From a virus, in the IMG/VR virus record IMGVR_UViG_3300023210_000013, positions 32,001 to 96,000 of that record: DNA of 64,000 nt; one strand, written 5' to 3'. The translations under genes and the position numbers were made by a program. How positions within the stretch are numbered: the stretch's first letter is position 1; each line of letters opens with the position of its first letter. Of the stretch, positions 1 through 64,000 are shown one piece after another. The notes under the pieces are model-generated. The model was not told where the DNA came from and did no database searches. It worked only from the letters and a program-made list of their open reading frames with translations.

Positions 1-1178
1 TTAATTCTTACACCTTCAGCATAAATTTCATTAAAAGCAAAACCAGCTTCCATTTTACCTTCACTCATTGCAAAGTTAATTGAACGCATGTCTCTGTAAA
101 AAGCTCCAAATCCTTTAGACATTTTAGCTACAGAAGTAATTCCATTTGCTGTATTTTCAGCAGACTTCATTGCTTTTATAGCAGCCATTGTTTCAGGTGC
201 AAAGACTGTTCCTGCTAATCTAAAAGGTGCAGCACCTGCAGCTCTTATTGCAGTAAATGCATCACGCGCAGATTCAACAGCTCTAATAGAATCTAATATT
301 GATCCACCAGCTTTAACAGCTTTAGTTACATCAAATAGATTACCCATTGTTTTAATACCTCTAACAAAATTTCTACCGGTACCTGCTAGAAATGCACCAA
401 TACCTGCAGGTGCTCCAACACCAGTTGAACTTAAAGCAGCAGAACCAGCAGCTAATGCTAATTCTTCAGCTGCAATAGAACCTAATATACCAAATGTATA
501 TCCTGTTTGTAAAAATAAATTTGCGGCACCTCCACCAAATCCACCTCTTGTACTACTACCCATTCTATTAGCTTCTGCAAACTCATAAGAAGATTGATAG
601 TCTGCATCCATCCAATAATTATCATCATCAAATAAATCTCCAATAGCTCTATAGCCAGACATAAAACCTGAGCCTAAACCATCTGACCAATAAGGTACTT
701 GTCTAGTAAAAAATTCTGCTGTAGCTGAACTATTTTGATTATAATATTTTTCATTATCCCTTAAAGGATTATAACCTAATTCATCAAATTTATAATGATC
801 TCTTACCCTGTCAAAACCTGAACTTTTAGCTCCTGAGATTAAAGGTTGTTCATACAAAGGTTCATTACTTACACCTTGCATGTAACTATTAGGATTATTA
901 AAAACTTTACTAAAATTATCAAAACTACTTTCAGGTGTATTTTTAATCCCCACATTAGAAGGAATTAAAAGATTTACTGTAGGTACAATATCTTGCATTG
1001 TGCGTTTGAATTCATCTGCAACTTGATCATCATAATCAGCAGGGAAATCAAACAACTCATCTATAGGTTGAAACTCAAAATTTTCAGGATTCCAAGTTTC
1101 AGAAATAGTTGTGTTGGGAGATACTTGGGTCTGAGCTGCTTCTGGAACAGTCAGGCCGTCTTGATTTTTTTGTTCCAT
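1..1178 (-). CDS. N-terminal part of a giant virion/cargo (ejected) protein, running off the window edge
   Basis: Not in the ORF track. Hand translation from ATG at 1178 (MEQKNQDGLTVPEAAQ...) is open to position 1. It contains a Gly/Ala-rich hydrophobic stretch (GILGSIAAEELALAAGSAALSSTGVGAPAGIGAFLAG) and lies directly downstream of the other cargo genes. Confidence 0.7.
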   Translation of the reverse strand, partial: MEQKNQDGLTVPEAAQTQVSPNTTISETWNPENFEFQPIDELFDFPADYDDQVADEFKRTMQDIVPTVNLLIPSNVGIKNTPESSFDNFSKVFNNPNSYMQGVSNEPLYEQPLISGAKSSGFDRVRDHYKFDELGYNPLRDNEKYYNQNSSATAEFFTRQVPYWSDGLGSGFMSGYRAIGDLFDDDNYWMDADYQSSYEFAEANRMGSSTRGGFGGGAANLFLQTGYTFGILGSIAAEELALAAGSAALSSTGVGAPAGIGAFLAGTGRNFVRGIKTMGNLFDVTKAVKAGGSILDSIRAVESARDAFTAIRAAGAAPFRLAGTVFAPETMAAIKAMKSAENTANGITSVAKMSKGFGAFYRDMRSINFAMSEGKMEAGFAFNEIYAEGVRI

Positions 1179-1182
1179 AATA

Positions 1183-4100
1183 TTACTTACCTTGAATAAT
1201 TGATGGTTTTATTCTTTTTTGTTCTTTCAAATTTTTTGCACTAAGATCAGCTAAAGACGCTCTATAGTTTGCTACTATTCTATCTACTTCATTAAGACCA
1301 GCAGGTTGCCCTTGCTCATTTCTAATTAGTTGAATAGGTTGCTGTCCCATTTTTTCAAATAGACCCGTTGTAGCATTAACACCTAACATCTCCATAGAAG
1401 AATAAAAAGCACCATCTTTATTGAATACTCTAAATGATCCTGCATTTTCTTTATACATGTCGTAAAGATAACTTTTATCTGGAGACATTTGAATTTTTTG
1501 ATTAACAGAAGAGAAATTATATTTGTCTAAGTTTAAATCTACTACAGCATCTGACTGTGGAAACATCATTGTTATTTCACTATACTTTTTAATTCCAGCA
1601 GCACTCTGAAGTCCAACTGGAGTTTTTGCTGCAGTTGATGCAAAGTCTTTTAAATACTGATCAGTATAAGTAACTTTCATTCCTGACATTATTGTACCAT
1701 CTTCTAAAGTTTTTACTACAGGTCTCATTTCAATACCCATAGAAAACTTTTTACTAGCAGCTGCTTTAGGATCTAATAAATATCCTCTAATATCTCTTAA
1801 ACTTTCACCTAGTATTTGATTAGCAGTTACATCATTTGTCCCATCTAATTCTTCATCTGATAATCCAGATGGAGTAATTATTTTTTCTCCTGGAGCATTA
1901 AATTGATCCACTAAGTTTTTAAGATCTGTATATACTTCTGGATTAACAGCTATAGAATTTATACTAAATGTACTTTTTGTACCACCATATGTATATAAAT
2001 TTGAAGCATTCATATCATCTAGTTGAACACCTCTAAAATAAGCATCAGCAGATAGTGGTTGAAATAATTTATTTTCAGGATCTAATCCTTGTGCATTATA
2101 TGATTCATTTAAAGTAGAATTTAAAACTTGTCTTTGTTGTGCATAATATTTTTTAGCATCTTCTCTAGCTTCATTTTCTACAAATATTGTATCACCCCAC
2201 ACATACTCATCAATTTTTTCATCCATATAATCTGCAATTCCAGGGAATATTGTAGCAGCCTGATATGTGTTATTACCTTTATCATCTCTTCTTCCTCTAC
2301 CTTCTATATAATCCGCATCTTTAATTGAACCTTTTTTGGCTTTTGCTATATAGCGTTCAATAAATTCTTCTTCTTCTAAGACTGTTCCATTATTAACAAT
2401 TTCAGGTACTCCAGCATCTGTAGCAGCTTTAGTGCTAAGACTAGATATTGTTTTAGAAGCATCCCAATTCTTTTGAATAGTTTCTTTACTTACTTTATCC
2501 CAATGTAATAATTGATCAGTTTCTCCTGCTATTCTATCACTAAGTTGAACTAAACTGTTATAACCAGGTGATGTTAAAACTCCAGGATTTGTTTTATTAA
2601 GTTCAGTTAATTCACCAAAACTTTTCTTGTAAAGATTTTCTAGTTCTGCAGCGTTCTCAGGTTTATTAAGTAATTTTGTAATTTGTTTTATATTACCTGT
2701 TTCTGTTTTACCGTTTATCTCAATACTAATAATACCTGTCTGCTGTGCAACAGGTAAATCAGATTGTTTCAATTCAAATAAAGACGTAATAAATTCTGGC
2801 TTCTTTGCATTTACAGAAGCTTCTTTTTTGCGTAAGTCTTCTGCATTTCTTGCTAATGGATCTTCTATCTCTTCTGTGCTTTCAGCAATTGTAGAACCTC
2901 CATCAGGTCCTGTCACTCCATCAAATATAGAAGCAGCAACAAAAGCAGGATTAATTATTTCACCTTTTTTATTTACGTTACCTTCTATTTTTCCTTTTAG
3001 TATAAGTTCATTTCTTCTATTAGAACTTGCATTGTTATCTCTAGCTAAATTATACTGATGTTGTATTTGCATTTTGGTATAAGGATTCTCCATTGATATA
3101 GTTTGAGAATAATCTCTTTTACTATATGATGTAGCCGCTCCTAAAATGTCACTGCTTAGATTATAATTCATAAGCATGTTGTAAGCAAAGTTTAGTGCAT
3201 CAGTATTTTCATCTGCTTCACCCATTCTTTGCAAGTCTCCTTCATTTCTTTTTAGTGCTTCATCTGAAGTTTCAAAAGCCTCAAAAGCTTCAAGCATTGC
3301 TTTATGCTCATCACTATCAGGTATAATACCTTCTTCCTTTTCATAACGTTCCCAATTTTGTTTAGCTTGTAAAGCTTTTTCAAATTGATTTCTAAGAATA
3401 GGATTTGCTTTTTCATTTCTAGCTCTTAAATCTTCTAAAGTACTTTGAGCCCAAGCGTTCTTTCCTTCTCCAATACTGCTGTATTGTCCATTTTTAAAAC
3501 CAATTTCTGCATGATTTCTTGCAGAAACAAAACCGCTTGTTCTATAAGCATCAATAACTTTAGGATCTTCCATTAAGGTTTTCATCAAAAAGTTATAAGC
3601 ACCAGGTACTTGAAGAGAACCATTCTTTTGTCTTATGATAAAAGGATCACCTTTCTTAACTGGTAAATCCATTTCAACATCTTCAAAACCAGCATCCTTT
3701 AGAATCTTCATTGACATAGTTTCTAAGTCTACATTCTCTACATAAGTAGGTAAACCTGCTTTTAAAGCATCATCTCTATTGTCATTTTTGAAATCTTCCA
3801 TTTGGTAATTCATTGCCTGAATACCTGTGGCCCAATATTTTTTTCTTTCTTCAGCACTAGCAGATGCTTTTAAAGAACCTGCTAATTGCATATTTCTTTT
3901 ATACTGAGAGGTAAAAACCAAATCTTTAACTATCAAGTCATCCTCATAAAAAGGTTTGAATAAGGATTGAGCAGAGTCAACATTTTGACGTATGGATAAA
4001 TCCATTCCTGATAGCTTCTCTATTCTAGGGATTAGTTGTTCAGTATATTGATTTCTTGCATCTATTGTGTCTTCTCTTGACATATCTGCATAAACAACTT

Positions 4101-4245
4101 TACTGTATTGATCACTCAACTGTTTATAGTTAGTGTCAAAACGGTCTTGTCTGGTGTCTAAAACAGCAGACATGAATTTATAATCCGGAGTAAACGGTGT
4201 TGTTTCTCTTTCATATCTTTGATATCCTGGTACGTATGTTGCCAT
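1183..4245 (-). CDS. Large putative cargo/internal virion protein (1020 aa)
   Basis: Long ORF with helical composition, located in the crAss-type cargo block after the muzzle gene. No catalytic motif recognised. Confidence 0.55.
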   Translation of the reverse strand: MATYVPGYQRYERETTPFTPDYKFMSAVLDTRQDRFDTNYKQLSDQYSKVVYADMSREDTIDARNQYTEQLIPRIEKLSGMDLSIRQNVDSAQSLFKPFYEDDLIVKDLVFTSQYKRNMQLAGSLKASASAEERKKYWATGIQAMNYQMEDFKNDNRDDALKAGLPTYVENVDLETMSMKILKDAGFEDVEMDLPVKKGDPFIIRQKNGSLQVPGAYNFLMKTLMEDPKVIDAYRTSGFVSARNHAEIGFKNGQYSSIGEGKNAWAQSTLEDLRARNEKANPILRNQFEKALQAKQNWERYEKEEGIIPDSDEHKAMLEAFEAFETSDEALKRNEGDLQRMGEADENTDALNFAYNMLMNYNLSSDILGAATSYSKRDYSQTISMENPYTKMQIQHQYNLARDNNASSNRRNELILKGKIEGNVNKKGEIINPAFVAASIFDGVTGPDGGSTIAESTEEIEDPLARNAEDLRKKEASVNAKKPEFITSLFELKQSDLPVAQQTGIISIEINGKTETGNIKQITKLLNKPENAAELENLYKKSFGELTELNKTNPGVLTSPGYNSLVQLSDRIAGETDQLLHWDKVSKETIQKNWDASKTISSLSTKAATDAGVPEIVNNGTVLEEEEFIERYIAKAKKGSIKDADYIEGRGRRDDKGNNTYQAATIFPGIADYMDEKIDEYVWGDTIFVENEAREDAKKYYAQQRQVLNSTLNESYNAQGLDPENKLFQPLSADAYFRGVQLDDMNASNLYTYGGTKSTFSINSIAVNPEVYTDLKNLVDQFNAPGEKIITPSGLSDEELDGTNDVTANQILGESLRDIRGYLLDPKAAASKKFSMGIEMRPVVKTLEDGTIMSGMKVTYTDQYLKDFASTAAKTPVGLQSAAGIKKYSEITMMFPQSDAVVDLNLDKYNFSSVNQKIQMSPDKSYLYDMYKENAGSFRVFNKDGAFYSSMEMLGVNATTGLFEKMGQQPIQLIRNEQGQPAGLNEVDRIVANYRASLADLSAKNLKEQKRIKPSIIQGK

Positions 4246-4304
4246 AATACTAAATTACTAAAATTTATTAAGTTTTAAAAACTTTATTTATACACTTTTT
4301 AGGT

Positions 4305-6878
4305 TTAATAACCTATCTTACCTAGATAAAATGGGAGAAACTTTTTAACTTCCTTACCTTTTTTTGCTGTTGGGTATCCACTACTAGGTGAATGTTGACT
4401 TCTCATTTGTCTTAATTGATCAGCATAAGGGTCCGCTCCGTAACCTTGTGGTGTTGAAGCTGTTGCATTTTTACCATATGTTTTTCCTAATATTGTATTT
4501 ATTGTAGTGCCATCTAAACCTTTAGCTTTTAAATCTAAAGCTCTTGATGTCATTTCATCATAAGGAGTTAACTTATTACCAGACTGTTTGTTAGCTGCTA
4601 AAGGCGGTGCTCCATTATTCCATTCTATTGCTCCAGCTTGTGTTGGATCAACATTATAATAAGGATACAATGTATTCATACTATATGTGTTAGCCATATT
4701 AGTATAAGCATTAGCTGTTAAATCAGCCATCTGCTCTCTATCTAGATTTTTCTCATCCATGAAATTCTGCTGAGTTAATTGAGTAGCATCATATTGAGAT
4801 ACACTTCTATCTCTTTGTTCTCTTTTTGCAGCTGCTCCTAACTGAGAATTCATTGCTAAACCTTGATTTACAGTATTGATATTTCTACCATGTGTTCCTG
4901 CAAATACGTTTGCGTTTTGTTTAAATGCATTAGCTCTACTTTGCGCTAATCTAGCATTCATACTTTGAGGTCCTGCAAATGCACCAATAGCTTGTGATGC
5001 AATATTTAACTGCTCATTAGTATCAGCCAATTGTCTTGTAGGTTCTTCAAGTACATAATCTACTTTAGGAATTTCAACTTGAGGTTGCCAAGGCAAAAAC
5101 ATTTCTCTATCTCTCATAGCAAGAGCACCCATTTTTAATAGGTCTTGAGTATAAAATGATTTGTCTGGATCTTCATACTTATATTCAGGATCACCTGGTT
5201 TAATTTCTATTTTAGGATCCGGTTCTTTTTCTACTGCTGGTTTAGCCGTTCTACCTAATGGTCTCCTTGAGGAAGTAAATGTTCCAAAATCACCATCATA
5301 ACCTTTTCCTTTTTTGTTTGGATCAAATCCATAATCTTTATTAAGACTGGCAGTTAAAGTACTTTCCATTTCAGGAGTCCATTCTTTACCTTCTTCTTCA
5401 AACGTTGCTTTAATTCTTTGTACTTCTTCTGGTATATATGTATCATTTATCCAATGTTGGAATTTTTCTACATCTGGATTTGTACCATCTGCTTTTTGAG
5501 AAGATATAGACGTTTTTAAACTTTCTATATCTGGATATTTATCTTTCCAAGCTTCAAAGAAACCTTCTTGATTTTCAGCAGCATCTCCATAAAGACCACT
5601 TCCTTTTGTATAGCCTTGTCTATCTTTAAAATTTGTTTCACCTACACCTATGCTATTAACATCAATACCTAATTTTTCATAGTATGCAATAACTTTAGGA
5701 TCCCATGCTACATTAGTCTTTCCTGATGACTTTTTCTTTTTAGGAGTAGTAACAGGATCCTTTTTAGTAACGGCTGTTTCTTCAGCAATAACTTCTTCTG
5801 CGGTAGTTGAATTAGATGAACTAGGTGTATATTGTTTTTCAACACTTAATAATGCATCAGCTAAACCATTTGGTCCACCTGCATTAAAAGCATCTTCTAA
5901 CTTTTTCTTTAAAGCATTTCTTGTTTCCTCATTTAAAACAGCAGGTGTTACTTTGTCAAGCATAGATTCAAAGTCCATTGGGCTTGTTCCAGCTCCTGAT
6001 AATGGTGGGAATGTAGGTACACCATACTGTGCTTGTGGTAACATTTCTGTACCATATTGAGCCATTGCCATTTCTTGAGGCATCTGCTGAGGCATCTGTT
6101 GTTGCATACCACCTTGACCACTTTGCTCCATCATGTCTCTTAGAGCCATTATCTGTGCTTGTTGTTCTGGAGGTAATGCACTTATTGCTTTTAATGTAGC
6201 CTGTTGTTTATTTATGTTTTCAACTTTTGCTGTAAACTCAACAGGATCTTGACCTTGAGAAACTAAATAAGGGTATGCCGCTAAAGGCACCCCATCTGAA
6301 AATTGTTTTTTAGCTTCTTGTCCAAATGCAAGTTTAGATAAACTTTTCATATTTTTATCTATCATTAAGTCTGCACTATTTGCTTTTATAGAATCTACAT
6401 CAGGGCTAGCCAATGCTCCTATAAATTCATTTAATTGATATTTTTTAGAAATTTTTGCAGGAGTCATTGCTTTTTTAGATTCAATACCAAACTCAGCCAA
6501 TTCATTTTTTTTGAATTTCATTTTTTGAGTATCTGAAAATATAAAAGACTGTTCAGGCAAAAACATTGGGACACCACCACTACTGTGTCTAGGCCCATTA
6601 ATATTATAAAGACCAAACTGACCATCATCATTTAAATCAGTAAGAACAGTTTCCCCTCCTTCTGCTTCTAAATTAGCCATATCTCTAGGTACAGAAGTTA
6701 ATGAATATTTCATATCACCTTCTGTAAAAGAATTAGATGACTCCATAGAAGAACCACCTGTAGCTAAACCATAATCAAATTGACTTCCAGTCATACCACC
6801 TTGTTGCATTTCTTTTACAACTTTACCATCTTTAATTTTAAAGCCTTTTGGTAGTTTGTTTATTTTAATCTTTGCCAT
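4305..6878 (-). CDS. Putative cargo protein (crAss cargo protein 1-like, 857 aa)
   Basis: LEAEGGETV and GPRHSSGGV motifs resemble crAss-like cargo proteins. Has a Q/M-rich linker and repeated AQYG/QQGG motifs. Confidence 0.6.
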   Translation of the reverse strand: MAKIKINKLPKGFKIKDGKVVKEMQQGGMTGSQFDYGLATGGSSMESSNSFTEGDMKYSLTSVPRDMANLEAEGGETVLTDLNDDGQFGLYNINGPRHSSGGVPMFLPEQSFIFSDTQKMKFKKNELAEFGIESKKAMTPAKISKKYQLNEFIGALASPDVDSIKANSADLMIDKNMKSLSKLAFGQEAKKQFSDGVPLAAYPYLVSQGQDPVEFTAKVENINKQQATLKAISALPPEQQAQIMALRDMMEQSGQGGMQQQMPQQMPQEMAMAQYGTEMLPQAQYGVPTFPPLSGAGTSPMDFESMLDKVTPAVLNEETRNALKKKLEDAFNAGGPNGLADALLSVEKQYTPSSSNSTTAEEVIAEETAVTKKDPVTTPKKKKSSGKTNVAWDPKVIAYYEKLGIDVNSIGVGETNFKDRQGYTKGSGLYGDAAENQEGFFEAWKDKYPDIESLKTSISSQKADGTNPDVEKFQHWINDTYIPEEVQRIKATFEEEGKEWTPEMESTLTASLNKDYGFDPNKKGKGYDGDFGTFTSSRRPLGRTAKPAVEKEPDPKIEIKPGDPEYKYEDPDKSFYTQDLLKMGALAMRDREMFLPWQPQVEIPKVDYVLEEPTRQLADTNEQLNIASQAIGAFAGPQSMNARLAQSRANAFKQNANVFAGTHGRNINTVNQGLAMNSQLGAAAKREQRDRSVSQYDATQLTQQNFMDEKNLDREQMADLTANAYTNMANTYSMNTLYPYYNVDPTQAGAIEWNNGAPPLAANKQSGNKLTPYDEMTSRALDLKAKGLDGTTINTILGKTYGKNATASTPQGYGADPYADQLRQMRSQHSPSSGYPTAKKGKEVKKFLPFYLGKIGY

Positions 6879-6880
6879 AA

Positions 6881-8968
6881 TTATAACATTTCTATATCAG
6901 CACCTGCTGCTATTAATGCAGCTAGTGTATCATTATCAACTTCTATTTCTCCACCTGTTTGCATTTCATCTTGATGTATGAAACCCATCTTAGACATTCT
7001 TTCATGGTCACCAGGTTTATTTGCTTTATAACCTTTTCCTGTTTTAGGATCAAACATCATGTGTGGTTCAAACCCACCGCCAGCTTTATATATTTCTCTC
7101 CCATACTTTGAATAATAATCAACTAGATTATTTTGTTCTTGTAAGCCACTGTTTACATCAAAGTTTCCTTGAGCATTAGGTACGTCTGTTACAGCATAAA
7201 CTTTATCTGCGTTTGTTTGACCTCTTAGATCATCTAGTTGATCAGTAGGATCTGTAAATGCAGTTAATAAATTAGCACCCATTACAAGACCTTTGCTTAT
7301 ATCACCTACAGCATTCATAACAGGACTATCTTTAATAAACGTTTCTGCTTGATCTATTGCATTACCTACAGATCTTTTTCTTTTAACAGTAGGTTGTGCG
7401 CTTGTATTATCTGCAGCTGGTTCATCTGCAGCTGTTAATGGAGTATTAACCTGTAGTGGGTTAGCAACACTTTGTTGTAACTGAGAATCTTTTACTGCTT
7501 GAGTATCTCTATTATAATCTGTTTTTAAGGCACTTTGTAAAAAGTCACCCATGCTATTAGGTATCTGAAAATTTTGTTGCTCTTGCTGTAAAGGAGTTGG
7601 TCCCATTGGGCCTACTGGAACATCTTGTTTGTTACCATACATCCAATCAGGTATGTTAAATTGAGCTTTAGGTAATGGTGTACCACCATATCTAAACTCA
7701 GCATTGTCATACATAAGCATTAAGTCATTTTGACTTTTACCTTGAAGCATAGGACTTGTTGAATTTTTAACGTACCATTCTTTAAAGCTTGGTTGATCTG
7801 CAACAGGAGATTTACTAGAATTTGGCACCGCCATCATACTTGGCTGATTTGCAGCAGCTGTAGTTAATGGAGCATCTGTTGAGCCTTTATATACATATGG
7901 AGAAAAACCAGGAGCTTTTTGAGCACCTCGTTGTCCTGTTACCATATCTCTATATCTACCTCTGTGTTTAGCTTTTTCTTCTTCTGTTAGATTTTCTAAA
8001 GATTTTGATATTGGATTACCGTTATCATCATAACTAAGAACTACGTCTTTACCGTATACACCACTTTCATTTTTTAAAGCATTAGCAACCATAAATGCAT
8101 TATCCTCACCATATTCTTTTATACCAGAAGTAATGTCTGCAATTGTCTGACCGTGTTGTAATCTTTGATTTTTAGGTATAGCATCAAGTTCTAATTGACT
8201 AAAAGCCATGTTGCCTGTAAACTTATTAAGTTCTGGATTAAAATCAAACTCTGAATACTTAAATAAATCTGCTGCTTTTTCTTGACGTGTTTTTACTACA
8301 CCATCATTTAAATCTTCTAAAGTTACAGCATAATTTGCTTTATCATTATCACCAAAATCTACTTCATAAGATTTATTACCAAGTTGTTTTTGTTTATATC
8401 TAGCTTGTTTACCATCCCAATCACTAAAAGTATTTTCCATTTCACCAACAAAATCATTTAGCATATATGCTGCATTAATTAAGCTGTTCTTTTTTGGATA
8501 CGGTGTTGAGTATATAGGTCTATAACCTTGATTAGGTTGTCTATCTATAGGCCCTCTAGCAGTAGTTTCAAAACCAACATTTGCTTGAGGTACTTCAACA
8601 TTGTCAAGTTGTTCTAGAAGTTCTGCTTGTGGATCAGCAGACTGACCTTCAGCTACATTACCTGGCATTTGTCCAGGCTGTTCCGCTTGCATAGACTGTT
8701 CTTGTGCTGCTTTTATTTGTTCAGCACCTAACAGTAAATCTGCAAATTTAGATGGATCATAACCTGCTTCTTCAAAGACAATGTTTAATTGATCTGGCTC
8801 TATACCTTCTTGCAAGTAAGATGCAAGAATTTGTGCAGGCTCTTCACCAGCTTCAATACGTTGTTGTACTTCTGCTGAAAGTTCTTGCAAAGGAACGTCA
8901 TTAACTGTTTTATTTACAGCTCCACCTTCCTGGTATAAACTTATTTTATTTAGTTCTTTTTCCATCAT
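6881..8968 (-). CDS. Putative cargo/internal virion protein (695 aa)
   Basis: Low-complexity and Q-rich, with repeated QEGG/RYGG/KAGG/QTGG motifs. Lies in the cargo block. Confidence 0.55.
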   Translation of the reverse strand: MMEKELNKISLYQEGGAVNKTVNDVPLQELSAEVQQRIEAGEEPAQILASYLQEGIEPDQLNIVFEEAGYDPSKFADLLLGAEQIKAAQEQSMQAEQPGQMPGNVAEGQSADPQAELLEQLDNVEVPQANVGFETTARGPIDRQPNQGYRPIYSTPYPKKNSLINAAYMLNDFVGEMENTFSDWDGKQARYKQKQLGNKSYEVDFGDNDKANYAVTLEDLNDGVVKTRQEKAADLFKYSEFDFNPELNKFTGNMAFSQLELDAIPKNQRLQHGQTIADITSGIKEYGEDNAFMVANALKNESGVYGKDVVLSYDDNGNPISKSLENLTEEEKAKHRGRYRDMVTGQRGAQKAPGFSPYVYKGSTDAPLTTAAANQPSMMAVPNSSKSPVADQPSFKEWYVKNSTSPMLQGKSQNDLMLMYDNAEFRYGGTPLPKAQFNIPDWMYGNKQDVPVGPMGPTPLQQEQQNFQIPNSMGDFLQSALKTDYNRDTQAVKDSQLQQSVANPLQVNTPLTAADEPAADNTSAQPTVKRKRSVGNAIDQAETFIKDSPVMNAVGDISKGLVMGANLLTAFTDPTDQLDDLRGQTNADKVYAVTDVPNAQGNFDVNSGLQEQNNLVDYYSKYGREIYKAGGGFEPHMMFDPKTGKGYKANKPGDHERMSKMGFIHQDEMQTGGEIEVDNDTLAALIAAGADIEML

Positions 8969-8992
8969 ATCATACTATTAATATACAAATAA

Positions 8993-11900
8993 TTAAGCGG
9001 TTTCCCTAATAATATTGCTCATTATATAGTTGGGAGAAGTTGTCCCACCTAGCCTTGCTTTCCTAAGATAAACTCTATTAAGTTTATCATATACTTTTTG
9101 AGCTTGTTTTTGCATGTTTGTATTATCATACATGCCTTTCATATAATTCTTATACATTGTTAATTCATTCACTTTACTTTTAGGCTCTCCTCCATGTGCC
9201 ATAGTTGATGGCTCAAAGTCATTAGCGGGTGTTTCCACATAAGCATAATTTTCAGGAAATAAATCTGTTCTGTATTTATTTACTTTTTTAATATAGGAAT
9301 CAGACGGTCTTACAGATCCAGGCATTCCTGTTGGTAGCACTTGACCCACTTTAAAAGCAGCATCACCTATAATAGGTAAATGTTTATAATTAGTTGAATT
9401 AATATCTAATAGTGTAGCATCATATAATTCTCTTAAAGCTTGAACTTCAGTTTCAGCATTTCTTGAATCAGCAACTCTACCTGTTTTTAAAAGTCTATTT
9501 GTTCCTTGATTATAAGCTAGAATTGACATGTTTCTAATATCTTCTTCTGCTAAATTTAATTCAGGGTAAGTGTTTGAATAATCTTTAAACGTTTCATAAT
9601 TTTTTGTAATCAAATAAGTTATTGCGTCAATTGCTTTATCATCTGACTTTCCTAAATCATCAGCACTATTAATTTGAAAATAACTCTTTGCAAAATTATC
9701 TAATGCCGTAAGTTTAGTTTTACCTATTCCTAATGAAACGTCTTTAGGTTTATAACCTTTGTAATCATAGACCATATTTTTAACATACCCCGCATCTTCC
9801 TTACTTCTTGGAACAGATGCACCTACCCCGGTTTCTGCACCAGTTATACCAACTATTGTTGACTCTAACCATTTAGGGTCTACAGAAGAATTTAATATTT
9901 CTGGTATTTTAGTTGAATTATATTTAGCTCTTTTAAATACATTTTCAAGTTGTGTAAGTCTTTCTCCTTCGTAATCACCTGATTGATATCTTAAAGATAA
10001 ATTTCTTATTGTAGATGGATCAATTTCAATATCTTCAATACCATCAACATTATAAGTTGAATTAACTTTAATATCTTCTTTAGGTCTTCTTATCCATCCA
10101 GTAACTAATTCATCATATGGTTGTTGTAAAACTGTACCATTTACATTATGTGTAATAATTGGAACACCATCAATAACATCTGATACAAATCCAGTATGTG
10201 TATTGTGTGTTTTTGAGTTTAATGTTTCTTCATGATGACTTGAACCATCCCAATATAATCCAACAATATCACCTGTTTTGTAATCACTTGCTTTTGTTTG
10301 TTTTTTTCTTTTTACTTCTTTTGTTATTCTTTTTATATCTTCTGCGGACGTAGCATTATCAAATGCTTTGTCATCATATATATTAAAAACAGATTTACTA
10401 TTTTCAACATCATTCATGTTTTCAAATATGTCCCATGCATTTTTATACTTAATACCTAAAGACTCTGTCATAACATTATTACCTTCCAATATACTACACA
10501 TTCCGGCAGCACATCTTCCATCTTTTAGTTTACTAGGTATAAAGTCAAACACTAAAGCATTTGGATCTTCTTCAGTTTTTTTTGTGTTATAAGCTTGTAA
10601 AGCTTCTTTTGTTTGTTGACCAAACTTACCATCTATACTTGAACCTTCTTTATTAAGTAGTGTAGCAGACATAAATCCTTTATCAACAAGGTCTTGTTGA
10701 ATCCTTAATACTTCTTCTTTATTATCAGGATTGTAATTTTTATAATATTTTGATATTGCTGATGGTGCTAAATTTACATCATCTATCATAGATTTGTGAG
10801 CGGCAAATGTTTTTGCTCCATAATCTCCATCTGCTCCAGTTGCTCCTATATCATATCCTTTACTTAATAAATCTTTTTGTAAAGTTTCAACTTCAGAAGG
10901 AGAAGCATTTGTCATATCTTTCCAACCTCTTGCATAATCATTTGAGCTCTTAGTAAAATCAGAAACTAAATTAGGTCTTTTATATTTTGATTTTTCTAAT
11001 CTACTTTCTTTGTCCAAATCAGCTATTACGCTGTTATACTCTTCTGGGCTAAGTGGCTCATTAAGATTTCCATCTTTTATAAAAGGTAATTGCTTCTGAG
11101 TTATAGCAGTATTATCTCTTACTACTGTTGTGTCTAACATTTGATTGTTTACATAATCAGCACCTGCTTGTTTTAAAAATTCTTGTAATTTTGAAGCTGG
11201 CTCAAATTCTGGTTTACCAAGATTTGGTATCACACGTCTAGTGGCAACTCTTGTATTATCTTGAACTGCGGTTCTCCATTCTCCATTACCATATTGAAAT
11301 GATTTATAGCCATTCTTAATACCTTCTTTTTCTGCTGCTTTTTTACTTTCTAAAAAACTAGCACGGTCACCTTCAGCTTCTACATTTTTATGACCCTGTA
11401 ACCAAAGATCTACAGGAGATAAATTACCATTTGTAAAATCAGATAACTTAGCTTTTGACTCTATTAAATTTGCAAAAAACAATGCGTATTGATCTTCTGA
11501 TGACAACTGATCAGCTGATGTAGCATTTACAATACTATCTTTTATAGTATATCCTTTTGCATCTGCAACATTTTTATATCTTTTTAATGCTGTATTAAAT
11601 GATTCACCTTCAAATTGAAATAACCCTCTACCAGGCCCACCTTGATACTGTTTAGCTTTTGGATCCATTCTTGACCACGGACTTGATTCATGAAATGCAA
11701 TTGTATCTGCTAATTGTCCCCATGTATCTTTTGTTCCACCTCTGGTTTCTACTATATAGTTTGATATATTATTATAATCTAATATTTTAGAATTATCAAC
11801 TTTGTCTTCTCCATTACCATCTTGTGCTTTTGGTATACCTCCATACTTTAATTTGCTTTTTAAAACTTGTTTGCTCATGTCCCAACCAGATTCTATTTCA

Positions 11901-13321
11901 TCTAGTTTATTAGCTATACCTTTAAAACTATTGCTATCATAAAAGTTTTCATAACCAGCATCCTTAATAAACCAGTTGTCTGTTGCACCTGTAGATGCGT
12001 GTCCACCATACGGTTGCCATAATCCTTCAGTAGTTCCTGTTTTTCCTGCTCCTTTTTTTCCAGCTAATCCACTTGATTTGTAAAATAATTGTGATTGACC
12101 ATTTGGCAATGCTACTTCTGCAATCTGTCTACCAAATTTATTTCCATGATTAATTACATTAGGTGAAATTACATCATTAGCATTAAAACCAATTTCATCT
12201 AAATGTTTTCCTTGTGATTTCATAGATGTTAAAGCATCCTGAATACCTTCTGGTGATCTACCATAGTTTGTAACTCCTCTTGACCAACTAGGTTTAACAT
12301 TATCTGCAACTTTAACTGTATTTTCTACAACTTCTTTTGCTATTGTTTTTTTCAAACCTTTTTTTAAACCTGCTTGTGTAACGTTGTTAATTAGATTCTT
12401 AGCTACACCTGCTCCTACGTATGTACTTGGATCAGTTGCTAAGTTGGTAATAAATGCACCTACAGGATTTTCTACCAATGGATTCCCATTTGCATCTTTT
12501 AATCCAGCTACATTTTTTACAGGTGTACCATTTTGATTTGTAAATGTAAATGTTTCATCATCTGATCCTGGTGTTGCAAAGCTTGGCATAGCGTTCATAA
12601 AATTAAACTCACCATCACCACGTCCTGTAAATGATTCAGTAGCCTCTGCTATAAGATTTGCAGGTATTCCCATTACACCTAATAAGTTAGATATATTAGC
12701 TGCTGGTACTTTTGCCATTTCTTTAACAAGACCCCAAACAGATTTTTCTTCTACTTCTGTACCATCTTGAGCTTTAGGTTTCCAAGAACCTTTACCAAAC
12801 TTTATTGCACTTTCTTTATCTGTTCCAAAGTCTATAACCTCACCTCTTCTTTGAGCTTCTTTATATGCTTCTTTCCAAGGTTTAGTAGACATGTCTATCC
12901 AAGTACCATCCGGGTCTTGAAATAGTGTAGGAAAAGAAAACCAATTTTTACCATCTAAAGTTTCAGTTGCCATAAGATGTGTGGACTCAGAGCCATCTCC
13001 ATTGTCCCTAACACCTTGTCTTTTTGGAACTTCATAACCTGTCTGTACCATAGGTACTTCTAACACACTATCTCCTGGAAACTGATAGTTACCACCAGGC
13101 TTCATTATTTGTTCATTACCTAAGTTGTCTCTACCATATACAGGAAAGTCTACACCTTCCATAGTAATATTACCAGATGGTATGATATTATAAGGATTGT
13201 TTACATCAGGTGAATTTCTTTTATAACCTTCTGTTGAAAACAAATTTGATACATGTGTTATGTATTCATTTGGGCCTCCGGGTAAACCTCTGCTTTCTTT
13301 ATGTTCAGTATTTTTTTTCAT
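8993..13321 (-). CDS. Multidomain virion-associated peptidoglycan hydrolase (lysozyme-like, 2x PG-binding, NlpC/P60-CHAP-like, SLT-like)
   Basis: IAFHESS...GPGRGLFQFE (phage tail lysozyme-like). VETLQKDLLSKGY...ADGDYGAKT and VLRIQQDLVDKGF...IDGKFGQQTKEAL (PG_binding_1). GRCAAG...GDIVGL...HTGFV...ITHN (Cys-His papain-like fold). GAETGVG...SLGIGKTK...ILAYNQG (SLT-like). Confidence 0.7.
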   Translation of the reverse strand: MKKNTEHKESRGLPGGPNEYITHVSNLFSTEGYKRNSPDVNNPYNIIPSGNITMEGVDFPVYGRDNLGNEQIMKPGGNYQFPGDSVLEVPMVQTGYEVPKRQGVRDNGDGSESTHLMATETLDGKNWFSFPTLFQDPDGTWIDMSTKPWKEAYKEAQRRGEVIDFGTDKESAIKFGKGSWKPKAQDGTEVEEKSVWGLVKEMAKVPAANISNLLGVMGIPANLIAEATESFTGRGDGEFNFMNAMPSFATPGSDDETFTFTNQNGTPVKNVAGLKDANGNPLVENPVGAFITNLATDPSTYVGAGVAKNLINNVTQAGLKKGLKKTIAKEVVENTVKVADNVKPSWSRGVTNYGRSPEGIQDALTSMKSQGKHLDEIGFNANDVISPNVINHGNKFGRQIAEVALPNGQSQLFYKSSGLAGKKGAGKTGTTEGLWQPYGGHASTGATDNWFIKDAGYENFYDSNSFKGIANKLDEIESGWDMSKQVLKSKLKYGGIPKAQDGNGEDKVDNSKILDYNNISNYIVETRGGTKDTWGQLADTIAFHESSPWSRMDPKAKQYQGGPGRGLFQFEGESFNTALKRYKNVADAKGYTIKDSIVNATSADQLSSEDQYALFFANLIESKAKLSDFTNGNLSPVDLWLQGHKNVEAEGDRASFLESKKAAEKEGIKNGYKSFQYGNGEWRTAVQDNTRVATRRVIPNLGKPEFEPASKLQEFLKQAGADYVNNQMLDTTVVRDNTAITQKQLPFIKDGNLNEPLSPEEYNSVIADLDKESRLEKSKYKRPNLVSDFTKSSNDYARGWKDMTNASPSEVETLQKDLLSKGYDIGATGADGDYGAKTFAAHKSMIDDVNLAPSAISKYYKNYNPDNKEEVLRIQQDLVDKGFMSATLLNKEGSSIDGKFGQQTKEALQAYNTKKTEEDPNALVFDFIPSKLKDGRCAAGMCSILEGNNVMTESLGIKYKNAWDIFENMNDVENSKSVFNIYDDKAFDNATSAEDIKRITKEVKRKKQTKASDYKTGDIVGLYWDGSSHHEETLNSKTHNTHTGFVSDVIDGVPIITHNVNGTVLQQPYDELVTGWIRRPKEDIKVNSTYNVDGIEDIEIDPSTIRNLSLRYQSGDYEGERLTQLENVFKRAKYNSTKIPEILNSSVDPKWLESTIVGITGAETGVGASVPRSKEDAGYVKNMVYDYKGYKPKDVSLGIGKTKLTALDNFAKSYFQINSADDLGKSDDKAIDAITYLITKNYETFKDYSNTYPELNLAEEDIRNMSILAYNQGTNRLLKTGRVADSRNAETEVQALRELYDATLLDINSTNYKHLPIIGDAAFKVGQVLPTGMPGSVRPSDSYIKKVNKYRTDLFPENYAYVETPANDFEPSTMAHGGEPKSKVNELTMYKNYMKGMYDNTNMQKQAQKVYDKLNRVYLRKARLGGTTSPNYIMSNIIRETA

Positions 13322-16300
13322 TATCTAATGGACATATTTAATTTAGTGTTTGCTATTTTAAGAAGCATCTTTCTATCTCCAGATACATTACGTCTTAATA
13401 GTAATTTATTATAATAGTGTCTGAACTTTTTATGTTGCAATGGATCTTTAGCATAATTTAAATTAGCGGCATTAAGATCTTTTATGTAACCATTCATTTG
13501 AGTAATAAACTTACTTCTTTGAATACCTGTAAACTCACCTCTATCATCAGTAATATCCCAGAACTGATTAAATCTATACTTCTGTTCTTCTTTAGAATAT
13601 AGAATTCTAATATCATTAGTTCCTATAATAGGATATTGTAGTGCTGCAAACGGATCTTCTTTTGGTGTTAAGTCTAATTTTAATAATCCAGATACTTGTT
13701 CTGAATTATATATAATACTTTCATCAAAGTTAAAATCTAAATCATGCCATCTATCATCTCCACAAGCAAGTAGTAAATCTCCTTTATATACATAAGATTC
13801 CAATTGGTATTCAACACTTCTAATAGTGTTAACAATTTGACCTGTGTTTTCTATTACTTCTACTTCCCATGGGTAATCTACACCATAGTAATTAGAAAAT
13901 AAATCACACCTAACATTATGCCTCCATAAAGATCCTGATTCAAAACTAGGTTGAGTTGAAAATGATCCAAAATAATTACAAGTTAATGGATTAAAATTAA
14001 TATAACTTGGACTACCTGTTCCTAATACATTAGTTAAATATACATCATCACATACTCCAGTTTCAGTAGTACTAGCTTCTGGAAATGCTGGACCTGGACA
14101 ATTACATTCTACTTTTCTACAAATAGGAGGGTTTGCAACAGTACAATCTCCTTCAGATAAAGTATAATTATTATTAGAATCAGGATACACAACCTCATAA
14201 CCTTCGGGACATTCACATGTAGGAGGTGCACCACATATAGCACCAGCAATTGCAGTTGATATAACAGCTGATGTATTATTAGGTTGAGATCCATCTGCAA
14301 TCATTACAAAATCTTGCGTTGGATCATTACAAGTAATTTGATTTATAATAGCTACTGCATTTGCATTTGGGAAATTTGATGTATTACACCAAACACTAGT
14401 AACATTATACTGAGGTAGATTTTGATATTGACAACCGTTAGGAGTACCAGCTGTCCATGCAGCATCAGTCATAAAAATCATTACTCTTGTAAAACCAGGT
14501 TGTCCTAATCTATTTCCTAACTGAGAAGATGCTGTATTATTTAAAATACTATCTGCATGTGCCATACCTACTGGAATGTCAGTACCTGACGTAGGGTTTG
14601 GAGCATACCATGCATTTACAGCAGCTATATTTAAACCGGTACTTTGCATTGAAAATCCACCAGGATTAAATGATTGTGTGAAATTTGCATTTCCCCATTT
14701 TGTAAATCCTATTTGAAATGTACCATTAGCTAAACCTGCAGTTACTTCAGGACTACCTAAAAACTGAGCTACAAATTGTCTTTGTGCTGCTATGGGTGCA
14801 CCAAGTGTACTTGTAGACCAATCCATTGCTATTACAATATCTAGTGTACAATTTACTGTATTATCTACTACTGTTGCCGGTACTTCTTCTACTACTACTG
14901 TTGCTGGTTCTACTTCACTATAAATTTTTTCACACAAGTTTGTTGCAGGATTAAAAGTATATCCCGGAGGACATGTGGGTGATTCATTAGCAACTGTCTG
15001 TGTAGTTAAAAAATGATTAATACTAGGTAGTGCAAGTTCAGGATGCCAATCATGAAATGAAATCCATGCTTGTGATTTAGCATCATAAGAAACTGTCCAA
15101 GAAGCATCTTCAAAATAAAGCGGGTCACCTACTTTTATTGGTGTACCAGGACTTGCCGGTAATGTCTTATACACAAATCCATCATTAACAAAATGTACTT
15201 CTCCTCCACCTGAACCAGGTATTAAATTTTCTTTTACTTTATAATCTTTTTTCATAAAGTAAACTATATCATCATTGACATCATATATACTTTGACATCC
15301 AATTCCAATAACAGGGTTATCAGATAACTTACTAAATTCAAGTTCTGGATACTGTTTTACAAGAATAGATGGGAGGTATTTATTAAACCACCATTTCATC
15401 CCTTTATTAGAAATATTGTCAAGCTTTCCTGTGTAATGAAATATCTTACCTTGAGCTTGTGACATGTAGTATATTCCTGTAGGTGTATTTACTACAGATC
15501 TCATGCTTTCAGATGAACCATATTCATTGGATAAATCAGAGTTTGCAATATTCTGTAAAGGTTGACTAAATAGTCCACCGTCACCTATTGTAAGTTTTGT
15601 CCCTAAGTCTGTTTGCAGTTGATCTACACCCTGGAACATTACAGGAGATTGATAAGGAAATAATATAATTGCACCACTCTTACTTATAGGCTTTATTACA
15701 TTTACTTCACTTTTAAAATCTTTATAATTGTTTGGTAAAAACACTCTCCAAAAATCTTTCTTTGCTTCTTTTTGTGCTTGTAAAGAATATATAAGTCTTT
15801 TAGGATAATACTGATAGCAATTTTCTGCAACGTAAGGATCATAATCTCTAGGTTGTACATTACCAAAAGATGTAACTTGAGTTATCATTTTACTAATACT
15901 TAATGATAAATCATACTTATAAAAGTTATCTTCTTTTTGAATATCAGCATGAAATAAATCATCTGTATTTGTATAATCATAAACATCATAATGACGTTTT
16001 GCAGGAGTATCATCCCAATCTCTTTGTGAAAGATTATATTCTGATTCTACAAAAAAGTCTTGCACTCCATTAACGTGAGTATACATATAAGCATACCTCA
16101 TAGCAAAAGAAGGATTTGGATCATTAGGTAATCCTAATAAACCTTCTATAGTAGAAGGACAAGAATTACTACCTCTATCTAAATAAAATAAATCATTTGG
16201 TAATGGATCACTAGAAGAACCTAAACCTAAAGTTGCAACTTCTAAACCTAATGATGTAGTATCATATTTTCTTGTGTCCATCCAAAATCTTGGATAAGGA

Positions 16301-19300
16301 ATATTAACACGCTGTAAATAATCATATGTAAATTGATCAGGCTGGCCATTTAAAAAATCTGCAAAAATAGGCATTATATTTTTTTCAGTATATCTATTAA
16401 CATATACATCACCTCCAAATATAGGCTTTGATGTAAATGGTTGATTAGGATATTCTGGTACAATTAGTTCTGTACAGCCTTTCATTTGAATTTGTTTAAT
16501 ACCGTCAATTTGACCATATTGATTTTCAAACTCAAACTTTAATCCTCCATATCTAGCAGATATACTTTTTTTCTGTTCTTGATCAGGACTTTTTATATAA
16601 TTATCACCATAACTATTATCAGCATCTCCACCTATAGTAAATCTAGATTTGTCTATTACAGACGGGTCATTTAATTCATCCGCTGTTGCTATTGCAACCG
16701 TATCTGGTCTAAATAAATTATTTATTTTAAAACCTTGAAATTGCTGAAAAGAACTCCCAATGTAGTTGGCATTTAAATTTTTAGTTCTGAATATATCATT
16801 ACTAGAAGAAGGTGTAAAATTATTATAAAACCCGTGTGAATTATATTTAAAAGCAAAATCTTCTTCTTTTACTAAATTATATATTAAATCAATTATTTCT
16901 TGAGCTCCAATTGCAATGTTTGCTGCACCCAATGGAACACCTAAAAGTGCTCTAAATACTTTTGGTAAATTTGAACTTGATGTATTATATGAATAAGTTG
17001 TATCTTTTCTACCACCTTGTATTCCAGGTATCAACCCTTTGTTTTTATCTAGTAAATGATCTGAGTAGTTTACCCCCCAATCAGTTACACCACCATCCCA
17101 TATACTAGTAACCTGCGTTAAGTCACTAATAAGAGCATCAATTACAATATCAGTTATAGTTGTTGCTACTCCAACTCCTTCAAATACACCTAAAGCAAGA
17201 ACGTATCCGGGGTTTGGATAAGAACTACCTACACCGGCAGGACCTGCAAATCCAAAATAAGGACCTAGAGGTGGTGGAAATGGACCAAATGTTTCACCAG
17301 CATAAACAGTCCCTTTAGTACCTTGCACTTGATTAATAGCATAACCTATTCCAATAATTGCAGCAATAACAGCACCACCGTTTCTTATTAATTTATTTTG
17401 AGGATGATTTTCAGATTTTATAAAATGCCCTACAGACTTACCTGAAACTTCACCATAGATTCTAGTTTCAAAAGCATTTAAAAAAGGCTTTCTAAAATTT
17501 AACTCAGGAGAGTGAAAAGTAAAATAATCTTTTTTATATCCAGTTAAAGGCTTAAAACCAGAATTAGAAAAAACACTTTGACTCCAAGAATCACAACCAT
17601 CTGTTCTATTATTATTAGCACCATCATGGAAATATACATCAGGTCTTAAATCATTATAAGGATAGTTTGGATATAAACCTTTAGAATTACCTAAAGTTTG
17701 ACCACCTGCAGGAATATCATATTCCCTCATGTTTTTAAATATACCTTTAGCTAAAATAGATCTATGCCCTTCACGTGATCCTCTTAATATTTCATAACCA
17801 ACTATATCTGTTAAAATGTTTCCATCATTATCTAAAGGTGGTTTTATGTTTTCAAACTCTACACCAATTATTCTTATTGAGTTTCCATTGGTTGTAGATA
17901 AATGCAAATCAGAACTTAATTCTTCAGTAGGTATTTTATGGTGTCTAATATATTTTCCACATAAATCATTATCTGGTGAAACATTTCCCCAAATAGGATC
18001 AGAAGAACTATTCCAAATATCAGGTCTTGTTGCTGGATATTTTTCAGTAGATTCCCAATAACCCATGTAACCTTTAGCAATAACACTAGTTCCATCTTCT
18101 AATATTTCACTAGAGCCCGGTATAATAGTAGCTGTATTATAAACTTGAAAGTTCTTTTCTTGACTGCTTAATGTATTAGTTCCACCAGCTGTTGCTGTTT
18201 CATTTACTACTTGACCAAATTGAGTTATACCGTTTGTTGATGGAGGTCTACCTGGAATATGATAAGAGCTAGATCTATCACCTGTATTAAATATCCACCT
18301 TATAAAAAATGCATATTGTTCATCTCTCATTAAACCTGTTTTGTTACCTCCATTATAATAATAAGAAGCAGGCATTTCTGCAGAAACCCATTTAGATCTA
18401 ATTTGATTTGCTAATGGTTGATAGTTAAAATCAAATTTTTCTGTAGGTCCTTGTCTTATAAGCCAATCATTTACAATATACATTGCATCTGATTTTTCAT
18501 ATGCCGGATTCATTAAAGGAATAAGCTCTAATGGAACACTAACTAAAGATTGATCTATATAATCTATTTCAATATCTGATTGCTCAGTACTATATAATCC
18601 TAATTTTTTAGCTACGGTATTTTCTTGATTATTAGATAGTATTACTAATTCATAATAATCAAATTCTATATCTAAATTTGTTACATTTATTTTTAATGCA
18701 CCTGAATTTCCTCTGTGATCAAATAAAGATTGCACATTTGATACACCAATATAATCAGTAACTTTTTGTTCATTTACTGTGTAAGCAACAAAAGCTTGAT
18801 ATGATCCATTTCTTAATTGACCACCACTAATAGATTTTTCTATATGTACACAAGGCGTATCTAATAAAGGAGCAAGTCTAATTTTTTCACAATCTAAATC
18901 ATTTGTGTCTTCATATATAACACAATCAGCTCCTTCTTCTGATACCTCATTTTGAATATAAGGTATGTCATTTATATTTAAAGTTCTTGATGGGTTGTTA
19001 CCATCATCCCAATATATTTGCCAAGTACAGTCAAAGTTTTCTTTAGAAGCACCAACAATTAAATGTAATTTATTAAAAGATAAACACGTATCATTAACAA
19101 GTGATGTATATTCACACTTGCTATCATCAAACAATCCTATTTCAGAATTAATATTATCTGTACCAAAAAGAACCCAGCTATCCTGATATAGATGAATAGC
19201 TCCTATTATTGTGTAAGGTATATTAGCACATTCTAAGTTTGCTGGTTCATTACCAATGAGACCAACATCCCCATCTACAGAATTGTTAGCTGCATTACGC

Positions 19301-19446
19301 GCATGAAACCATTGCTCCTTACTTTGAAAAGAAGCACTCATATCTTTGCTCATGCCTTTTGTAAACATCCTGCTATCTACTGAAGATGTATTTTGAAGAC
19401 CTGGAGCCTTTGATTTAGCCTGTGTACTAGCTCTTTTTTTAGCCAT
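13321..19446 (-). CDS. Tail stabilisation/muzzle-like protein with inserted vWA domain (2041 aa)
   Basis: Size and position between ring proteins and cargo genes. FTKGMSKD...ARNA N-terminus, SWTVSYDAKSQAWISFHDW motif, internal DWSTS (DxSxS) motif. Confidence 0.65.
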   Translation of the reverse strand: MAKKRASTQAKSKAPGLQNTSSVDSRMFTKGMSKDMSASFQSKEQWFHARNAANNSVDGDVGLIGNEPANLECANIPYTIIGAIHLYQDSWVLFGTDNINSEIGLFDDSKCEYTSLVNDTCLSFNKLHLIVGASKENFDCTWQIYWDDGNNPSRTLNINDIPYIQNEVSEEGADCVIYEDTNDLDCEKIRLAPLLDTPCVHIEKSISGGQLRNGSYQAFVAYTVNEQKVTDYIGVSNVQSLFDHRGNSGALKINVTNLDIEFDYYELVILSNNQENTVAKKLGLYSTEQSDIEIDYIDQSLVSVPLELIPLMNPAYEKSDAMYIVNDWLIRQGPTEKFDFNYQPLANQIRSKWVSAEMPASYYYNGGNKTGLMRDEQYAFFIRWIFNTGDRSSSYHIPGRPPSTNGITQFGQVVNETATAGGTNTLSSQEKNFQVYNTATIIPGSSEILEDGTSVIAKGYMGYWESTEKYPATRPDIWNSSSDPIWGNVSPDNDLCGKYIRHHKIPTEELSSDLHLSTTNGNSIRIIGVEFENIKPPLDNDGNILTDIVGYEILRGSREGHRSILAKGIFKNMREYDIPAGGQTLGNSKGLYPNYPYNDLRPDVYFHDGANNNRTDGCDSWSQSVFSNSGFKPLTGYKKDYFTFHSPELNFRKPFLNAFETRIYGEVSGKSVGHFIKSENHPQNKLIRNGGAVIAAIIGIGYAINQVQGTKGTVYAGETFGPFPPPLGPYFGFAGPAGVGSSYPNPGYVLALGVFEGVGVATTITDIVIDALISDLTQVTSIWDGGVTDWGVNYSDHLLDKNKGLIPGIQGGRKDTTYSYNTSSSNLPKVFRALLGVPLGAANIAIGAQEIIDLIYNLVKEEDFAFKYNSHGFYNNFTPSSSNDIFRTKNLNANYIGSSFQQFQGFKINNLFRPDTVAIATADELNDPSVIDKSRFTIGGDADNSYGDNYIKSPDQEQKKSISARYGGLKFEFENQYGQIDGIKQIQMKGCTELIVPEYPNQPFTSKPIFGGDVYVNRYTEKNIMPIFADFLNGQPDQFTYDYLQRVNIPYPRFWMDTRKYDTTSLGLEVATLGLGSSSDPLPNDLFYLDRGSNSCPSTIEGLLGLPNDPNPSFAMRYAYMYTHVNGVQDFFVESEYNLSQRDWDDTPAKRHYDVYDYTNTDDLFHADIQKEDNFYKYDLSLSISKMITQVTSFGNVQPRDYDPYVAENCYQYYPKRLIYSLQAQKEAKKDFWRVFLPNNYKDFKSEVNVIKPISKSGAIILFPYQSPVMFQGVDQLQTDLGTKLTIGDGGLFSQPLQNIANSDLSNEYGSSESMRSVVNTPTGIYYMSQAQGKIFHYTGKLDNISNKGMKWWFNKYLPSILVKQYPELEFSKLSDNPVIGIGCQSIYDVNDDIVYFMKKDYKVKENLIPGSGGGEVHFVNDGFVYKTLPASPGTPIKVGDPLYFEDASWTVSYDAKSQAWISFHDWHPELALPSINHFLTTQTVANESPTCPPGYTFNPATNLCEKIYSEVEPATVVVEEVPATVVDNTVNCTLDIVIAMDWSTSTLGAPIAAQRQFVAQFLGSPEVTAGLANGTFQIGFTKWGNANFTQSFNPGGFSMQSTGLNIAAVNAWYAPNPTSGTDIPVGMAHADSILNNTASSQLGNRLGQPGFTRVMIFMTDAAWTAGTPNGCQYQNLPQYNVTSVWCNTSNFPNANAVAIINQITCNDPTQDFVMIADGSQPNNTSAVISTAIAGAICGAPPTCECPEGYEVVYPDSNNNYTLSEGDCTVANPPICRKVECNCPGPAFPEASTTETGVCDDVYLTNVLGTGSPSYINFNPLTCNYFGSFSTQPSFESGSLWRHNVRCDLFSNYYGVDYPWEVEVIENTGQIVNTIRSVEYQLESYVYKGDLLLACGDDRWHDLDFNFDESIIYNSEQVSGLLKLDLTPKEDPFAALQYPIIGTNDIRILYSKEEQKYRFNQFWDITDDRGEFTGIQRSKFITQMNGYIKDLNAANLNYAKDPLQHKKFRHYYNKLLLRRNVSGDRKMLLKIANTKLNMSIR

Positions 19447-19450
19447 GGTG

Positions 19451-20332
19451 TTATCTTATTGTAGGTGTGCTTTTGAACATATTGTAATAGTTATGGTATT
19501 GTGCTTTTCTATTCACTTCCCACATTTTTTTAAGTTCAGCAAAGTCTGGTGTATTTATAAAACTTAATGCATTATTTCTAGCAGCTCTTAATCTACCCTC
19601 TATAAGGCCTAGTTGATTATTTACAGGTTCTCCTGCAAACATCATATTTTCTAGAATTCTTTGTTTTAAAGCGTACTCATAATATTCATTGCAATAAGGA
19701 TGATCTAATACCAATAAGTTACCGTCATTGTCTTCCATTGCTCCTTGGAAGTTTATATATACTTTACCAGTCTTAAAATTAGTTTTAATAAACCCATCTT
19801 TTATTTCAGCTATGTTTTGTGATCTTTGATTTAAAACCGCTGAATCACATGTTGCATCATTGACAGTTGTAATAGTTAAAGGGCTAAATGCAGTGTAAGT
19901 TCTAAACTCTGCACTTGATGTTTGATGTACTAATTTATAACCTGTCCCATCAGGACAATCTTTTATTACACACACGTCATTACAAGAAGCATCTTCACAA
20001 GGACCTGTTCTTCCTGGAGCAGGTACATAATCTACACCTACTGTTTCAACATGTGTACCAGATGGCATTGTATGTTCTATGGTATAATTTCCTGTAACAA
20101 ATGCATAATTTAAATATGCAAAGTCATGAGGTAATCTTGCTTTGTTATGTTCAACATCTAAAATAACTTCTTTAGTTCTATGTATTTTTAACCCTAAGTC
20201 ATAGTTTACTCTTGTTGCTACTTTAATTAATTGAGCTGCATCAATCATTCCTTCCAAAGCATATGTTGAAAAGTCAATTGAAACATCTTCCATCAATGAA
20301 TCAAACGTTCTATATTTATGTGATATTGCCAT
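19451..20332 (-). CDS. Tail ring/tubular protein (293 aa)
   Basis: Synteny (directly upstream of the muzzle gene). IKTNFKTGKVYINF...DNDGNLLV motif is like crAss ring proteins. Confidence 0.55.
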   Translation of the reverse strand: MAISHKYRTFDSLMEDVSIDFSTYALEGMIDAAQLIKVATRVNYDLGLKIHRTKEVILDVEHNKARLPHDFAYLNYAFVTGNYTIEHTMPSGTHVETVGVDYVPAPGRTGPCEDASCNDVCVIKDCPDGTGYKLVHQTSSAEFRTYTAFSPLTITTVNDATCDSAVLNQRSQNIAEIKDGFIKTNFKTGKVYINFQGAMEDNDGNLLVLDHPYCNEYYEYALKQRILENMMFAGEPVNNQLGLIEGRLRAARNNALSFINTPDFAELKKMWEVNRKAQYHNYYNMFKSTPTIR

Positions 20333-21003
20333 TATCTATGTAAATTAATTTTGTTATCAGAATCTTCAGAAGGAATTCTTACAGTACTCATCATTACTTG
20401 CAATACCTGACTTTCTATTTCTGCAAAAAGTGATTCTGGTATATTCATTGCCTGCTCATAACGTGGAGTGCATTCATCTTTGCTATCACAAAGCCAATCA
20501 GATATATCATCATCAAAAACTCCTTCAAGTTTTATAGCATCCCATTCTAAATCAGGTAAATATAAATACCCATCCATATACCAAAAATATTTTTGCTTAT
20601 TGTATCTGAATGAGGTTGTTTTAGTAAGTGAGGTATATGTTCCTGGTTGTGTTGCTTTAAGTTCAGTAGAGCCATCAATAGAACTTACAGTTCTTATTAA
20701 AGCTCCCCAATAACCTTCTAGCATTTTAGGAAGTTTAGTTTTTGTACGTTTTATTGTACATCCGGATTGGATGCCTGTACAATGAGCTTCTACTTTATCT
20801 ACTTCAATTAATTCTATAAAAGGAAGTGTTTTCCAAATTGCACTAAATTTTAATAACTTATTTGCGTGATCTTGTCTTCTAATTAAAAGTTGTGCAAACT
20901 TTAAAATTAAACTATATACGTATCTGTCAGTAACAAAAGCGTCCTGGGACTCTGCTTTTACCTGACCACGTACTCTTGATATAACTTCTCCTATATTTGT
21001 CAT
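20332..21003 (-). CDS. Tail ring protein (223 aa)
   Basis: Synteny; YFWYMDGYLY motif; TAATG overlap with the next gene. Confidence 0.5.
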   Translation of the reverse strand: MTNIGEVISRVRGQVKAESQDAFVTDRYVYSLILKFAQLLIRRQDHANKLLKFSAIWKTLPFIELIEVDKVEAHCTGIQSGCTIKRTKTKLPKMLEGYWGALIRTVSSIDGSTELKATQPGTYTSLTKTTSFRYNKQKYFWYMDGYLYLPDLEWDAIKLEGVFDDDISDWLCDSKDECTPRYEQAMNIPESLFAEIESQVLQVMMSTVRIPSEDSDNKINLHR

Positions 21004-21008
21004 TGTGT

Positions 21009-21575
21009 CTATGTTTCAAATTCATCATAGTCCTTCAGTGTTTTTGTAGTTGAAGTTAAATTTGGATCATACAGTTGTGAAACTTTTATCTTACTTTGCA
21101 TTTTTAAATACTTTGTCCAGTTCAGAGGATATTCTTGTGCTACCGTTCTTTTAAATTCTCTGTTGGCAACAAAAGACCATAACTCTCTGTTTTTGAACTT
21201 ATACTTAGTTGACCAATTTGTGTAAAATATTTTTCCTATGTTTCCGTCTGTATCCCAATTTTTATTTCTTAATACTTTACCATATTCATTAGATCTTGAA
21301 TAATCAATGTTTACTGTTTTTGCCGGTGGGCAAGTCCCAATAAATAAATAACCCAATGAGTCTGGTAACTCTACACCTTCTCTATGTTTTATAACTCCTT
21401 CCCACAATGCTCTATTGTATAGCTTAATTATTTGTTTTAACTTAGCATCATCAATATGGGCATATAAGGGTTTACGCTCTTTAAATTCTTTAAATGTTTC
21501 TTTATTGAGAAGACCTAATGTTTTCTTCCTATACCTAGGAGCATTTAAATCAGGCTTCTTAAAATTATTTATCAT
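21009..21575 (-). CDS. HU/IHF-like DNA-binding protein
   Basis: Basic protein. A helix followed by GVELPDSLGYLFI resembles the HU/IHF strand motif, and crAss-like tail modules carry IHF-like genes. Confidence 0.5.
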   Translation of the reverse strand: MINNFKKPDLNAPRYRKKTLGLLNKETFKEFKERKPLYAHIDDAKLKQIIKLYNRALWEGVIKHREGVELPDSLGYLFIGTCPPAKTVNIDYSRSNEYGKVLRNKNWDTDGNIGKIFYTNWSTKYKFKNRELWSFVANREFKRTVAQEYPLNWTKYLKMQSKIKVSQLYDPNLTSTTKTLKDYDEFET

Positions 21576-21635
21576 ACTTACTACATTATTAATTTACAAA
21601 AAAAAGCTCACTTATGAAAGCTAAAACGTGCTTCT

Positions 21636-22859
21636 TTACAAAGCTTGGTAAGTTAATTCACAAATGTTACCCATTGTAGGGTGTTGTAACTCTAACTTAC
21701 CTGATCTTCTATTACCAACAAATTTATTTGAATAATGATAATAATCAGTCTTACCTAAACTAGGTAAAGTTTTTTCTATAAAGCCTGCTGTTTCATTTGA
21801 TGTCATATACTCTACTTTTCTATCAGTATGTATGTGACCTTTAAATAATGTTCTGTTTGTAGTATCACCCCATGCCTTTGGGTATTCTGATGCATATATT
21901 AAAGGGTTGTTTTTACTACGCTTATCTCCATGTTCAAATGCATTAAAGTTATTATGCCAAACATGTACTTTTCTTTCTTCATATTTTACATCCCAAGTTA
22001 TTTCATCAGAAGTAATTGATTTAGAAAGCGCGTGTGCTAAATGAAAAGATGATAATCTATCATGATTACCAGGAACATAAACCACTACTAATTTGTTACA
22101 AAAAGCTTTGATATAATTAATTGCCCAATGCATTGCATCAAAGGCCTTCATATAAGCCTCTGTAGAGCTCATACAATTGTCTAAAGGAGTTCCGCTTGTA
22201 GTTGTGCCATGAAAGGTATCCATGTTGATTAAATCACCTCCTACAACAAAGTACATTGTATCTATAGAGTGAGCTGGTGTAGCTCTTTCTAATAAGTTTA
22301 TAATTGTGTCTTCAAAATCTTTATCTATTGTTTCATTACCTTCTTTACCAAAATGAATATCTTGCAATGAAATTACACCACAAACCTTTTCTTTATTTTG
22401 TACTATACCTGAATTGGTTTTAGGTATTTTATAAGTTTTGGGAGTCCAAGATTCTAATAATTTTTCAAAATCACTTGATGAAGTTTCCTTAACTCTTGAT
22501 ATTAAGGCTGATACGCGCCAATGGTCTCCCATTTGCTTATTCCAATATTGAGATAATTTCCATATTGAAGTATCAATTTTTAATAATGATATTATTTCTT
22601 CTGCTGATTTTGGTTCATGATTAAATGTACCAGATATTTTCCCTGTACCTTTATCAAGATCTATTGCCTCTGTAACATTAACATCTTGTGATATTTTCTG
22701 TAAATGTTTTTTCTTTTTTTTAGATAACCTTCTTTCTAAAAGAACTTCTTTTTTAAGCTTTACATATTCTGATTCTAAAATACCTAATTTAGCTGCACAA
22801 TATGTGGGATGTTTTTTCCACTTTAAAGTTTCTTTTATTTGTTCCTTGAGGTTTTGCAT
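21636..22859 (-). CDS. Calcineurin-like metallophosphoesterase
   Basis: Full motif set: DIHFG, GGDLIN, PGNHD, EHGD, KGHIH. ATG at 22859 (MQNLK) is preferred over the TTG start at 22886. Confidence 0.8.
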   Translation of the reverse strand: MQNLKEQIKETLKWKKHPTYCAAKLGILESEYVKLKKEVLLERRLSKKKKKHLQKISQDVNVTEAIDLDKGTGKISGTFNHEPKSAEEIISLLKIDTSIWKLSQYWNKQMGDHWRVSALISRVKETSSSDFEKLLESWTPKTYKIPKTNSGIVQNKEKVCGVISLQDIHFGKEGNETIDKDFEDTIINLLERATPAHSIDTMYFVVGGDLINMDTFHGTTTSGTPLDNCMSSTEAYMKAFDAMHWAINYIKAFCNKLVVVYVPGNHDRLSSFHLAHALSKSITSDEITWDVKYEERKVHVWHNNFNAFEHGDKRSKNNPLIYASEYPKAWGDTTNRTLFKGHIHTDRKVEYMTSNETAGFIEKTLPSLGKTDYYHYSNKFVGNRRSGKLELQHPTMGNICELTYQAL

Positions 22860-22907
22860 AATAATGAAGATTTTTAAATTTACCAAATATAATGAATTTC
22901 TTCTAAT

Positions 22908-22939
22908 AAAAAAAAGAGGCCCCTAAACGGAGCCTCTCC
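22908..22939 (-). terminator. Intrinsic terminator
   Basis: Minus strand reads GAGAGGCTCC-GTTTA-GGGGCCTCT followed by a T-run. Confidence 0.75.
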
Positions 22940-22987
22940 AACGTTAGTAGTAGAAAACCAACAAACCACCACTTCTCTGTTGTTATT

Positions 22988-23545
22988 TTATAAAGTAGTA
23001 ATCAATATTTCAACTGAGTCACAATAGACTCCACCAAATAAAGATTGCACTTTTATTTTATAATCTGTTGCTGTAGTTAATCCTGTTATTTCAAACTTTG
23101 ATTCAAGAACTGAAATAGGAGTTAAATTAGCTGTAGTCCATCCCGAAGGTGTTACTACTGTATCATACTGAACATTAAAACTTGCACTTAAAGATGAAGC
23201 ACCATTCCACACTACAGTAGCTTTATTAGCTTCAATTCCTTGAGCATATACATTGTAAGGAGCATGATGTACATTATCTGCAGTACATGCGCCTAAACCA
23301 TTAACCATTGTTAAAGCCATTTTTTGTAAAATCTGATCAAGTCTTTCTCCTGATTGAATTTTAAAAATACCTGCTGCTGTTTCTATTTGAAAAGAAGTTC
23401 CACAATAACTAACACACTCAGTACATTGAACATCATCACAACGTTCATTACCTACTGAACATTCTGTATATCCGCAAGGTGTAGCATAACTGCTGTCTTT
23501 GCACCCACAAGGTTTTGAACTATTTTTATTACAATTACAGGACAT
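22988..23545 (-). CDS. Cys-rich structural protein with C-terminal FN3 domain
   Basis: Cys-rich N-terminus. ATVVW...FNVQY...FEITGLTTATDYKIKVQS fits the FN3 pattern. Confidence 0.6.
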   Translation of the reverse strand: MSCNCNKNSSKPCGCKDSSYATPCGYTECSVGNERCDDVQCTECVSYCGTSFQIETAAGIFKIQSGERLDQILQKMALTMVNGLGACTADNVHHAPYNVYAQGIEANKATVVWNGASSLSASFNVQYDTVVTPSGWTTANLTPISVLESKFEITGLTTATDYKIKVQSLFGGVYCDSVEILITTL

Positions 23546-23562
23546 ATTATTTTATATTTTTT

Positions 23563-25245
23563 TTAAGGTTGAGGTAGACATATTTGTTCAAGAGTTACTG
23601 TTACACCTGGTACAGGTGTGTAAGCACGCGCACATATAGTTATAACCGGTCTTACATCTGGTTCAGCACTAAATAATATAGTTTGGTCAGGAAATCCGTC
23701 ACAATTAACATATTGAAATGCTGTTGATTGGTTTGCTATTCCTTCAACTCTATATTGATTACATATTTGTGGTGTTTCTGCTTGAGCTGTTTCAAAAGGA
23801 ACATCATCACAATACGTTGTAAACCCATTTAAGTTTATTACAAGTTTAACTACATAACTTGTTTCAGCAGATAAGCCCGTTGCATTAAAGCTTACAACAG
23901 CACCTGGGTTATTTCTAACTTCAGTGAATGCTATTGTTTGCGGTAAAGAAACTGTCATAACATATAAACTATATGTTGCTGTTGTTCCTAAATTATTTGT
24001 AAATGCTACCGTTGCTGTTGAATCTGTTATAGAACTAACACCTATATCTGAAGGGCAATTAGATGGGCTAGATAGAGTTTTACTAATACTGTCACTACAC
24101 TGGTTAGTACCATCTGTTGCACAAAATGCAACTTGCGTTGTAAATCCTTGAAATTTATTAAGTGATGCCAAAGATACTACCACAGGTGATCCTGATTGAG
24201 CAATACTTATATCTGTAGTAGTTGATGTAGATCCACCAATACCATCTGTTATTGTAAGAGTTGTAAAACCATTACAATCACTATATGCTGGTGGTATGTT
24301 ACATCCTGAAAAATTAAAAGAAATAGATGATGCATTTCCTGTAGCATCTGTATTAAGAGTTGCTGAATAAGCAAATGTAATATCATCACACCCACTTCCA
24401 CAACAAGTTGTTTGTATTGATTCTATTGCAGCATACATATCACATACTATAGCCCATAAGTTACCATGAGATTGAGCAAGTGTTGATGGGTTATTAACCC
24501 AACTACCAGCTGAACCGTAAGTAGCACTACTTGATAACATTCCTGTTGATCCAGTTATACAACTTTGATTGATTGCTAAACCTATTAAGGCAGGACTACC
24601 AACTGCATTTTCTAAATTACATAATTTAGATTCAACTTCTGATAACAAAGCTGTTACAGCCATTGATAAACCAGGATTGATACATTGGGATATAAGACTT
24701 CCAGATCCACCGCCTCCTGCCGGAGTACATGATCCATCTGTTAAAACACAATTTTCTAATGTAATTAATCTTGTTTCATGATTATTAATAGTAACATTAA
24801 TTAAATTAATACTATCTAATATATCACAAATTTTTCCAGCTAGATACGCTGCATATAAATCTAATCTTAAAGCTGTTATTTGTTGAACTCCTACAGTATA
24901 ATATAAACATATTGGTAAATCTATAGTAGGTAAAACATACGCTGGTTTTTCAGTAGTATTACATATTTTATCAATAATTAACTGTAAAGTATCTGAGAGT
25001 TTTTTTGGAGCTTCTTGTCCTCCAGGTAATACACATTTTAAATCAAGACCTGAAAGATCAGGTTCTCCTGCAACTGAATCTATAATTTTACAAAGCTCTT
25101 CAGCAAGCTTTGCAATAACTTCACTTACACTGTCACCATTGCATATGTCTATACACGGTAGATCCGGACCTTGCCAGATGACACAATTTGAAGATATGTT
25201 AGAGCACGGTGTTGTGCTTCCATTATTCGTTGGTATCATAAACAT
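23563..25245 (-). CDS. Cys-rich fibre/structural protein with coiled coil and FN3 domain
   Basis: Many Cys residues. INNHETRLITLE coiled coil. VSSITDSTATVAF...TGLSAETSYVVKL fits FN3. Confidence 0.55.
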   Translation of the reverse strand: MFMIPTNNGSTTPCSNISSNCVIWQGPDLPCIDICNGDSVSEVIAKLAEELCKIIDSVAGEPDLSGLDLKCVLPGGQEAPKKLSDTLQLIIDKICNTTEKPAYVLPTIDLPICLYYTVGVQQITALRLDLYAAYLAGKICDILDSINLINVTINNHETRLITLENCVLTDGSCTPAGGGGSGSLISQCINPGLSMAVTALLSEVESKLCNLENAVGSPALIGLAINQSCITGSTGMLSSSATYGSAGSWVNNPSTLAQSHGNLWAIVCDMYAAIESIQTTCCGSGCDDITFAYSATLNTDATGNASSISFNFSGCNIPPAYSDCNGFTTLTITDGIGGSTSTTTDISIAQSGSPVVVSLASLNKFQGFTTQVAFCATDGTNQCSDSISKTLSSPSNCPSDIGVSSITDSTATVAFTNNLGTTATYSLYVMTVSLPQTIAFTEVRNNPGAVVSFNATGLSAETSYVVKLVINLNGFTTYCDDVPFETAQAETPQICNQYRVEGIANQSTAFQYVNCDGFPDQTILFSAEPDVRPVITICARAYTPVPGVTVTLEQICLPQP

Positions 25246-25369
25246 CTTATTTTAAAACCTAGTAACTTACCGGTATATAATATAATATACAAAAGTTTTT
25301 GCAATCAAACAAGTAGTTCAATCACTTTAAGTTATAAAATAAGATGTTATGTATATAGTATACTAATAA

Positions 25370-25642
25370 TTAGTTATCTACTAGTGCCGGTTCTGCTTCA
25401 GAAATAGCACCATCTGCTAAAGAAATATTAACTTCTCCATACGTTTCTTGTAACGTAGCAGACATTTCTTTTAATGAATTTTTTAAAGATGCATGATCTT
25501 GAAGTAATTCATATTTAGCAATTTCAATATTACCTAAATTTACTAAAGCATTATTAATATTAGATTGTAAAGTTTGTAAAGCTACTAATTCTTCAGATGT
25601 AACTTTTTTTGATTCTACAACTTTTTTTAATTTTTTTGCCAT
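25370..25642 (-). CDS. Small coiled-coil protein (possible fibre chaperone)
   Basis: Heptad pattern and a YGEVNISLADG C-terminus. Function not established. Confidence 0.45.
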   Translation of the reverse strand: MAKKLKKVVESKKVTSEELVALQTLQSNINNALVNLGNIEIAKYELLQDHASLKNSLKEMSATLQETYGEVNISLADGAISEAEPALVDN

Positions 25643-25703
25643 GATGGTTTATTTTTATAATGTTTATACTTCAAAGATAATAAAATTATTTTAATTATAA
25701 TTA

Positions 25704-26894
25704 CTATCTAGGTACCATTTTTTGCATGTAAATAGTCAAACCATTTTCTAATTCAAATGCCATAGTACCAAACTTCTCATCAAAATAAGCATTTTTAACT
25801 CCTTCCATACTACCACCATCTGCACCTGCAGGACCTGCCGGTCCCGGTGCTCCTGCAGTACCTGTATTACCTTTTGGACCTGTTGATCCAGCGGGCCCTC
25901 TAGCTCCTGCTGCCCCGGTATTACCTTTAGCTCCAGCCGCACCAGCTGCTCCAGTAAGCCCTCTTGCACCGGCTGCTCCTGCAGCACCAGTATTACCTTT
26001 AGCTCCAGCTGCTCCAGCCGCACCAGCTGCTCCTGTTAGTCCTCTAGGTCCTTGTAAATTTGTAGCTTCTCCTACCCATATACCTTTACTATCAATTACT
26101 GTTGTACCTGCTATAGCTAGAAAACCTACATCAGCTACATTTTTTAATTTTAATCTACCGTTTGTAGTTAATGACATTGCTCCATCATTATTTCCTTGAC
26201 CTTCATATTTCCAAACCCATCCTCGGTCTGCATCATTATTCATTTGAAATACTGTAGCATAATCATTTAAATAACCATAAGATTGACCAGATACCATACC
26301 AAGACCATAAGTAGTTGAATTACCCCAGAATCTATATTTACTTGAATTATCACCTGAATTAGTATAGTGACTTGCTCCACCATTTGGTCCGGCTGGACCT
26401 ACTGCACCAGCATCACCTTTGGCTCCAGCTGCTCCGGCTGCACCTGCAGAACCGGCAGGCCCTCTAGCACCAGCTGCCCCAGCTGTCCCGGCTGCTCCTG
26501 TAAGTCCTCTTGCTCCTGCTGAACCCGCGTCTCCTTTTGCACCTGCGGCTCCAGCGTCTCCCTTAGCACCTGCTGGTCCTCTTGCACCAGCTGATCCGTT
26601 AGTACCGTCTGTTCCTGCAGGTCCTCTATCACCTTTAGCACCCGCTGCTCCATCTGCCCCATTTGAACCATCTGTTCCTGCGGGACCTCTTGCTCCATCA
26701 GCTCCGTCACTACCATTAGTTCCATTAGTCCCGTCAGCACCTCTTGCACCACCGTCACCCTTTGGACCTGTTAATCCTACACCCCCGGTATTTCCTTTTG
26801 GGCCTACAAATTGAGGAAAATTAGTAGTATTAAAGTTTCCTGTGTGTAATGCTTCATTACCACCAATTGTTGTTCCTTGTTTTAAATCTGCCAT
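25704..26894 (-). CDS. Collagen-like fibre protein
   Basis: Two long Gly-X-Y blocks flank a globular beta segment. Confidence 0.75.
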   Translation of the reverse strand: MADLKQGTTIGGNEALHTGNFNTTNFPQFVGPKGNTGGVGLTGPKGDGGARGADGTNGTNGSDGADGARGPAGTDGSNGADGAAGAKGDRGPAGTDGTNGSAGARGPAGAKGDAGAAGAKGDAGSAGARGLTGAAGTAGAAGARGPAGSAGAAGAAGAKGDAGAVGPAGPNGGASHYTNSGDNSSKYRFWGNSTTYGLGMVSGQSYGYLNDYATVFQMNNDADRGWVWKYEGQGNNDGAMSLTTNGRLKLKNVADVGFLAIAGTTVIDSKGIWVGEATNLQGPRGLTGAAGAAGAAGAKGNTGAAGAAGARGLTGAAGAAGAKGNTGAAGARGPAGSTGPKGNTGTAGAPGPAGPAGADGGSMEGVKNAYFDEKFGTMAFELENGLTIYMQKMVPR

Positions 26895-26989
26895 TTTATT
26901 GTATATTTTGATTTGCTGTCACTAAACATTCAGTTGAAGAACACCCTGAGCCTTCTCCACCACATACTTCACACAAATATAATTCTTTA

Positions 26990-28852
26990 TTATTCATTGT
27001 CTTCTATTATATTATGTGCATTTACACTTCCTCTTTTAGTAGATTTACCTAACACACCTGTAATACCAAGTGGATCTACTTCATAAATTCCAGGTAATGC
27101 CCACCATGTTTTATGTGATGTCTTACCATTATAGTAATCTAACCATCTTAAATGTATTTGATCATCTCCTTCTTTAAATCTAGAGACTCTAATATTACCC
27201 CCATTAGCTCCTACACTACCAAGTGTTTTTGTATTGTTATCAGCACTTCCATTTTCATAATTACCAAAAGCTCTACACCAGTGTTTAGTGTAAAACTCAT
27301 TACCTTGAGCATCAGTAAACCAATGCGGTAAAAACCAATAAGCCATTAATGACCATTTATCTTTTTCTACATTACCTGCTCCTGGGTAATGTGAATAAGG
27401 GTTTGTTGTATTACTAGTTCCTGAATAAGCATATGTAGGTACTAGTGAACCATTACTTCTTGTATGTGTACCTAGATAATTATTACCAGAAGTTTTTTCT
27501 TGACAATTCATCCAGATTAATCCAACATACATTTTATTAGAATCTATATTAACATAACCTATTTCACTATATCTGTTAGAATCACCTGTTAAGTTTTTAC
27601 CTTCATGGATGCTATATTCATTTCTTGCAGTAAGCGTTCTATTAAACCATCTTACTTGTTCTGTATCAAATCCAGATCCATATTGAGAATCTCCAAGGTT
27701 TGGTCTATTAGTTAAGTTTTTAGGTGAAGCCCATAAATCATAATAACTACCAGGATTACCTAATTGAAAACCTATATGTTCTGAAACATGTTGCCCAGAT
27801 AAAATATTTGATTGAATAGATGCATAACCTTTTGAATAAGGATGCATTCCACAACGTTGTATCTGTATATTCCGTATAGAAGAAATACCCTCATCAATAG
27901 AATCAGTCATATGATAATGTCCAGTTCTTAAATATTTAGCGGGAGCTCCACCTGTATTACTACCACTTGGTGTATCTCTTGCAGGACTCCACATAAAATA
28001 ATAATCAAATGTTTCCCATTCTACAGACTTAGAATCTTTTGAAGCAGATCTAATCCAACCATCTGAATCAGATGCAGACCAAAAATATGATCTTACACTA
28101 CCTCCAGCAGCAAACCTATCTCTAGATATTTTATGCTGCCCTGTCATTCTAACATATTCTCCTTCATATAATGATGCTCTACCAGTTTCTGGTATTGTAA
28201 AATATTTATGATGAAAACCATATCCTGTACCGTCATAGTTTATTTCAACCATGCTTTCACCATTATCTAAATCAGGACCATAACCTTCACTTCCAACTTC
28301 TCCCCAAATAGATGGTACTGCGTAAGAAACATATGCAGCATCTGCACCTGATGTATTTGTATGCAACACCTCTCTTATAATTCCCAATGCTGATGTACCT
28401 ATTGCCGCATAAGGATGTCTATGTGTAGGTCCTAAAGATAAACCTGGTAAATTAAACCAATGATTTGCTCTAACCATATCCATACTTTCTGCAAGATCTG
28501 AATTAGTTCCTATTGCATCAAATGATGATAAACAATAAAAAACATTTCCAAATTCATTAGAATGTATTGCTTTTAACTTGTTTGCTAAATTAGTTCTTTC
28601 TGCATCAGATGCATATACATCATATCTTCTAATGCCTTCAACCAATGTCATTTCTGGATGACTTATAATAGCAAGTGATAATCCCCTACCTCCTACATTT
28701 TCTCCTTGTTTACCATTATCCCATCTTATATATCCGGCACCAGTTTCATTAGCGTTATAACTTGTACCCTTGACCTCAATAAGGGAATGTAATGCCCCTA
28801 TGTGATCATGTATATTATTAACTTTTAAATCTCTGGTTTTAGTCAGTCTCAT
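26990..28852 (-). CDS. Putative receptor-binding protein with N-terminal ILEI/PANDER-like domain
   Basis: GRGLSLAII...RYDVYA...LANKL...SSFDA...RHPYAAIG pattern. The rest is aromatic-rich and looks carbohydrate-binding. Confidence 0.5.
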   Translation of the reverse strand: MRLTKTRDLKVNNIHDHIGALHSLIEVKGTSYNANETGAGYIRWDNGKQGENVGGRGLSLAIISHPEMTLVEGIRRYDVYASDAERTNLANKLKAIHSNEFGNVFYCLSSFDAIGTNSDLAESMDMVRANHWFNLPGLSLGPTHRHPYAAIGTSALGIIREVLHTNTSGADAAYVSYAVPSIWGEVGSEGYGPDLDNGESMVEINYDGTGYGFHHKYFTIPETGRASLYEGEYVRMTGQHKISRDRFAAGGSVRSYFWSASDSDGWIRSASKDSKSVEWETFDYYFMWSPARDTPSGSNTGGAPAKYLRTGHYHMTDSIDEGISSIRNIQIQRCGMHPYSKGYASIQSNILSGQHVSEHIGFQLGNPGSYYDLWASPKNLTNRPNLGDSQYGSGFDTEQVRWFNRTLTARNEYSIHEGKNLTGDSNRYSEIGYVNIDSNKMYVGLIWMNCQEKTSGNNYLGTHTRSNGSLVPTYAYSGTSNTTNPYSHYPGAGNVEKDKWSLMAYWFLPHWFTDAQGNEFYTKHWCRAFGNYENGSADNNTKTLGSVGANGGNIRVSRFKEGDDQIHLRWLDYYNGKTSHKTWWALPGIYEVDPLGITGVLGKSTKRGSVNAHNIIEDNE

Positions 28853-28856
28853 TTTC

Positions 28857-30263
28857 TTATACTATAAATCTCATTGTTGTTCCATCATATGTAATAACTG
28901 ATCCATTAATACCTAATGATGTACCGTCAAATGTTAAGTTTGCTTCCCCATTAACTGTTGTTCCACCTGTAGCTGTTATTACTCTATTGTTACTATTATT
29001 TAAAACATCTAAAGTAGGTCCTGTTGCACCGTCAGTTCCGTCAGTCCCATTGGTACCGTTAGTTCCATTAGTTCCGTTTGTTCCATCAGTACCATCAGTA
29101 CCATCAACACCAGGATCACCTTTAGCCCCAGGGTCACCCTTGGCTCCTGGATCACCTTTTTCACCGGGCTCTCCTTTTTCACCAGGATCCCCTTTAGCTC
29201 CGGGATCTCCATTAGTACCATCAGTACCATTGGTGCCATCTACTCCGTTAGTTCCATTGGTTCCATTGGTTCCGTCTGATCCATTTGTTCCTGGATCACC
29301 ATCAACCCCATCAACCCCATTGGTTCCATCACTTCCATCTGTTCCGTTGGTACCATTTGTACCATTTGTACCATCTGTACCCGGATTACCTTTGTCTCCT
29401 TTAGGTCCTGTATTCCAAGAACATGCACCTGAATCTGAGTTATAAGTTGAATCACCGCCAGGAAGTATTATAACACCAGGCATCCATTTTAAAGATCCCG
29501 TGTCTGCATTATGTTGAGCAATAAGTAACCAATTTTCATTAGGTATAACACTTGAACCATTATAATCAAGAACATGCAATGTACCTGATTGATAATCTTC
29601 ACCGTATTTTTGTATCCAATATAATCCCCACCATCCTGGAACGTCAATTCCTGTATTAGCGGGTATATCTATGTGACCATTACTACTTAAGTTTTTACTT
29701 ACAGGTATACAGATAATCCTAGATGTCCACTTTAATACACCGTTTTTCCAAGTAACAGTACCACCACCACTCATAGAGTAGTTAGCATGTGCACCTTCAA
29801 ATACAGTTGTTAAATCTTGATCAACTGTTGCACCTGCACTAATACCATCTAATTTTGTTTTTAATGCTGCTGTAAAGTTCTTTGTGGTTAATCCACCGTC
29901 ACCTACAGAATATGTTGTGTCTTTATCTGATGTTGTAACCGTTGATGTTGTATCATCTGCATGAGTAAATGTAATTGTATCATTACTAACTGATGCTGAT
30001 TTAATTGGGTTTACACTAGCATCTAATTTATTACCAATGCTGGTAGATATAGTTGTAGAAAAATTAGGATCATCACCTAATGCAGCTGCCAATTCATTTA
30101 ATGTATCTAATGTAACAGGTGCGGAATTAACTAAGTTTGTTATAGATGTTGTTACAAATTCTTTTGTAGCAACAGTTTTACCCAAGTGAGTCATTACATC
30201 AGTAGATGCAATCTGTTCTCCGCTTATGGTTAATTCTCTTTTAGATGGTGTAGTTGTTGCCAT
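28857..30263 (-). CDS. Tail fibre protein with collagen-like repeat
   Basis: APVTLDTLNELAAALGDDPNFSTT tail-fibre motif; GTN/GTD/GDP/GAK collagen run. Confidence 0.75.
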   Translation of the reverse strand: MATTTPSKRELTISGEQIASTDVMTHLGKTVATKEFVTTSITNLVNSAPVTLDTLNELAAALGDDPNFSTTISTSIGNKLDASVNPIKSASVSNDTITFTHADDTTSTVTTSDKDTTYSVGDGGLTTKNFTAALKTKLDGISAGATVDQDLTTVFEGAHANYSMSGGGTVTWKNGVLKWTSRIICIPVSKNLSSNGHIDIPANTGIDVPGWWGLYWIQKYGEDYQSGTLHVLDYNGSSVIPNENWLLIAQHNADTGSLKWMPGVIILPGGDSTYNSDSGACSWNTGPKGDKGNPGTDGTNGTNGTNGTDGSDGTNGVDGVDGDPGTNGSDGTNGTNGTNGVDGTNGTDGTNGDPGAKGDPGEKGEPGEKGDPGAKGDPGAKGDPGVDGTDGTDGTNGTNGTNGTNGTDGTDGATGPTLDVLNNSNNRVITATGGTTVNGEANLTFDGTSLGINGSVITYDGTTMRFIV

Positions 30264-32041
30264 TATCTTAATCTTTTTCTATTATGTTTGTGTTTGATAT
30301 TAGTCTTTTTTGCTGCATCATGCATGGATGAATAATTCACACTCATAGAACCAGCTTCAACATAAAAAGGACTTCTATCATAAAAACCTTTTGCTGAAAT
30401 CTTTACTTTTAATTGTGTACCTGTAGAAGTGAATACATGAGATTCACTTGAGGTCATATTATATGATTCATACGTTGATCCATTATCATTAGACACTTGA
30501 GCATTTACAGTGCAATTAGCAGGTATAACAAAATTATCCATATTATGTAAAAAAACCATATCAACGTTTGCATTATTTTCTAATGTAAACGTACCATATA
30601 CTACATGCCAATCACCTATAAGTTCATATGGATGTTGATCTTCTCTATGTATTTTAAAAGAATGACCATCACCTGAGTATCCCATCCTTATCCAGTATTT
30701 ACTACCGTTAGCTGATTCCATTAAAACAGGTGAGTGACCGTAGTCACTTTGTGCTGTAGAACCTCTACCATTAGTAGTTGTATCTTCTTTGTGGCTGCTT
30801 CTTCTTCTAGGAGCCCAGGTTTTACCTGCACCTATATCATGATAACATAAGTCCAACATTGCCCATCCTCTGTCAGCACCAACAAACATAAAATTCTTTG
30901 AACCTGGTAATTTATCAGTAGGAGTACCTTCTGTCTTTTGAAATTTTGATCCTACTCTTAAGTAACCGGGTTGATTAACATTTGTAGTAACATTATTTAA
31001 TGGGTTAGCTTCTATTACATTTGGAACACCTCCGGTAAAACAAGGAGTATAATCTACTTTTAATATATGATCATATCCACCACACATTATAACATTTGGT
31101 TCTGAGTTAGGGTTTATAACAAATAAACCAGGATCTCTATTATACCCATTAACTGTCTTAACTGAATTAGTTCCTGCTACAGTATCTTCTAAATCACACC
31201 ATAGTGTTTTTGCGTCATTTGTTGAAGCATCTAGTATAACAGTAAATCCACCGTTCCCTTCATAATCCCAATAATACATTCTATCATTTACTTCATCATA
31301 AGATAAAGAACCTCTATAACCATTTCTATCATTAGTTGCAGAACCATCATATTTAGTTACTGAAGATTCTAACATTTGTTGTTCTCCTGTAAGTAAATTT
31401 CTTCTTGGAAATTTTTTGTAATGTCTAGCATCATGTTCTGAAGCATATATCCAATCACCCGCGGCACACAAACCACCAGCATACCAATACCCAGTTCTTC
31501 TGACATATCCATTTGCTCTTGAGTTTGTACCAGATGTATCAATAAAATCTGTAGGGTTTGGATGACTTGGTCTATCTTCTCTAATTACGGCACCTCCATT
31601 AGTAATACCATCTTTAGCACCTCTATAATCAAATATAGAATAGCCATATACATTGTAAGACATAACAACAGCTTTACCAGCACCCTTAGCCATAGCTACA
31701 GATTGCATGTGATTATATGTACTAGTTGTGTCTCTCCATAATGCATGACTATCATGATATAACTTAGTCATTGTACCATCATTATTAAGTCTTCTGAAAG
31801 CTACGCCATCACCCCAACCACATGTCATTAATATATCACCATCTATATCATATGAGTTATGTCCACCAATACATCTTTCTCCACCATCATATTCACCTGA
31901 TCCGCTATTAATAATGGCATTACTCATCCCTCCCTTTTGAACAGGACCTAGTGCATGAGTACCCTCATAGTCTGTCATAAAACAACCAACAACTTCAGAA
32001 GCTGAGTCTTTATTTAATATTGCACTTGAAAATCTAGCCAT
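30263..32041 (-). CDS. Putative tail-associated beta-propeller-like protein (592 aa)
   Basis: Beta-rich composition; VSNDNGSTY Asp-box-like motif; located in the fibre cluster. Confidence 0.4.
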   Translation of the reverse strand: MARFSSAILNKDSASEVVGCFMTDYEGTHALGPVQKGGMSNAIINSGSGEYDGGERCIGGHNSYDIDGDILMTCGWGDGVAFRRLNNDGTMTKLYHDSHALWRDTTSTYNHMQSVAMAKGAGKAVVMSYNVYGYSIFDYRGAKDGITNGGAVIREDRPSHPNPTDFIDTSGTNSRANGYVRRTGYWYAGGLCAAGDWIYASEHDARHYKKFPRRNLLTGEQQMLESSVTKYDGSATNDRNGYRGSLSYDEVNDRMYYWDYEGNGGFTVILDASTNDAKTLWCDLEDTVAGTNSVKTVNGYNRDPGLFVINPNSEPNVIMCGGYDHILKVDYTPCFTGGVPNVIEANPLNNVTTNVNQPGYLRVGSKFQKTEGTPTDKLPGSKNFMFVGADRGWAMLDLCYHDIGAGKTWAPRRRSSHKEDTTTNGRGSTAQSDYGHSPVLMESANGSKYWIRMGYSGDGHSFKIHREDQHPYELIGDWHVVYGTFTLENNANVDMVFLHNMDNFVIPANCTVNAQVSNDNGSTYESYNMTSSESHVFTSTGTQLKVKISAKGFYDRSPFYVEAGSMSVNYSSMHDAAKKTNIKHKHNRKRLR

Positions 32042-32195
32042 TCTTTAATTTTTTTATTTCTTCTTCACAACGTACTATGTTTTTCTCCAATAAAACTTTT
32101 AAAGTTAAGTCATTATTTTCTATAGAAGTTTCATTTTCTAAATCAGTTTTATATTGCTCTAATTGCAATTCCCAATATTCTAAACTTTCTTCCAT
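32034..32195 (-). CDS. Small acidic coiled-coil protein (53 aa)
   Basis: Hand-translated as MEESLEYWELQLEQYK...EEEIKKLKNG. It exactly fills the gap and overlaps the next start. Confidence 0.55.
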   Translation of the reverse strand: MEESLEYWELQLEQYKTDLENETSIENNDLTLKVLLEKNIVRCEEEIKKLKNG

Positions 32196-32196
32196 A

Positions 32197-35100
32197 TTAA
32201 TTATATATTACATCAACCCAAAACTGAGTAAAATTATTATCTTTTGATACAGCATGCATGAATGATGTATTTAATCCATCATACAACAATACAGAATTAT
32301 TTTTATTTAAAGAATCTACATTTGTATGACTTTCTCCATACAATTTATAAGTATTTATAAATCTAGAGTTTATTGAAGGTTGATTCCATTGAACAAAATG
32401 AGCGGTATTTAAAGACACAGAATATATATTTGCTACATCATTAGTTGGTATACCATAATCAATTGATGCTGTTAAAGGATCAGAATAAATACCATGTTTG
32501 ACAGCATATACTTTATAATGTATTTTACCTGATTGCGTAAATGAATCATCTATAACACTCATATTCTTTTCAAAATCTTCCTTAGAAAAAATTGATATTA
32601 AACCAAAACTATTTTCATTAACAGCACTGAATATTAAATATTCATCATTATCTTCTTCTGCTTGTTCAAAAGTTACATTTATAGTATCATTTACAACAGA
32701 TAGTATTAAGTTAATTGGTTTAGCAGGTTTAGCTATTCCTAAGTCTGCAGCTGTTAATACTCTAGTACCATGTGAGGTAAGAACCCCATCTGTCATATAA
32801 AGATTATCAATAATAGTAGCTCCACTTGTATTAATATCTGAGTCAGTACCTATTATTGTATTGAATGCTAGACTTGGTTTATTAAGTATTAAAGCATCAC
32901 CACTTGTTGCATTCCAATCTGCCTGAACATTTTGTTCAGCATTAACAGGAGCATAAGAAGTAGGAATGTTATCTGCTGTTACATCCCCTGAAACAATAAG
33001 ATTTGCATTTCCATTACTAGCAGGTTTTAAAACCATTGCATCATAAAGAGTACTTCCTGAAGGTGTAAATCTCCATCTCCACCAATCATTATTATTGTCA
33101 TCAGTTAAATTAAAATCAAAGTAAGTATGCGTACCATCTATGGTTGTTGTTATAGATGCAGCATCTGATGATTGTGCAGCAAATGTCAAGTTTGTAACTC
33201 CTGTTAATGAAGTATGGTTGTGAGCACTTGGTGCAAATGTAGTAGGCTTATTAAGTATAAACGCATCACCTGAAGCAGCACTCCAGTCTGATTGTACGTT
33301 TTTCTCAGCATCTGTAGGTGCATGAGTTGCTTCACTATGCGTATATGCAGCATCCCAGTTTGAATCTTTTCTTGTTCCTGCTCCTGTACCGGTTGCCGGT
33401 TTGGAATATATACCATCTTTATACATTAACTGACCATCAGCTAATATTACTGTTGTTGTTTCAGTACCTCCTATAGTAAAAGAATCTCCACCACCGTAAG
33501 AAGCACTATTTGAGTGACTATATTTAATATGTCCAATTTGAGAATCAGGGACATTAGTACTAAATGTAAGATTAGTAGGTTGACCATTTGTTACTGATCT
33601 TAAATTAAGTGCATCTCCATCTTTATTTATTGTTATAGCACCATCAAAACTTCCTCCATTTTTAGCAGAGACAAAATCTGTAGGAATAGTTCCTGTGGTA
33701 TATCCTGCATCAGCATGATTACCCCATCCATGTGCAGTTACACCATTAGCCACATCCGTAGTAGAAAAGTTATCTGTAGTATGAACTTGTGCCCAGTCTT
33801 CTTGCCAAGTACCACTTCTTTTATTTCTTATATGAAGCTCTCTTTTGTGAAAGTCTTCAAACATCTGAACTGCCCAATCTGATGAATCCCAATACTTGGT
33901 GGTTAATAAGCCATCTGATGCACCTACTGGATCATCTGTAGCACCACTTACATCCCATATGTGAATACCTGATTCCTTTATAGTGTCACCGTTTGCATTT
34001 AATCTAGGATTTAATTTTAAGTATCTTCCATCATGATCATGAGTAGAAGGATCAAATGTAGTTGGCTTGTCTTCTACTTCACTCCAAGTAGGTTTATGAC
34101 CTGTTGAAAACAATGCATTTCCATTATGTCTAAGTAAACTACCAGAATGTGTTGTAAAGGCTATACCATCTCCTATGTCATTTTGAGAACTAATCTCTAA
34201 TGTAGAACCAGCATGACCACCAACACCCACAGTATGTCTTATATATGCTCTATCAGATGGATCTGTAGTTCCTTCTTTATCAAAACCAGTAAAATCAATC
34301 ATTCTACTTTGATTGGTAGTAGTTGGATCACCTGTTAAAAGTATATTACCTTTTATACTAAGGTCACCGGTCATTGTATCACCTGTAATATTTACATAAT
34401 CAGAATCATGATTGTGATTTCCAGGAGCATAGTTTTGAGTTCCTACCCATACTTGTGTAGCTAAGTTTTCACCTGATGATTTAGGTAATGCTTGAAAGTT
34501 TACACTTCCACTATAATCCCAAGTCCAAGGATCTAATGTTTGACCACCAGAATAATTACTTAGTAAAAATAAACTCTTAAAAGGAAAATAATTATGAGAT
34601 ACATCAGTCCAATCAATGTCAATTTCAACACGCATCTTGTTTTTACCATCATGTAAAGAACTAGTTGTGTGCACGTTCATACCACGTTGGAAATTGGAAT
34701 AAGTCCATCTAGTCTTTTCATTCCAGATAGTTCCGTCAAACGTTTCTATTTTAACATCACATGTATGATTGCTTGTATCAGACCAAGTACTTTGTAAAAC
34801 AAACAAAGCTGTTGTTGGCCATCCACTACTTCTATTTATAACAAATCTAAAACGCTTATTTGCATGTTCTAAATTAAAACCGGTTTCTTCTCTACCATCA
34901 AATAAAACATCTAAACTTTGAGTCCATGCTTCCCAAGCACTTCCATTCCAAAATTCAACATCTGAATACTCCCTAAATCTAAAAGTATCAAAAACAGTAT
35001 TTTCAGTAAATAAACGTAAATAGTTTGCTTGATTGTAAGAATCATAAAATTGCTGTCCATCAGAAAAACTATGATACTTATGTCCTGCATATTCATAGCG

Positions 35101-35613
35101 TCCATCTAAATCAACTGTTTGATTTGTATTACCTGATACAGTAAGTGTTAGAACACCATTGCCTGTATTAAAACTTGCTCCTGATAGGTAATGATTTGTA
35201 TTTGTATTTGTATCAGTTGAAGAAATTGTAATTTTTCCTCCAGCACTGTAGCTGAGAGCCACATTATCTCCCGCAATGAAATCTAATGTGCCCTCAGACT
35301 GTACAGTAGTTTTTTGAACCCCATTTGTTTTAAGGTTAAAAGACTTATAATTATCATAATCATGTGTATGTCCAGATAAAGCATATCTATTATCCAAATC
35401 AACGGTTACATTATCTGATCCAGTAACGGTTCCTGTTAGAACTCCTGTTGCTGTATCAAAAGACAAAGCAGAAAGAAATTTATTACTTCCTGTTTGTTGT
35501 GTTGTCCAAGTAACCACACCATTTCCATCTGTAGTTAATACTTGATTGGCTGTACCATCAAGCATAGGGAGAACAAAATCTCCGTGTTTAAGATGTGATA
35601 ATTGTTGAATCAT
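32197..35613 (-). CDS. Long mosaic tail fibre protein (1138 aa)
   Basis: Internal repeats (SFDTATGVLT/SFNTGNGVLT...TVDLD; NVQSDW..SGDAFILNKP/NVQADW..SGDALILNKP), HxH motifs, FN3-like C-terminus. Confidence 0.7.
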   Translation of the reverse strand: MIQQLSHLKHGDFVLPMLDGTANQVLTTDGNGVVTWTTQQTGSNKFLSALSFDTATGVLTGTVTGSDNVTVDLDNRYALSGHTHDYDNYKSFNLKTNGVQKTTVQSEGTLDFIAGDNVALSYSAGGKITISSTDTNTNTNHYLSGASFNTGNGVLTLTVSGNTNQTVDLDGRYEYAGHKYHSFSDGQQFYDSYNQANYLRLFTENTVFDTFRFREYSDVEFWNGSAWEAWTQSLDVLFDGREETGFNLEHANKRFRFVINRSSGWPTTALFVLQSTWSDTSNHTCDVKIETFDGTIWNEKTRWTYSNFQRGMNVHTTSSLHDGKNKMRVEIDIDWTDVSHNYFPFKSLFLLSNYSGGQTLDPWTWDYSGSVNFQALPKSSGENLATQVWVGTQNYAPGNHNHDSDYVNITGDTMTGDLSIKGNILLTGDPTTTNQSRMIDFTGFDKEGTTDPSDRAYIRHTVGVGGHAGSTLEISSQNDIGDGIAFTTHSGSLLRHNGNALFSTGHKPTWSEVEDKPTTFDPSTHDHDGRYLKLNPRLNANGDTIKESGIHIWDVSGATDDPVGASDGLLTTKYWDSSDWAVQMFEDFHKRELHIRNKRSGTWQEDWAQVHTTDNFSTTDVANGVTAHGWGNHADAGYTTGTIPTDFVSAKNGGSFDGAITINKDGDALNLRSVTNGQPTNLTFSTNVPDSQIGHIKYSHSNSASYGGGDSFTIGGTETTTVILADGQLMYKDGIYSKPATGTGAGTRKDSNWDAAYTHSEATHAPTDAEKNVQSDWSAASGDAFILNKPTTFAPSAHNHTSLTGVTNLTFAAQSSDAASITTTIDGTHTYFDFNLTDDNNNDWWRWRFTPSGSTLYDAMVLKPASNGNANLIVSGDVTADNIPTSYAPVNAEQNVQADWNATSGDALILNKPSLAFNTIIGTDSDINTSGATIIDNLYMTDGVLTSHGTRVLTAADLGIAKPAKPINLILSVVNDTINVTFEQAEEDNDEYLIFSAVNENSFGLISIFSKEDFEKNMSVIDDSFTQSGKIHYKVYAVKHGIYSDPLTASIDYGIPTNDVANIYSVSLNTAHFVQWNQPSINSRFINTYKLYGESHTNVDSLNKNNSVLLYDGLNTSFMHAVSKDNNFTQFWVDVIYN

Positions 35614-35642
35614 GATTAAAATTTATAATTACACTTTTTTAC

Positions 35643-37532
35643 TTATGATATTTTAATAACTGCAACTTGTAAATCAAATGGAGATGGTTTATCTAACATA
35701 AGTGTTAGAGTATTTACATCTGTTTGTACCATTGCAACAGAAAGCATTTCTTTTGTTTTAGCATTCCAAACTTGAGCAATTATACACTCAGCATCTAATT
35801 GATGGTCAACAATGTATTCAGTTTCACCTGCAGTAAAATCTTTACAAAATCTTACAGCAGCCTGTCTAGCTGCAACTAAATCACTAGCACCTTTAGGAGT
35901 TACCGTTCTTCCAGTATCTGTTCCTGTAATTGTTTCAGCACTTGTTGCTAACTCAGCAATACCAGGATTAGTTACACTTGCAGTTTCAGCTGTTACCGTA
36001 ACAGTAGCACCTTCTCCACCCGCACTAACGTCTATACCTGCACCTGCAGAAATAGTCTTAACGTAATCTCCTGTAGTATCTGTACCAAGGGCAACAGAGT
36101 TAGGAGCTACACCAGATGCAGTAACAGTTGCTGTAAGAGTTACATCTTGACTACCATCAATAGATACAGAACCAGTAGCATCTCCAGCTAAAGTAATTGT
36201 TCTTGCAGTTGCCCATATTGAAGCAGTATCAGCGTTTCCTTCTAAATCACCAATAAATGCATTAGCGCGTACATCATAAGAAGCACCAAAGTCCCATCTA
36301 TCTCCAGATTCATCCCATAGTAAACTTACATTTGGAGAAGTACCACGTTCAACTTCAAAACCTGAGTTTTGAGAAGGAACACCTACTTCATTAGCATTAA
36401 GTTTAATAATAGCATCACCAATATTAACTTCAGTTGAATCAACTTGTGTAACCGTTCCTTTAACAGTTAAGTTACCTGCAACAACAACGGTAGATAAAGC
36501 TCCACCAAGTGTTAATTTATTAGCTCCTATAGAAGAAGCTATAGCAGCATCAGCTGCAGTAAAATCTAAACCAGTAAGCCCAGCAATAGAAGTTGAAGTA
36601 CCACCTAAAGCAACAGTAGTACTACCGTATGTAACACTGCTATTGGCAAGTGAACTATTAGGTACATTTGAAAGACCTAATGCAATAGTACCATTAGTAG
36701 TAATTGGTGAACCTGAATCCACATCAATACCATCTGATCCTGTAACTGCTACAGAAGTAACACCTGTAAATGCATTAAAAGGTAAATCACTTACACTATA
36801 ATACTCAGCTGCTGATGCATCATCAGATACAAGAATTTTCCAATCATCTTTAATAGTAACTCCTGTCTTATCTGCAGTTGCTAAAATAACGTTATCAGTT
36901 CCAGCATAATCAACATTAATTGTAATTGTATCACCTAGTGATACTGCACCTCCATCTTGTAGACCAGCACCTGCGGTAACAGTTACTGCGCTATTAGCAA
37001 GAGAGCTATTTGGAACATTACTTAAACCAAGAGCAATAACACCACTTACTGTAACAGGACTATCAGCAACAGTTATTCCACCAGTACCACTAACTCCAAT
37101 ACTTGTTACAGTACCTAAGTTATCAGTAAATGGTAAATCACCAACGTATGCATGCTTTACATCATCAGTAGCCCCATCACTATAAATAATAAAGTCTCCT
37201 GTTTCTATTGCAGCACCTGAGTCATCAGTAGCTGCTAATATAAAGTTATCAGTTCCTGCATAGTCTACGTTTAAAGTAACAGCACCTTGAGTACCACCAC
37301 CTGTTAAACCCACACCTGCTGAAACGGCTGTAATATCCCCTGCTGCATTTACCCATGCGGTTCCATTCCAGATCTCTAAAGCTTTATCTGTGCTATTGTA
37401 AATAATTTGCCCTTCTACTGGTGTAGCGGGTCTTGTTGCAGTTGTTAATGGATGAATTACAGCATTCTGCAATTCATTTTGCTGCAAGTCAATGTTTAAC
37501 GTCTCTAAATGAGACAAATACTTAATTGCCAT
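35643..37532 (-). CDS. Tail fibre protein (629 aa)
   Basis: G/T/V/S-rich shaft repeats (AGxGLxxGG...NVDYAGTDN x2; IALGLSNVPNSSLANS x2) and WATARTITLAGDATGSVSIDGSQDVTL motif. Confidence 0.7.
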   Translation of the reverse strand: MAIKYLSHLETLNIDLQQNELQNAVIHPLTTATRPATPVEGQIIYNSTDKALEIWNGTAWVNAAGDITAVSAGVGLTGGGTQGAVTLNVDYAGTDNFILAATDDSGAAIETGDFIIYSDGATDDVKHAYVGDLPFTDNLGTVTSIGVSGTGGITVADSPVTVSGVIALGLSNVPNSSLANSAVTVTAGAGLQDGGAVSLGDTITINVDYAGTDNVILATADKTGVTIKDDWKILVSDDASAAEYYSVSDLPFNAFTGVTSVAVTGSDGIDVDSGSPITTNGTIALGLSNVPNSSLANSSVTYGSTTVALGGTSTSIAGLTGLDFTAADAAIASSIGANKLTLGGALSTVVVAGNLTVKGTVTQVDSTEVNIGDAIIKLNANEVGVPSQNSGFEVERGTSPNVSLLWDESGDRWDFGASYDVRANAFIGDLEGNADTASIWATARTITLAGDATGSVSIDGSQDVTLTATVTASGVAPNSVALGTDTTGDYVKTISAGAGIDVSAGGEGATVTVTAETASVTNPGIAELATSAETITGTDTGRTVTPKGASDLVAARQAAVRFCKDFTAGETEYIVDHQLDAECIIAQVWNAKTKEMLSVAMVQTDVNTLTLMLDKPSPFDLQVAVIKIS

Positions 37533-37560
37533 AATTGTTTTTTTTATTATTATTTTTTTT

Positions 37561-38118
37561 TTAACTTAGATATGCTGTTCCAGCTACAGGTACATCAAAA
37601 TTAACTTTCATATTGTTTACATCAATATTAGTTACTTGACCATTTATATCTGTGCCATCTGGCATTTCCATTCTTATATTAGGATACTTGTCTAAATTGT
37701 GTTCTATTATCCATTCTGTTGAATCTGTTTCTTGAGTAAATACAAAACCATCAACTACTTTATTATTTAATTCTCTTTGAATTTCTTTTATAGATGTTAG
37801 TATATTTTCTAGTACAGAGTTATCTGGACAGTATGTTACAGAAGGACAGGAAGCACTACTTGTATGAGATACTTTTGGTTGATCTACATATGGAGTACTT
37901 GTTAAGTACCCAACATTTTCATTAACCGTAACTCCAACACAAGAAGTTTCACATTTAAGTTTGCTTTGCCAATCACACAATTCTTTTTCTAAAGCAGCTG
38001 CCTCAGCATCTACAACACAACATGGTATCATACCATAGCGTAAAGCCACAAAATTTTTATATGTGGCTGTAGCAAACTTTTTTTGTATTTGTATTTCTTT
38101 AATTAAGGCAGTGTCCAT
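37561..38118 (-). CDS. Putative tail hub/fibre-attachment protein
   Basis: WIIEHNLDKYP C-terminal domain resembles the C-terminus of the adjacent fibre (YIVDHQLD); synteny. Confidence 0.4.
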   Translation of the reverse strand: MDTALIKEIQIQKKFATATYKNFVALRYGMIPCCVVDAEAAALEKELCDWQSKLKCETSCVGVTVNENVGYLTSTPYVDQPKVSHTSSASCPSVTYCPDNSVLENILTSIKEIQRELNNKVVDGFVFTQETDSTEWIIEHNLDKYPNIRMEMPDGTDINGQVTNIDVNNMKVNFDVPVAGTAYLS

Positions 38119-38120
38119 CT

Positions 38121-38249
38121 TTATTTTTTAACTGTGTTCTTTTCTGTTTCGTATGCAGTTTTACATGTCTTATGAACTATAGCACCATCTGATGCTTTTG
38201 CTTTTTGACAACCACATGAAAACGCTTTGTTACATTTTACGCAAGTCAT
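38121..38249 (-). CDS. 42-aa putative zinc-binding microprotein
   Basis: Hand-translated as MTCVKCNKAFSCGCQKAKASDGAIVHKTCKTAYETEKNTVKK; fills the intergenic gap. Confidence 0.55.
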   Translation of the reverse strand: MTCVKCNKAFSCGCQKAKASDGAIVHKTCKTAYETEKNTVKK

Positions 38250-38267
38250 AATTTTGGTTTATTTATA

Positions 38268-38819
38268 TTAACACCCTACTGTTTTGCAAGATATTTTTTG
38301 TAATCTTTTTTTAGCATAATCATATAAAGCCATTCCTTCTTTAGGGCTATTACAATATTCTACTTTAGCAACAGCTGCATCTACTAAAGTTCTTATATAC
38401 TTCATTTCATCAATAAGATCTTTTCTTTCACTATGAGGTTCACAATCTTTAACATCTATGTGACATAGTGTTTCATAGTATAAAGTAAGTAAAGTAGTAA
38501 CACGTAAATGATTATATTCAACGTAGACCTTTTCTACTGGAGCTACACTATATTTAATAATATAGATACCATCAGACAAAGGAGTTCTAGATGAACCACA
38601 GTTTTCTGTTTGAACAGCTAGTTGGCATCCGTTAAGATGCAGGTTAAAGTTTGTATCAACTTTAATTAAAACAGGTACGTTATACCCCGGAGATGTAATT
38701 AAAAGTTCACCGCAGTCTATATCAAGTATTTCAGAATACTGACTAGTATCTCTAACGCTTAATATCTCTCTATTAGATACTGTAGGAACTTCTAAACTTA
38801 ATATATGCTTATCAGCCAT
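38268..38819 (-). CDS. Putative tail hub/structural protein (183 aa)
   Basis: LSDGIYIIKYSV motif; follows the auxiliary capsid-like gene. Confidence 0.4.
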   Translation of the reverse strand: MADKHILSLEVPTVSNREILSVRDTSQYSEILDIDCGELLITSPGYNVPVLIKVDTNFNLHLNGCQLAVQTENCGSSRTPLSDGIYIIKYSVAPVEKVYVEYNHLRVTTLLTLYYETLCHIDVKDCEPHSERKDLIDEMKYIRTLVDAAVAKVEYCNSPKEGMALYDYAKKRLQKISCKTVGC

Positions 38820-38888
38820 GATTATTGTATTTTTTGTAATTACTGTACTACATAGATAATATACAAAAAAACCTTCAGATTAGGAAAT

Positions 38889-38920
38889 AAAAAAGGTGAA
38901 GAATTTCTTCCTCACCTTTT
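38889..38920 (-). terminator. Intrinsic terminator
   Basis: Minus strand reads AAAGGTGAGGAA-GAAA-TTCTTCACCTTTTTT. Confidence 0.75.
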
Positions 38921-38943
38921 AAATTATTTAGATTTTATTAATC

Positions 38944-40167
38944 CTATTGATCAATAGAGTCTTCTCTAACTATTGGATTACCTGATGCAGTTGCAGCAGC
39001 AATCAATATATCTAGTAAAGCTTCTACCTCACCTTGTGTAACTGTATCATCACACTTAACAAAAATCTCATAAACATATTGATCATTATCAAATACGCTT
39101 GATGCATTGTTTAAACGTGGGATACTATGTTGTACATAGTAAGTTTTGTATAAAGCACTACGGTCTACAGCAGAAAGAACTTCTTCAGAACCTTCAATCT
39201 CACGCATACGTGCAGAGTCTGCATTACCTTGATGGTAAGGAGCCTGAGCATAAGATTCAGTTAATAGTAAGTTTCTTAGTACACCTTCACCAGTTTTTTG
39301 TTCCATTGTTCCTGGAGTAGTAACTACTGTTCCACAGTCATTACATGGGTTTCCAGTTTCATCTAAAACAGATGCAATCAATTGTACAGGTTCTTTACCA
39401 AAGTAATCTCTTGTATCAAAAGAAGCATTTCCAAATTTAGTGTCTACGTAAGAACCTTCTAATTTAAGTTTAGCTGATACTACATCAGTAACTGGATCTG
39501 TTGAAGCAACATAGTTACCAGAAGCAGCAAGACCTAAAGCTTGTTCAATTGTAAATGTAGCAGTTACTACAGATCCTGAAGCACTAGTTGTAATTTCAAC
39601 ACCACCTGCAGAAGCTTCTTTTACGAAAGGTTCAAGGATTGGGTCAGCCAATAACATTTTTCCAGCAGTAGCAATTGCTAAAGCAGGATCAGTAAATTCT
39701 TGACCATCAATACAACATACACCAGCAGAATCACCAATACCATAAGCATTACGGTTTAGGAAACGTAGAGCTGGAGCTCCTTTAACATCTAATCTCAAAA
39801 ATAGAGAAGATCCACAAGGAGAACATTTAGGACCAACTTCTACTTCAACAGTAGCTGCAGTTGCAGATACACAAGTAGATTCCCATACTCTTGTCAAGTA
39901 ACGTGGATTGATTCCTTTAGATTTAACAGATTCAGCGTAACCACCGTGGTTTTTGTTACCAGCAATAGTATCACTTGCATGTAAAGATCCTTGAACTAGA
40001 TAAGCAAGTCCAGGAGCTGGAAAAGCACCAGTTGCGTGAGCAGTCCAGTCTTTACCATCAACTAATGCTAATTGGCCAGCAGCCAACGCAGAAGTTTTTG
40101 TTCCATCAGCAGCAGAAGCATCTGTTGCTAAAAAGCTTTTGTAAAAAGCATGATTAAAATAAGCCAT
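38944..40167 (-). CDS. Abundant structural protein, possibly auxiliary capsid protein (407 aa)
   Basis: Has its own upstream late motif and downstream terminator. Ala/Val/Thr-rich; position matches crAss synteny. Confidence 0.5.
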   Translation of the reverse strand: MAYFNHAFYKSFLATDASAADGTKTSALAAGQLALVDGKDWTAHATGAFPAPGLAYLVQGSLHASDTIAGNKNHGGYAESVKSKGINPRYLTRVWESTCVSATAATVEVEVGPKCSPCGSSLFLRLDVKGAPALRFLNRNAYGIGDSAGVCCIDGQEFTDPALAIATAGKMLLADPILEPFVKEASAGGVEITTSASGSVVTATFTIEQALGLAASGNYVASTDPVTDVVSAKLKLEGSYVDTKFGNASFDTRDYFGKEPVQLIASVLDETGNPCNDCGTVVTTPGTMEQKTGEGVLRNLLLTESYAQAPYHQGNADSARMREIEGSEEVLSAVDRSALYKTYYVQHSIPRLNNASSVFDNDQYVYEIFVKCDDTVTQGEVEALLDILIAAATASGNPIVREDSIDQ

Positions 40168-40248
40168 TGTTTTTCAAATTTAATTGTTTATAAATAAAAG
40201 TTTGTGCTTTGTGCACATATATAATATACTAAAATATTATCAAATATA

Positions 40249-40722
40249 CTAAGCTAAGAACAATAATTTGTACTTAGCTGCATTTATAGAGTCTTTAATA
40301 AGATCTATATTGCTTACTACTTCAGAATGAGGCATAACTTCTTGCAATTCATATGCTTGGTTTGACAACGCTCTTAAGTATGAAATTGCACCTTCTACAC
40401 TTTCTAATGTAACAGGAGCTTTTTCTGGGTAACGTAAGATGACTTCACAGGCACCTTGATAACCTTCTGCAACAACATCAATTTGTTCTGGTAAAGCATC
40501 ATATATTTCATTGAGTGCTTTGTGTTGTGCAAATGATCCTACACCTGTTACTTGAAGGTGTAGTTTATGAAGACTAGTTCTAGCATTCATTATTTCTACT
40601 ACAAAATCTCCAGTTAAGCCATCCACCATTTTCATGTTGTCAGATCTTACTGAAGCAGATACTTTAGTTCCTGGTCTAGAAAGTCCTTTTGCTTTTGCTT
40701 TAAGTGGTTTTTTATAATCCAT
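40249..40722 (-). CDS. Dps/ferritin-like protein
   Basis: LHKLHLQVTGVGSFAQHKALNEIYDAL...DVVAEGYQG matches the Dps H-x11-D-x(~10)-D-x3-E ferroxidase spacing. Lys-rich N-terminal tail. Confidence 0.7.
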   Translation of the reverse strand: MDYKKPLKAKAKGLSRPGTKVSASVRSDNMKMVDGLTGDFVVEIMNARTSLHKLHLQVTGVGSFAQHKALNEIYDALPEQIDVVAEGYQGACEVILRYPEKAPVTLESVEGAISYLRALSNQAYELQEVMPHSEVVSNIDLIKDSINAAKYKLLFLA

Positions 40723-41423
40723 TAATTATTTCTTTCTGCTGTTTGCTGGTTTGTTTGATATTGATTAAAGTTTTCTATATCTCCTGCAATTAATGATGCA
40801 GTCTCATCTAGTAAAACTTCTACTACGTCATCCTTAAATTCACTTTCAACATTTACTGTTGAAGCAGTTCCATCATAGGGATTTTGACAACCCGCAATCT
40901 GTATAAGAACGGGTTGTCTATAATATGTTAACACAACTTCTGTTATATCAAACTCTCTTTTATATACTCTAACTTTATTATCTATCCATGTGCAGAATGT
41001 TTCTCCCCATTCATAGTCAGGACGTTTTAAAGGATCTCTAAGTATTAAATCAACATTAGCTTCTTCTGATAGATATACGGTCATAGATCTAGGATCAGGA
41101 CAACACTTGCTTGTAGCAAATGCTGTAATTCTCTTATACTCCATGTAGTCAGCTGGAATTGTAGTACTTTCAAAATAAGTAGGTTCTGCTGAACCAGTTA
41201 AAGGGATTTCTTTTAAAAGAAGTTGTAAATCATCAATTCTTCTTTTAGACATTTCATCACCTTCCTTATAAAGATTGTTACCATGCAATTGCCGTCTAAC
41301 CCATTCTACCTGAGCTTTGTTAAATGCCTCTACTATTTGCCAGCATTCTATGTTATCATAGTCATTACTAGCAAGTTTATTAAGTCTTTGCTTGAGTTTA
41401 ATTTGTAGAGTTTGATTGTTCAT
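40722..41423 (-). CDS. Tail ring/head-tail connector protein (233 aa)
   Basis: AFNKAQ, IPADYM and LTYYRQP motifs; synteny after the capsid genes. Confidence 0.55.
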   Translation of the reverse strand: MNNQTLQIKLKQRLNKLASNDYDNIECWQIVEAFNKAQVEWVRRQLHGNNLYKEGDEMSKRRIDDLQLLLKEIPLTGSAEPTYFESTTIPADYMEYKRITAFATSKCCPDPRSMTVYLSEEANVDLILRDPLKRPDYEWGETFCTWIDNKVRVYKREFDITEVVLTYYRQPVLIQIAGCQNPYDGTASTVNVESEFKDDVVEVLLDETASLIAGDIENFNQYQTNQQTAERNN

Positions 41424-41433
41424 TATTTATTTA

Positions 41434-42450
41434 TTAAGCGTTCCAATATGGTTCAACCTTAGCCATTAAAGCTAACAACGTATCTTCATTACTTGGACTC
41501 TTTAAATATTCCATAACTTCAGCAGGTCTTTTACCTAGCTTTTCAGAACTATCTAATAACTCAATCCAACCAGAAGCCTTAGTAACAAGGAACCTATAAT
41601 ATAATGAGTCTTTAGTTAAAGCTCTGATTTTCAAGTCTTCCATTGAAGATTTGGCAGCTTCTATAAATCCTTCAGCAGCTCTTTTCTTGTTAGACTCAGG
41701 ACCATTTCCATTAATAAATGAATCCATGTTTTCATACATGATATCATTTGGTGTGGACTTAGTATACTGAACACTATCAATATCAACAGCTTTTGCTACA
41801 TACATTAATTTAGTTGTGTCCTTATCATATAGCTTTTGTAATTCAACTAAAGCTCTATTTCTAAGTTTTGTATATGTTGTTCTTTCACTAATTGTTTCTT
41901 GCAATTGATCCAAATAAAACTTTGGTGCATTCACTGCTTTCTTTGCTTCCTTTAAAGACCTTGCTACAATAGAAAATCCTCCTGCATTAATTGCATAAAG
42001 TTTTACTAAATCATAAGGATCCTTTTGTGGATCTAAAAATACAGGCTCATTACCGCATCTTATACTAATTCTAGACCAAAATTTATCATTGTCTGGTTTT
42101 AGTAATGTTACTTTATTCCAAAAATCTTTATCATCTACATCTAATACATTAGATGCAAGTTCTGCTTCCAGTTGTGCAACTGTAGCTCTAATCTCTTTTA
42201 TTTTTTCTGCTTTCTCTCCTGGAGGTAGCATCTTTACGTCAGGGGCAAATTCATTTAACCCTGTAACGTATCTCTTAACACCGTTAAGTTCAAGACAAGC
42301 TAGGCTTTCTTCATGCCATACTCCATCATGAAGTGACATTCCATAATTTTCTAAACCCATGTTTTGTTTGCTTTCATTAAAGAAAGGCCTAACAGCCATG
42401 GTCTCATTTTTTCCTTGTTGGTACTTTTCTACAATTGTGTAACTACTCAT
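41434..42450 (-). CDS. Conserved capsid-module protein (338 aa)
   Basis: Directly downstream of the MCP, as in crAss-like phages. Function unknown. Confidence 0.45.
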   Translation of the reverse strand: MSSYTIVEKYQQGKNETMAVRPFFNESKQNMGLENYGMSLHDGVWHEESLACLELNGVKRYVTGLNEFAPDVKMLPPGEKAEKIKEIRATVAQLEAELASNVLDVDDKDFWNKVTLLKPDNDKFWSRISIRCGNEPVFLDPQKDPYDLVKLYAINAGGFSIVARSLKEAKKAVNAPKFYLDQLQETISERTTYTKLRNRALVELQKLYDKDTTKLMYVAKAVDIDSVQYTKSTPNDIMYENMDSFINGNGPESNKKRAAEGFIEAAKSSMEDLKIRALTKDSLYYRFLVTKASGWIELLDSSEKLGKRPAEVMEYLKSPSNEDTLLALMAKVEPYWNA

Positions 42451-42577
42451 TTACTTTGGTTTTAAAAATTAATAACTATTATGTTGGTCTCAAAAGTACA
42501 AAATTATGTACATTATTATTAATATTTCTATAGTCAAGTTTAACCTTGACTGTAGTTATTTGAGCTAAATAACATAA

Positions 42578-42610
42578 TAAAGGGAGGCAATTTATCACCG
42601 CCCCCCTTAA
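42578..42610 (-). terminator. Terminator after major capsid gene
   Basis: Minus strand reads AAGGGGGGCG-loop-TGCCTCCCTTT. Confidence 0.65.
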
Positions 42611-42623
42611 TTATTAAGTATGT

Positions 42624-44243
42624 TTAGAATGATCCTCCTGTAACAGGGTTTCTCATTACTATTTTCAATACTTTAGTTGGATCCTTCACCCAGATAGCTG
42701 GCATGGTTTGAGACATCATGACTCTATAACCGTTAAAGTTTCCAGAAGAAGCAAATCCTTGAGTTCTTCCCATGTAGTCCATAGTACCATTTTGGTAGAA
42801 CCACTTAAGTTGATTATCCCAAGATAACTTCAATAAGTGAATATTATCATTTCCACCTTCAGTTACATCAAAGATGATAAAGCTGTAAGAGCTTAAAGGG
42901 CGTCCATCAATTAATGGATTCTCTACATCATTAGTATGTAAGTTATCAAAAGCAGGGTTCAATACAAACTTAACATTAGCTAAGAAAGGAATAGTAAAGC
43001 TTGTGTAAGCAAAACCAAAATCAAGATCCATTCCTGATCCTTTAACAGCACCAATGTCACTAGCGTTTTGAACTAATCCAGAACCATATACTTCATCAGC
43101 AATAGCTTTGTTGATTAATTGCATTCCACCAATACCAGTTTGTACAACCAATTGACGTTGTGGGTCCGGTCCTTTGAACTCAACTTTACCTTGGTAGAAG
43201 TTATATAGTTCAGACTTAAACATATCAAGTGTGAAAGAAGACTTGTTATATACTCTTTTGAAAGAGTTATCTAACTGAGACCATAAACCTACTGATAATC
43301 TAATATCATCTGGTCCGTCTTGTCTTACTCTACCACCTTTACCCCACATAAGGTAAGTTTCAATATCATTTGCAATCTTAGACAAATGTGCTGCCTCAAG
43401 ATTTGTAACAAATGTTCTAGATAATTTACCGCTTTCAAATGCATCACGTGCACCAGCTTTACCCATACCTGCAACTAATTCTTCAATTGAAGATACAGAA
43501 GGGTTAGCAGCGTTTTGATCAAAGTTTCTCCAGATCTCAGTAACTGGTACTGTACCATCTGCATTCAATCCACCTTTAATCATTAAATCAGCCTTAGAAG
43601 AAATTGAATAATGAACATGTGCTTCAGCTCCACCTACAAAGTTGTAGAATTCACGGAAACCAGATCCAGTTTCAATATCAGAGAAACGCTCTCCATACTC
43701 ACCTCTTGCAGAACCTTTTCTAAAGAATTTAGTTCCAGAAGATAAATAAGCATTATCTAAAGATGAAGCACTGTTATTGTTTACTAACTGTACAGTATAG
43801 ATGTATCCGTCACCCGCTGGGATGATGTCATCAGCTGTAATGTAAAGTTCAATACCATTGTACTTATCATAAGTAATAATGTCACCATGTCCAAAAGCAC
43901 GCTTAGAAAGCTTTACTTTGAATGTTGTTCCATCAATACCTTTTTCTGCATTAGCAGGCTCAATGTCTGCTACCACAAAAGGTAAATCTTGTGCTACTGG
44001 AGTTTGCCATTTGTACTCTCCACGAGCGTTGTCTACCATAATTGTATTCTTTCCACCAAAAGATGCCATTTGATACAAAGGCATTTCTACCTTCTGGGTC
44101 ATAGCCCAAAGATCAACTGGTCCCATATCCATAGGCTCAGACGATCCAAGCATTTGGGTTAGGTGATAAGAATCAACGTGAGAACTTGCTTTGTAAGCAG
44201 TGTCTCTCAAGAAAATTCCATTGTTTAATACTGGAGTTGCCAT
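42624..44243 (-). CDS. Major capsid protein
   Basis: 539 aa, in the order terminase-portal-scaffold-MCP. YLMWGKGG, GLWSQL and AIWVKDPTK motifs; followed by a terminator. Confidence 0.8.
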   Translation of the reverse strand: MATPVLNNGIFLRDTAYKASSHVDSYHLTQMLGSSEPMDMGPVDLWAMTQKVEMPLYQMASFGGKNTIMVDNARGEYKWQTPVAQDLPFVVADIEPANAEKGIDGTTFKVKLSKRAFGHGDIITYDKYNGIELYITADDIIPAGDGYIYTVQLVNNNSASSLDNAYLSSGTKFFRKGSARGEYGERFSDIETGSGFREFYNFVGGAEAHVHYSISSKADLMIKGGLNADGTVPVTEIWRNFDQNAANPSVSSIEELVAGMGKAGARDAFESGKLSRTFVTNLEAAHLSKIANDIETYLMWGKGGRVRQDGPDDIRLSVGLWSQLDNSFKRVYNKSSFTLDMFKSELYNFYQGKVEFKGPDPQRQLVVQTGIGGMQLINKAIADEVYGSGLVQNASDIGAVKGSGMDLDFGFAYTSFTIPFLANVKFVLNPAFDNLHTNDVENPLIDGRPLSSYSFIIFDVTEGGNDNIHLLKLSWDNQLKWFYQNGTMDYMGRTQGFASSGNFNGYRVMMSQTMPAIWVKDPTKVLKIVMRNPVTGGSF

Positions 44244-44288
44244 AATTGTTAATTGTTTTTGTTGTTATTATTTATTTATCTGTGTTTA

Positions 44289-45578
44289 TTAAAACCGTTT
44301 AAATATGTTGTTGGACCTTGGGATTTTTCTTTTAGAGCTAGCACGTTTGCTTTCTTGCTCTCTTTCTTGAACTCCCAGTGATGATCCACCAGCATTGCTT
44401 TGTTCTGTCTTAAGTTTCCTTACTGTATTCTCAACACTTTTTTGTGCACCTTTATCCATAATCTTTGATTTATATCCATCAGGATCAGATAGCAACCATA
44501 GTGCTTCTGAAATCAAAGTATAGTTTGGTTCTACAAATTGGTATTTTTCCAACAGGTGACCTAACAAATTTGTATTCTTCCCACTTACAGAAGGATAGCT
44601 TGGTTGAACCAAACCATTATAAAGCATTGCTTGAGTTTTCTTATCAAGTTTTACTTCTCCTAAATTTCCTTCTTTAAGAGTATTATATACGTTTTCCATA
44701 TACTGATGAGATGCTTGTTCTTGCTGTTGCTTTTTCATTTGCTGTTCTTCCAGCTTTTGAGCTACAACTTTTGCTTGCATCTTGTCCAATTTAGGTTTAA
44801 ACTTAGAAGCTTGTTGTTCTAATTTTCCTAAATCTTTCCAGATTTCTATCTCTTCAGTAATCTCCTCATCATCCCCATATCCGGTAGCTTTTAAATAATC
44901 TCTAATAATCACTTCTTGATGTGACTCTTTTTTGATATCTAAATTCTTTTTTTCTTCACTTTGTGCAAGTGTAGAAAATAACCCTTTTAGGTCTGTCCCT
45001 CCATCAGCAACATATCTTGCTGCTACTTGGAGTTCTTGAGGTAAGCTGTCAAAGAACTGTTTGGGAGTTTCTCTTCGTACTTGATTAGCTTTTTCTTCTA
45101 AATTAGCTTGAATCAATTCTTCCCAATCTTTAGCAGAATAATCTGCTAAATCTTTATCATCATCAAAAGGAACAATTTTGTCTTCTTTAATAAGTTTGCT
45201 AAATACATCACTTATACCAGAGATTTTTTTTCTTCCTCTTTTTTCTTCTTTTTCTTCTTCTACATCATCTTCAGCATCAGCAGCAAATTCATCTAGTAAA
45301 TCACTTACTTCTTCTTTAACGTCATCTGCAATTACTTTCGTTCCTGCATCAAATGTAGTTTCTTCACTGGCATCTGCCTCTGAAGTTTCAGTTTCTTCTT
45401 TGTCTGCAAATGAAAAATCTGCTTTCTTAGAAGGACTACTAAATATTGACCTAGGTTTATCTTCGTTCTCTTCTGGTAATGTAACACTATCTGTTGCTAC
45501 ACCAGGATTAAACATTTCATCTATGTCAATGTCTACTTGAGCTACTTTGCTCTCAATTGTTTGGTTTTCTGCTGCCAT
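44289..45578 (-). CDS. Scaffold-like acidic protein
   Basis: Highly acidic disordered N-terminus and coiled coil; lies between portal and MCP. Confidence 0.55.
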   Translation of the reverse strand: MAAENQTIESKVAQVDIDIDEMFNPGVATDSVTLPEENEDKPRSIFSSPSKKADFSFADKEETETSEADASEETTFDAGTKVIADDVKEEVSDLLDEFAADAEDDVEEEKEEKRGRKKISGISDVFSKLIKEDKIVPFDDDKDLADYSAKDWEELIQANLEEKANQVRRETPKQFFDSLPQELQVAARYVADGGTDLKGLFSTLAQSEEKKNLDIKKESHQEVIIRDYLKATGYGDDEEITEEIEIWKDLGKLEQQASKFKPKLDKMQAKVVAQKLEEQQMKKQQQEQASHQYMENVYNTLKEGNLGEVKLDKKTQAMLYNGLVQPSYPSVSGKNTNLLGHLLEKYQFVEPNYTLISEALWLLSDPDGYKSKIMDKGAQKSVENTVRKLKTEQSNAGGSSLGVQEREQESKRASSKRKIPRSNNIFKRF

Positions 45579-45728
45579 TATATTATTGGTTTATATAATT
45601 ACTATTTCTTATATATACAATATAAAAAGAATTTTCTAAATAAACTTATAAAATGCAAATGAAATATATCATTTGTTGCAGTATATAGCTATCTATATTT
45701 TTTCTTTTTGTATTTATATCAAAATCTT

Positions 45729-48485
45729 TTATTTTTTCTTTTTAGACTCAGATTTAAAATCATATTTATTTTTGTTCTCACGTGCTATTTGCAGTTGCTT
45801 GTCTGCTATTTCTCTTTTAGCAGAAAGCTCTTCTCTTTTAATTTGAAGTTTGCTTTGTTCAACATTATTCTTGATGCTAGCTTGTTCTCTATTAAAGTTC
45901 ATTTTTTCTCTACCATCTCTTTCTTTTCTAATACCTTCCATAGAATCTTGGAAGTCACTAACTTTATTTTCATTAATGTCAGCCATAGATCCAAAACCAG
46001 CAGCTCTAATTTCTGCAGTTTCTAATCTATTCATTCTATCTTTTTCAGCTTCCATAGATTCAAACTCACGCTTAAGTCTTTGTTCTTCTGCATTAGCTTC
46101 TAATTGCTGCTGTTGCATTTGCTGTTGTTGTTGCATTTCTTGCTGTCTTTGCATTTCAGTTTTACCTTCAGCATCTTTAAGTATATCTGATACTTCAGCA
46201 ATTGAATCTGCTTTTATAATATTACCAAGATCATAAATGCTTGCACCACTTGTGTTATTTTGAATAGCAAGTTGTTTTAGTTGTTCAAGAACAGCTCTGT
46301 GATTTGTTTTAGTTGTTGCAAATACATTAAAGTCTCTTAGCATTAAATCAGTACCGTTGATAGTAAAGTTTACTTTTTCTGCTGCAGATGACATATAGCT
46401 TAACCTAACACTAGGATTAGTACTATAATAGAACTGAGCCAAGTCAGTTCTCATTTGATGAACTCTAGGCATTAAGTGATCTGCATGCTGAGTAAAATAA
46501 ATTTCAGTCTGAGCATAAGATTGATTTAATGCTTGGGTTACACCTGTTGCAGTTTCTTGACCAATAGGTGCTCCTAGTCTTTGCGCATTAATTCCAATTG
46601 CATCAAATGCTTGTTGTTTGAAATAATTTGCTAATTGTATTCTAGACATTAATCTACCTGTCTGCTCCATGTTAAGAGTTTGGTAGTGATTAAAGTTTGT
46701 AGCGTTTTCTGTATTTGTAATAGAAGTATCTAAAGGTAACATTTGGAAATCCTTCATAGCTACAAATGCTTTGCTGTAATTTCCTTTTCCCCAATCTTCT
46801 CCCATTGAATGTCTTGGTAAAGCGTTTTGGTCAAACATAATGATTGTACCTAACTCATCTACAAGAATATCAGCTATCTGATTGTTTACCATATTATACC
46901 CAATCTGATATGCTTTCATAAGATCTATTAAAGAAGTAGACCTTGTATTCCTATCAGAAAATACTCTACCTTCTACAGGTAGTTTACAACCATATAATGA
47001 AGTATCACCTTTAAATTGAAAAGGTATTCTTCCTGGCTTTTCTCTATTGATTCCTAAGTATATTGGGCTTATGTTATCTGCAACCTCAGTTTTCCAACTC
47101 ATTGGAGAGTTAGGTCCTATTTTAACACCACCCCATGTTTCATTAATCCATATCCAATCTACATGTTCTCCTTGAAAAAGATTTTCTTTGGATTTATTTT
47201 TATATAATGAATTATCATAAATAGGTTTTTCAGTTACTTTAAATGTTTCATCAATAATTTCTTGAATTACTTCACCATCTTCAGTAATCTTTGTAAGGTG
47301 TCCTACTTTTCTTTGAGTTTTCCAATATGTTGTTGTACATCTCATTAAAGAAGACTCACCCCAATTAGCCATGTCTTCTCCTTCATTTAATATTGCACTT
47401 ACAATATCATCTCCCATAGTACCACCATTACCTGTGTTACTTATAAATTGTCTATAAGATAAACTAGGTGATTCAGTATTCCATGAGTGAGATTTAGTTG
47501 GATCATAAAATGAACCATCATTTTGAACACCATTCAATTGATACTGTCCATTCTGAGCAGGATGGATCTCTTGTAAGGAACGCAATTGCTTTTCACTCAT
47601 CAAGTATCCATACTTATCTATAACGTCAGCTACGGTCATTAAATCAAGTTTACCAACGTAATTAGATTGAGATATATATCTTACATCTGGAGATTTGTGA
47701 TAAAATGTTAGAACAGGATTCCATAGTTCTATTTCATAATCATCTTCCATCATTCTAAAATGCCAGAACTCTCTATCTGTAATAAGCATATCACGGAATG
47801 CGCGCTCTTCAAGTTCTTGCATCTTGAACCTTTCTTCATCAACATTCAATTGATGAGATGCCCATTCTTCTACCATTGATCTATAATCTTTAGAAAAGAA
47901 ATCTTCAATCTCTGGTAATGTTTTTAAATTTTCTGGAGCCATTTGTTGTTGTGCTTCCTCTGATTGTGGGTCCATACCCATTTCAATCATTCTAGAAAGT
48001 AGTTGCTGTGAAGCATCTGATAACAAATTTTCTTCTACCAATGCTCTTTTTTGCTCAAGCATTTCATTATAAGAAGTATCATCTACAGCTCTGAATTGAA
48101 CTTTAGAATATCTTTTAGTAAATTCTCCTGATAGTACGTTTACAACGTTAGGTATAATTGGATAAAACTTTAGTTCTAATGCTGACTCATCTTCTTTAGT
48201 TAATACATCAACTAAATCTTTGTAATCATTATCTTCTTCTACTATATAATCAGTCTTATCTATAATACCTTTTGCTAACTTGTAATTCTTTAAAAGTTTT
48301 CTAGAATTCTCTTTTAAAAAGTTCATTCCCTGAACCTCTAACCAATCAAGATTCCAAGCAGCCCAATTATCATCTTTTTTCTTTGCACCTATAAACTGTA
48401 TAGGTTGGGTTAAGCTGGTGCTTCCGTTATATCCGGATTCAGCTTTAGCACCATTCTTTAGTTGCATTGCATTAAATACTTTCAT
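45729..48485 (-). CDS. Portal protein
   Basis: Follows the terminase. FYPIIPNVVNVLSGE and SLIDLMKAYQIGYN motifs; Q-rich coiled-coil C-terminal barrel. Confidence 0.85.
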   Translation of the reverse strand: MKVFNAMQLKNGAKAESGYNGSTSLTQPIQFIGAKKKDDNWAAWNLDWLEVQGMNFLKENSRKLLKNYKLAKGIIDKTDYIVEEDNDYKDLVDVLTKEDESALELKFYPIIPNVVNVLSGEFTKRYSKVQFRAVDDTSYNEMLEQKRALVEENLLSDASQQLLSRMIEMGMDPQSEEAQQQMAPENLKTLPEIEDFFSKDYRSMVEEWASHQLNVDEERFKMQELEERAFRDMLITDREFWHFRMMEDDYEIELWNPVLTFYHKSPDVRYISQSNYVGKLDLMTVADVIDKYGYLMSEKQLRSLQEIHPAQNGQYQLNGVQNDGSFYDPTKSHSWNTESPSLSYRQFISNTGNGGTMGDDIVSAILNEGEDMANWGESSLMRCTTTYWKTQRKVGHLTKITEDGEVIQEIIDETFKVTEKPIYDNSLYKNKSKENLFQGEHVDWIWINETWGGVKIGPNSPMSWKTEVADNISPIYLGINREKPGRIPFQFKGDTSLYGCKLPVEGRVFSDRNTRSTSLIDLMKAYQIGYNMVNNQIADILVDELGTIIMFDQNALPRHSMGEDWGKGNYSKAFVAMKDFQMLPLDTSITNTENATNFNHYQTLNMEQTGRLMSRIQLANYFKQQAFDAIGINAQRLGAPIGQETATGVTQALNQSYAQTEIYFTQHADHLMPRVHQMRTDLAQFYYSTNPSVRLSYMSSAAEKVNFTINGTDLMLRDFNVFATTKTNHRAVLEQLKQLAIQNNTSGASIYDLGNIIKADSIAEVSDILKDAEGKTEMQRQQEMQQQQQMQQQQLEANAEEQRLKREFESMEAEKDRMNRLETAEIRAAGFGSMADINENKVSDFQDSMEGIRKERDGREKMNFNREQASIKNNVEQSKLQIKREELSAKREIADKQLQIARENKNKYDFKSESKKKK

Positions 48486-48487
48486 AC

Positions 48488-50680
48488 TTATCTAAAATTT
48501 TTATATGCTGATCTTTTTTTACCCTTTTGACCACCGTGTACAGTTTTTCCTCTTCCAATATTCCTAAACGGACTATACTTTAATTTATGCAAATTTTTTG
48601 ACTTATCCAAAGAATTTGCGTCATCAGATTCAGTTCTTTTCAAATAACCTCTATTTGACTCCTGTATACGGACAAAAGCTACCAACGCTGAAAAGGCAAC
48701 AAGCCTATCTACGTTGAGCCCTGGGTAAAAAGCTAGCATTTCTTTAATTAACATTGGATCTGGTATTCTTGTTATTCCAAGAGTTGTATTTAGTACATTA
48801 CCTTCAGCATCAGTTTCTTGATCAATTTCTTCTCTTAAAAATTCAATAGCATAAGAAATAAGATGTTGCTTAAATAATGTCCCTGTGTTTTTCCAACCGT
48901 ATTCTTGATATACAGTCTTGTTAGATCCCAGATCTTTTAAGAATAATATTTGTGCTTTTGGTACAAGATATTTTTGCTTTCTTTTGGCAATCATATGTTG
49001 TATAAATAGAGATATATTATTCTCTACAATAGTCCAAGCATTAAACCATATTATTATTTTTTCTAACTGCTCATGTGTTTTATTAATATCATCATATCTA
49101 CCACACCATGCAGCTACTAATTTTGCGTTTTCTATAAAAACTTCTAATCCATTAGGTCCTTCACGTTTTATCTCTACAGCATTCTTATATACAAAAATAC
49201 TACAAAGGGAATCAGATGTAGTTGTTTTACCTTCTGATACAGGATCAATAGAAGCATAGTATGCTCCAAACTCTGGATTAGGTACTGGTCTTTCCCATAC
49301 AACAAGACATCCTGTTTTGTCTTGCATTTTTTTATCTACAGGAAATTTATTAATGGGTAATTTATTAGAACGTTTAGCCTCAATACCTTTTTGTGTTCTG
49401 TCTAATTCTATATGCTCATATGCATATTCTTTATCTTCAATTACTTTAAGTTGTCTTGAAAGTAAGCCTTGAGGAAACACAGATTCTTTTCTATATGCAA
49501 AAGCTTCTGCAATATTTGTAGGTTTCTGAGAAATACGCAATTGATATTGTTCAGCTCCTAATTCATTCTTCCATCTTTTTCTTTCAAGGAATATTGCATC
49601 AAGAGCTTCTTTAACCAATGTGTTACCCCACTCATCAATATGAGGTGGCATAGACCACTGTTCAGGAATAAATAACCCTGATATACCAATGGTACCATCT
49701 TTGTCTATTAGATTTGTTTCTACGGGGTATATATCATTATTGATAGGGTTCATTACCATATCCTTCAATGGTTCACATTGATTTAAATCACCTACTGATC
49801 CAGCTGCTATAAACATACCTGTTGTTACCATACCTGATGACATTGCAGGACGTAGGTACTCATATGTCTGCATCATCTTAGGAGCAATACCGGCTTCTTC
49901 ATGAAAGAAGTAAGTAGTTGGTCCACCAACACCTGTAGTAGCATTTTTTTCAAAGGATGCCCCTTGTATTTTTGATTTAAGTCCTCTAGAAGTTTTTCTA
50001 TTACCTACTTTAACTTCAATTTGTTGTTGCCACAATAATACTTTTTCTGGATTACTTGGTCTATACCAAGCAGTGTGTTCATTAAGGAAAGTTTTATATT
50101 CATCTAAAAACTTCCAAGATCCTTTATCATTAATATAATCTTTTAAGGATGCACCAATTTTACACGTACTACCTTCTTCAAACCAATACGTATTAATTAT
50201 TTTTCCCATATGAAAATATGAGGAAGCTATCTGACGTTTTTTAAGTATAGCACTATGTTTGTAATGTAACTCAGCTAGTATTTCATATAAAGCCATGTGA
50301 TACTGTGCATCACGTACTTTAGCAAAACCATAATGTTTTTCTTCTTTATCATATATTGGTAAAAAATTTAACCACATATAATAATCTCTTGTTAAATACC
50401 AAGTAAGGGGTCCATCTTTATAGATAACCCCTTCACGGCATTTGTCTTTCTCAGAGTTCCAATACAGTATAAAATCTTTAGATCTAAAAGGTGCTAAACA
50501 ATAAACATTCTCTTTATTGAATCTTCTAGCCTCTTGATTAAATACTAAAGCTGTTTTATTAAATTGATACTGACCTGGTTCTTTAAATACTGATTTAACA
50601 AAATCTATAAACTCTTCTCTTGTTTCATATTCAGTATCCGTCCATTGGCCATTATCCCATGTTGGAACTATTTTATACAT
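48488..50680 (-). CDS. terL: Terminase large subunit
   Basis: LKKRQIASS (Walker A variant), FFHEEAG (Walker B), and YYASIDPV / TIVENN / NVDRLVA nuclease motifs. Confidence 0.9.
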   Translation of the reverse strand: MYKIVPTWDNGQWTDTEYETREEFIDFVKSVFKEPGQYQFNKTALVFNQEARRFNKENVYCLAPFRSKDFILYWNSEKDKCREGVIYKDGPLTWYLTRDYYMWLNFLPIYDKEEKHYGFAKVRDAQYHMALYEILAELHYKHSAILKKRQIASSYFHMGKIINTYWFEEGSTCKIGASLKDYINDKGSWKFLDEYKTFLNEHTAWYRPSNPEKVLLWQQQIEVKVGNRKTSRGLKSKIQGASFEKNATTGVGGPTTYFFHEEAGIAPKMMQTYEYLRPAMSSGMVTTGMFIAAGSVGDLNQCEPLKDMVMNPINNDIYPVETNLIDKDGTIGISGLFIPEQWSMPPHIDEWGNTLVKEALDAIFLERKRWKNELGAEQYQLRISQKPTNIAEAFAYRKESVFPQGLLSRQLKVIEDKEYAYEHIELDRTQKGIEAKRSNKLPINKFPVDKKMQDKTGCLVVWERPVPNPEFGAYYASIDPVSEGKTTTSDSLCSIFVYKNAVEIKREGPNGLEVFIENAKLVAAWCGRYDDINKTHEQLEKIIIWFNAWTIVENNISLFIQHMIAKRKQKYLVPKAQILFLKDLGSNKTVYQEYGWKNTGTLFKQHLISYAIEFLREEIDQETDAEGNVLNTTLGITRIPDPMLIKEMLAFYPGLNVDRLVAFSALVAFVRIQESNRGYLKRTESDDANSLDKSKNLHKLKYSPFRNIGRGKTVHGGQKGKKRSAYKNFR

Positions 50681-50964
50681 TAATGTTCTTTTAAGATTGC
50701 GTATATATCACCAAAGTTAATCAATAAGTGTTTCTCTCCGTCATGTAATAATTCAGTTGGTACACAAAAGTCAGCATATTGAATTAAATCACCCACTTTA
50801 ATTGTATCATCTAATTCATTACCTACAGCAACAACAAAACCTTTGTACTCTTTTGTTTGTGCAATATCAGGTATAATAATATTTGTACCAGGCACAAATT
50901 TATCTGCTTGTTTTAGTTTTATCAATACCTTTTTTCCTACTGGAATAATTGTTGTTTTCTTCAT
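50680..50964 (-). CDS. groES: GroES-like co-chaperonin
   Basis: IIPVGKKVLIK, IIIPD, GFVVAVG, IKVGDLIQY, DGEKHLLI..GDIYAIL. Confidence 0.85.
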   Translation of the reverse strand: MKKTTIIPVGKKVLIKLKQADKFVPGTNIIIPDIAQTKEYKGFVVAVGNELDDTIKVGDLIQYADFCVPTELLHDGEKHLLINFGDIYAILKEH

Positions 50965-51053
50965 TTTTGTTTGATTTATTACTTTCTTTATTTATTTCAA
51001 AATTTGGCTCATCCCAATAACAGAATACCCATCCTTCTTTTTTGTTACTCATA

Positions 51054-51572
51054 TTACATTTGATCATATGCTAAACCAGCACCACCTCTTACAGAACTTT
51101 GTTGTTCTTCTTGCATATCACTAAATGCACCTTTATAAGAATTACGTATCTGCTCAAATTTAGCAGCTGCATTTACCATTGAATTAATATTACCGTCTCT
51201 ACCATGTTCTATGGCTGTTGTTTCCATATACCTAGCTAATCTATCAAGCATTGATTTAATTCCTTTATACGCTCTGTATGTAGGTGTTTCATAAAGCTTT
51301 TGACACATTTCAATTGAGTATCTAATTTTTGCATCTTCTGGAGATTCTTCTAACTTTATTTCTTCTATAATTAAATCTTCTTTTTCATGTTCTGGAACAT
51401 TAAAGAAAGGGTTCATATCAGGATTAGGGCAAGTCATATAAAATAAATATTGGTACACTTGCATATAAGTATCAGGGTATTCCACCATTAAATCTTTAAG
51501 AAAGTTTAATGTATAACAATGTTCTGATGGAATAACTGCACCATTTTGAATATCAAATAATTTTACTAGCAT
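51054..51572 (-). CDS. Conserved hypothetical protein (possible terminase small subunit)
   Basis: Helical, with a VRGG C-terminus, and lies upstream of terL. Function inferred from position only. Confidence 0.35.
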   Translation of the reverse strand: MLVKLFDIQNGAVIPSEHCYTLNFLKDLMVEYPDTYMQVYQYLFYMTCPNPDMNPFFNVPEHEKEDLIIEEIKLEESPEDAKIRYSIEMCQKLYETPTYRAYKGIKSMLDRLARYMETTAIEHGRDGNINSMVNAAAKFEQIRNSYKGAFSDMQEEQQSSVRGGAGLAYDQM

Positions 51573-52384
51573 TTTTTATTGTCTTTAAACCACATGATTA
51601 GATTATCAACCTCATCCTTTAAATATGGTAGGTTATACATTTTAATTTCTTCAATAGCTGGTTCTCCATTGACCATTTTAGTAATTGGATACCCATGATC
51701 ATTTTCACCAACTTTTTGAAATTTGACGTGTTGAATTACAAGCTTTCCTATTTTTAATCTAGGGTTGTGCTTTTTAATAATATACGCATAAATACTTAAT
51801 TGTAGGTTATAATGATTCAAATTACAATCATCAAGATTGTTTACAGGGTTAAACATCTTAGATGTAATACCCTCCCAATTTGTAAATCCTTTCTCTTTAA
51901 CTTCTTTATTTGTCTTATAATCAGTGATATTTATTTCACCATTTACAATTTCAACTAAATCTGCTTGGCCACATAAACCTAAAGACTTTAAGTAAACAAA
52001 TAATTCTGGATATACGCCATCTTTTAGCTTTTGTTCCGGTGCTACTTTTACACCTTCATCTGTAATATCTGGTTTTACAATAGGAAGTTCAACACCTTCT
52101 CTTGCAATTGTCTGAAAATCAAGCATATCTGATTCACGTTGATTATGATACCAGTTACCTAAACCTATAGCCCTTTGTGTTTCAGTATCCCAAGCATTTA
52201 GTATTTCTTTATCAGTCATACCATGCCACTTAGATCTTTTGTTTTTAGAAGATTTTTTAGCCTGTGCTTTAGCATCAAACTTAGGTTTAAACATACCAAT
52301 GAAAGATGTTACACTTGTCCAGTTTATTTTGTCTTGATCATTGCTTTCATAGACATGACCTTCTTCTTTAAATATTACTGCCAT
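51566..52384 (-). CDS. PD-(D/E)XK nuclease
   Basis: SVTSFI, CGQADLV, ITDYKTNK and HYNLQLSIY motifs. Confidence 0.8.
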   Translation of the reverse strand: MAVIFKEEGHVYESNDQDKINWTSVTSFIGMFKPKFDAKAQAKKSSKNKRSKWHGMTDKEILNAWDTETQRAIGLGNWYHNQRESDMLDFQTIAREGVELPIVKPDITDEGVKVAPEQKLKDGVYPELFVYLKSLGLCGQADLVEIVNGEINITDYKTNKEVKEKGFTNWEGITSKMFNPVNNLDDCNLNHYNLQLSIYAYIIKKHNPRLKIGKLVIQHVKFQKVGENDHGYPITKMVNGEPAIEEIKMYNLPYLKDEVDNLIMWFKDNKKC

Positions 52385-52488
52385 ATTATTAAGTTATTGT
52401 AGTGTACCACCATCCTTTTTCTTGATTAGTAACAACACTGGTTATTTCTTTATTATATATGTAATTTATTTGTACCATTTTGTTTTAT

Positions 52489-52791
52489 TTATTGTTCTAG
52501 TTTTTCTTCTTCTTCCTCTGTTAACCAAGCTTTCCATTTGCCTTTTGGACATTCAGAAGATAAAGATCTAGTCTTAAATTCAAGACTACATCCACACTCA
52601 CTACAACATGGTTGAGTTCCAGGAACTAAACAGCTTTTTCCTTTAAGATCTAAATAAGTACATCTATTACATATGTGCATTCTGCTGTCAGATATAATTT
52701 CTACTTCTTGTTTTTTAAAAAAAGTATTAATGGCTCCTTCAGATATTTTATCTATATTTTTAAAAGCTTTTATTAATTGTCCTATTTTCAT
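52489..52791 (-). CDS. Cys-rich zinc-binding protein
   Basis: RMHICNRC...CSECGC...CPKGKW. Confidence 0.6.
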   Translation of the reverse strand: MKIGQLIKAFKNIDKISEGAINTFFKKQEVEIISDSRMHICNRCTYLDLKGKSCLVPGTQPCCSECGCSLEFKTRSLSSECPKGKWKAWLTEEEEEKLEQ

Positions 52792-53144
52792 TTCTTTAAC
52801 TTAAAGTTTTTTCTATCTTCTCTTTGTTGCATTATTGCATCTCTGGCAGATTCTAATGTTTGTATTTTTTCTTTTACAGAGACGTGTTTGTCATATCCAT
52901 CATAAGTATTTTTGACTAAATTACCTAAGTAACTTTTATTCTTTTTAATAGCCTTATCTAACTTTTGTTTTCTTAAGTTAAATGTACCTAATCCAAATAT
53001 ACTTACATTAGGTGAGCTGAGGTTAGATAAGTTCTTACGTATTTTAGCGTAATAGAAAGTAATGAAATCATCTACTACATCTTCATGTACACCTACCTTA
53101 TCAGCAATACCATTTCTAAATTCTTTATGATGTTTTGGTTTCAA
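52788..53144 (-). CDS. HU/IHF-like DNA-binding protein
   Basis: IADKVG...VDDFI...VSIFGLGTFNLR. Confidence 0.65.
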   Translation of the reverse strand: MKPKHHKEFRNGIADKVGVHEDVVDDFITFYYAKIRKNLSNLSSPNVSIFGLGTFNLRKQKLDKAIKKNKSYLGNLVKNTYDGYDKHVSVKEKIQTLESARDAIMQQREDRKNFKLKK

Positions 53145-53496
53145 GGCCTAAAATTTTATAATCAAGTAATACGCTACCTTTTGTCTGTACGTTTATTGCT
53201 TGATTTAATAATATTTTCTTTTTATTCTTTCCTATCTTAGTTATAAGATTTTTCTTACTTGCTTTTGCAATAGCATTACGTGCTGACTGAGGACTTTTAA
53301 AAATCCCCAGTTCAGTCACATAATTACAAAATTTAGTAAGCTCTATTTCATGTTGTTTACCAAGTTCAGCCAAACACTTAAGGTCTGCAGAACTTATTAA
53401 GATGTCATTAAAGAAACAATAAGATAGTATTTGATACTTTATTGTAACATTAATGTCAACTTTTAACTTAAAATCTACTTTGTTTACTAGAGCCAT
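53125..53496 (-). CDS. Putative winged-HTH protein
   Basis: SPQSARNAIAKASKKNLITK pattern. Confidence 0.4.
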   Translation of the reverse strand: MALVNKVDFKLKVDINVTIKYQILSYCFFNDILISSADLKCLAELGKQHEIELTKFCNYVTELGIFKSPQSARNAIAKASKKNLITKIGKNKKKILLNQAINVQTKGSVLLDYKILGLETKTS

Positions 53497-53500
53497 TTGT

Positions 53501-54418
53501 TTATTTTAAAGATAATAACATATCTATTAACCCTGGGTGAGGATAGCAATCAAATTTATCTCTCCTTACATTAGTATGAGTTAATAGACCTTTTACTTTA
53601 CCGTAATAAGCATCTTCTTGAAATTCAAATGCTTTAGTTGGTCCATACTTTTTAATCCATTGTACTAAACCAATTCTAATATCTATATTGTCTCTTTCAC
53701 CAATATATCTTAACCATTTTTCTAATTCAGTTAATTGTTTATCAGAATAGTTGTGCCAAGTTAAGTAACCTTTAAAAGGTTCAGCTAAAGTACATGTTTG
53801 TTCTGGGGTTGCTTTTTGACCAGCATAAGTCAATCCGTCTTTTAAATATCCAAAGTTATTTAATTCAATACCTACTGAATGACGATTCATATAACCTGAT
53901 CCGGTTTTTCCTAAGTGCCATCCTTGACCTCCTTCTGGAAAAGCTTGAACCATTACACCATCATGATCTGCATTATTATTAGTAATCTTTTGACCACCTA
54001 ATACAAATTCAGTTGCTACACGTCCTCTACTATCTCTACCCCAATGGTCTACAGTTTTGTATGGACTGTTCCAACCTGCAGTATGATGTAGAAAGATATA
54101 CTCATTGTGTATTGGTCCTTCTAGATACTGACCTTTAGGTAAATAGTGTTTATGTATTTTTTGATTGTAAGCAGTTTCAAAGAATTGTTCCTGCTGATCA
54201 GTGTCTTCATCAATGGCTTCATAGCCATAAGGTCTAACAAATAACATCTGCATGGTTACAGCTCCCACCATACCATCAGGTTTTAAGTCATTACTTAATT
54301 GATATTGAATCACTCTTTTTAAAGTAACTTCACCAAAGACGCCATCTGCTTTGAGTCTAAGCATTTGTTGTAGCTTAACTACTTCAGGACCTTTAGATCC
54401 CAGCTTTAGTAAATCCAT
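53501..54418 (-). CDS. Endolysin: PG-binding domain plus N-acetylmuramoyl-L-alanine amidase (Amidase_2)
   Basis: LKLGSKGPEVVKLQ..ADGVFG..PDGMVG; IFLHHTAG, WHLG, SVGIEL, LTHTNVRRDKFDC. Confidence 0.85.
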   Translation of the reverse strand: MDLLKLGSKGPEVVKLQQMLRLKADGVFGEVTLKRVIQYQLSNDLKPDGMVGAVTMQMLFVRPYGYEAIDEDTDQQEQFFETAYNQKIHKHYLPKGQYLEGPIHNEYIFLHHTAGWNSPYKTVDHWGRDSRGRVATEFVLGGQKITNNNADHDGVMVQAFPEGGQGWHLGKTGSGYMNRHSVGIELNNFGYLKDGLTYAGQKATPEQTCTLAEPFKGYLTWHNYSDKQLTELEKWLRYIGERDNIDIRIGLVQWIKKYGPTKAFEFQEDAYYGKVKGLLTHTNVRRDKFDCYPHPGLIDMLLSLK

Positions 54419-54420
54419 AG

Positions 54421-54702
54421 TTAAGACTTTTTAAGCGTGCGTGTCTTAGCCATTTCTTTTTCAAACTCTTCTGCAGCTTCAGGTTTTTCACCACCTTCTT
54501 CTTGAGCAGCATAAGCTTGTGCTAAGAACATTTGAGCTTGTAGTCTTTCTACTCTTGCTTTTTCTACGTCTCTTAAAAGTTCTTCATACTCCTTCTGTAC
54601 TTTAAGGTGTTTGATGTTTTCTTTGTAGAATGTGGTAATCTCAACTCTTCTTTCAGCAAGTTCTTCTTTGCTAAGTTCTGGTGCTTGTTTTTCTGTTGAC
54701 AT
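54421..54702 (-). CDS. Hypothetical coiled-coil protein
   Basis: Clean ORF with an upstream TAnnTTTG element. Confidence 0.5.
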   Translation of the reverse strand: MSTEKQAPELSKEELAERRVEITTFYKENIKHLKVQKEYEELLRDVEKARVERLQAQMFLAQAYAAQEEGGEKPEAAEEFEKEMAKTRTLKKS

Positions 54703-54728
54703 AATTGTTGGTTTTATATTTATACCAA

Positions 54729-54736
54729 CAAATATA
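54729..54736 (-). promoter_or_regulatory. Bacteroidota-type -7 promoter element TAnnTTTG
   Basis: TATATTTG here. Also intergenic at 42491-42498 (TACTTTTG), 25672-25679 (TATCTTTG) and 22884-22891 (TATATTTG). Confidence 0.5.
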
Positions 54737-54820
54737 GAAAAAAAGTTTAAATAAAAAAAGTTTAAGGGACTTATTTATAATTAGATTTTAAATCCGGTGT
54801 GAACGTAATTTAGATTACGC

Positions 54821-54952
54821 TTATTTTTTTACGCACTTGTTTACCATTTTAGTTCTACCAGAACTAGTTTTTTTACCACTTGGTGATTTCTTTTTACCTA
54901 CAGCTTTGTATCCTTTCCAACAGCTAAGTCCTTTCTTCTTTGCTTTTGCCAT
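54821..54952 (-). CDS. 43-aa very basic microprotein with CWKGY motif
   Basis: Hand-translated as MAKAKKKGLSCWKGYKAVGKKKSPSGKKTSSGRTKMVNKCVKK. TAATG-coupled to the upstream gene. Confidence 0.65.
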   Translation of the reverse strand: MAKAKKKGLSCWKGYKAVGKKKSPSGKKTSSGRTKMVNKCVKK

Positions 54953-55206
54953 TACTTTCTTGATTTAGCTCCTGAACATTTCCAACGCTTACGTGATAAG
55001 TTGTTTGGTGTGTTAGGATCATTAGCTTTTTTCTTAGACACTCTTTTCTTAATACCTAAACTTCTAGCACAATAACTGTCACCCTTAGACGTACCGGGTT
55101 TTACTCTAGGTCCACCACCTTTAGCTTTACCTGCTTGACCGTAACTAACTTTTTTACCAGACTTGGTTATCTTAACTTTTGCTTTTCCTTTCCTTGGTGT
55201 TGCCAT
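54952..55206 (-). CDS. Small very basic protein (84 aa)
   Basis: MATPRKGKAK...SYCARS...SRKRWKC. ATG at 55206 is TAATG-coupled to the upstream gene. Confidence 0.65.
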   Translation of the reverse strand: MATPRKGKAKVKITKSGKKVSYGQAGKAKGGGPRVKPGTSKGDSYCARSLGIKKRVSKKKANDPNTPNNLSRKRWKCSGAKSRK

Positions 55207-55514
55207 TATTCTTTTGTATTTAATAATTTTAAAAGAACACCACACTTCTCATACTCTTCAAACTCTTCAAAAAAAGCTATCATGTTTTCAAGATCTTCTG
55301 TAGTGTGACCATTATCTACGTCATGTGCTACAGCAGTCATCCCATCAGGTTCTGCATCTAGAATCTCTGTGAATGTGGTTTCTTTTGTTACCATTCTATA
55401 AGAATTATTAAACGCTTTATGCATAAGCATATCTTCTACTTCTATTTGCTCTGTCTCAGTTAAGCCTTCAAACATTGAGTCATCCATCTCTGAAAAGTCA
55501 TCATAATCACCCAT
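55206..55514 (-). CDS. Acidic hypothetical protein, first gene of the minus-strand block
   Basis: D/E-rich, with a UVR-like EEYEKC..L C-terminus and an upstream late motif. Confidence 0.55.
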   Translation of the reverse strand: MGDYDDFSEMDDSMFEGLTETEQIEVEDMLMHKAFNNSYRMVTKETTFTEILDAEPDGMTAVAHDVDNGHTTEDLENMIAFFEEFEEYEKCGVLLKLLNTKE

Positions 55515-55547
55515 AGTTACAGTTTTTTTAATTGATTCTTATATATA

Positions 55548-55558
55548 TAATATACTAA
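55548..55558 (-). promoter_or_regulatory. Putative phage late promoter motif TTWGTAWWTTA
   Basis: The same motif lies upstream of minus-strand genes at 40222-40232, 38857-38867, 25283-25293, 21590-21600, 8979-8989 and 4251-4261. Confidence 0.6.
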
Positions 55559-55759
55559 TTTTTAATGTCAAAATTAAATTTTTTTTAAACAAAATACAAA
55601 TATAAGATCCCCCCTTCTATTACAAGCAAATGTTGCCCCCGGTCCTCAGAAAGTTTTATGTATGGCATTGGTGAGAGGTGGTACTATTCAACTCCCCAGC
55701 AAAATTTTGCGGTTATGGTACCCCCGCTTCTGCGGTACCAACACTTAAATTATATCATT

Positions 55760-56050
55760 ATGTACTTTTACAAATTTACAAACTCAAACAAAGGAATCGT
55801 TACAACTGAGCAACCTCTAACTGGTAGTGCTACCAAGAAGATCACCAAGGTTATTGGTGGTGTGGAAATGGAAGTCCTACAACAACGTGATCAAATAGAA
55901 GGTCTCAAGTTTGGATTTACTGCTATAAGCCCAGACGTTGTGGCTCAAATGGACCTGAAGGTTGGTGATGAGTTGCCACTGGAACTGACAGACAAAGCTG
56001 TCAAAAACAGAGAGGGTGAAGAAATCCCAAATCTGTACTGGGCTCACTAA
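55760..56050 (+). CDS. Early hypothetical protein, paralogue A (96 aa)
   Basis: The start at 55760 (MYFYKF) was chosen by alignment to paralogue B. Confidence 0.75.
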   Translation: MYFYKFTNSNKGIVTTEQPLTGSATKKITKVIGGVEMEVLQQRDQIEGLKFGFTAISPDVVAQMDLKVGDELPLELTDKAVKNREGEEIPNLYWAH

Positions 56051-56232
56051 GAGTCCCAATGTTAAAGCACCAAGTGTCAAAGCTTGGTGCAATAACAACA
56101 ACAACAATGGGAAGGTGAAAGCTCCCATCCTTGTTGTCCCTCATGCTGCAGCCATTACTTATCTTTTAAAATTAAAGGCATTGGTGATGTTCCCATGCCG
56201 CAGACATTAGCTATCTTTTAGCCCTGGAATAA

Positions 56233-56277
56233 GATCCCTCTCCCCCCCATTGATCCCTCTCCCCAGCTAAATGTTGC
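56233..56277. repeat. C-rich direct repeat (GATCCCTCTCCCC x2) plus a 19-nt box shared with 55692-55710
   Basis: Read directly from the sequence. Confidence 0.8.
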
Positions 56278-56309
56278 AATCAATTAATCATTTAAACTTG
56301 CATAAAATT

Positions 56310-56585
56310 ATGACGTATTTTTACAAACTTACGCAGACTGGTAAAGGAATAGTAACCACTACTGCACCGTTGAACAAAACAACGGAAATCAAAAATATTG
56401 GTGGAGTTGAAACTGAAGTAAGAGTTCAGAATCAAGATGTATCATTTGGCTTTACTGCTATATCAGCAGACACTGCCGCGCAGATGAACCTAGCAATAGG
56501 TGATGAACTGCCACTTGAAATCACAGATAAGCCTGTGAAAAACAAGGATGGTGAGGTAATACCCAACATGTTTTGGGCTCACTAG
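56310..56585 (+). CDS. Early hypothetical protein, paralogue B (91 aa)
   Basis: Shares YFYK, KGIVTT, IGGVE, FGFTAIS, GDELPLE.TDK.VKN and IPN..WAH with paralogue A. Confidence 0.75.
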   Translation: MTYFYKLTQTGKGIVTTTAPLNKTTEIKNIGGVETEVRVQNQDVSFGFTAISADTAAQMNLAIGDELPLEITDKPVKNKDGEVIPNMFWAH

Positions 56586-56600
56586 CACATGATGCTAACA

Positions 56601-56639
56601 TAACACGGAGATCTAATAAATCTCTGTGTTATTTTATTT
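56601..56639 (+). terminator. Terminator-like hairpin after paralogue B
   Basis: TAACACGGAGAT/ATCTCTGTGTTA stem followed by a T-rich tail. Confidence 0.6.
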
Positions 56640-56946
56640 AAAACACACGTTGCACACTAAAGGTGACATCATATAACCCATATAAGCACACTTTAAGCAA
56701 TGATATTAATTATCTTATCCATATATATAGATATAGCTATAAAGATCACTTAGGCAGAGCAAACTATTACATAGTAGTTGTTATCTCTCTCTATAGTATC
56801 TTATGTATCTCTTCTTATATGAATAGTATTATATTACCCGGAATATTACAACAGGCACATAGATATATACCTGTATAAACATGGTTGGTCTAATCCAGTG
56901 AGCTGCTGGCGTAAGAGAGAACTTACAGTAATCTAAACTCAACTAA

Positions 56947-57190
56947 TAGAATAAGTGTAGCAAGACAAAATAAAGGCTAAGACGTTAGTCATCCTACTGT
57001 CACTAGATGACAGCTTGTAAATGCCATGTCAGCAGGGATGCTACACTTATATCTATAACTCTTAATGGTTAACGTCAGATACATGTATCAAATAGTTAAT
57101 CAGTTATATACTTTTGTGAATTAACAGTATACCTGGAACCCATCGTGGTGTAAAGGCAGACAGGTTGGGATACCCTACAAAAGTATATTA
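56947..57190 (+). ncRNA. Two candidate structured RNA elements
   Basis: Perfect 12-bp closing stems at 56951-56962/57039-57050 and 57106-57117/57177-57188, each with internal hairpins. No ORF. Confidence 0.5.
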
Positions 57191-57235
57191 TATAATAACA
57201 TCACCTAAAGCTGAAGAGCATTGTACTATCCTATT

Positions 57236-57451
57236 ATGTCAAAAGAAATAACAAGTACAATATTTATAAAAGATGCAGAGATAGATAAGTTTGTATTATC
57301 TATTGGAGGTAGTATAAGAACCACACCATTTAAAACATATAAACCACCTGTTGGGTTATCATTTGATTTTAATTGGGTAAGAGATGGTGTTGAAATAGAC
57401 CTATTCAAAATAATTAATCATTTAAAACTAAATCGTAATGGTAAAGACTAA
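57236..57451 (+). CDS. Hypothetical protein
   Basis: ORF with a likely ATG at 57236; overlaps the next start. Confidence 0.4.
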   Translation: MSKEITSTIFIKDAEIDKFVLSIGGSIRTTPFKTYKPPVGLSFDFNWVRDGVEIDLFKIINHLKLNRNGKD

Positions 57452-57638
57452 AACTATGCTATTAAGCATAACCGTATTCATAATCACAGTAGTAATATTT
57501 AACACACTCGTATGGTATCTACAAGATACTTGGACATTCAAAGAATGCTTTGGCCATGGTGCAACAATAGGCTTCTCAGTTATATTTGCTTGGATACCTG
57601 CTGGTATCGTAGGAAATGATTACTACAATCGTATTTAA
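57438..57638 (+). CDS. Small two-TM membrane protein
   Basis: Two hydrophobic segments; AATCATTTAA leader motif. Confidence 0.6.
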   Translation: MVKTKTMLLSITVFIITVVIFNTLVWYLQDTWTFKECFGHGATIGFSVIFAWIPAGIVGNDYYNRI

Positions 57639-57640
57639 AG

Positions 57641-58349
57641 AGAACACCCGTGAGGCTAGCGGGCGTGTTAGAGTGTCACGTAGATACACTTAAGAGGATA
57701 GCTTGTCAGCTTGGCTCTGCATATGTTAGGACTATAGGTCTGTTGTAGGTTTGACAACCCTGAACCATATGTTGATTTGCTAGTTTAACATAAACTAGAA
57801 TCGTCAACCGGGGAAACGGTCAAGTAGAGGTAACCAAGCTCTACATTTTTTTAACAATATTATAAATAACTAGTCAATAAAAGCAGTAGTGGCTACCTGC
57901 AGATAAACAATGTTAAGTTGAAGGTGGAATAGTTAGACTATTCATAAGCCCATGTGTATGTAAACTGCATACAATAGACTCATCATCGTGGCCTTGACTA
58001 GTTTTCTATTAAAGTCTAAAAGCAAAGATAACCTCACTTGTAAAACAAGGGTAGATACCATAACAATTGGTTGAGTGAGTAAAGAATCAGGGAAATAAGG
58101 TTATGCGTTAAAACCTGAATGATTGCTATAGACTAAAAATACGTGTTTAGGTAATTCTAAACTAGTGTGACACACATGAAGTGAAGTAGGTTAATTACCT
58201 ATAGTGTCTAATCAACCAATGAGTATGTTGGTAGGTGTTGGTCTCACCTGATAATCAAATGACTTATTCCTAACTATGTAAAGCAATAATGTAATTCTCA
58301 TAGGACAACCGTGCCAGTTGAAGTTGGATAAAATAGACTGGCTTTTTTT
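57641..58349 (+). ncRNA. Cluster of candidate structured RNAs ending in terminators
   Basis: About 700 nt with no ORF of 60 aa or more and many hairpins. Closing stems at 57868-57877/57994-58003 and 58013-58025/58123-58134. Terminator-like ends at 57824-57852 and 58313-58349. Confidence 0.55.
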
Positions 58350-58374
58350 ACAAACCACTTAACAAAATCATATC

Positions 58375-58563
58375 ATGGATAAATTTACTAGAATTAGCGT
58401 ACACATTGCTGCTTATTTTGTAGCATTCAATCTATTTAGAGTTGCACACCACTCATCAGGAGAAGGTAACTGGCAAATCTCTATTATGTTCTTCGTATTA
58501 GGCGTATTCACAATGTATATACCGTCAATGCTAACAGCAAAAGAAAAAAAAAATAATCACTAA
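58375..58563 (+). CDS. Small two-TM membrane protein
   Basis: Two hydrophobic segments, basic tail, AACCACTTAA leader. Confidence 0.6.
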   Translation: MDKFTRISVHIAAYFVAFNLFRVAHHSSGEGNWQISIMFFVLGVFTMYIPSMLTAKEKKNNH

Positions 58564-58582
58564 CCATTTAATCATAAGAACT

Positions 58583-58744
58583 ATGAAAACTAAATCACTT
58601 TACTTATTACTTGCATTGTTTCTGGTTACACCAGTACTACAATCATGCGGATCATCCAAACGTGGATGTAAAAAGATGAGAAAATACCGTACTTACTCAT
58701 TTGGAGACAACCAACAAGAAACACAAACTTACAGATTGGGATAG
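58583..58744 (+). CDS. Small lipoprotein (53 aa)
   Basis: Hand-translated as MKTKSLYLLLALFLVTPVLQS-CGSSKRGCKK...: basic N-region, hydrophobic core and lipobox LQSC. Confidence 0.7.
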   Translation: MKTKSLYLLLALFLVTPVLQSCGSSKRGCKKMRKYRTYSFGDNQQETQTYRLG

Positions 58745-58790
58745 ATAGACTATCCCTTTTACATTTATCAACCACTTAATCTTATCAATC

Positions 58791-59075
58791 ATGAGAATAC
58801 ACATTAAAGAACCAAGCAGATTTGCTATGCTCAATGGAAACATTGTGCTTACACACTTTCAAGACACACACAATACTATCATACGTAACAGTGATGGAGA
58901 TATACAACGTGTTAAGAATGAAAAATTAGAAGGCTTAACTTTAGAAGAGTTAAATGAAGGCCTATTAGAGAACATATCGTTACGTGAAGTAGCTGCAATA
59001 GAAGAATACATTGTAGTTGGTGATCATAATAATGATGATGAATCATACATGGCTTACGTCACATCTTATTCTTAA
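58791..59075 (+). CDS. Hypothetical protein
   Basis: ORF with AACCACTTAA leader. Confidence 0.55.
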   Translation: MRIHIKEPSRFAMLNGNIVLTHFQDTHNTIIRNSDGDIQRVKNEKLEGLTLEELNEGLLENISLREVAAIEEYIVVGDHNNDDESYMAYVTSYS

Positions 59076-59101
59076 CCAATTAATATCTTAATATACACTT
59101 T

Positions 59102-59227
59102 ATGAAAAATTTAAAAATCAAATTTGGCTACGCTGAATTCATTGGGCTTGGAATAGCTTGGCAGTATGATAGAGCAGCTATCATAATACCTTTTCTTATG
59201 ATTGAAATCATATGGAAAAAGAGATAA
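59102..59227 (+). CDS. 41-aa hydrophobic microprotein
   Basis: Hand-translated as MKNLKIKFGYAEFIGLGIAWQYDRAAIIIPFLMIEIIWKKR. Confidence 0.45.
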   Translation: MKNLKIKFGYAEFIGLGIAWQYDRAAIIIPFLMIEIIWKKR

Positions 59228-59415
59228 TAACTATCAGACTTAAAAACAAACACGCACTATAGATCGTACTAACAATACCAGTACTTCTATATCTTATATA
59301 ATGATCTTACTACTGTGGGATCATAAATGTTAAACATGGTGATGTATGTTTAAGTGGTGAATGGATCTTACCTGGGAATTCCTGGGTAAGGTTGCATTCT
59401 TTTATAAAAGAAATT

Positions 59416-59964
59416 ATGTCTACAACAATATCAGAACAAACCGTATACAACTTACTTGTATCTGCATTAGATAACAAGTCTATAGATAAAAGCTTATTTG
59501 TTAAAGCAGTAATGAAAGCCTGTAATGGGTCTTCAAGAATGGAATATTTATTACATTTACTGCATAACAAAGGAAGTATAATAACCAAACAAGGAGATTA
59601 CTTTACCACAATAGCACCAAAGTATCATCAAGGTGATAAATTTAACTATGATACTTTAAAAGATCTAGGCTTATGTACTGATGACTATGAAGTCTACGGT
59701 AAAATAGTTAATGATGAAGGTTGGGGTAATGATTATGATCCTTTTTATGGTAGAGTTAAAACCATATTATTTTACCATGACACAGATGGTAAGATGAAAC
59801 ATTATGATGAGACTATAAATACTTCAAGTTTAAATATAATTAATAAATCTCAAATATCATATTTTAAAAGTTTAACTCATGGCAAAGATCTCAAAAGAAC
59901 TCCTAAGAAAAGAAATCAAGGACTGGAAAACCTTGAAGAAATTACTACACAGACAAGTAGTTAA
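59416..59964 (+). CDS. Hypothetical protein
   Basis: ORF; ATG at 59416 is preferred over the TTG at 59392, which lies inside a hairpin. Confidence 0.55.
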   Translation: MSTTISEQTVYNLLVSALDNKSIDKSLFVKAVMKACNGSSRMEYLLHLLHNKGSIITKQGDYFTTIAPKYHQGDKFNYDTLKDLGLCTDDYEVYGKIVNDEGWGNDYDPFYGRVKTILFYHDTDGKMKHYDETINTSSLNIINKSQISYFKSLTHGKDLKRTPKKRNQGLENLEEITTQTSS

Positions 59965-60097
59965 CTTTGGACCTTATATGGAAAAAAAGTATAAGATGAG
60001 AGATAGCAATCTAAGCCAAGTAGAAAATAACAGAGAAGCTATCAGAATAATACTTAAAAATTATGTCCAAGAACTACAGGTTTGGAATAGTTTCTAA
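59879..60097 (+). CDS. Hypothetical protein
   Basis: ORF in an overlapping gene run. Confidence 0.5.
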   Translation: MAKISKELLRKEIKDWKTLKKLLHRQVVNFGPYMEKKYKMRDSNLSQVENNREAIRIILKNYVQELQVWNSF

Positions 60098-60311
60098 GGA
60101 AGTTATTGAAGATCCTGAGTTAAGCCTGGGTGCTAAAGCATTATATAGTTTATTATGTACTTATGCAAATAAGCAAAGAGAGTGCTTCCCTTCCATATCA
60201 ACCCTGTCAGATTATTTAAATATCTCTACCAGATACACGGATAAACTGATAAAGGAACTGAAATCCAAAGGTTATATTGCCAGAACAGGTAGAGTTCTAA
60301 AATTAAAATAA
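60063..60311 (+). CDS. Winged-HTH DNA-binding protein (replication initiator N-terminal-like)
   Basis: LSLGAKALYSLL...CFPSISTLSDYLNISTRY...IKELKSKGYI. Confidence 0.75.
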   Translation: MSKNYRFGIVSKEVIEDPELSLGAKALYSLLCTYANKQRECFPSISTLSDYLNISTRYTDKLIKELKSKGYIARTGRVLKLK

Positions 60312-60425
60312 AATACATAGCTATATATATGCTGTTTATTTAGAGTACTTAACCTTATATAGGTTATAATTACTGTATCAATACGTTTTAAATTATTACT
60401 TTTACATATATACTATGTACAAAAA

Positions 60426-60704
60426 ATGATTTACCAATTACCAAATGGACGTATAATAGAACTATCAGTGGAGCAATTCCTAGATCTAAATGATACAGAA
60501 CTTAAAGACCTTAATGGTTTAAGTACTGCATACAGTCATGAGTGTGGTAATCCTTTCTATAACTTATTTTGTAAAACAACAGATGACAAAGAAATCACTA
60601 TGGTTGAAACTCTTCTAGAAGATGAAGAATTCTCCCATGATTTATTTGATGTTGATGTACAAGAAAAGCTAGATGATGATTACTTTCACAGAGATGACAC
60701 ATAA
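60426..60704 (+). CDS. Acidic hypothetical protein
   Basis: Clean ORF. Confidence 0.55.
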   Translation: MIYQLPNGRIIELSVEQFLDLNDTELKDLNGLSTAYSHECGNPFYNLFCKTTDDKEITMVETLLEDEEFSHDLFDVDVQEKLDDDYFHRDDT

Positions 60705-60740
60705 TATCATATAAATCTAATTTTTTAAAACCAAAGAAAA

Positions 60741-61358
60741 ATGCAAAACAAAGTTCAAATTGTCCCTGATGAGTTAGGGAACGTAATCTGTATGTCTAAT
60801 AATCCTGAGTTTGGATATGTAAGACTATCACAAGACAGCCATAAAGTAACAAATGGTTTTGTTAAGAAAATACCACTTAGTACACTGTTACACGGTGAGT
60901 TAGAAAGCTTACGTAGCATGGATGTTCAAAACAAAACTGAATTATCTGGTAAAATTATTGTTAAAGAACAGCTTACACCATTTAGTACAGAAAACTCTGA
61001 TAGAGATTATAAAATAGCAGGTAACACTGGTATTATTTGTTGTGTACATGGTGAACCTATTTATAGGAAAACATTCTTTACTGAAGATGTAACAGCTGAA
61101 AACATATTACTTGACCATACTAATGGTGATGCAATACGTTCAGCTAATAATGCACCTGTTGATGCTAAAATGCTTAAGATAAACAAATCTAAGCCAGTAG
61201 CAGTAGTAACACCAGAACAAGCATTTGATATAGAAGACAAGACTACTGATAATCAAGTAGATCTTGAAGATGCTATTGAAGAAGCTAATGACACTGAAGT
61301 AGTTGTCAATGAACAAGAAGAAGTAGAAGTCTTAGAAGAATCTACATTTGAGTTATAA
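60741..61358 (+). CDS. Hypothetical protein, possibly ssDNA-binding
   Basis: Beta-rich N-terminus and an acidic tail ending in FEL; followed by a terminator. Confidence 0.4.
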   Translation: MQNKVQIVPDELGNVICMSNNPEFGYVRLSQDSHKVTNGFVKKIPLSTLLHGELESLRSMDVQNKTELSGKIIVKEQLTPFSTENSDRDYKIAGNTGIICCVHGEPIYRKTFFTEDVTAENILLDHTNGDAIRSANNAPVDAKMLKINKSKPVAVVTPEQAFDIEDKTTDNQVDLEDAIEEANDTEVVVNEQEEVEVLEESTFEL

Positions 61359-61382
61359 ACTTTAACTCATTAATTATTAAAG

Positions 61383-61411
61383 AGCCTCAGTAGAAATACT
61401 GGGGCTTTTTT
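61383..61411 (+). terminator. Intrinsic terminator
   Basis: AGCCTCAGTA-GAAA-TACTGGGGCT followed by a T-run. Confidence 0.85.
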
Positions 61412-61441
61412 ATTTACTAACCATTTTACATCCTTTCACAC

Positions 61442-61954
61442 ATGCTAACACAAGAACAAAAACAAACCTTAGAGCTTCAGAATAATATAGCTATTCTGCA
61501 AGCAAGAGAGTCCCGCTATATGTATTTAGGCTTATTGTCTGAATATCAGTTACAACCTGAGATTATTGCTCAGAAACTTGTTTATACAAAGTTAAATCCT
61601 CAACAACATTTCTTATTTAAGAGAGTGTTACACGGTTTAAACATTTATAAACCTGAAGAACAATCCAATTTACACTGGGATAAGAAAAGACGTGTAAAAA
61701 AAGTTTGGCAACGTGGTCAACGTGAAGTTAATGCTTGGAAACAAGTAATTTGCAATAAGTATGCAGCAAAAATCCTTGGTAATTTTACTAAGACTGGAGC
61801 TGGTGAATACTTAAACTCAATCCCTGTGGATGAGATAGACCATGAATACATTAATACTATGTCTTTAAAAGATTTAGGAATTAAGTATGAAGACTTGATA
61901 CTATTCTATATGAATAAAGGCTTATTACCTAGAAACTTTTTATCTTTGAAATAA
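61442..61954 (+). CDS. Hypothetical protein
   Basis: Clean ORF, TAATG-coupled to the next gene. Confidence 0.55.
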   Translation: MLTQEQKQTLELQNNIAILQARESRYMYLGLLSEYQLQPEIIAQKLVYTKLNPQQHFLFKRVLHGLNIYKPEEQSNLHWDKKRRVKKVWQRGQREVNAWKQVICNKYAAKILGNFTKTGAGEYLNSIPVDEIDHEYINTMSLKDLGIKYEDLILFYMNKGLLPRNFLSLK

Positions 61955-62355
61955 TGAAGACAAAAAAGAAAATATGTAACAATTGCAATACTGAGCAGTT
62001 CATTTGGAAAAATGATAAAGGCAGCCGGTATTGCAAAAGTTGCTGGTATAGATCAATGGAAACTAAAAAACCATTGAAAGCTAGAAAACCTTTGAATCCA
62101 AAATCAAAGAGAATGCAAACCACAGATTTAGCGTATAGTAAATTACGCAAGAAATTTATGGAACAGAAACCAATGTGTGAAGCAGCACTTCCTGTATGTA
62201 ATGGGCCATCAACTGATGTTCATCACAAAAAAGGACGTGGTAAATATCACCTTAAAGTAAGTACTTGGTTATCTGTATGTAGACAGTGTCACACATGGAT
62301 AGAAGAACATCCTCATGAAGCAAAAGAATTAGGATTTTCTGAATCAAGACATTAA
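61954..62355 (+). CDS. HNH-type endonuclease with N-terminal zinc finger
   Basis: CNNC..CKSC; CEAALPVC...DVHHKKGRG...LSVCRQCHTWI. Confidence 0.7.
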   Translation: MKTKKKICNNCNTEQFIWKNDKGSRYCKSCWYRSMETKKPLKARKPLNPKSKRMQTTDLAYSKLRKKFMEQKPMCEAALPVCNGPSTDVHHKKGRGKYHLKVSTWLSVCRQCHTWIEEHPHEAKELGFSESRH

Positions 62356-62371
62356 TCATAAAAAAAGCAAG

Positions 62372-62536
62372 ATGAAAGAAAAATTTATTAAAAGCCGTAA
62401 AGAATACTATGAATCAAAAGGTTTAGGTCAAGGTAAAACTGAAAGACAATATAAAACAGCAATGAAAGTTATATTGTATTCATATTTTGTATTAATATTA
62501 GTAACATTATATCTTATATATGATACGTATTTATAA
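62372..62536 (+). CDS. 54-aa single-TM protein
   Basis: Hand-translated as MKEKFIKSRK...VILYSYFVLILVTLYLIYDTYL. Confidence 0.5.
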   Translation: MKEKFIKSRKEYYESKGLGQGKTERQYKTAMKVILYSYFVLILVTLYLIYDTYL

Positions 62537-62717
62537 AAAACAAAAACATAAAGCTGCTATATCTGATTATGTAACTAAATTACAGTGGGACACTATCAAT
62601 ACTGTACTTGATGCACAGAAAACTGGTAAGTGGACTAAGAAAACAGAAGTTCATTTAAATAACAACGCAAAGCTTATAAAAAAATACCAAAGAAGATTAA
62701 GCCTTTTAAGATTTTAA
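62520..62717 (+). CDS. Basic hypothetical protein
   Basis: ORF abutting the helicase start. Confidence 0.5.
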   Translation: MIRIYKKQKHKAAISDYVTKLQWDTINTVLDAQKTGKWTKKTEVHLNNNAKLIKKYQRRLSLLRF

Positions 62718-62718
62718 A

Positions 62719-63819
62719 ATGACATACAGAGAAGTAGTACAAAAAGATGCATTAGCTATAGCTGTGCAACATAAAAGATGTGGATTAGGCGTATCAATGG
62801 GTGTAGGTAAAACAAGAATTGCTATACAACACTTACAAAGAAACTATAATCCTTTTATAAAAGCCTTGGTAGTAATACCAAAAAATGCAGTAGCACAGTC
62901 TTGGATTGATGAATTAGGTAAAATGGGAATAGAATCCTTAGTTAAACACATAACGTTTACTACATATTTATCATTAAAGAAACATGAACCTAATGATTAT
63001 GATGTTGTCTATTTAGATGAATGCCATAGCTTGTTAGACAAACATGAACTTTTCTTGTCAAAATTTACAGGAAAAATACTGGGTTTAACAGGTACACCAC
63101 CAGTAAGATCAGGAACAGAAAAGTATAGAATGGTTGCAAAATATTGCCCTATTAAATATGAATTCTCTGTTGATGAAGCAACTGAAGGTAAAATCTTAAA
63201 TAACTATTCAATTGTAGTACATGAATTAACTTTATCTCAAGTTCCAAATTATAAAAAGAAGAACAAGAAGGGTGGTTTTTGGCATACAACTGAATTAAAA
63301 GATTATAACTACGTAACTCAAAGAGTAGCTGAGGCTAATACACCTAAACAAAAGCAATTTGCTTCTATTATGCGTATGAGAGCTTTGATGGACTATACTA
63401 CTAAAGAAGTATATACTAAAGCACTGCTTAGTAATCTTTCAAGTAAAGCTATTGTATTTGCTAATACACAAGATCAAGCAGATAGAATTTGTAAGCATAG
63501 TTATCATTCTAATAATCCACAATCTGATTATAACCTTGAGTTATTTTCAGATGGAAGAATAGATAAACTATCTTGTGTAGCTCAATTAAGTGAGGGTATA
63601 TCAATACCTAATCTTAAACAAGGAGTTATTATGCATGCGTATGGTAATGAAAGAAAGACTGCACAAAGAATTGGTAGACTGTTAAGATTAAATCCTAATG
63701 ATACAGCAATATGTCACATTCTAATGTACAAAGGTACACAAGATGAAAGATGGGTTGAGACATCATTAAAAGGTTTTGATCAAACAAAAATTAAACATTA
63801 TAATCCTTTAAAACAATAA
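62719..63819 (+). CDS. Superfamily 2 (DExH) helicase
   Basis: GVGKT, LDECH, GLTGTP, LSEGISIP and QRIGRLLR motifs. Confidence 0.9.
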   Translation: MTYREVVQKDALAIAVQHKRCGLGVSMGVGKTRIAIQHLQRNYNPFIKALVVIPKNAVAQSWIDELGKMGIESLVKHITFTTYLSLKKHEPNDYDVVYLDECHSLLDKHELFLSKFTGKILGLTGTPPVRSGTEKYRMVAKYCPIKYEFSVDEATEGKILNNYSIVVHELTLSQVPNYKKKNKKGGFWHTTELKDYNYVTQRVAEANTPKQKQFASIMRMRALMDYTTKEVYTKALLSNLSSKAIVFANTQDQADRICKHSYHSNNPQSDYNLELFSDGRIDKLSCVAQLSEGISIPNLKQGVIMHAYGNERKTAQRIGRLLRLNPNDTAICHILMYKGTQDERWVETSLKGFDQTKIKHYNPLKQ

Positions 63820-63821
63820 TC

Positions 63822-64000
63822 ATGGGAAAAATGAAAGAAGTTCTTATGGACATGATCCAGAAAGAGTATGGTTCTTATGAAAATTATCAAAGAACTTTAA
63901 ATGAAGATGCCGCTACACAGTGGGTACATAAAGATACACCTTGTCCTAATTGTAATAGACAAACTTTAATGCAAAATGAAAATTTAGCAATTAATTGTGA
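63822..64000 (+). CDS. Partial zinc-ribbon protein (truncated by the window edge)
   Basis: MGKMKEVL...TPCPNC...AINC, open to the end of the window. Confidence 0.5.
   Translation, partial: MGKMKEVLMDMIQKEYGSYENYQRTLNEDAATQWVHKDTPCPNCNRQTLMQNENLAINC

What the first reader, a model, noticed from the sequence alone, without database searches (positions are those of the whole stretch)
56947..58349. Array of distinct stem-closed structured RNAs in the early region
Seen: at least five adjacent non-coding units. Four are closed by a long stem in the same way: 56951-57050 (12 bp), 57106-57188 (12 bp), 57868-58003 (10 bp) and 58013-58134 (6+5 bp). The fifth, 57643-57852, is a hairpin chain. The interiors differ but are rich in hairpins, and G-U pairs favour the plus strand. 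CATCGTGG recurs at 57141 and 57984. I recognise no tRNA, CRISPR or known ribozyme. Inference: a polycistronic ncRNA cassette processed at the closing stems (RNase III-like), which could supply decoy, antitoxin or anti-defence RNAs early in infection. This is the top candidate for an undescribed system.
Basis: partly seen in the sequence, partly recalled or inferred. Interest (0 to 1): 0.8.

Follow-up and report, generated by a model that had tools for sequence, protein, structure and literature searches.

The report
Shuffled structured-RNA modules in marine crAss-like phage
The two largest non-coding stretches of this marine crAss-like phage genome hold a string of distinct, conserved, folded plus-strand RNA modules that match no catalogued RNA family, are swapped between related phages like cassettes, and have no known function.

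Summary
The closing stems are at the stated coordinates and exceed chance: two perfect stems of 12 bp or more were seen against 0.027 expected (0/1000 shuffles).

The window comes from a 115.6-kb marine crAss-like phage. That phage has a giant ORF carrying the DFDID motif of the phi14:2 virion RNA polymerase, and no tRNA genes. The finding covers its two largest non-coding gaps. ARAGORN and Rfam find nothing there.

Homologues from viral and ocean metagenome contigs show that the stretch is built from separate modules: E0, U1, U2, U5, U3, U4 and U6.
- U5 and U6 have strong compensatory covariation.
- E0 and U1 have some.
- U3 is fully compatible with its fold, and every one-sided change gives G-U on the plus strand.
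- U2 and U4 have too few homologues to test.

Module order and presence differ between phages. Homology breaks at the closing stems. Several modules are 93-100% identical in genomes whose backbone is about 70-80% identical.

I read this as an array of independent plus-strand structured RNAs, co-transcribed with small early ORFs and ended by intrinsic terminators. The array is analogous to, but not homologous with, the abundant early non-coding RNAs of Cellulophaga phage phi14:2.

RNase III processing and a decoy or anti-defence role remain untested. The scan had not noted this on other DNA.

The parts
56600..56632 (+). Intrinsic terminator ending the upstream paralogous small genes (55658-56050, 56271-56585). 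It marks the start of the first non-coding gap.
   Evidence: Terminator scan, 13-bp stem plus T-run.
56829..56846 (+). P element ATATTACCCGGAATATT, a small inverted repeat. It is conserved upstream of E0, or directly upstream of small ORFs, in relatives. It is a candidate promoter-associated element and is single-copy in the genome.
   Evidence: Alignments; L081 and L099 sequence; single copy. The promoter role is inferred, not tested.
56851..56945 (+). Module E0: three hairpins plus invariant single-stranded segments. It is 93-95% identical in phages whose helicase is about 72% identical at protein level.
   Evidence: Alignment A9 has 16 pairs, 3 with changes on both sides (CAGG/CCTG to GAGG/CCTC to GTGG/CCAC; CCAG/CTGG to CCAA/TTGG).
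56946..57056 (+).
   Evidence: Fold z -3.35. Five homologues; 4 pairs with changes on both sides, including C-G to U.G to U-A series. In L078 the interior is deleted but the stem is kept.
57106..57188 (+). Its structure and strand are untested.
   Evidence: The only homologue is L069, 82/82 identical, while the flanks are 81-89% identical.
57236..57638 (+). Two overlapping small ORFs inside the array. orfA (57236-57451, 71 aa) is variable cargo. orfB (57438-57638, 66 aa, hydrophobic) is conserved and usually sits 5-7 nt upstream of U5.
   Evidence: No Pfam or PHROG match.
57643..57852 (+). It ends in an intrinsic terminator (stem 57824-57844, T-run 57846-57852).
   Evidence: 14 distinct homologues; 47 pairs, 98.2% paired; 15 pairs changed on both sides against 4.5+-1.3 in shuffles (0/500) and 0-4 when slid. 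Covariance model R1 finds it only in this subclade.
57865..58006 (+).
   Evidence: Six homologues at 90-97% identity with unrelated flanks. All 38 pairs are kept. One pair has CG:4 UA:2 UG:1, and every one-sided change gives G-U on the plus strand. Covariation is not statistically significant (72/500).
58013..58134 (+). It travels with U3 in L099 and L081.
   Evidence: Fold z -2.77. L099 differs at 3 positions, one of them U-A to U.G in a stem. There are too few sequences to test the structure.
58135..58349 (+). Module U6: several hairpins and conserved single-stranded boxes. It ends in an intrinsic terminator (stem 58313-58342, T-run 58343-58349).
   Evidence: 4 distinct homologues; 44 pairs, 97.7% paired; 12 pairs changed on both sides against 6.0+-1.4 (0/500) and 0-2 when slid.

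Best explanation
The stretch 56829-58349 is an array of independent plus-strand structured RNA modules (E0, U1, U2, U5, U3, U4, U6), interleaved with two small ORFs. It lies at the start of the rightward, presumably early, block of a marine crAss-like phage.

Proposed mechanism:
1. The array is transcribed rightward in one or two units that end at the intrinsic terminators built into U5 and U6.
2. Each module folds on its own. In U1-U4 a long terminal helix pairs the module's 5' and 3' ends.
3. That helix insulates the fold from its neighbours. It may also provide a double-stranded site for host endonucleases, or protect the ends, so that discrete stable RNAs of about 85-215 nt accumulate.
4. 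These RNAs then act in trans on a host or phage factor.

The modules are exchanged between related phages as cassettes by recombination at or near the terminal helices.

Shown: the modules exist, are conserved, keep their base pairs on the plus strand, are modular, match no known RNA family, and occur only in phage and metagenome DNA.

Inferred: transcription timing, processing into discrete species, and action in trans. The molecular target is unknown.
For: Genome context.
- crAss-like capsid and muzzle proteins.
- A giant 4761-aa ORF with the DFDID motif, the catalytic motif of the phi14:2 virion RNAP (10.1101/2020.03.07.982082).
- The two gaps are the largest non-coding stretches in an otherwise densely coding 115.6-kb genome.

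Structure.
- U5: 15 of 47 pairs have compensatory changes, 0/500 shuffles reach this.
- U6: 12 of 44 pairs, 0/500.
- E0: 3 of 16 pairs.
- U1: 4 of 43 pairs, with G-U intermediates.
- U3: 38 of 38 pairs kept, and every one-sided change gives G-U.

Strand.
- 126 G-U cells against 5 A-C cells in consensus helices.
- Plus-strand terminators.
- All neighbouring genes are on the plus strand.

Modularity. Module order differs between phages:
- window: E0-U1-U2-orfs-U5-U3-U4-U6
- L101: orfB-U3-U5
- L099: ORF-U3-U4-ORF-U5-U6
- L064: E0-[151 nt]-U5-U6, with no ORF
- L023: U5 before E0
- L072: U6..U1..U5
U3 homology starts and stops at its closing stem in seven different contexts.

Hyper-conservation.
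- U3-U4 are 96% identical in L081, against 69-82% for its backbone.
- U2 is 100% identical in L069.
- E0 is 93-95% identical.

No known family. Rfam and ARAGORN find nothing.

Precedent. In phi14:2, two long intergenic regions at the start of the early block are transcribed rightward, early and persistently, at higher levels than most genes. Their function is unknown (10.1101/2020.03.07.982082).
Against: - No transcript data for this phage could be obtained, so expression, timing, RNA ends and processing are all unverified.
- U2 and U4 have only one informative homologue each, and U3 covariation is not significant.
- Consensus structures were predicted on the plus strand, which biases the G-U count.
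- U5 follows orfB by 5-7 nt in most phages. That also fits a 3'-UTR or terminator element rather than a free-standing gene.
- Stem-closed units are not clearly enriched in relatives overall: 23 perfect >=10-bp stems in 63 kb, against about 12 expected by my estimate, with redundancy among loci.
- There is no sequence homology to the phi14:2 intergenic regions.
Confidence: 0.55

Rival explanations
1. The modules are cis-acting parts of early mRNAs. They would be 3'-UTR or intercistronic structures that terminate transcription, block exonucleases, serve as endonuclease processing sites (as in the T7 early operon) or tune expression of the adjacent small ORFs. They would have no function of their own as free RNAs.
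For: - U5 and U6 carry intrinsic terminators.
- U5 lies 5-7 nt after orfB in at least eight arrangements.
- U3 starts on the stop codon of an ORF in L081 and L099, and lies between two ORFs in L099.
- The closing stems extend as imperfect 23-28-bp duplexes (I3 and I7), which resemble RNase III sites.
Against: - The modules change partners and order. U3 follows a terminator, three different ORFs, or precedes U5. L064 has an array of about 700 nt with no ORF inside it. L077 has U5 before orfB.
- Near-invariant loops and single-stranded boxes, and 93-100% identity in diverged genomes, are more constraint than a stabilising hairpin needs.
- The proposed terminator/antiterminator switch in U5 has no covariation support.
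Confidence: 0.27
2. The elements act at the DNA level. They could be a replication origin, promoter or packaging region at the strand switch, or MITE-like mobile inverted-repeat elements. The inverted repeats would then be protein-binding or recombination sites rather than RNA helices.
For: - The array lies at the GC-skew minimum and strand switch.
- U1-U3 have terminal inverted repeats and show presence/absence polymorphism with sharp boundaries.
- AT-rich, iteron-like sequence lies just upstream of P in relatives.
Against: - Compensatory changes occur in internal helices. Asymmetry is strong: G-U 126 against A-C 5. This points to single-stranded plus-strand RNA.
- Every module is single-copy in the genome.
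- There are no target-site duplications at U3.
- There is no transposase or reverse transcriptase.
- GC skew follows gene orientation here, so it does not locate an origin.
Confidence: 0.1
3. The stems are chance or relict sequence: AT-rich junk between genes with fortuitous palindromes.
For: Folding z-scores for U2, U3 and U5 are unremarkable (-1.2 to -1.7). CATCGTGG is a chance repeat.
Against: - Conservation of the modules is far above the genome background.
- Covariation is significant.
- Two perfect 12-bp long-range stems were never reached in 1000 shuffles.
Confidence: 0.02

Closest known systems
Abundant early long non-coding RNAs of Cellulophaga phage phi14:2 (Drobysheva et al., bioRxiv 10.1101/2020.03.07.982082)
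   Same: Both are long non-coding stretches among small ORFs at the start of the rightward early block of a marine crAss-like phage that carries a virion-RNAP-type giant protein. Function is unknown in both.
   Different: There is no sequence or covariance-model similarity. The phi14:2 regions contain a tmRNA-like gene and tRNA-like T-arms, which are absent here. Expression is measured in phi14:2 and only inferred here.
Phage tRNA gene arrays and the T4 stable RNAs of unknown function in the T4 tRNA cluster (from my own knowledge)
   Same: Both are tandem arrays of distinct small structured RNAs whose 5' and 3' ends pair. They are co-transcribed and shuffled between related phages.
   Different: There is no cloverleaf, no T-loop and no CCA context. 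The closing helices are 10-17 bp, and module sizes are 83-215 nt. Relatives keep their true tRNAs elsewhere, just upstream of the helicase.
RNase III processing hairpins between T7 early genes (from my own knowledge)
   Same: Both are structured elements between small early genes in a polycistronic transcript. Both have long, partly imperfect duplexes.
   Different: The interiors here are multi-helix domains with conserved loops, not simple bulged hairpins. Several units lie side by side without genes between them. Cleavage is untested.
3'-UTR-derived, terminator-sharing bacterial sRNAs (from my own knowledge)
   Same: U5 and U6 end in the intrinsic terminator of the transcription unit, and U5 usually follows an ORF.
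   Different: U5 is a nine-helix RNA of about 200 nt, much more elaborate than typical seed-plus-terminator sRNAs. No target or chaperone is known.

Membership tests
tRNA / tmRNA / tRNA-like | Cloverleaf or tRNA-like domain with a T-arm (GGTTCRANTCC-type loop), detectable by ARAGORN or the Rfam tRNA and tmRNA models | tested here: not met
   ARAGORN finds 0 genes in the window and in the whole genome. There are no Rfam hits. No T-loop motif occurs in 56586-58374.
Known Rfam families (self-cleaving ribozymes, riboswitches, 6S, Y RNA, GOLLD/ROOL and others) | Covariance-model score at or near the family's gathering threshold | tested here: not met
   There are 0 gathering hits in the 64-kb window. 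At E<=10 only four noise hits appear (11.9-19.3 bits against thresholds of 35-56), one of them (16.3 bits) overlapping the minus strand of the U5 terminator and none plausibly matching a module. Homologous loci give only true tRNAs elsewhere.
CRISPR array or anti-CRISPR RNA (repeat mimic) | Direct repeats of 25-40 nt at regular spacing | tested here: not met
   The repeat search finds only short two-copy families at irregular spacing.
MITE-like mobile element | Terminal inverted repeats | tested here: met
   U1, U2 and U3 have perfect terminal inverted repeats of 10-12 bp.
MITE-like mobile element | Multiple copies per genome and target-site duplications | tested here: not met
   Each module is single-copy in the 115.6-kb genome. 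No duplication flanks U3 in seven contexts.
Retron msr/msd non-coding RNA | A stem-closed ncRNA next to a reverse transcriptase gene | tested here: not met
   Closing stems are present, but RVT_1 has no match anywhere in the genome.
Type III toxin-antitoxin antitoxin RNA (ToxI-like) | Tandem identical repeats upstream of an endoribonuclease toxin gene | tested here: not met
   The units are all different in sequence and there are no tandem repeats.
RNase III processing sites | Cleavage of the duplex by RNase III, leaving staggered ends | not testable with these tools
   Duplexes of 10-17 bp, extendable imperfectly to 23-28 bp, are present. The phage has no RNase III gene. No RNA-end data are available.
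phi14:2-type early lncRNAs | Position among small ORFs at the start of the rightward early block of a crAss-like phage | tested here: met
   Gene order, compared with the phi14:2 map and the paper.
phi14:2-type early lncRNAs | Early, abundant, persistent rightward transcription | not testable with these tools
phi14:2-type early lncRNAs | Sequence or structure homology | tested here: not met
   nhmmer and covariance model R1 find nothing in phi14:2 1-9000.
Intrinsic (rho-independent) terminator, for the 3' ends of U5 and U6 | A G+C-containing hairpin followed directly by a T-run on the transcribed strand, conserved in homologues | tested here: met
   57824-57844 plus T7, and 58313-58342 plus T7. 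Both are kept in all homologues.

The most novel reading that the evidence does not exclude
Marine crAss-like phages carry an exchangeable 'library' of hyper-conserved, trans-acting structured RNAs. These RNAs would be expressed at the very start of infection and would each bind or mimic a different host component, for example as decoys for defence nucleases or as regulators of host RNA polymerase or the ribosome. They would be traded between phages as stem-delimited cassettes, much as protein anti-defence genes are. This would be a new class of RNA-based host-takeover or counter-defence elements.
Probability: 0.2. Interest if true: 0.85.

Novelty: new variant of a known kind. Interest (0 to 1): 0.62.

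Why it matters
crAss-like phages are among the most abundant viruses known. The only transcriptome of a marine member (phi14:2) showed that its most abundant early products include unexplained non-coding RNAs.

This finding supplies at least five comparative-genomics-supported RNA motifs (E0, U1, U3, U5, U6) and two candidates (U2, U4) from an uncultured marine lineage.
- None of them is in Rfam.
- They are more conserved than the phage's proteins.
- They are shuffled as cassettes.

That pattern argues for specific, selectable RNA functions at the onset of infection. It also gives concrete sequences for structure probing, ribozyme or ligand screens, pull-downs, and mapping of ocean metatranscriptomes. 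If the modules prove to be cis-acting mRNA elements, they would still document an unusual, modular way of building early operons.

Tried and rejected
- GenBank phages: blastn of 56600-58400 found no match.
- First viral-contig scan for the U5 core: I used the wrong spacing and it found nothing. The corrected pattern worked.
- Stem-anchored scans: none found for U4. For U2 only L069 and one unrelated hit, L083. For U1 no new homologues. For U3 one true viral hit (L081) and one random hit (L082). The metagenome scan gave 5 true U3 homologues among 19 hits.
- Prokaryote genomes: the E0 core and U5 core patterns gave 0 hits. There is therefore no evidence for a host-encoded counterpart or a prophage copy.
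- tRNA-like reading: rejected.
- Riboswitch-like switch in U5, where a junction helix competes with the terminator: the helix is 72% paired with no covariation (82/500), and it excludes a helix that does covary. Not supported.
- Long-range pseudoknot CTGCTGGCGT/ATGTCAGCAG between E0 and U1: it is present in this sequence, but U1 homologues carry mismatching changes, and E0 and U1 occur without each other. Not supported.
- ATAACC/GGTTAT helix proposed for U4: broken by the one informative substitution in L099. This is weak evidence against it.
- General enrichment of stem-closed units in relatives: not convincing.
- ESM Atlas search of the upstream early protein: nothing usable. Pfam and PHROGs found nothing on the small ORFs.
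- Too few protein homologues of the upstream paralogues were found to justify a structure prediction.

Full report
What the window is.

The window is bases 32001-96000 of a 115,581-bp IMG/VR virus record. Pfam identifies a crassvirus major capsid protein and a muzzle protein. The whole genome has a 4761-aa ORF carrying DFDID, the catalytic motif of the virion RNA polymerase of the crAss-like phage phi14:2 (bioRxiv 10.1101/2020.03.07.982082).

The closest cultured capsid is only 28% identical, in Leptolyngbya phage Lbo-JY46. Relatives found through the helicase and through RNA motifs come from marine and other environmental metagenomes, including a Tara Oceans scaffold.

Late structural and lysis genes run on the minus strand up to 55514. 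From 55658 everything runs on the plus strand: two paralogous small genes, then the stretch in question, then small ORFs and replication genes. The genome is densely coding. Only six gaps of 300 nt or more exist, and the two largest are 56586-57235 and 57639-58374, which make up this finding.

Checking the observation.

Two perfect long-range stems of 12 bp were never reached in 1000 dinucleotide shuffles. Three stems of >=10 bp were seen against 0.37 expected.

Folding energies alone are not persuasive and do not pick a strand. ARAGORN finds no tRNA or tmRNA. Rfam finds nothing at gathering thresholds and only noise at E<=10.

The region is not purely non-coding, because two small ORFs lie at 57236-57638. 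CATCGTGG recurs as stated, but at chance level, and it is not conserved in homologues.

Comparative evidence.

I gathered about 100 related loci using four anchors: the helicase, an invariant U5 core pattern, closing-stem patterns and an E0 core pattern. Against these, the stretch resolves into seven modules.

- U5 (57643-57852). It has 14 distinct homologues at about 70% identity. Its consensus has nine helices and 47 pairs, 98.2% of them paired. Fifteen pairs change on both sides, against 4.5+-1.3 in shuffles (0/500) and 0-4 in slid controls. It contains a long-range junction helix with up to four pair types per position, and it ends in an intrinsic terminator.
- U6 (58135-58349). With 4 distinct homologues it has 44 pairs, 12 of them changed on both sides (0/500), plus a conserved terminator.
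- E0 (56851-56945). It has three hairpins with compensatory changes. It also has long invariant single-stranded boxes.
- U1 (56946-57056). Its closing helix extends to about 16 bp. The module shows C-G to U.G to U-A series in two helices.
- U3 (57865-58006). It has six homologues at 90-97% identity. All 38 pairs are kept. One pair covaries (CG/UA, with a UG intermediate). Every one-sided change yields G-U on the plus strand. There is too little variation for significance.
- U2. It has one homologue, which is identical.
- U4. It has one full homologue with three differences. The folds of U2 and U4 are untested.

Over all consensus helices, 126 cells are G-U and 5 are A-C. Together with the plus-strand terminators and the gene orientation, this points to plus-strand RNA. 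The caveat is that the structures were predicted on that strand.

Modularity.

Module order and content differ from phage to phage.
- This phage has P-E0-U1-U2-orfA-orfB-U5-U3-U4-U6.
- L101 has E0-U1...orfB-U3-U5.
- L099 has ORF-U3-U4-ORF-U5-U6.
- L064 has E0, then two other stem-closed units, then U5-U6, with no ORF for about 700 nt.
- L023 has U5 before E0.
- L072 has U6...U1...U5.

U3 homology begins and ends at its closing stem in seven unrelated contexts. U1 in L078 keeps the stem but has lost the interior.

Several modules are far more conserved than their genomes.
- U3-U4 are 96% identical in L081, whose structural genes are 69-82% identical.
- U2 is 82/82 identical in L069, where the flanks are 81-89% identical.
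- E0 is 93-95% identical where U5 is about 70%.

Each module is single-copy in the genome. The E0 and U5 cores are absent from 185,579 prokaryote genomes. The region has no match in GenBank phages. The U5 covariance model finds it only in this subclade, and not in phi14:2.

Interpretation.

The best-supported reading is an array of independently folding plus-strand structured RNAs. They would be co-transcribed with small early ORFs and ended by the U5 and U6 terminators. In U1-U4 a terminal helix insulates each fold.

Three features favour self-contained RNA genes acting in trans: the way modules change partners, the existence of ORF-free arrays, and the near-invariance of loops. I put this reading at 0.55.

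The main rival, at 0.27, is that they are cis-acting 3'-UTR or intercistronic elements. U5 nearly always follows orfB, and U3 can start on an ORF's stop codon.

A DNA-level or MITE-like role is unlikely, at 0.10. The strand asymmetry, the internal covariation, the single copy number, and the lack of target duplications and of a reverse transcriptase or transposase all count against it.

RNase III processing is plausible from the length of the duplexes, but it is untested. The phage has no RNase III gene of its own. A decoy or anti-defence function is speculation at this stage.

Comparison with what is known.

The closest precedent is phi14:2. There, two long intergenic regions at the start of the early block are transcribed rightward, early and persistently, above the level of most genes, and their function is unknown. 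Position and context match, but there is no homology.

While checking this I found that the phi14:2 intergenic regions contain an unannotated tmRNA-like gene and tRNA-like T-arms. These features are absent here. The two phages therefore fill the equivalent position with different RNAs.

Other analogies are phage tRNA arrays, T7 RNase III sites and 3'-UTR-derived sRNAs. Each shares single features only. The membership table lists the tests.

Verdict.

The families appear undescribed. The processing mechanism and the biological role remain open.

I rate this a new variant of a known kind (phage-encoded early non-coding RNAs), with an interest score of 0.62.

Noticed in passing
L080 (Cellulophaga phage phi14:2, KC821624) 4031-4500 and about 1759-1850: One long 'intergenic' region of phi14:2 encodes a tmRNA-like RNA that is not annotated in the record. 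ARAGORN reports tag peptide GSSVQKLAMVA*, and Rfam tmRNA scores 46 bits against a threshold of 47 (E 2.4e-16). Another region holds a tRNA-like T-arm followed by ACCA. These may be part of the abundant early 'lncRNAs' reported for this phage.
   Followed up: partly
window 1-1178 (minus strand), continuing to genome 18893-33178: A giant 4761-aa ORF carries a DFDID motif at residue 3771, the catalytic motif of the phi14:2 virion RNA polymerase. Only its N-terminal 392 aa lie in the window.
   Followed up: partly
window 55658-56050 and 56271-56585: These are tandem paralogous small genes at the very start of the plus-strand block. They share MYFYK..KGIVTT..IGGVE..FGFTAIS..GDELPL. The true start of the first is probably the internal ATG (residue 35). 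They have no family match and few homologues.
   Followed up: partly
window 56633-56828; L064 660-830; L081 about 13690-13880: An AT-rich stretch upstream of the P element carries repeated TTACCAC/TACCCAC-like words and a conserved ...CTCTATAGGATAAGAG... box in relatives. These could be binding sites for a regulator or initiator protein.
   Followed up: no
window 58347-58362 and 58764-58779: The motif TTTAyMAACCACTTAA recurs about 15-25 nt upstream of small-ORF start codons, straight after terminators. Similar CACCTTA words follow the U5 terminator in relatives. It is a candidate promoter or translation-initiation signal. No Shine-Dalgarno sequences were seen.
   Followed up: no
window 59364-59393: A 13-bp stem hairpin (terminator-scan hit, core palindrome CTTACCTGGGAATTCCTGGGTAAG) lies in the fourth-largest non-coding gap (59076-59415).
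   Followed up: no
whole genome versus L009, L010, L016, L019, L020, L026-L029, L031: This phage has no tRNA gene at all. Many relatives carry tRNA-Arg(TCT), tRNA-Leu(TAA) and tRNA-Met(CAT) directly upstream of the helicase.
   Followed up: partly
L069 2590-2680; L064 967-1110: Relatives carry further stem-closed units at the same locus that are unrelated in sequence. Examples are TAATTAGGGA...TCCTTAATTA in L069, and ACCATAAC...GTTATGGT and ATAACTAATA...TATTAGTTAT in L064.
   Followed up: partly
window 25704-26894: A collagen-triple-helix-repeat protein lies in a local G+C peak (0.45, against about 0.33 for the genome).
   Followed up: no
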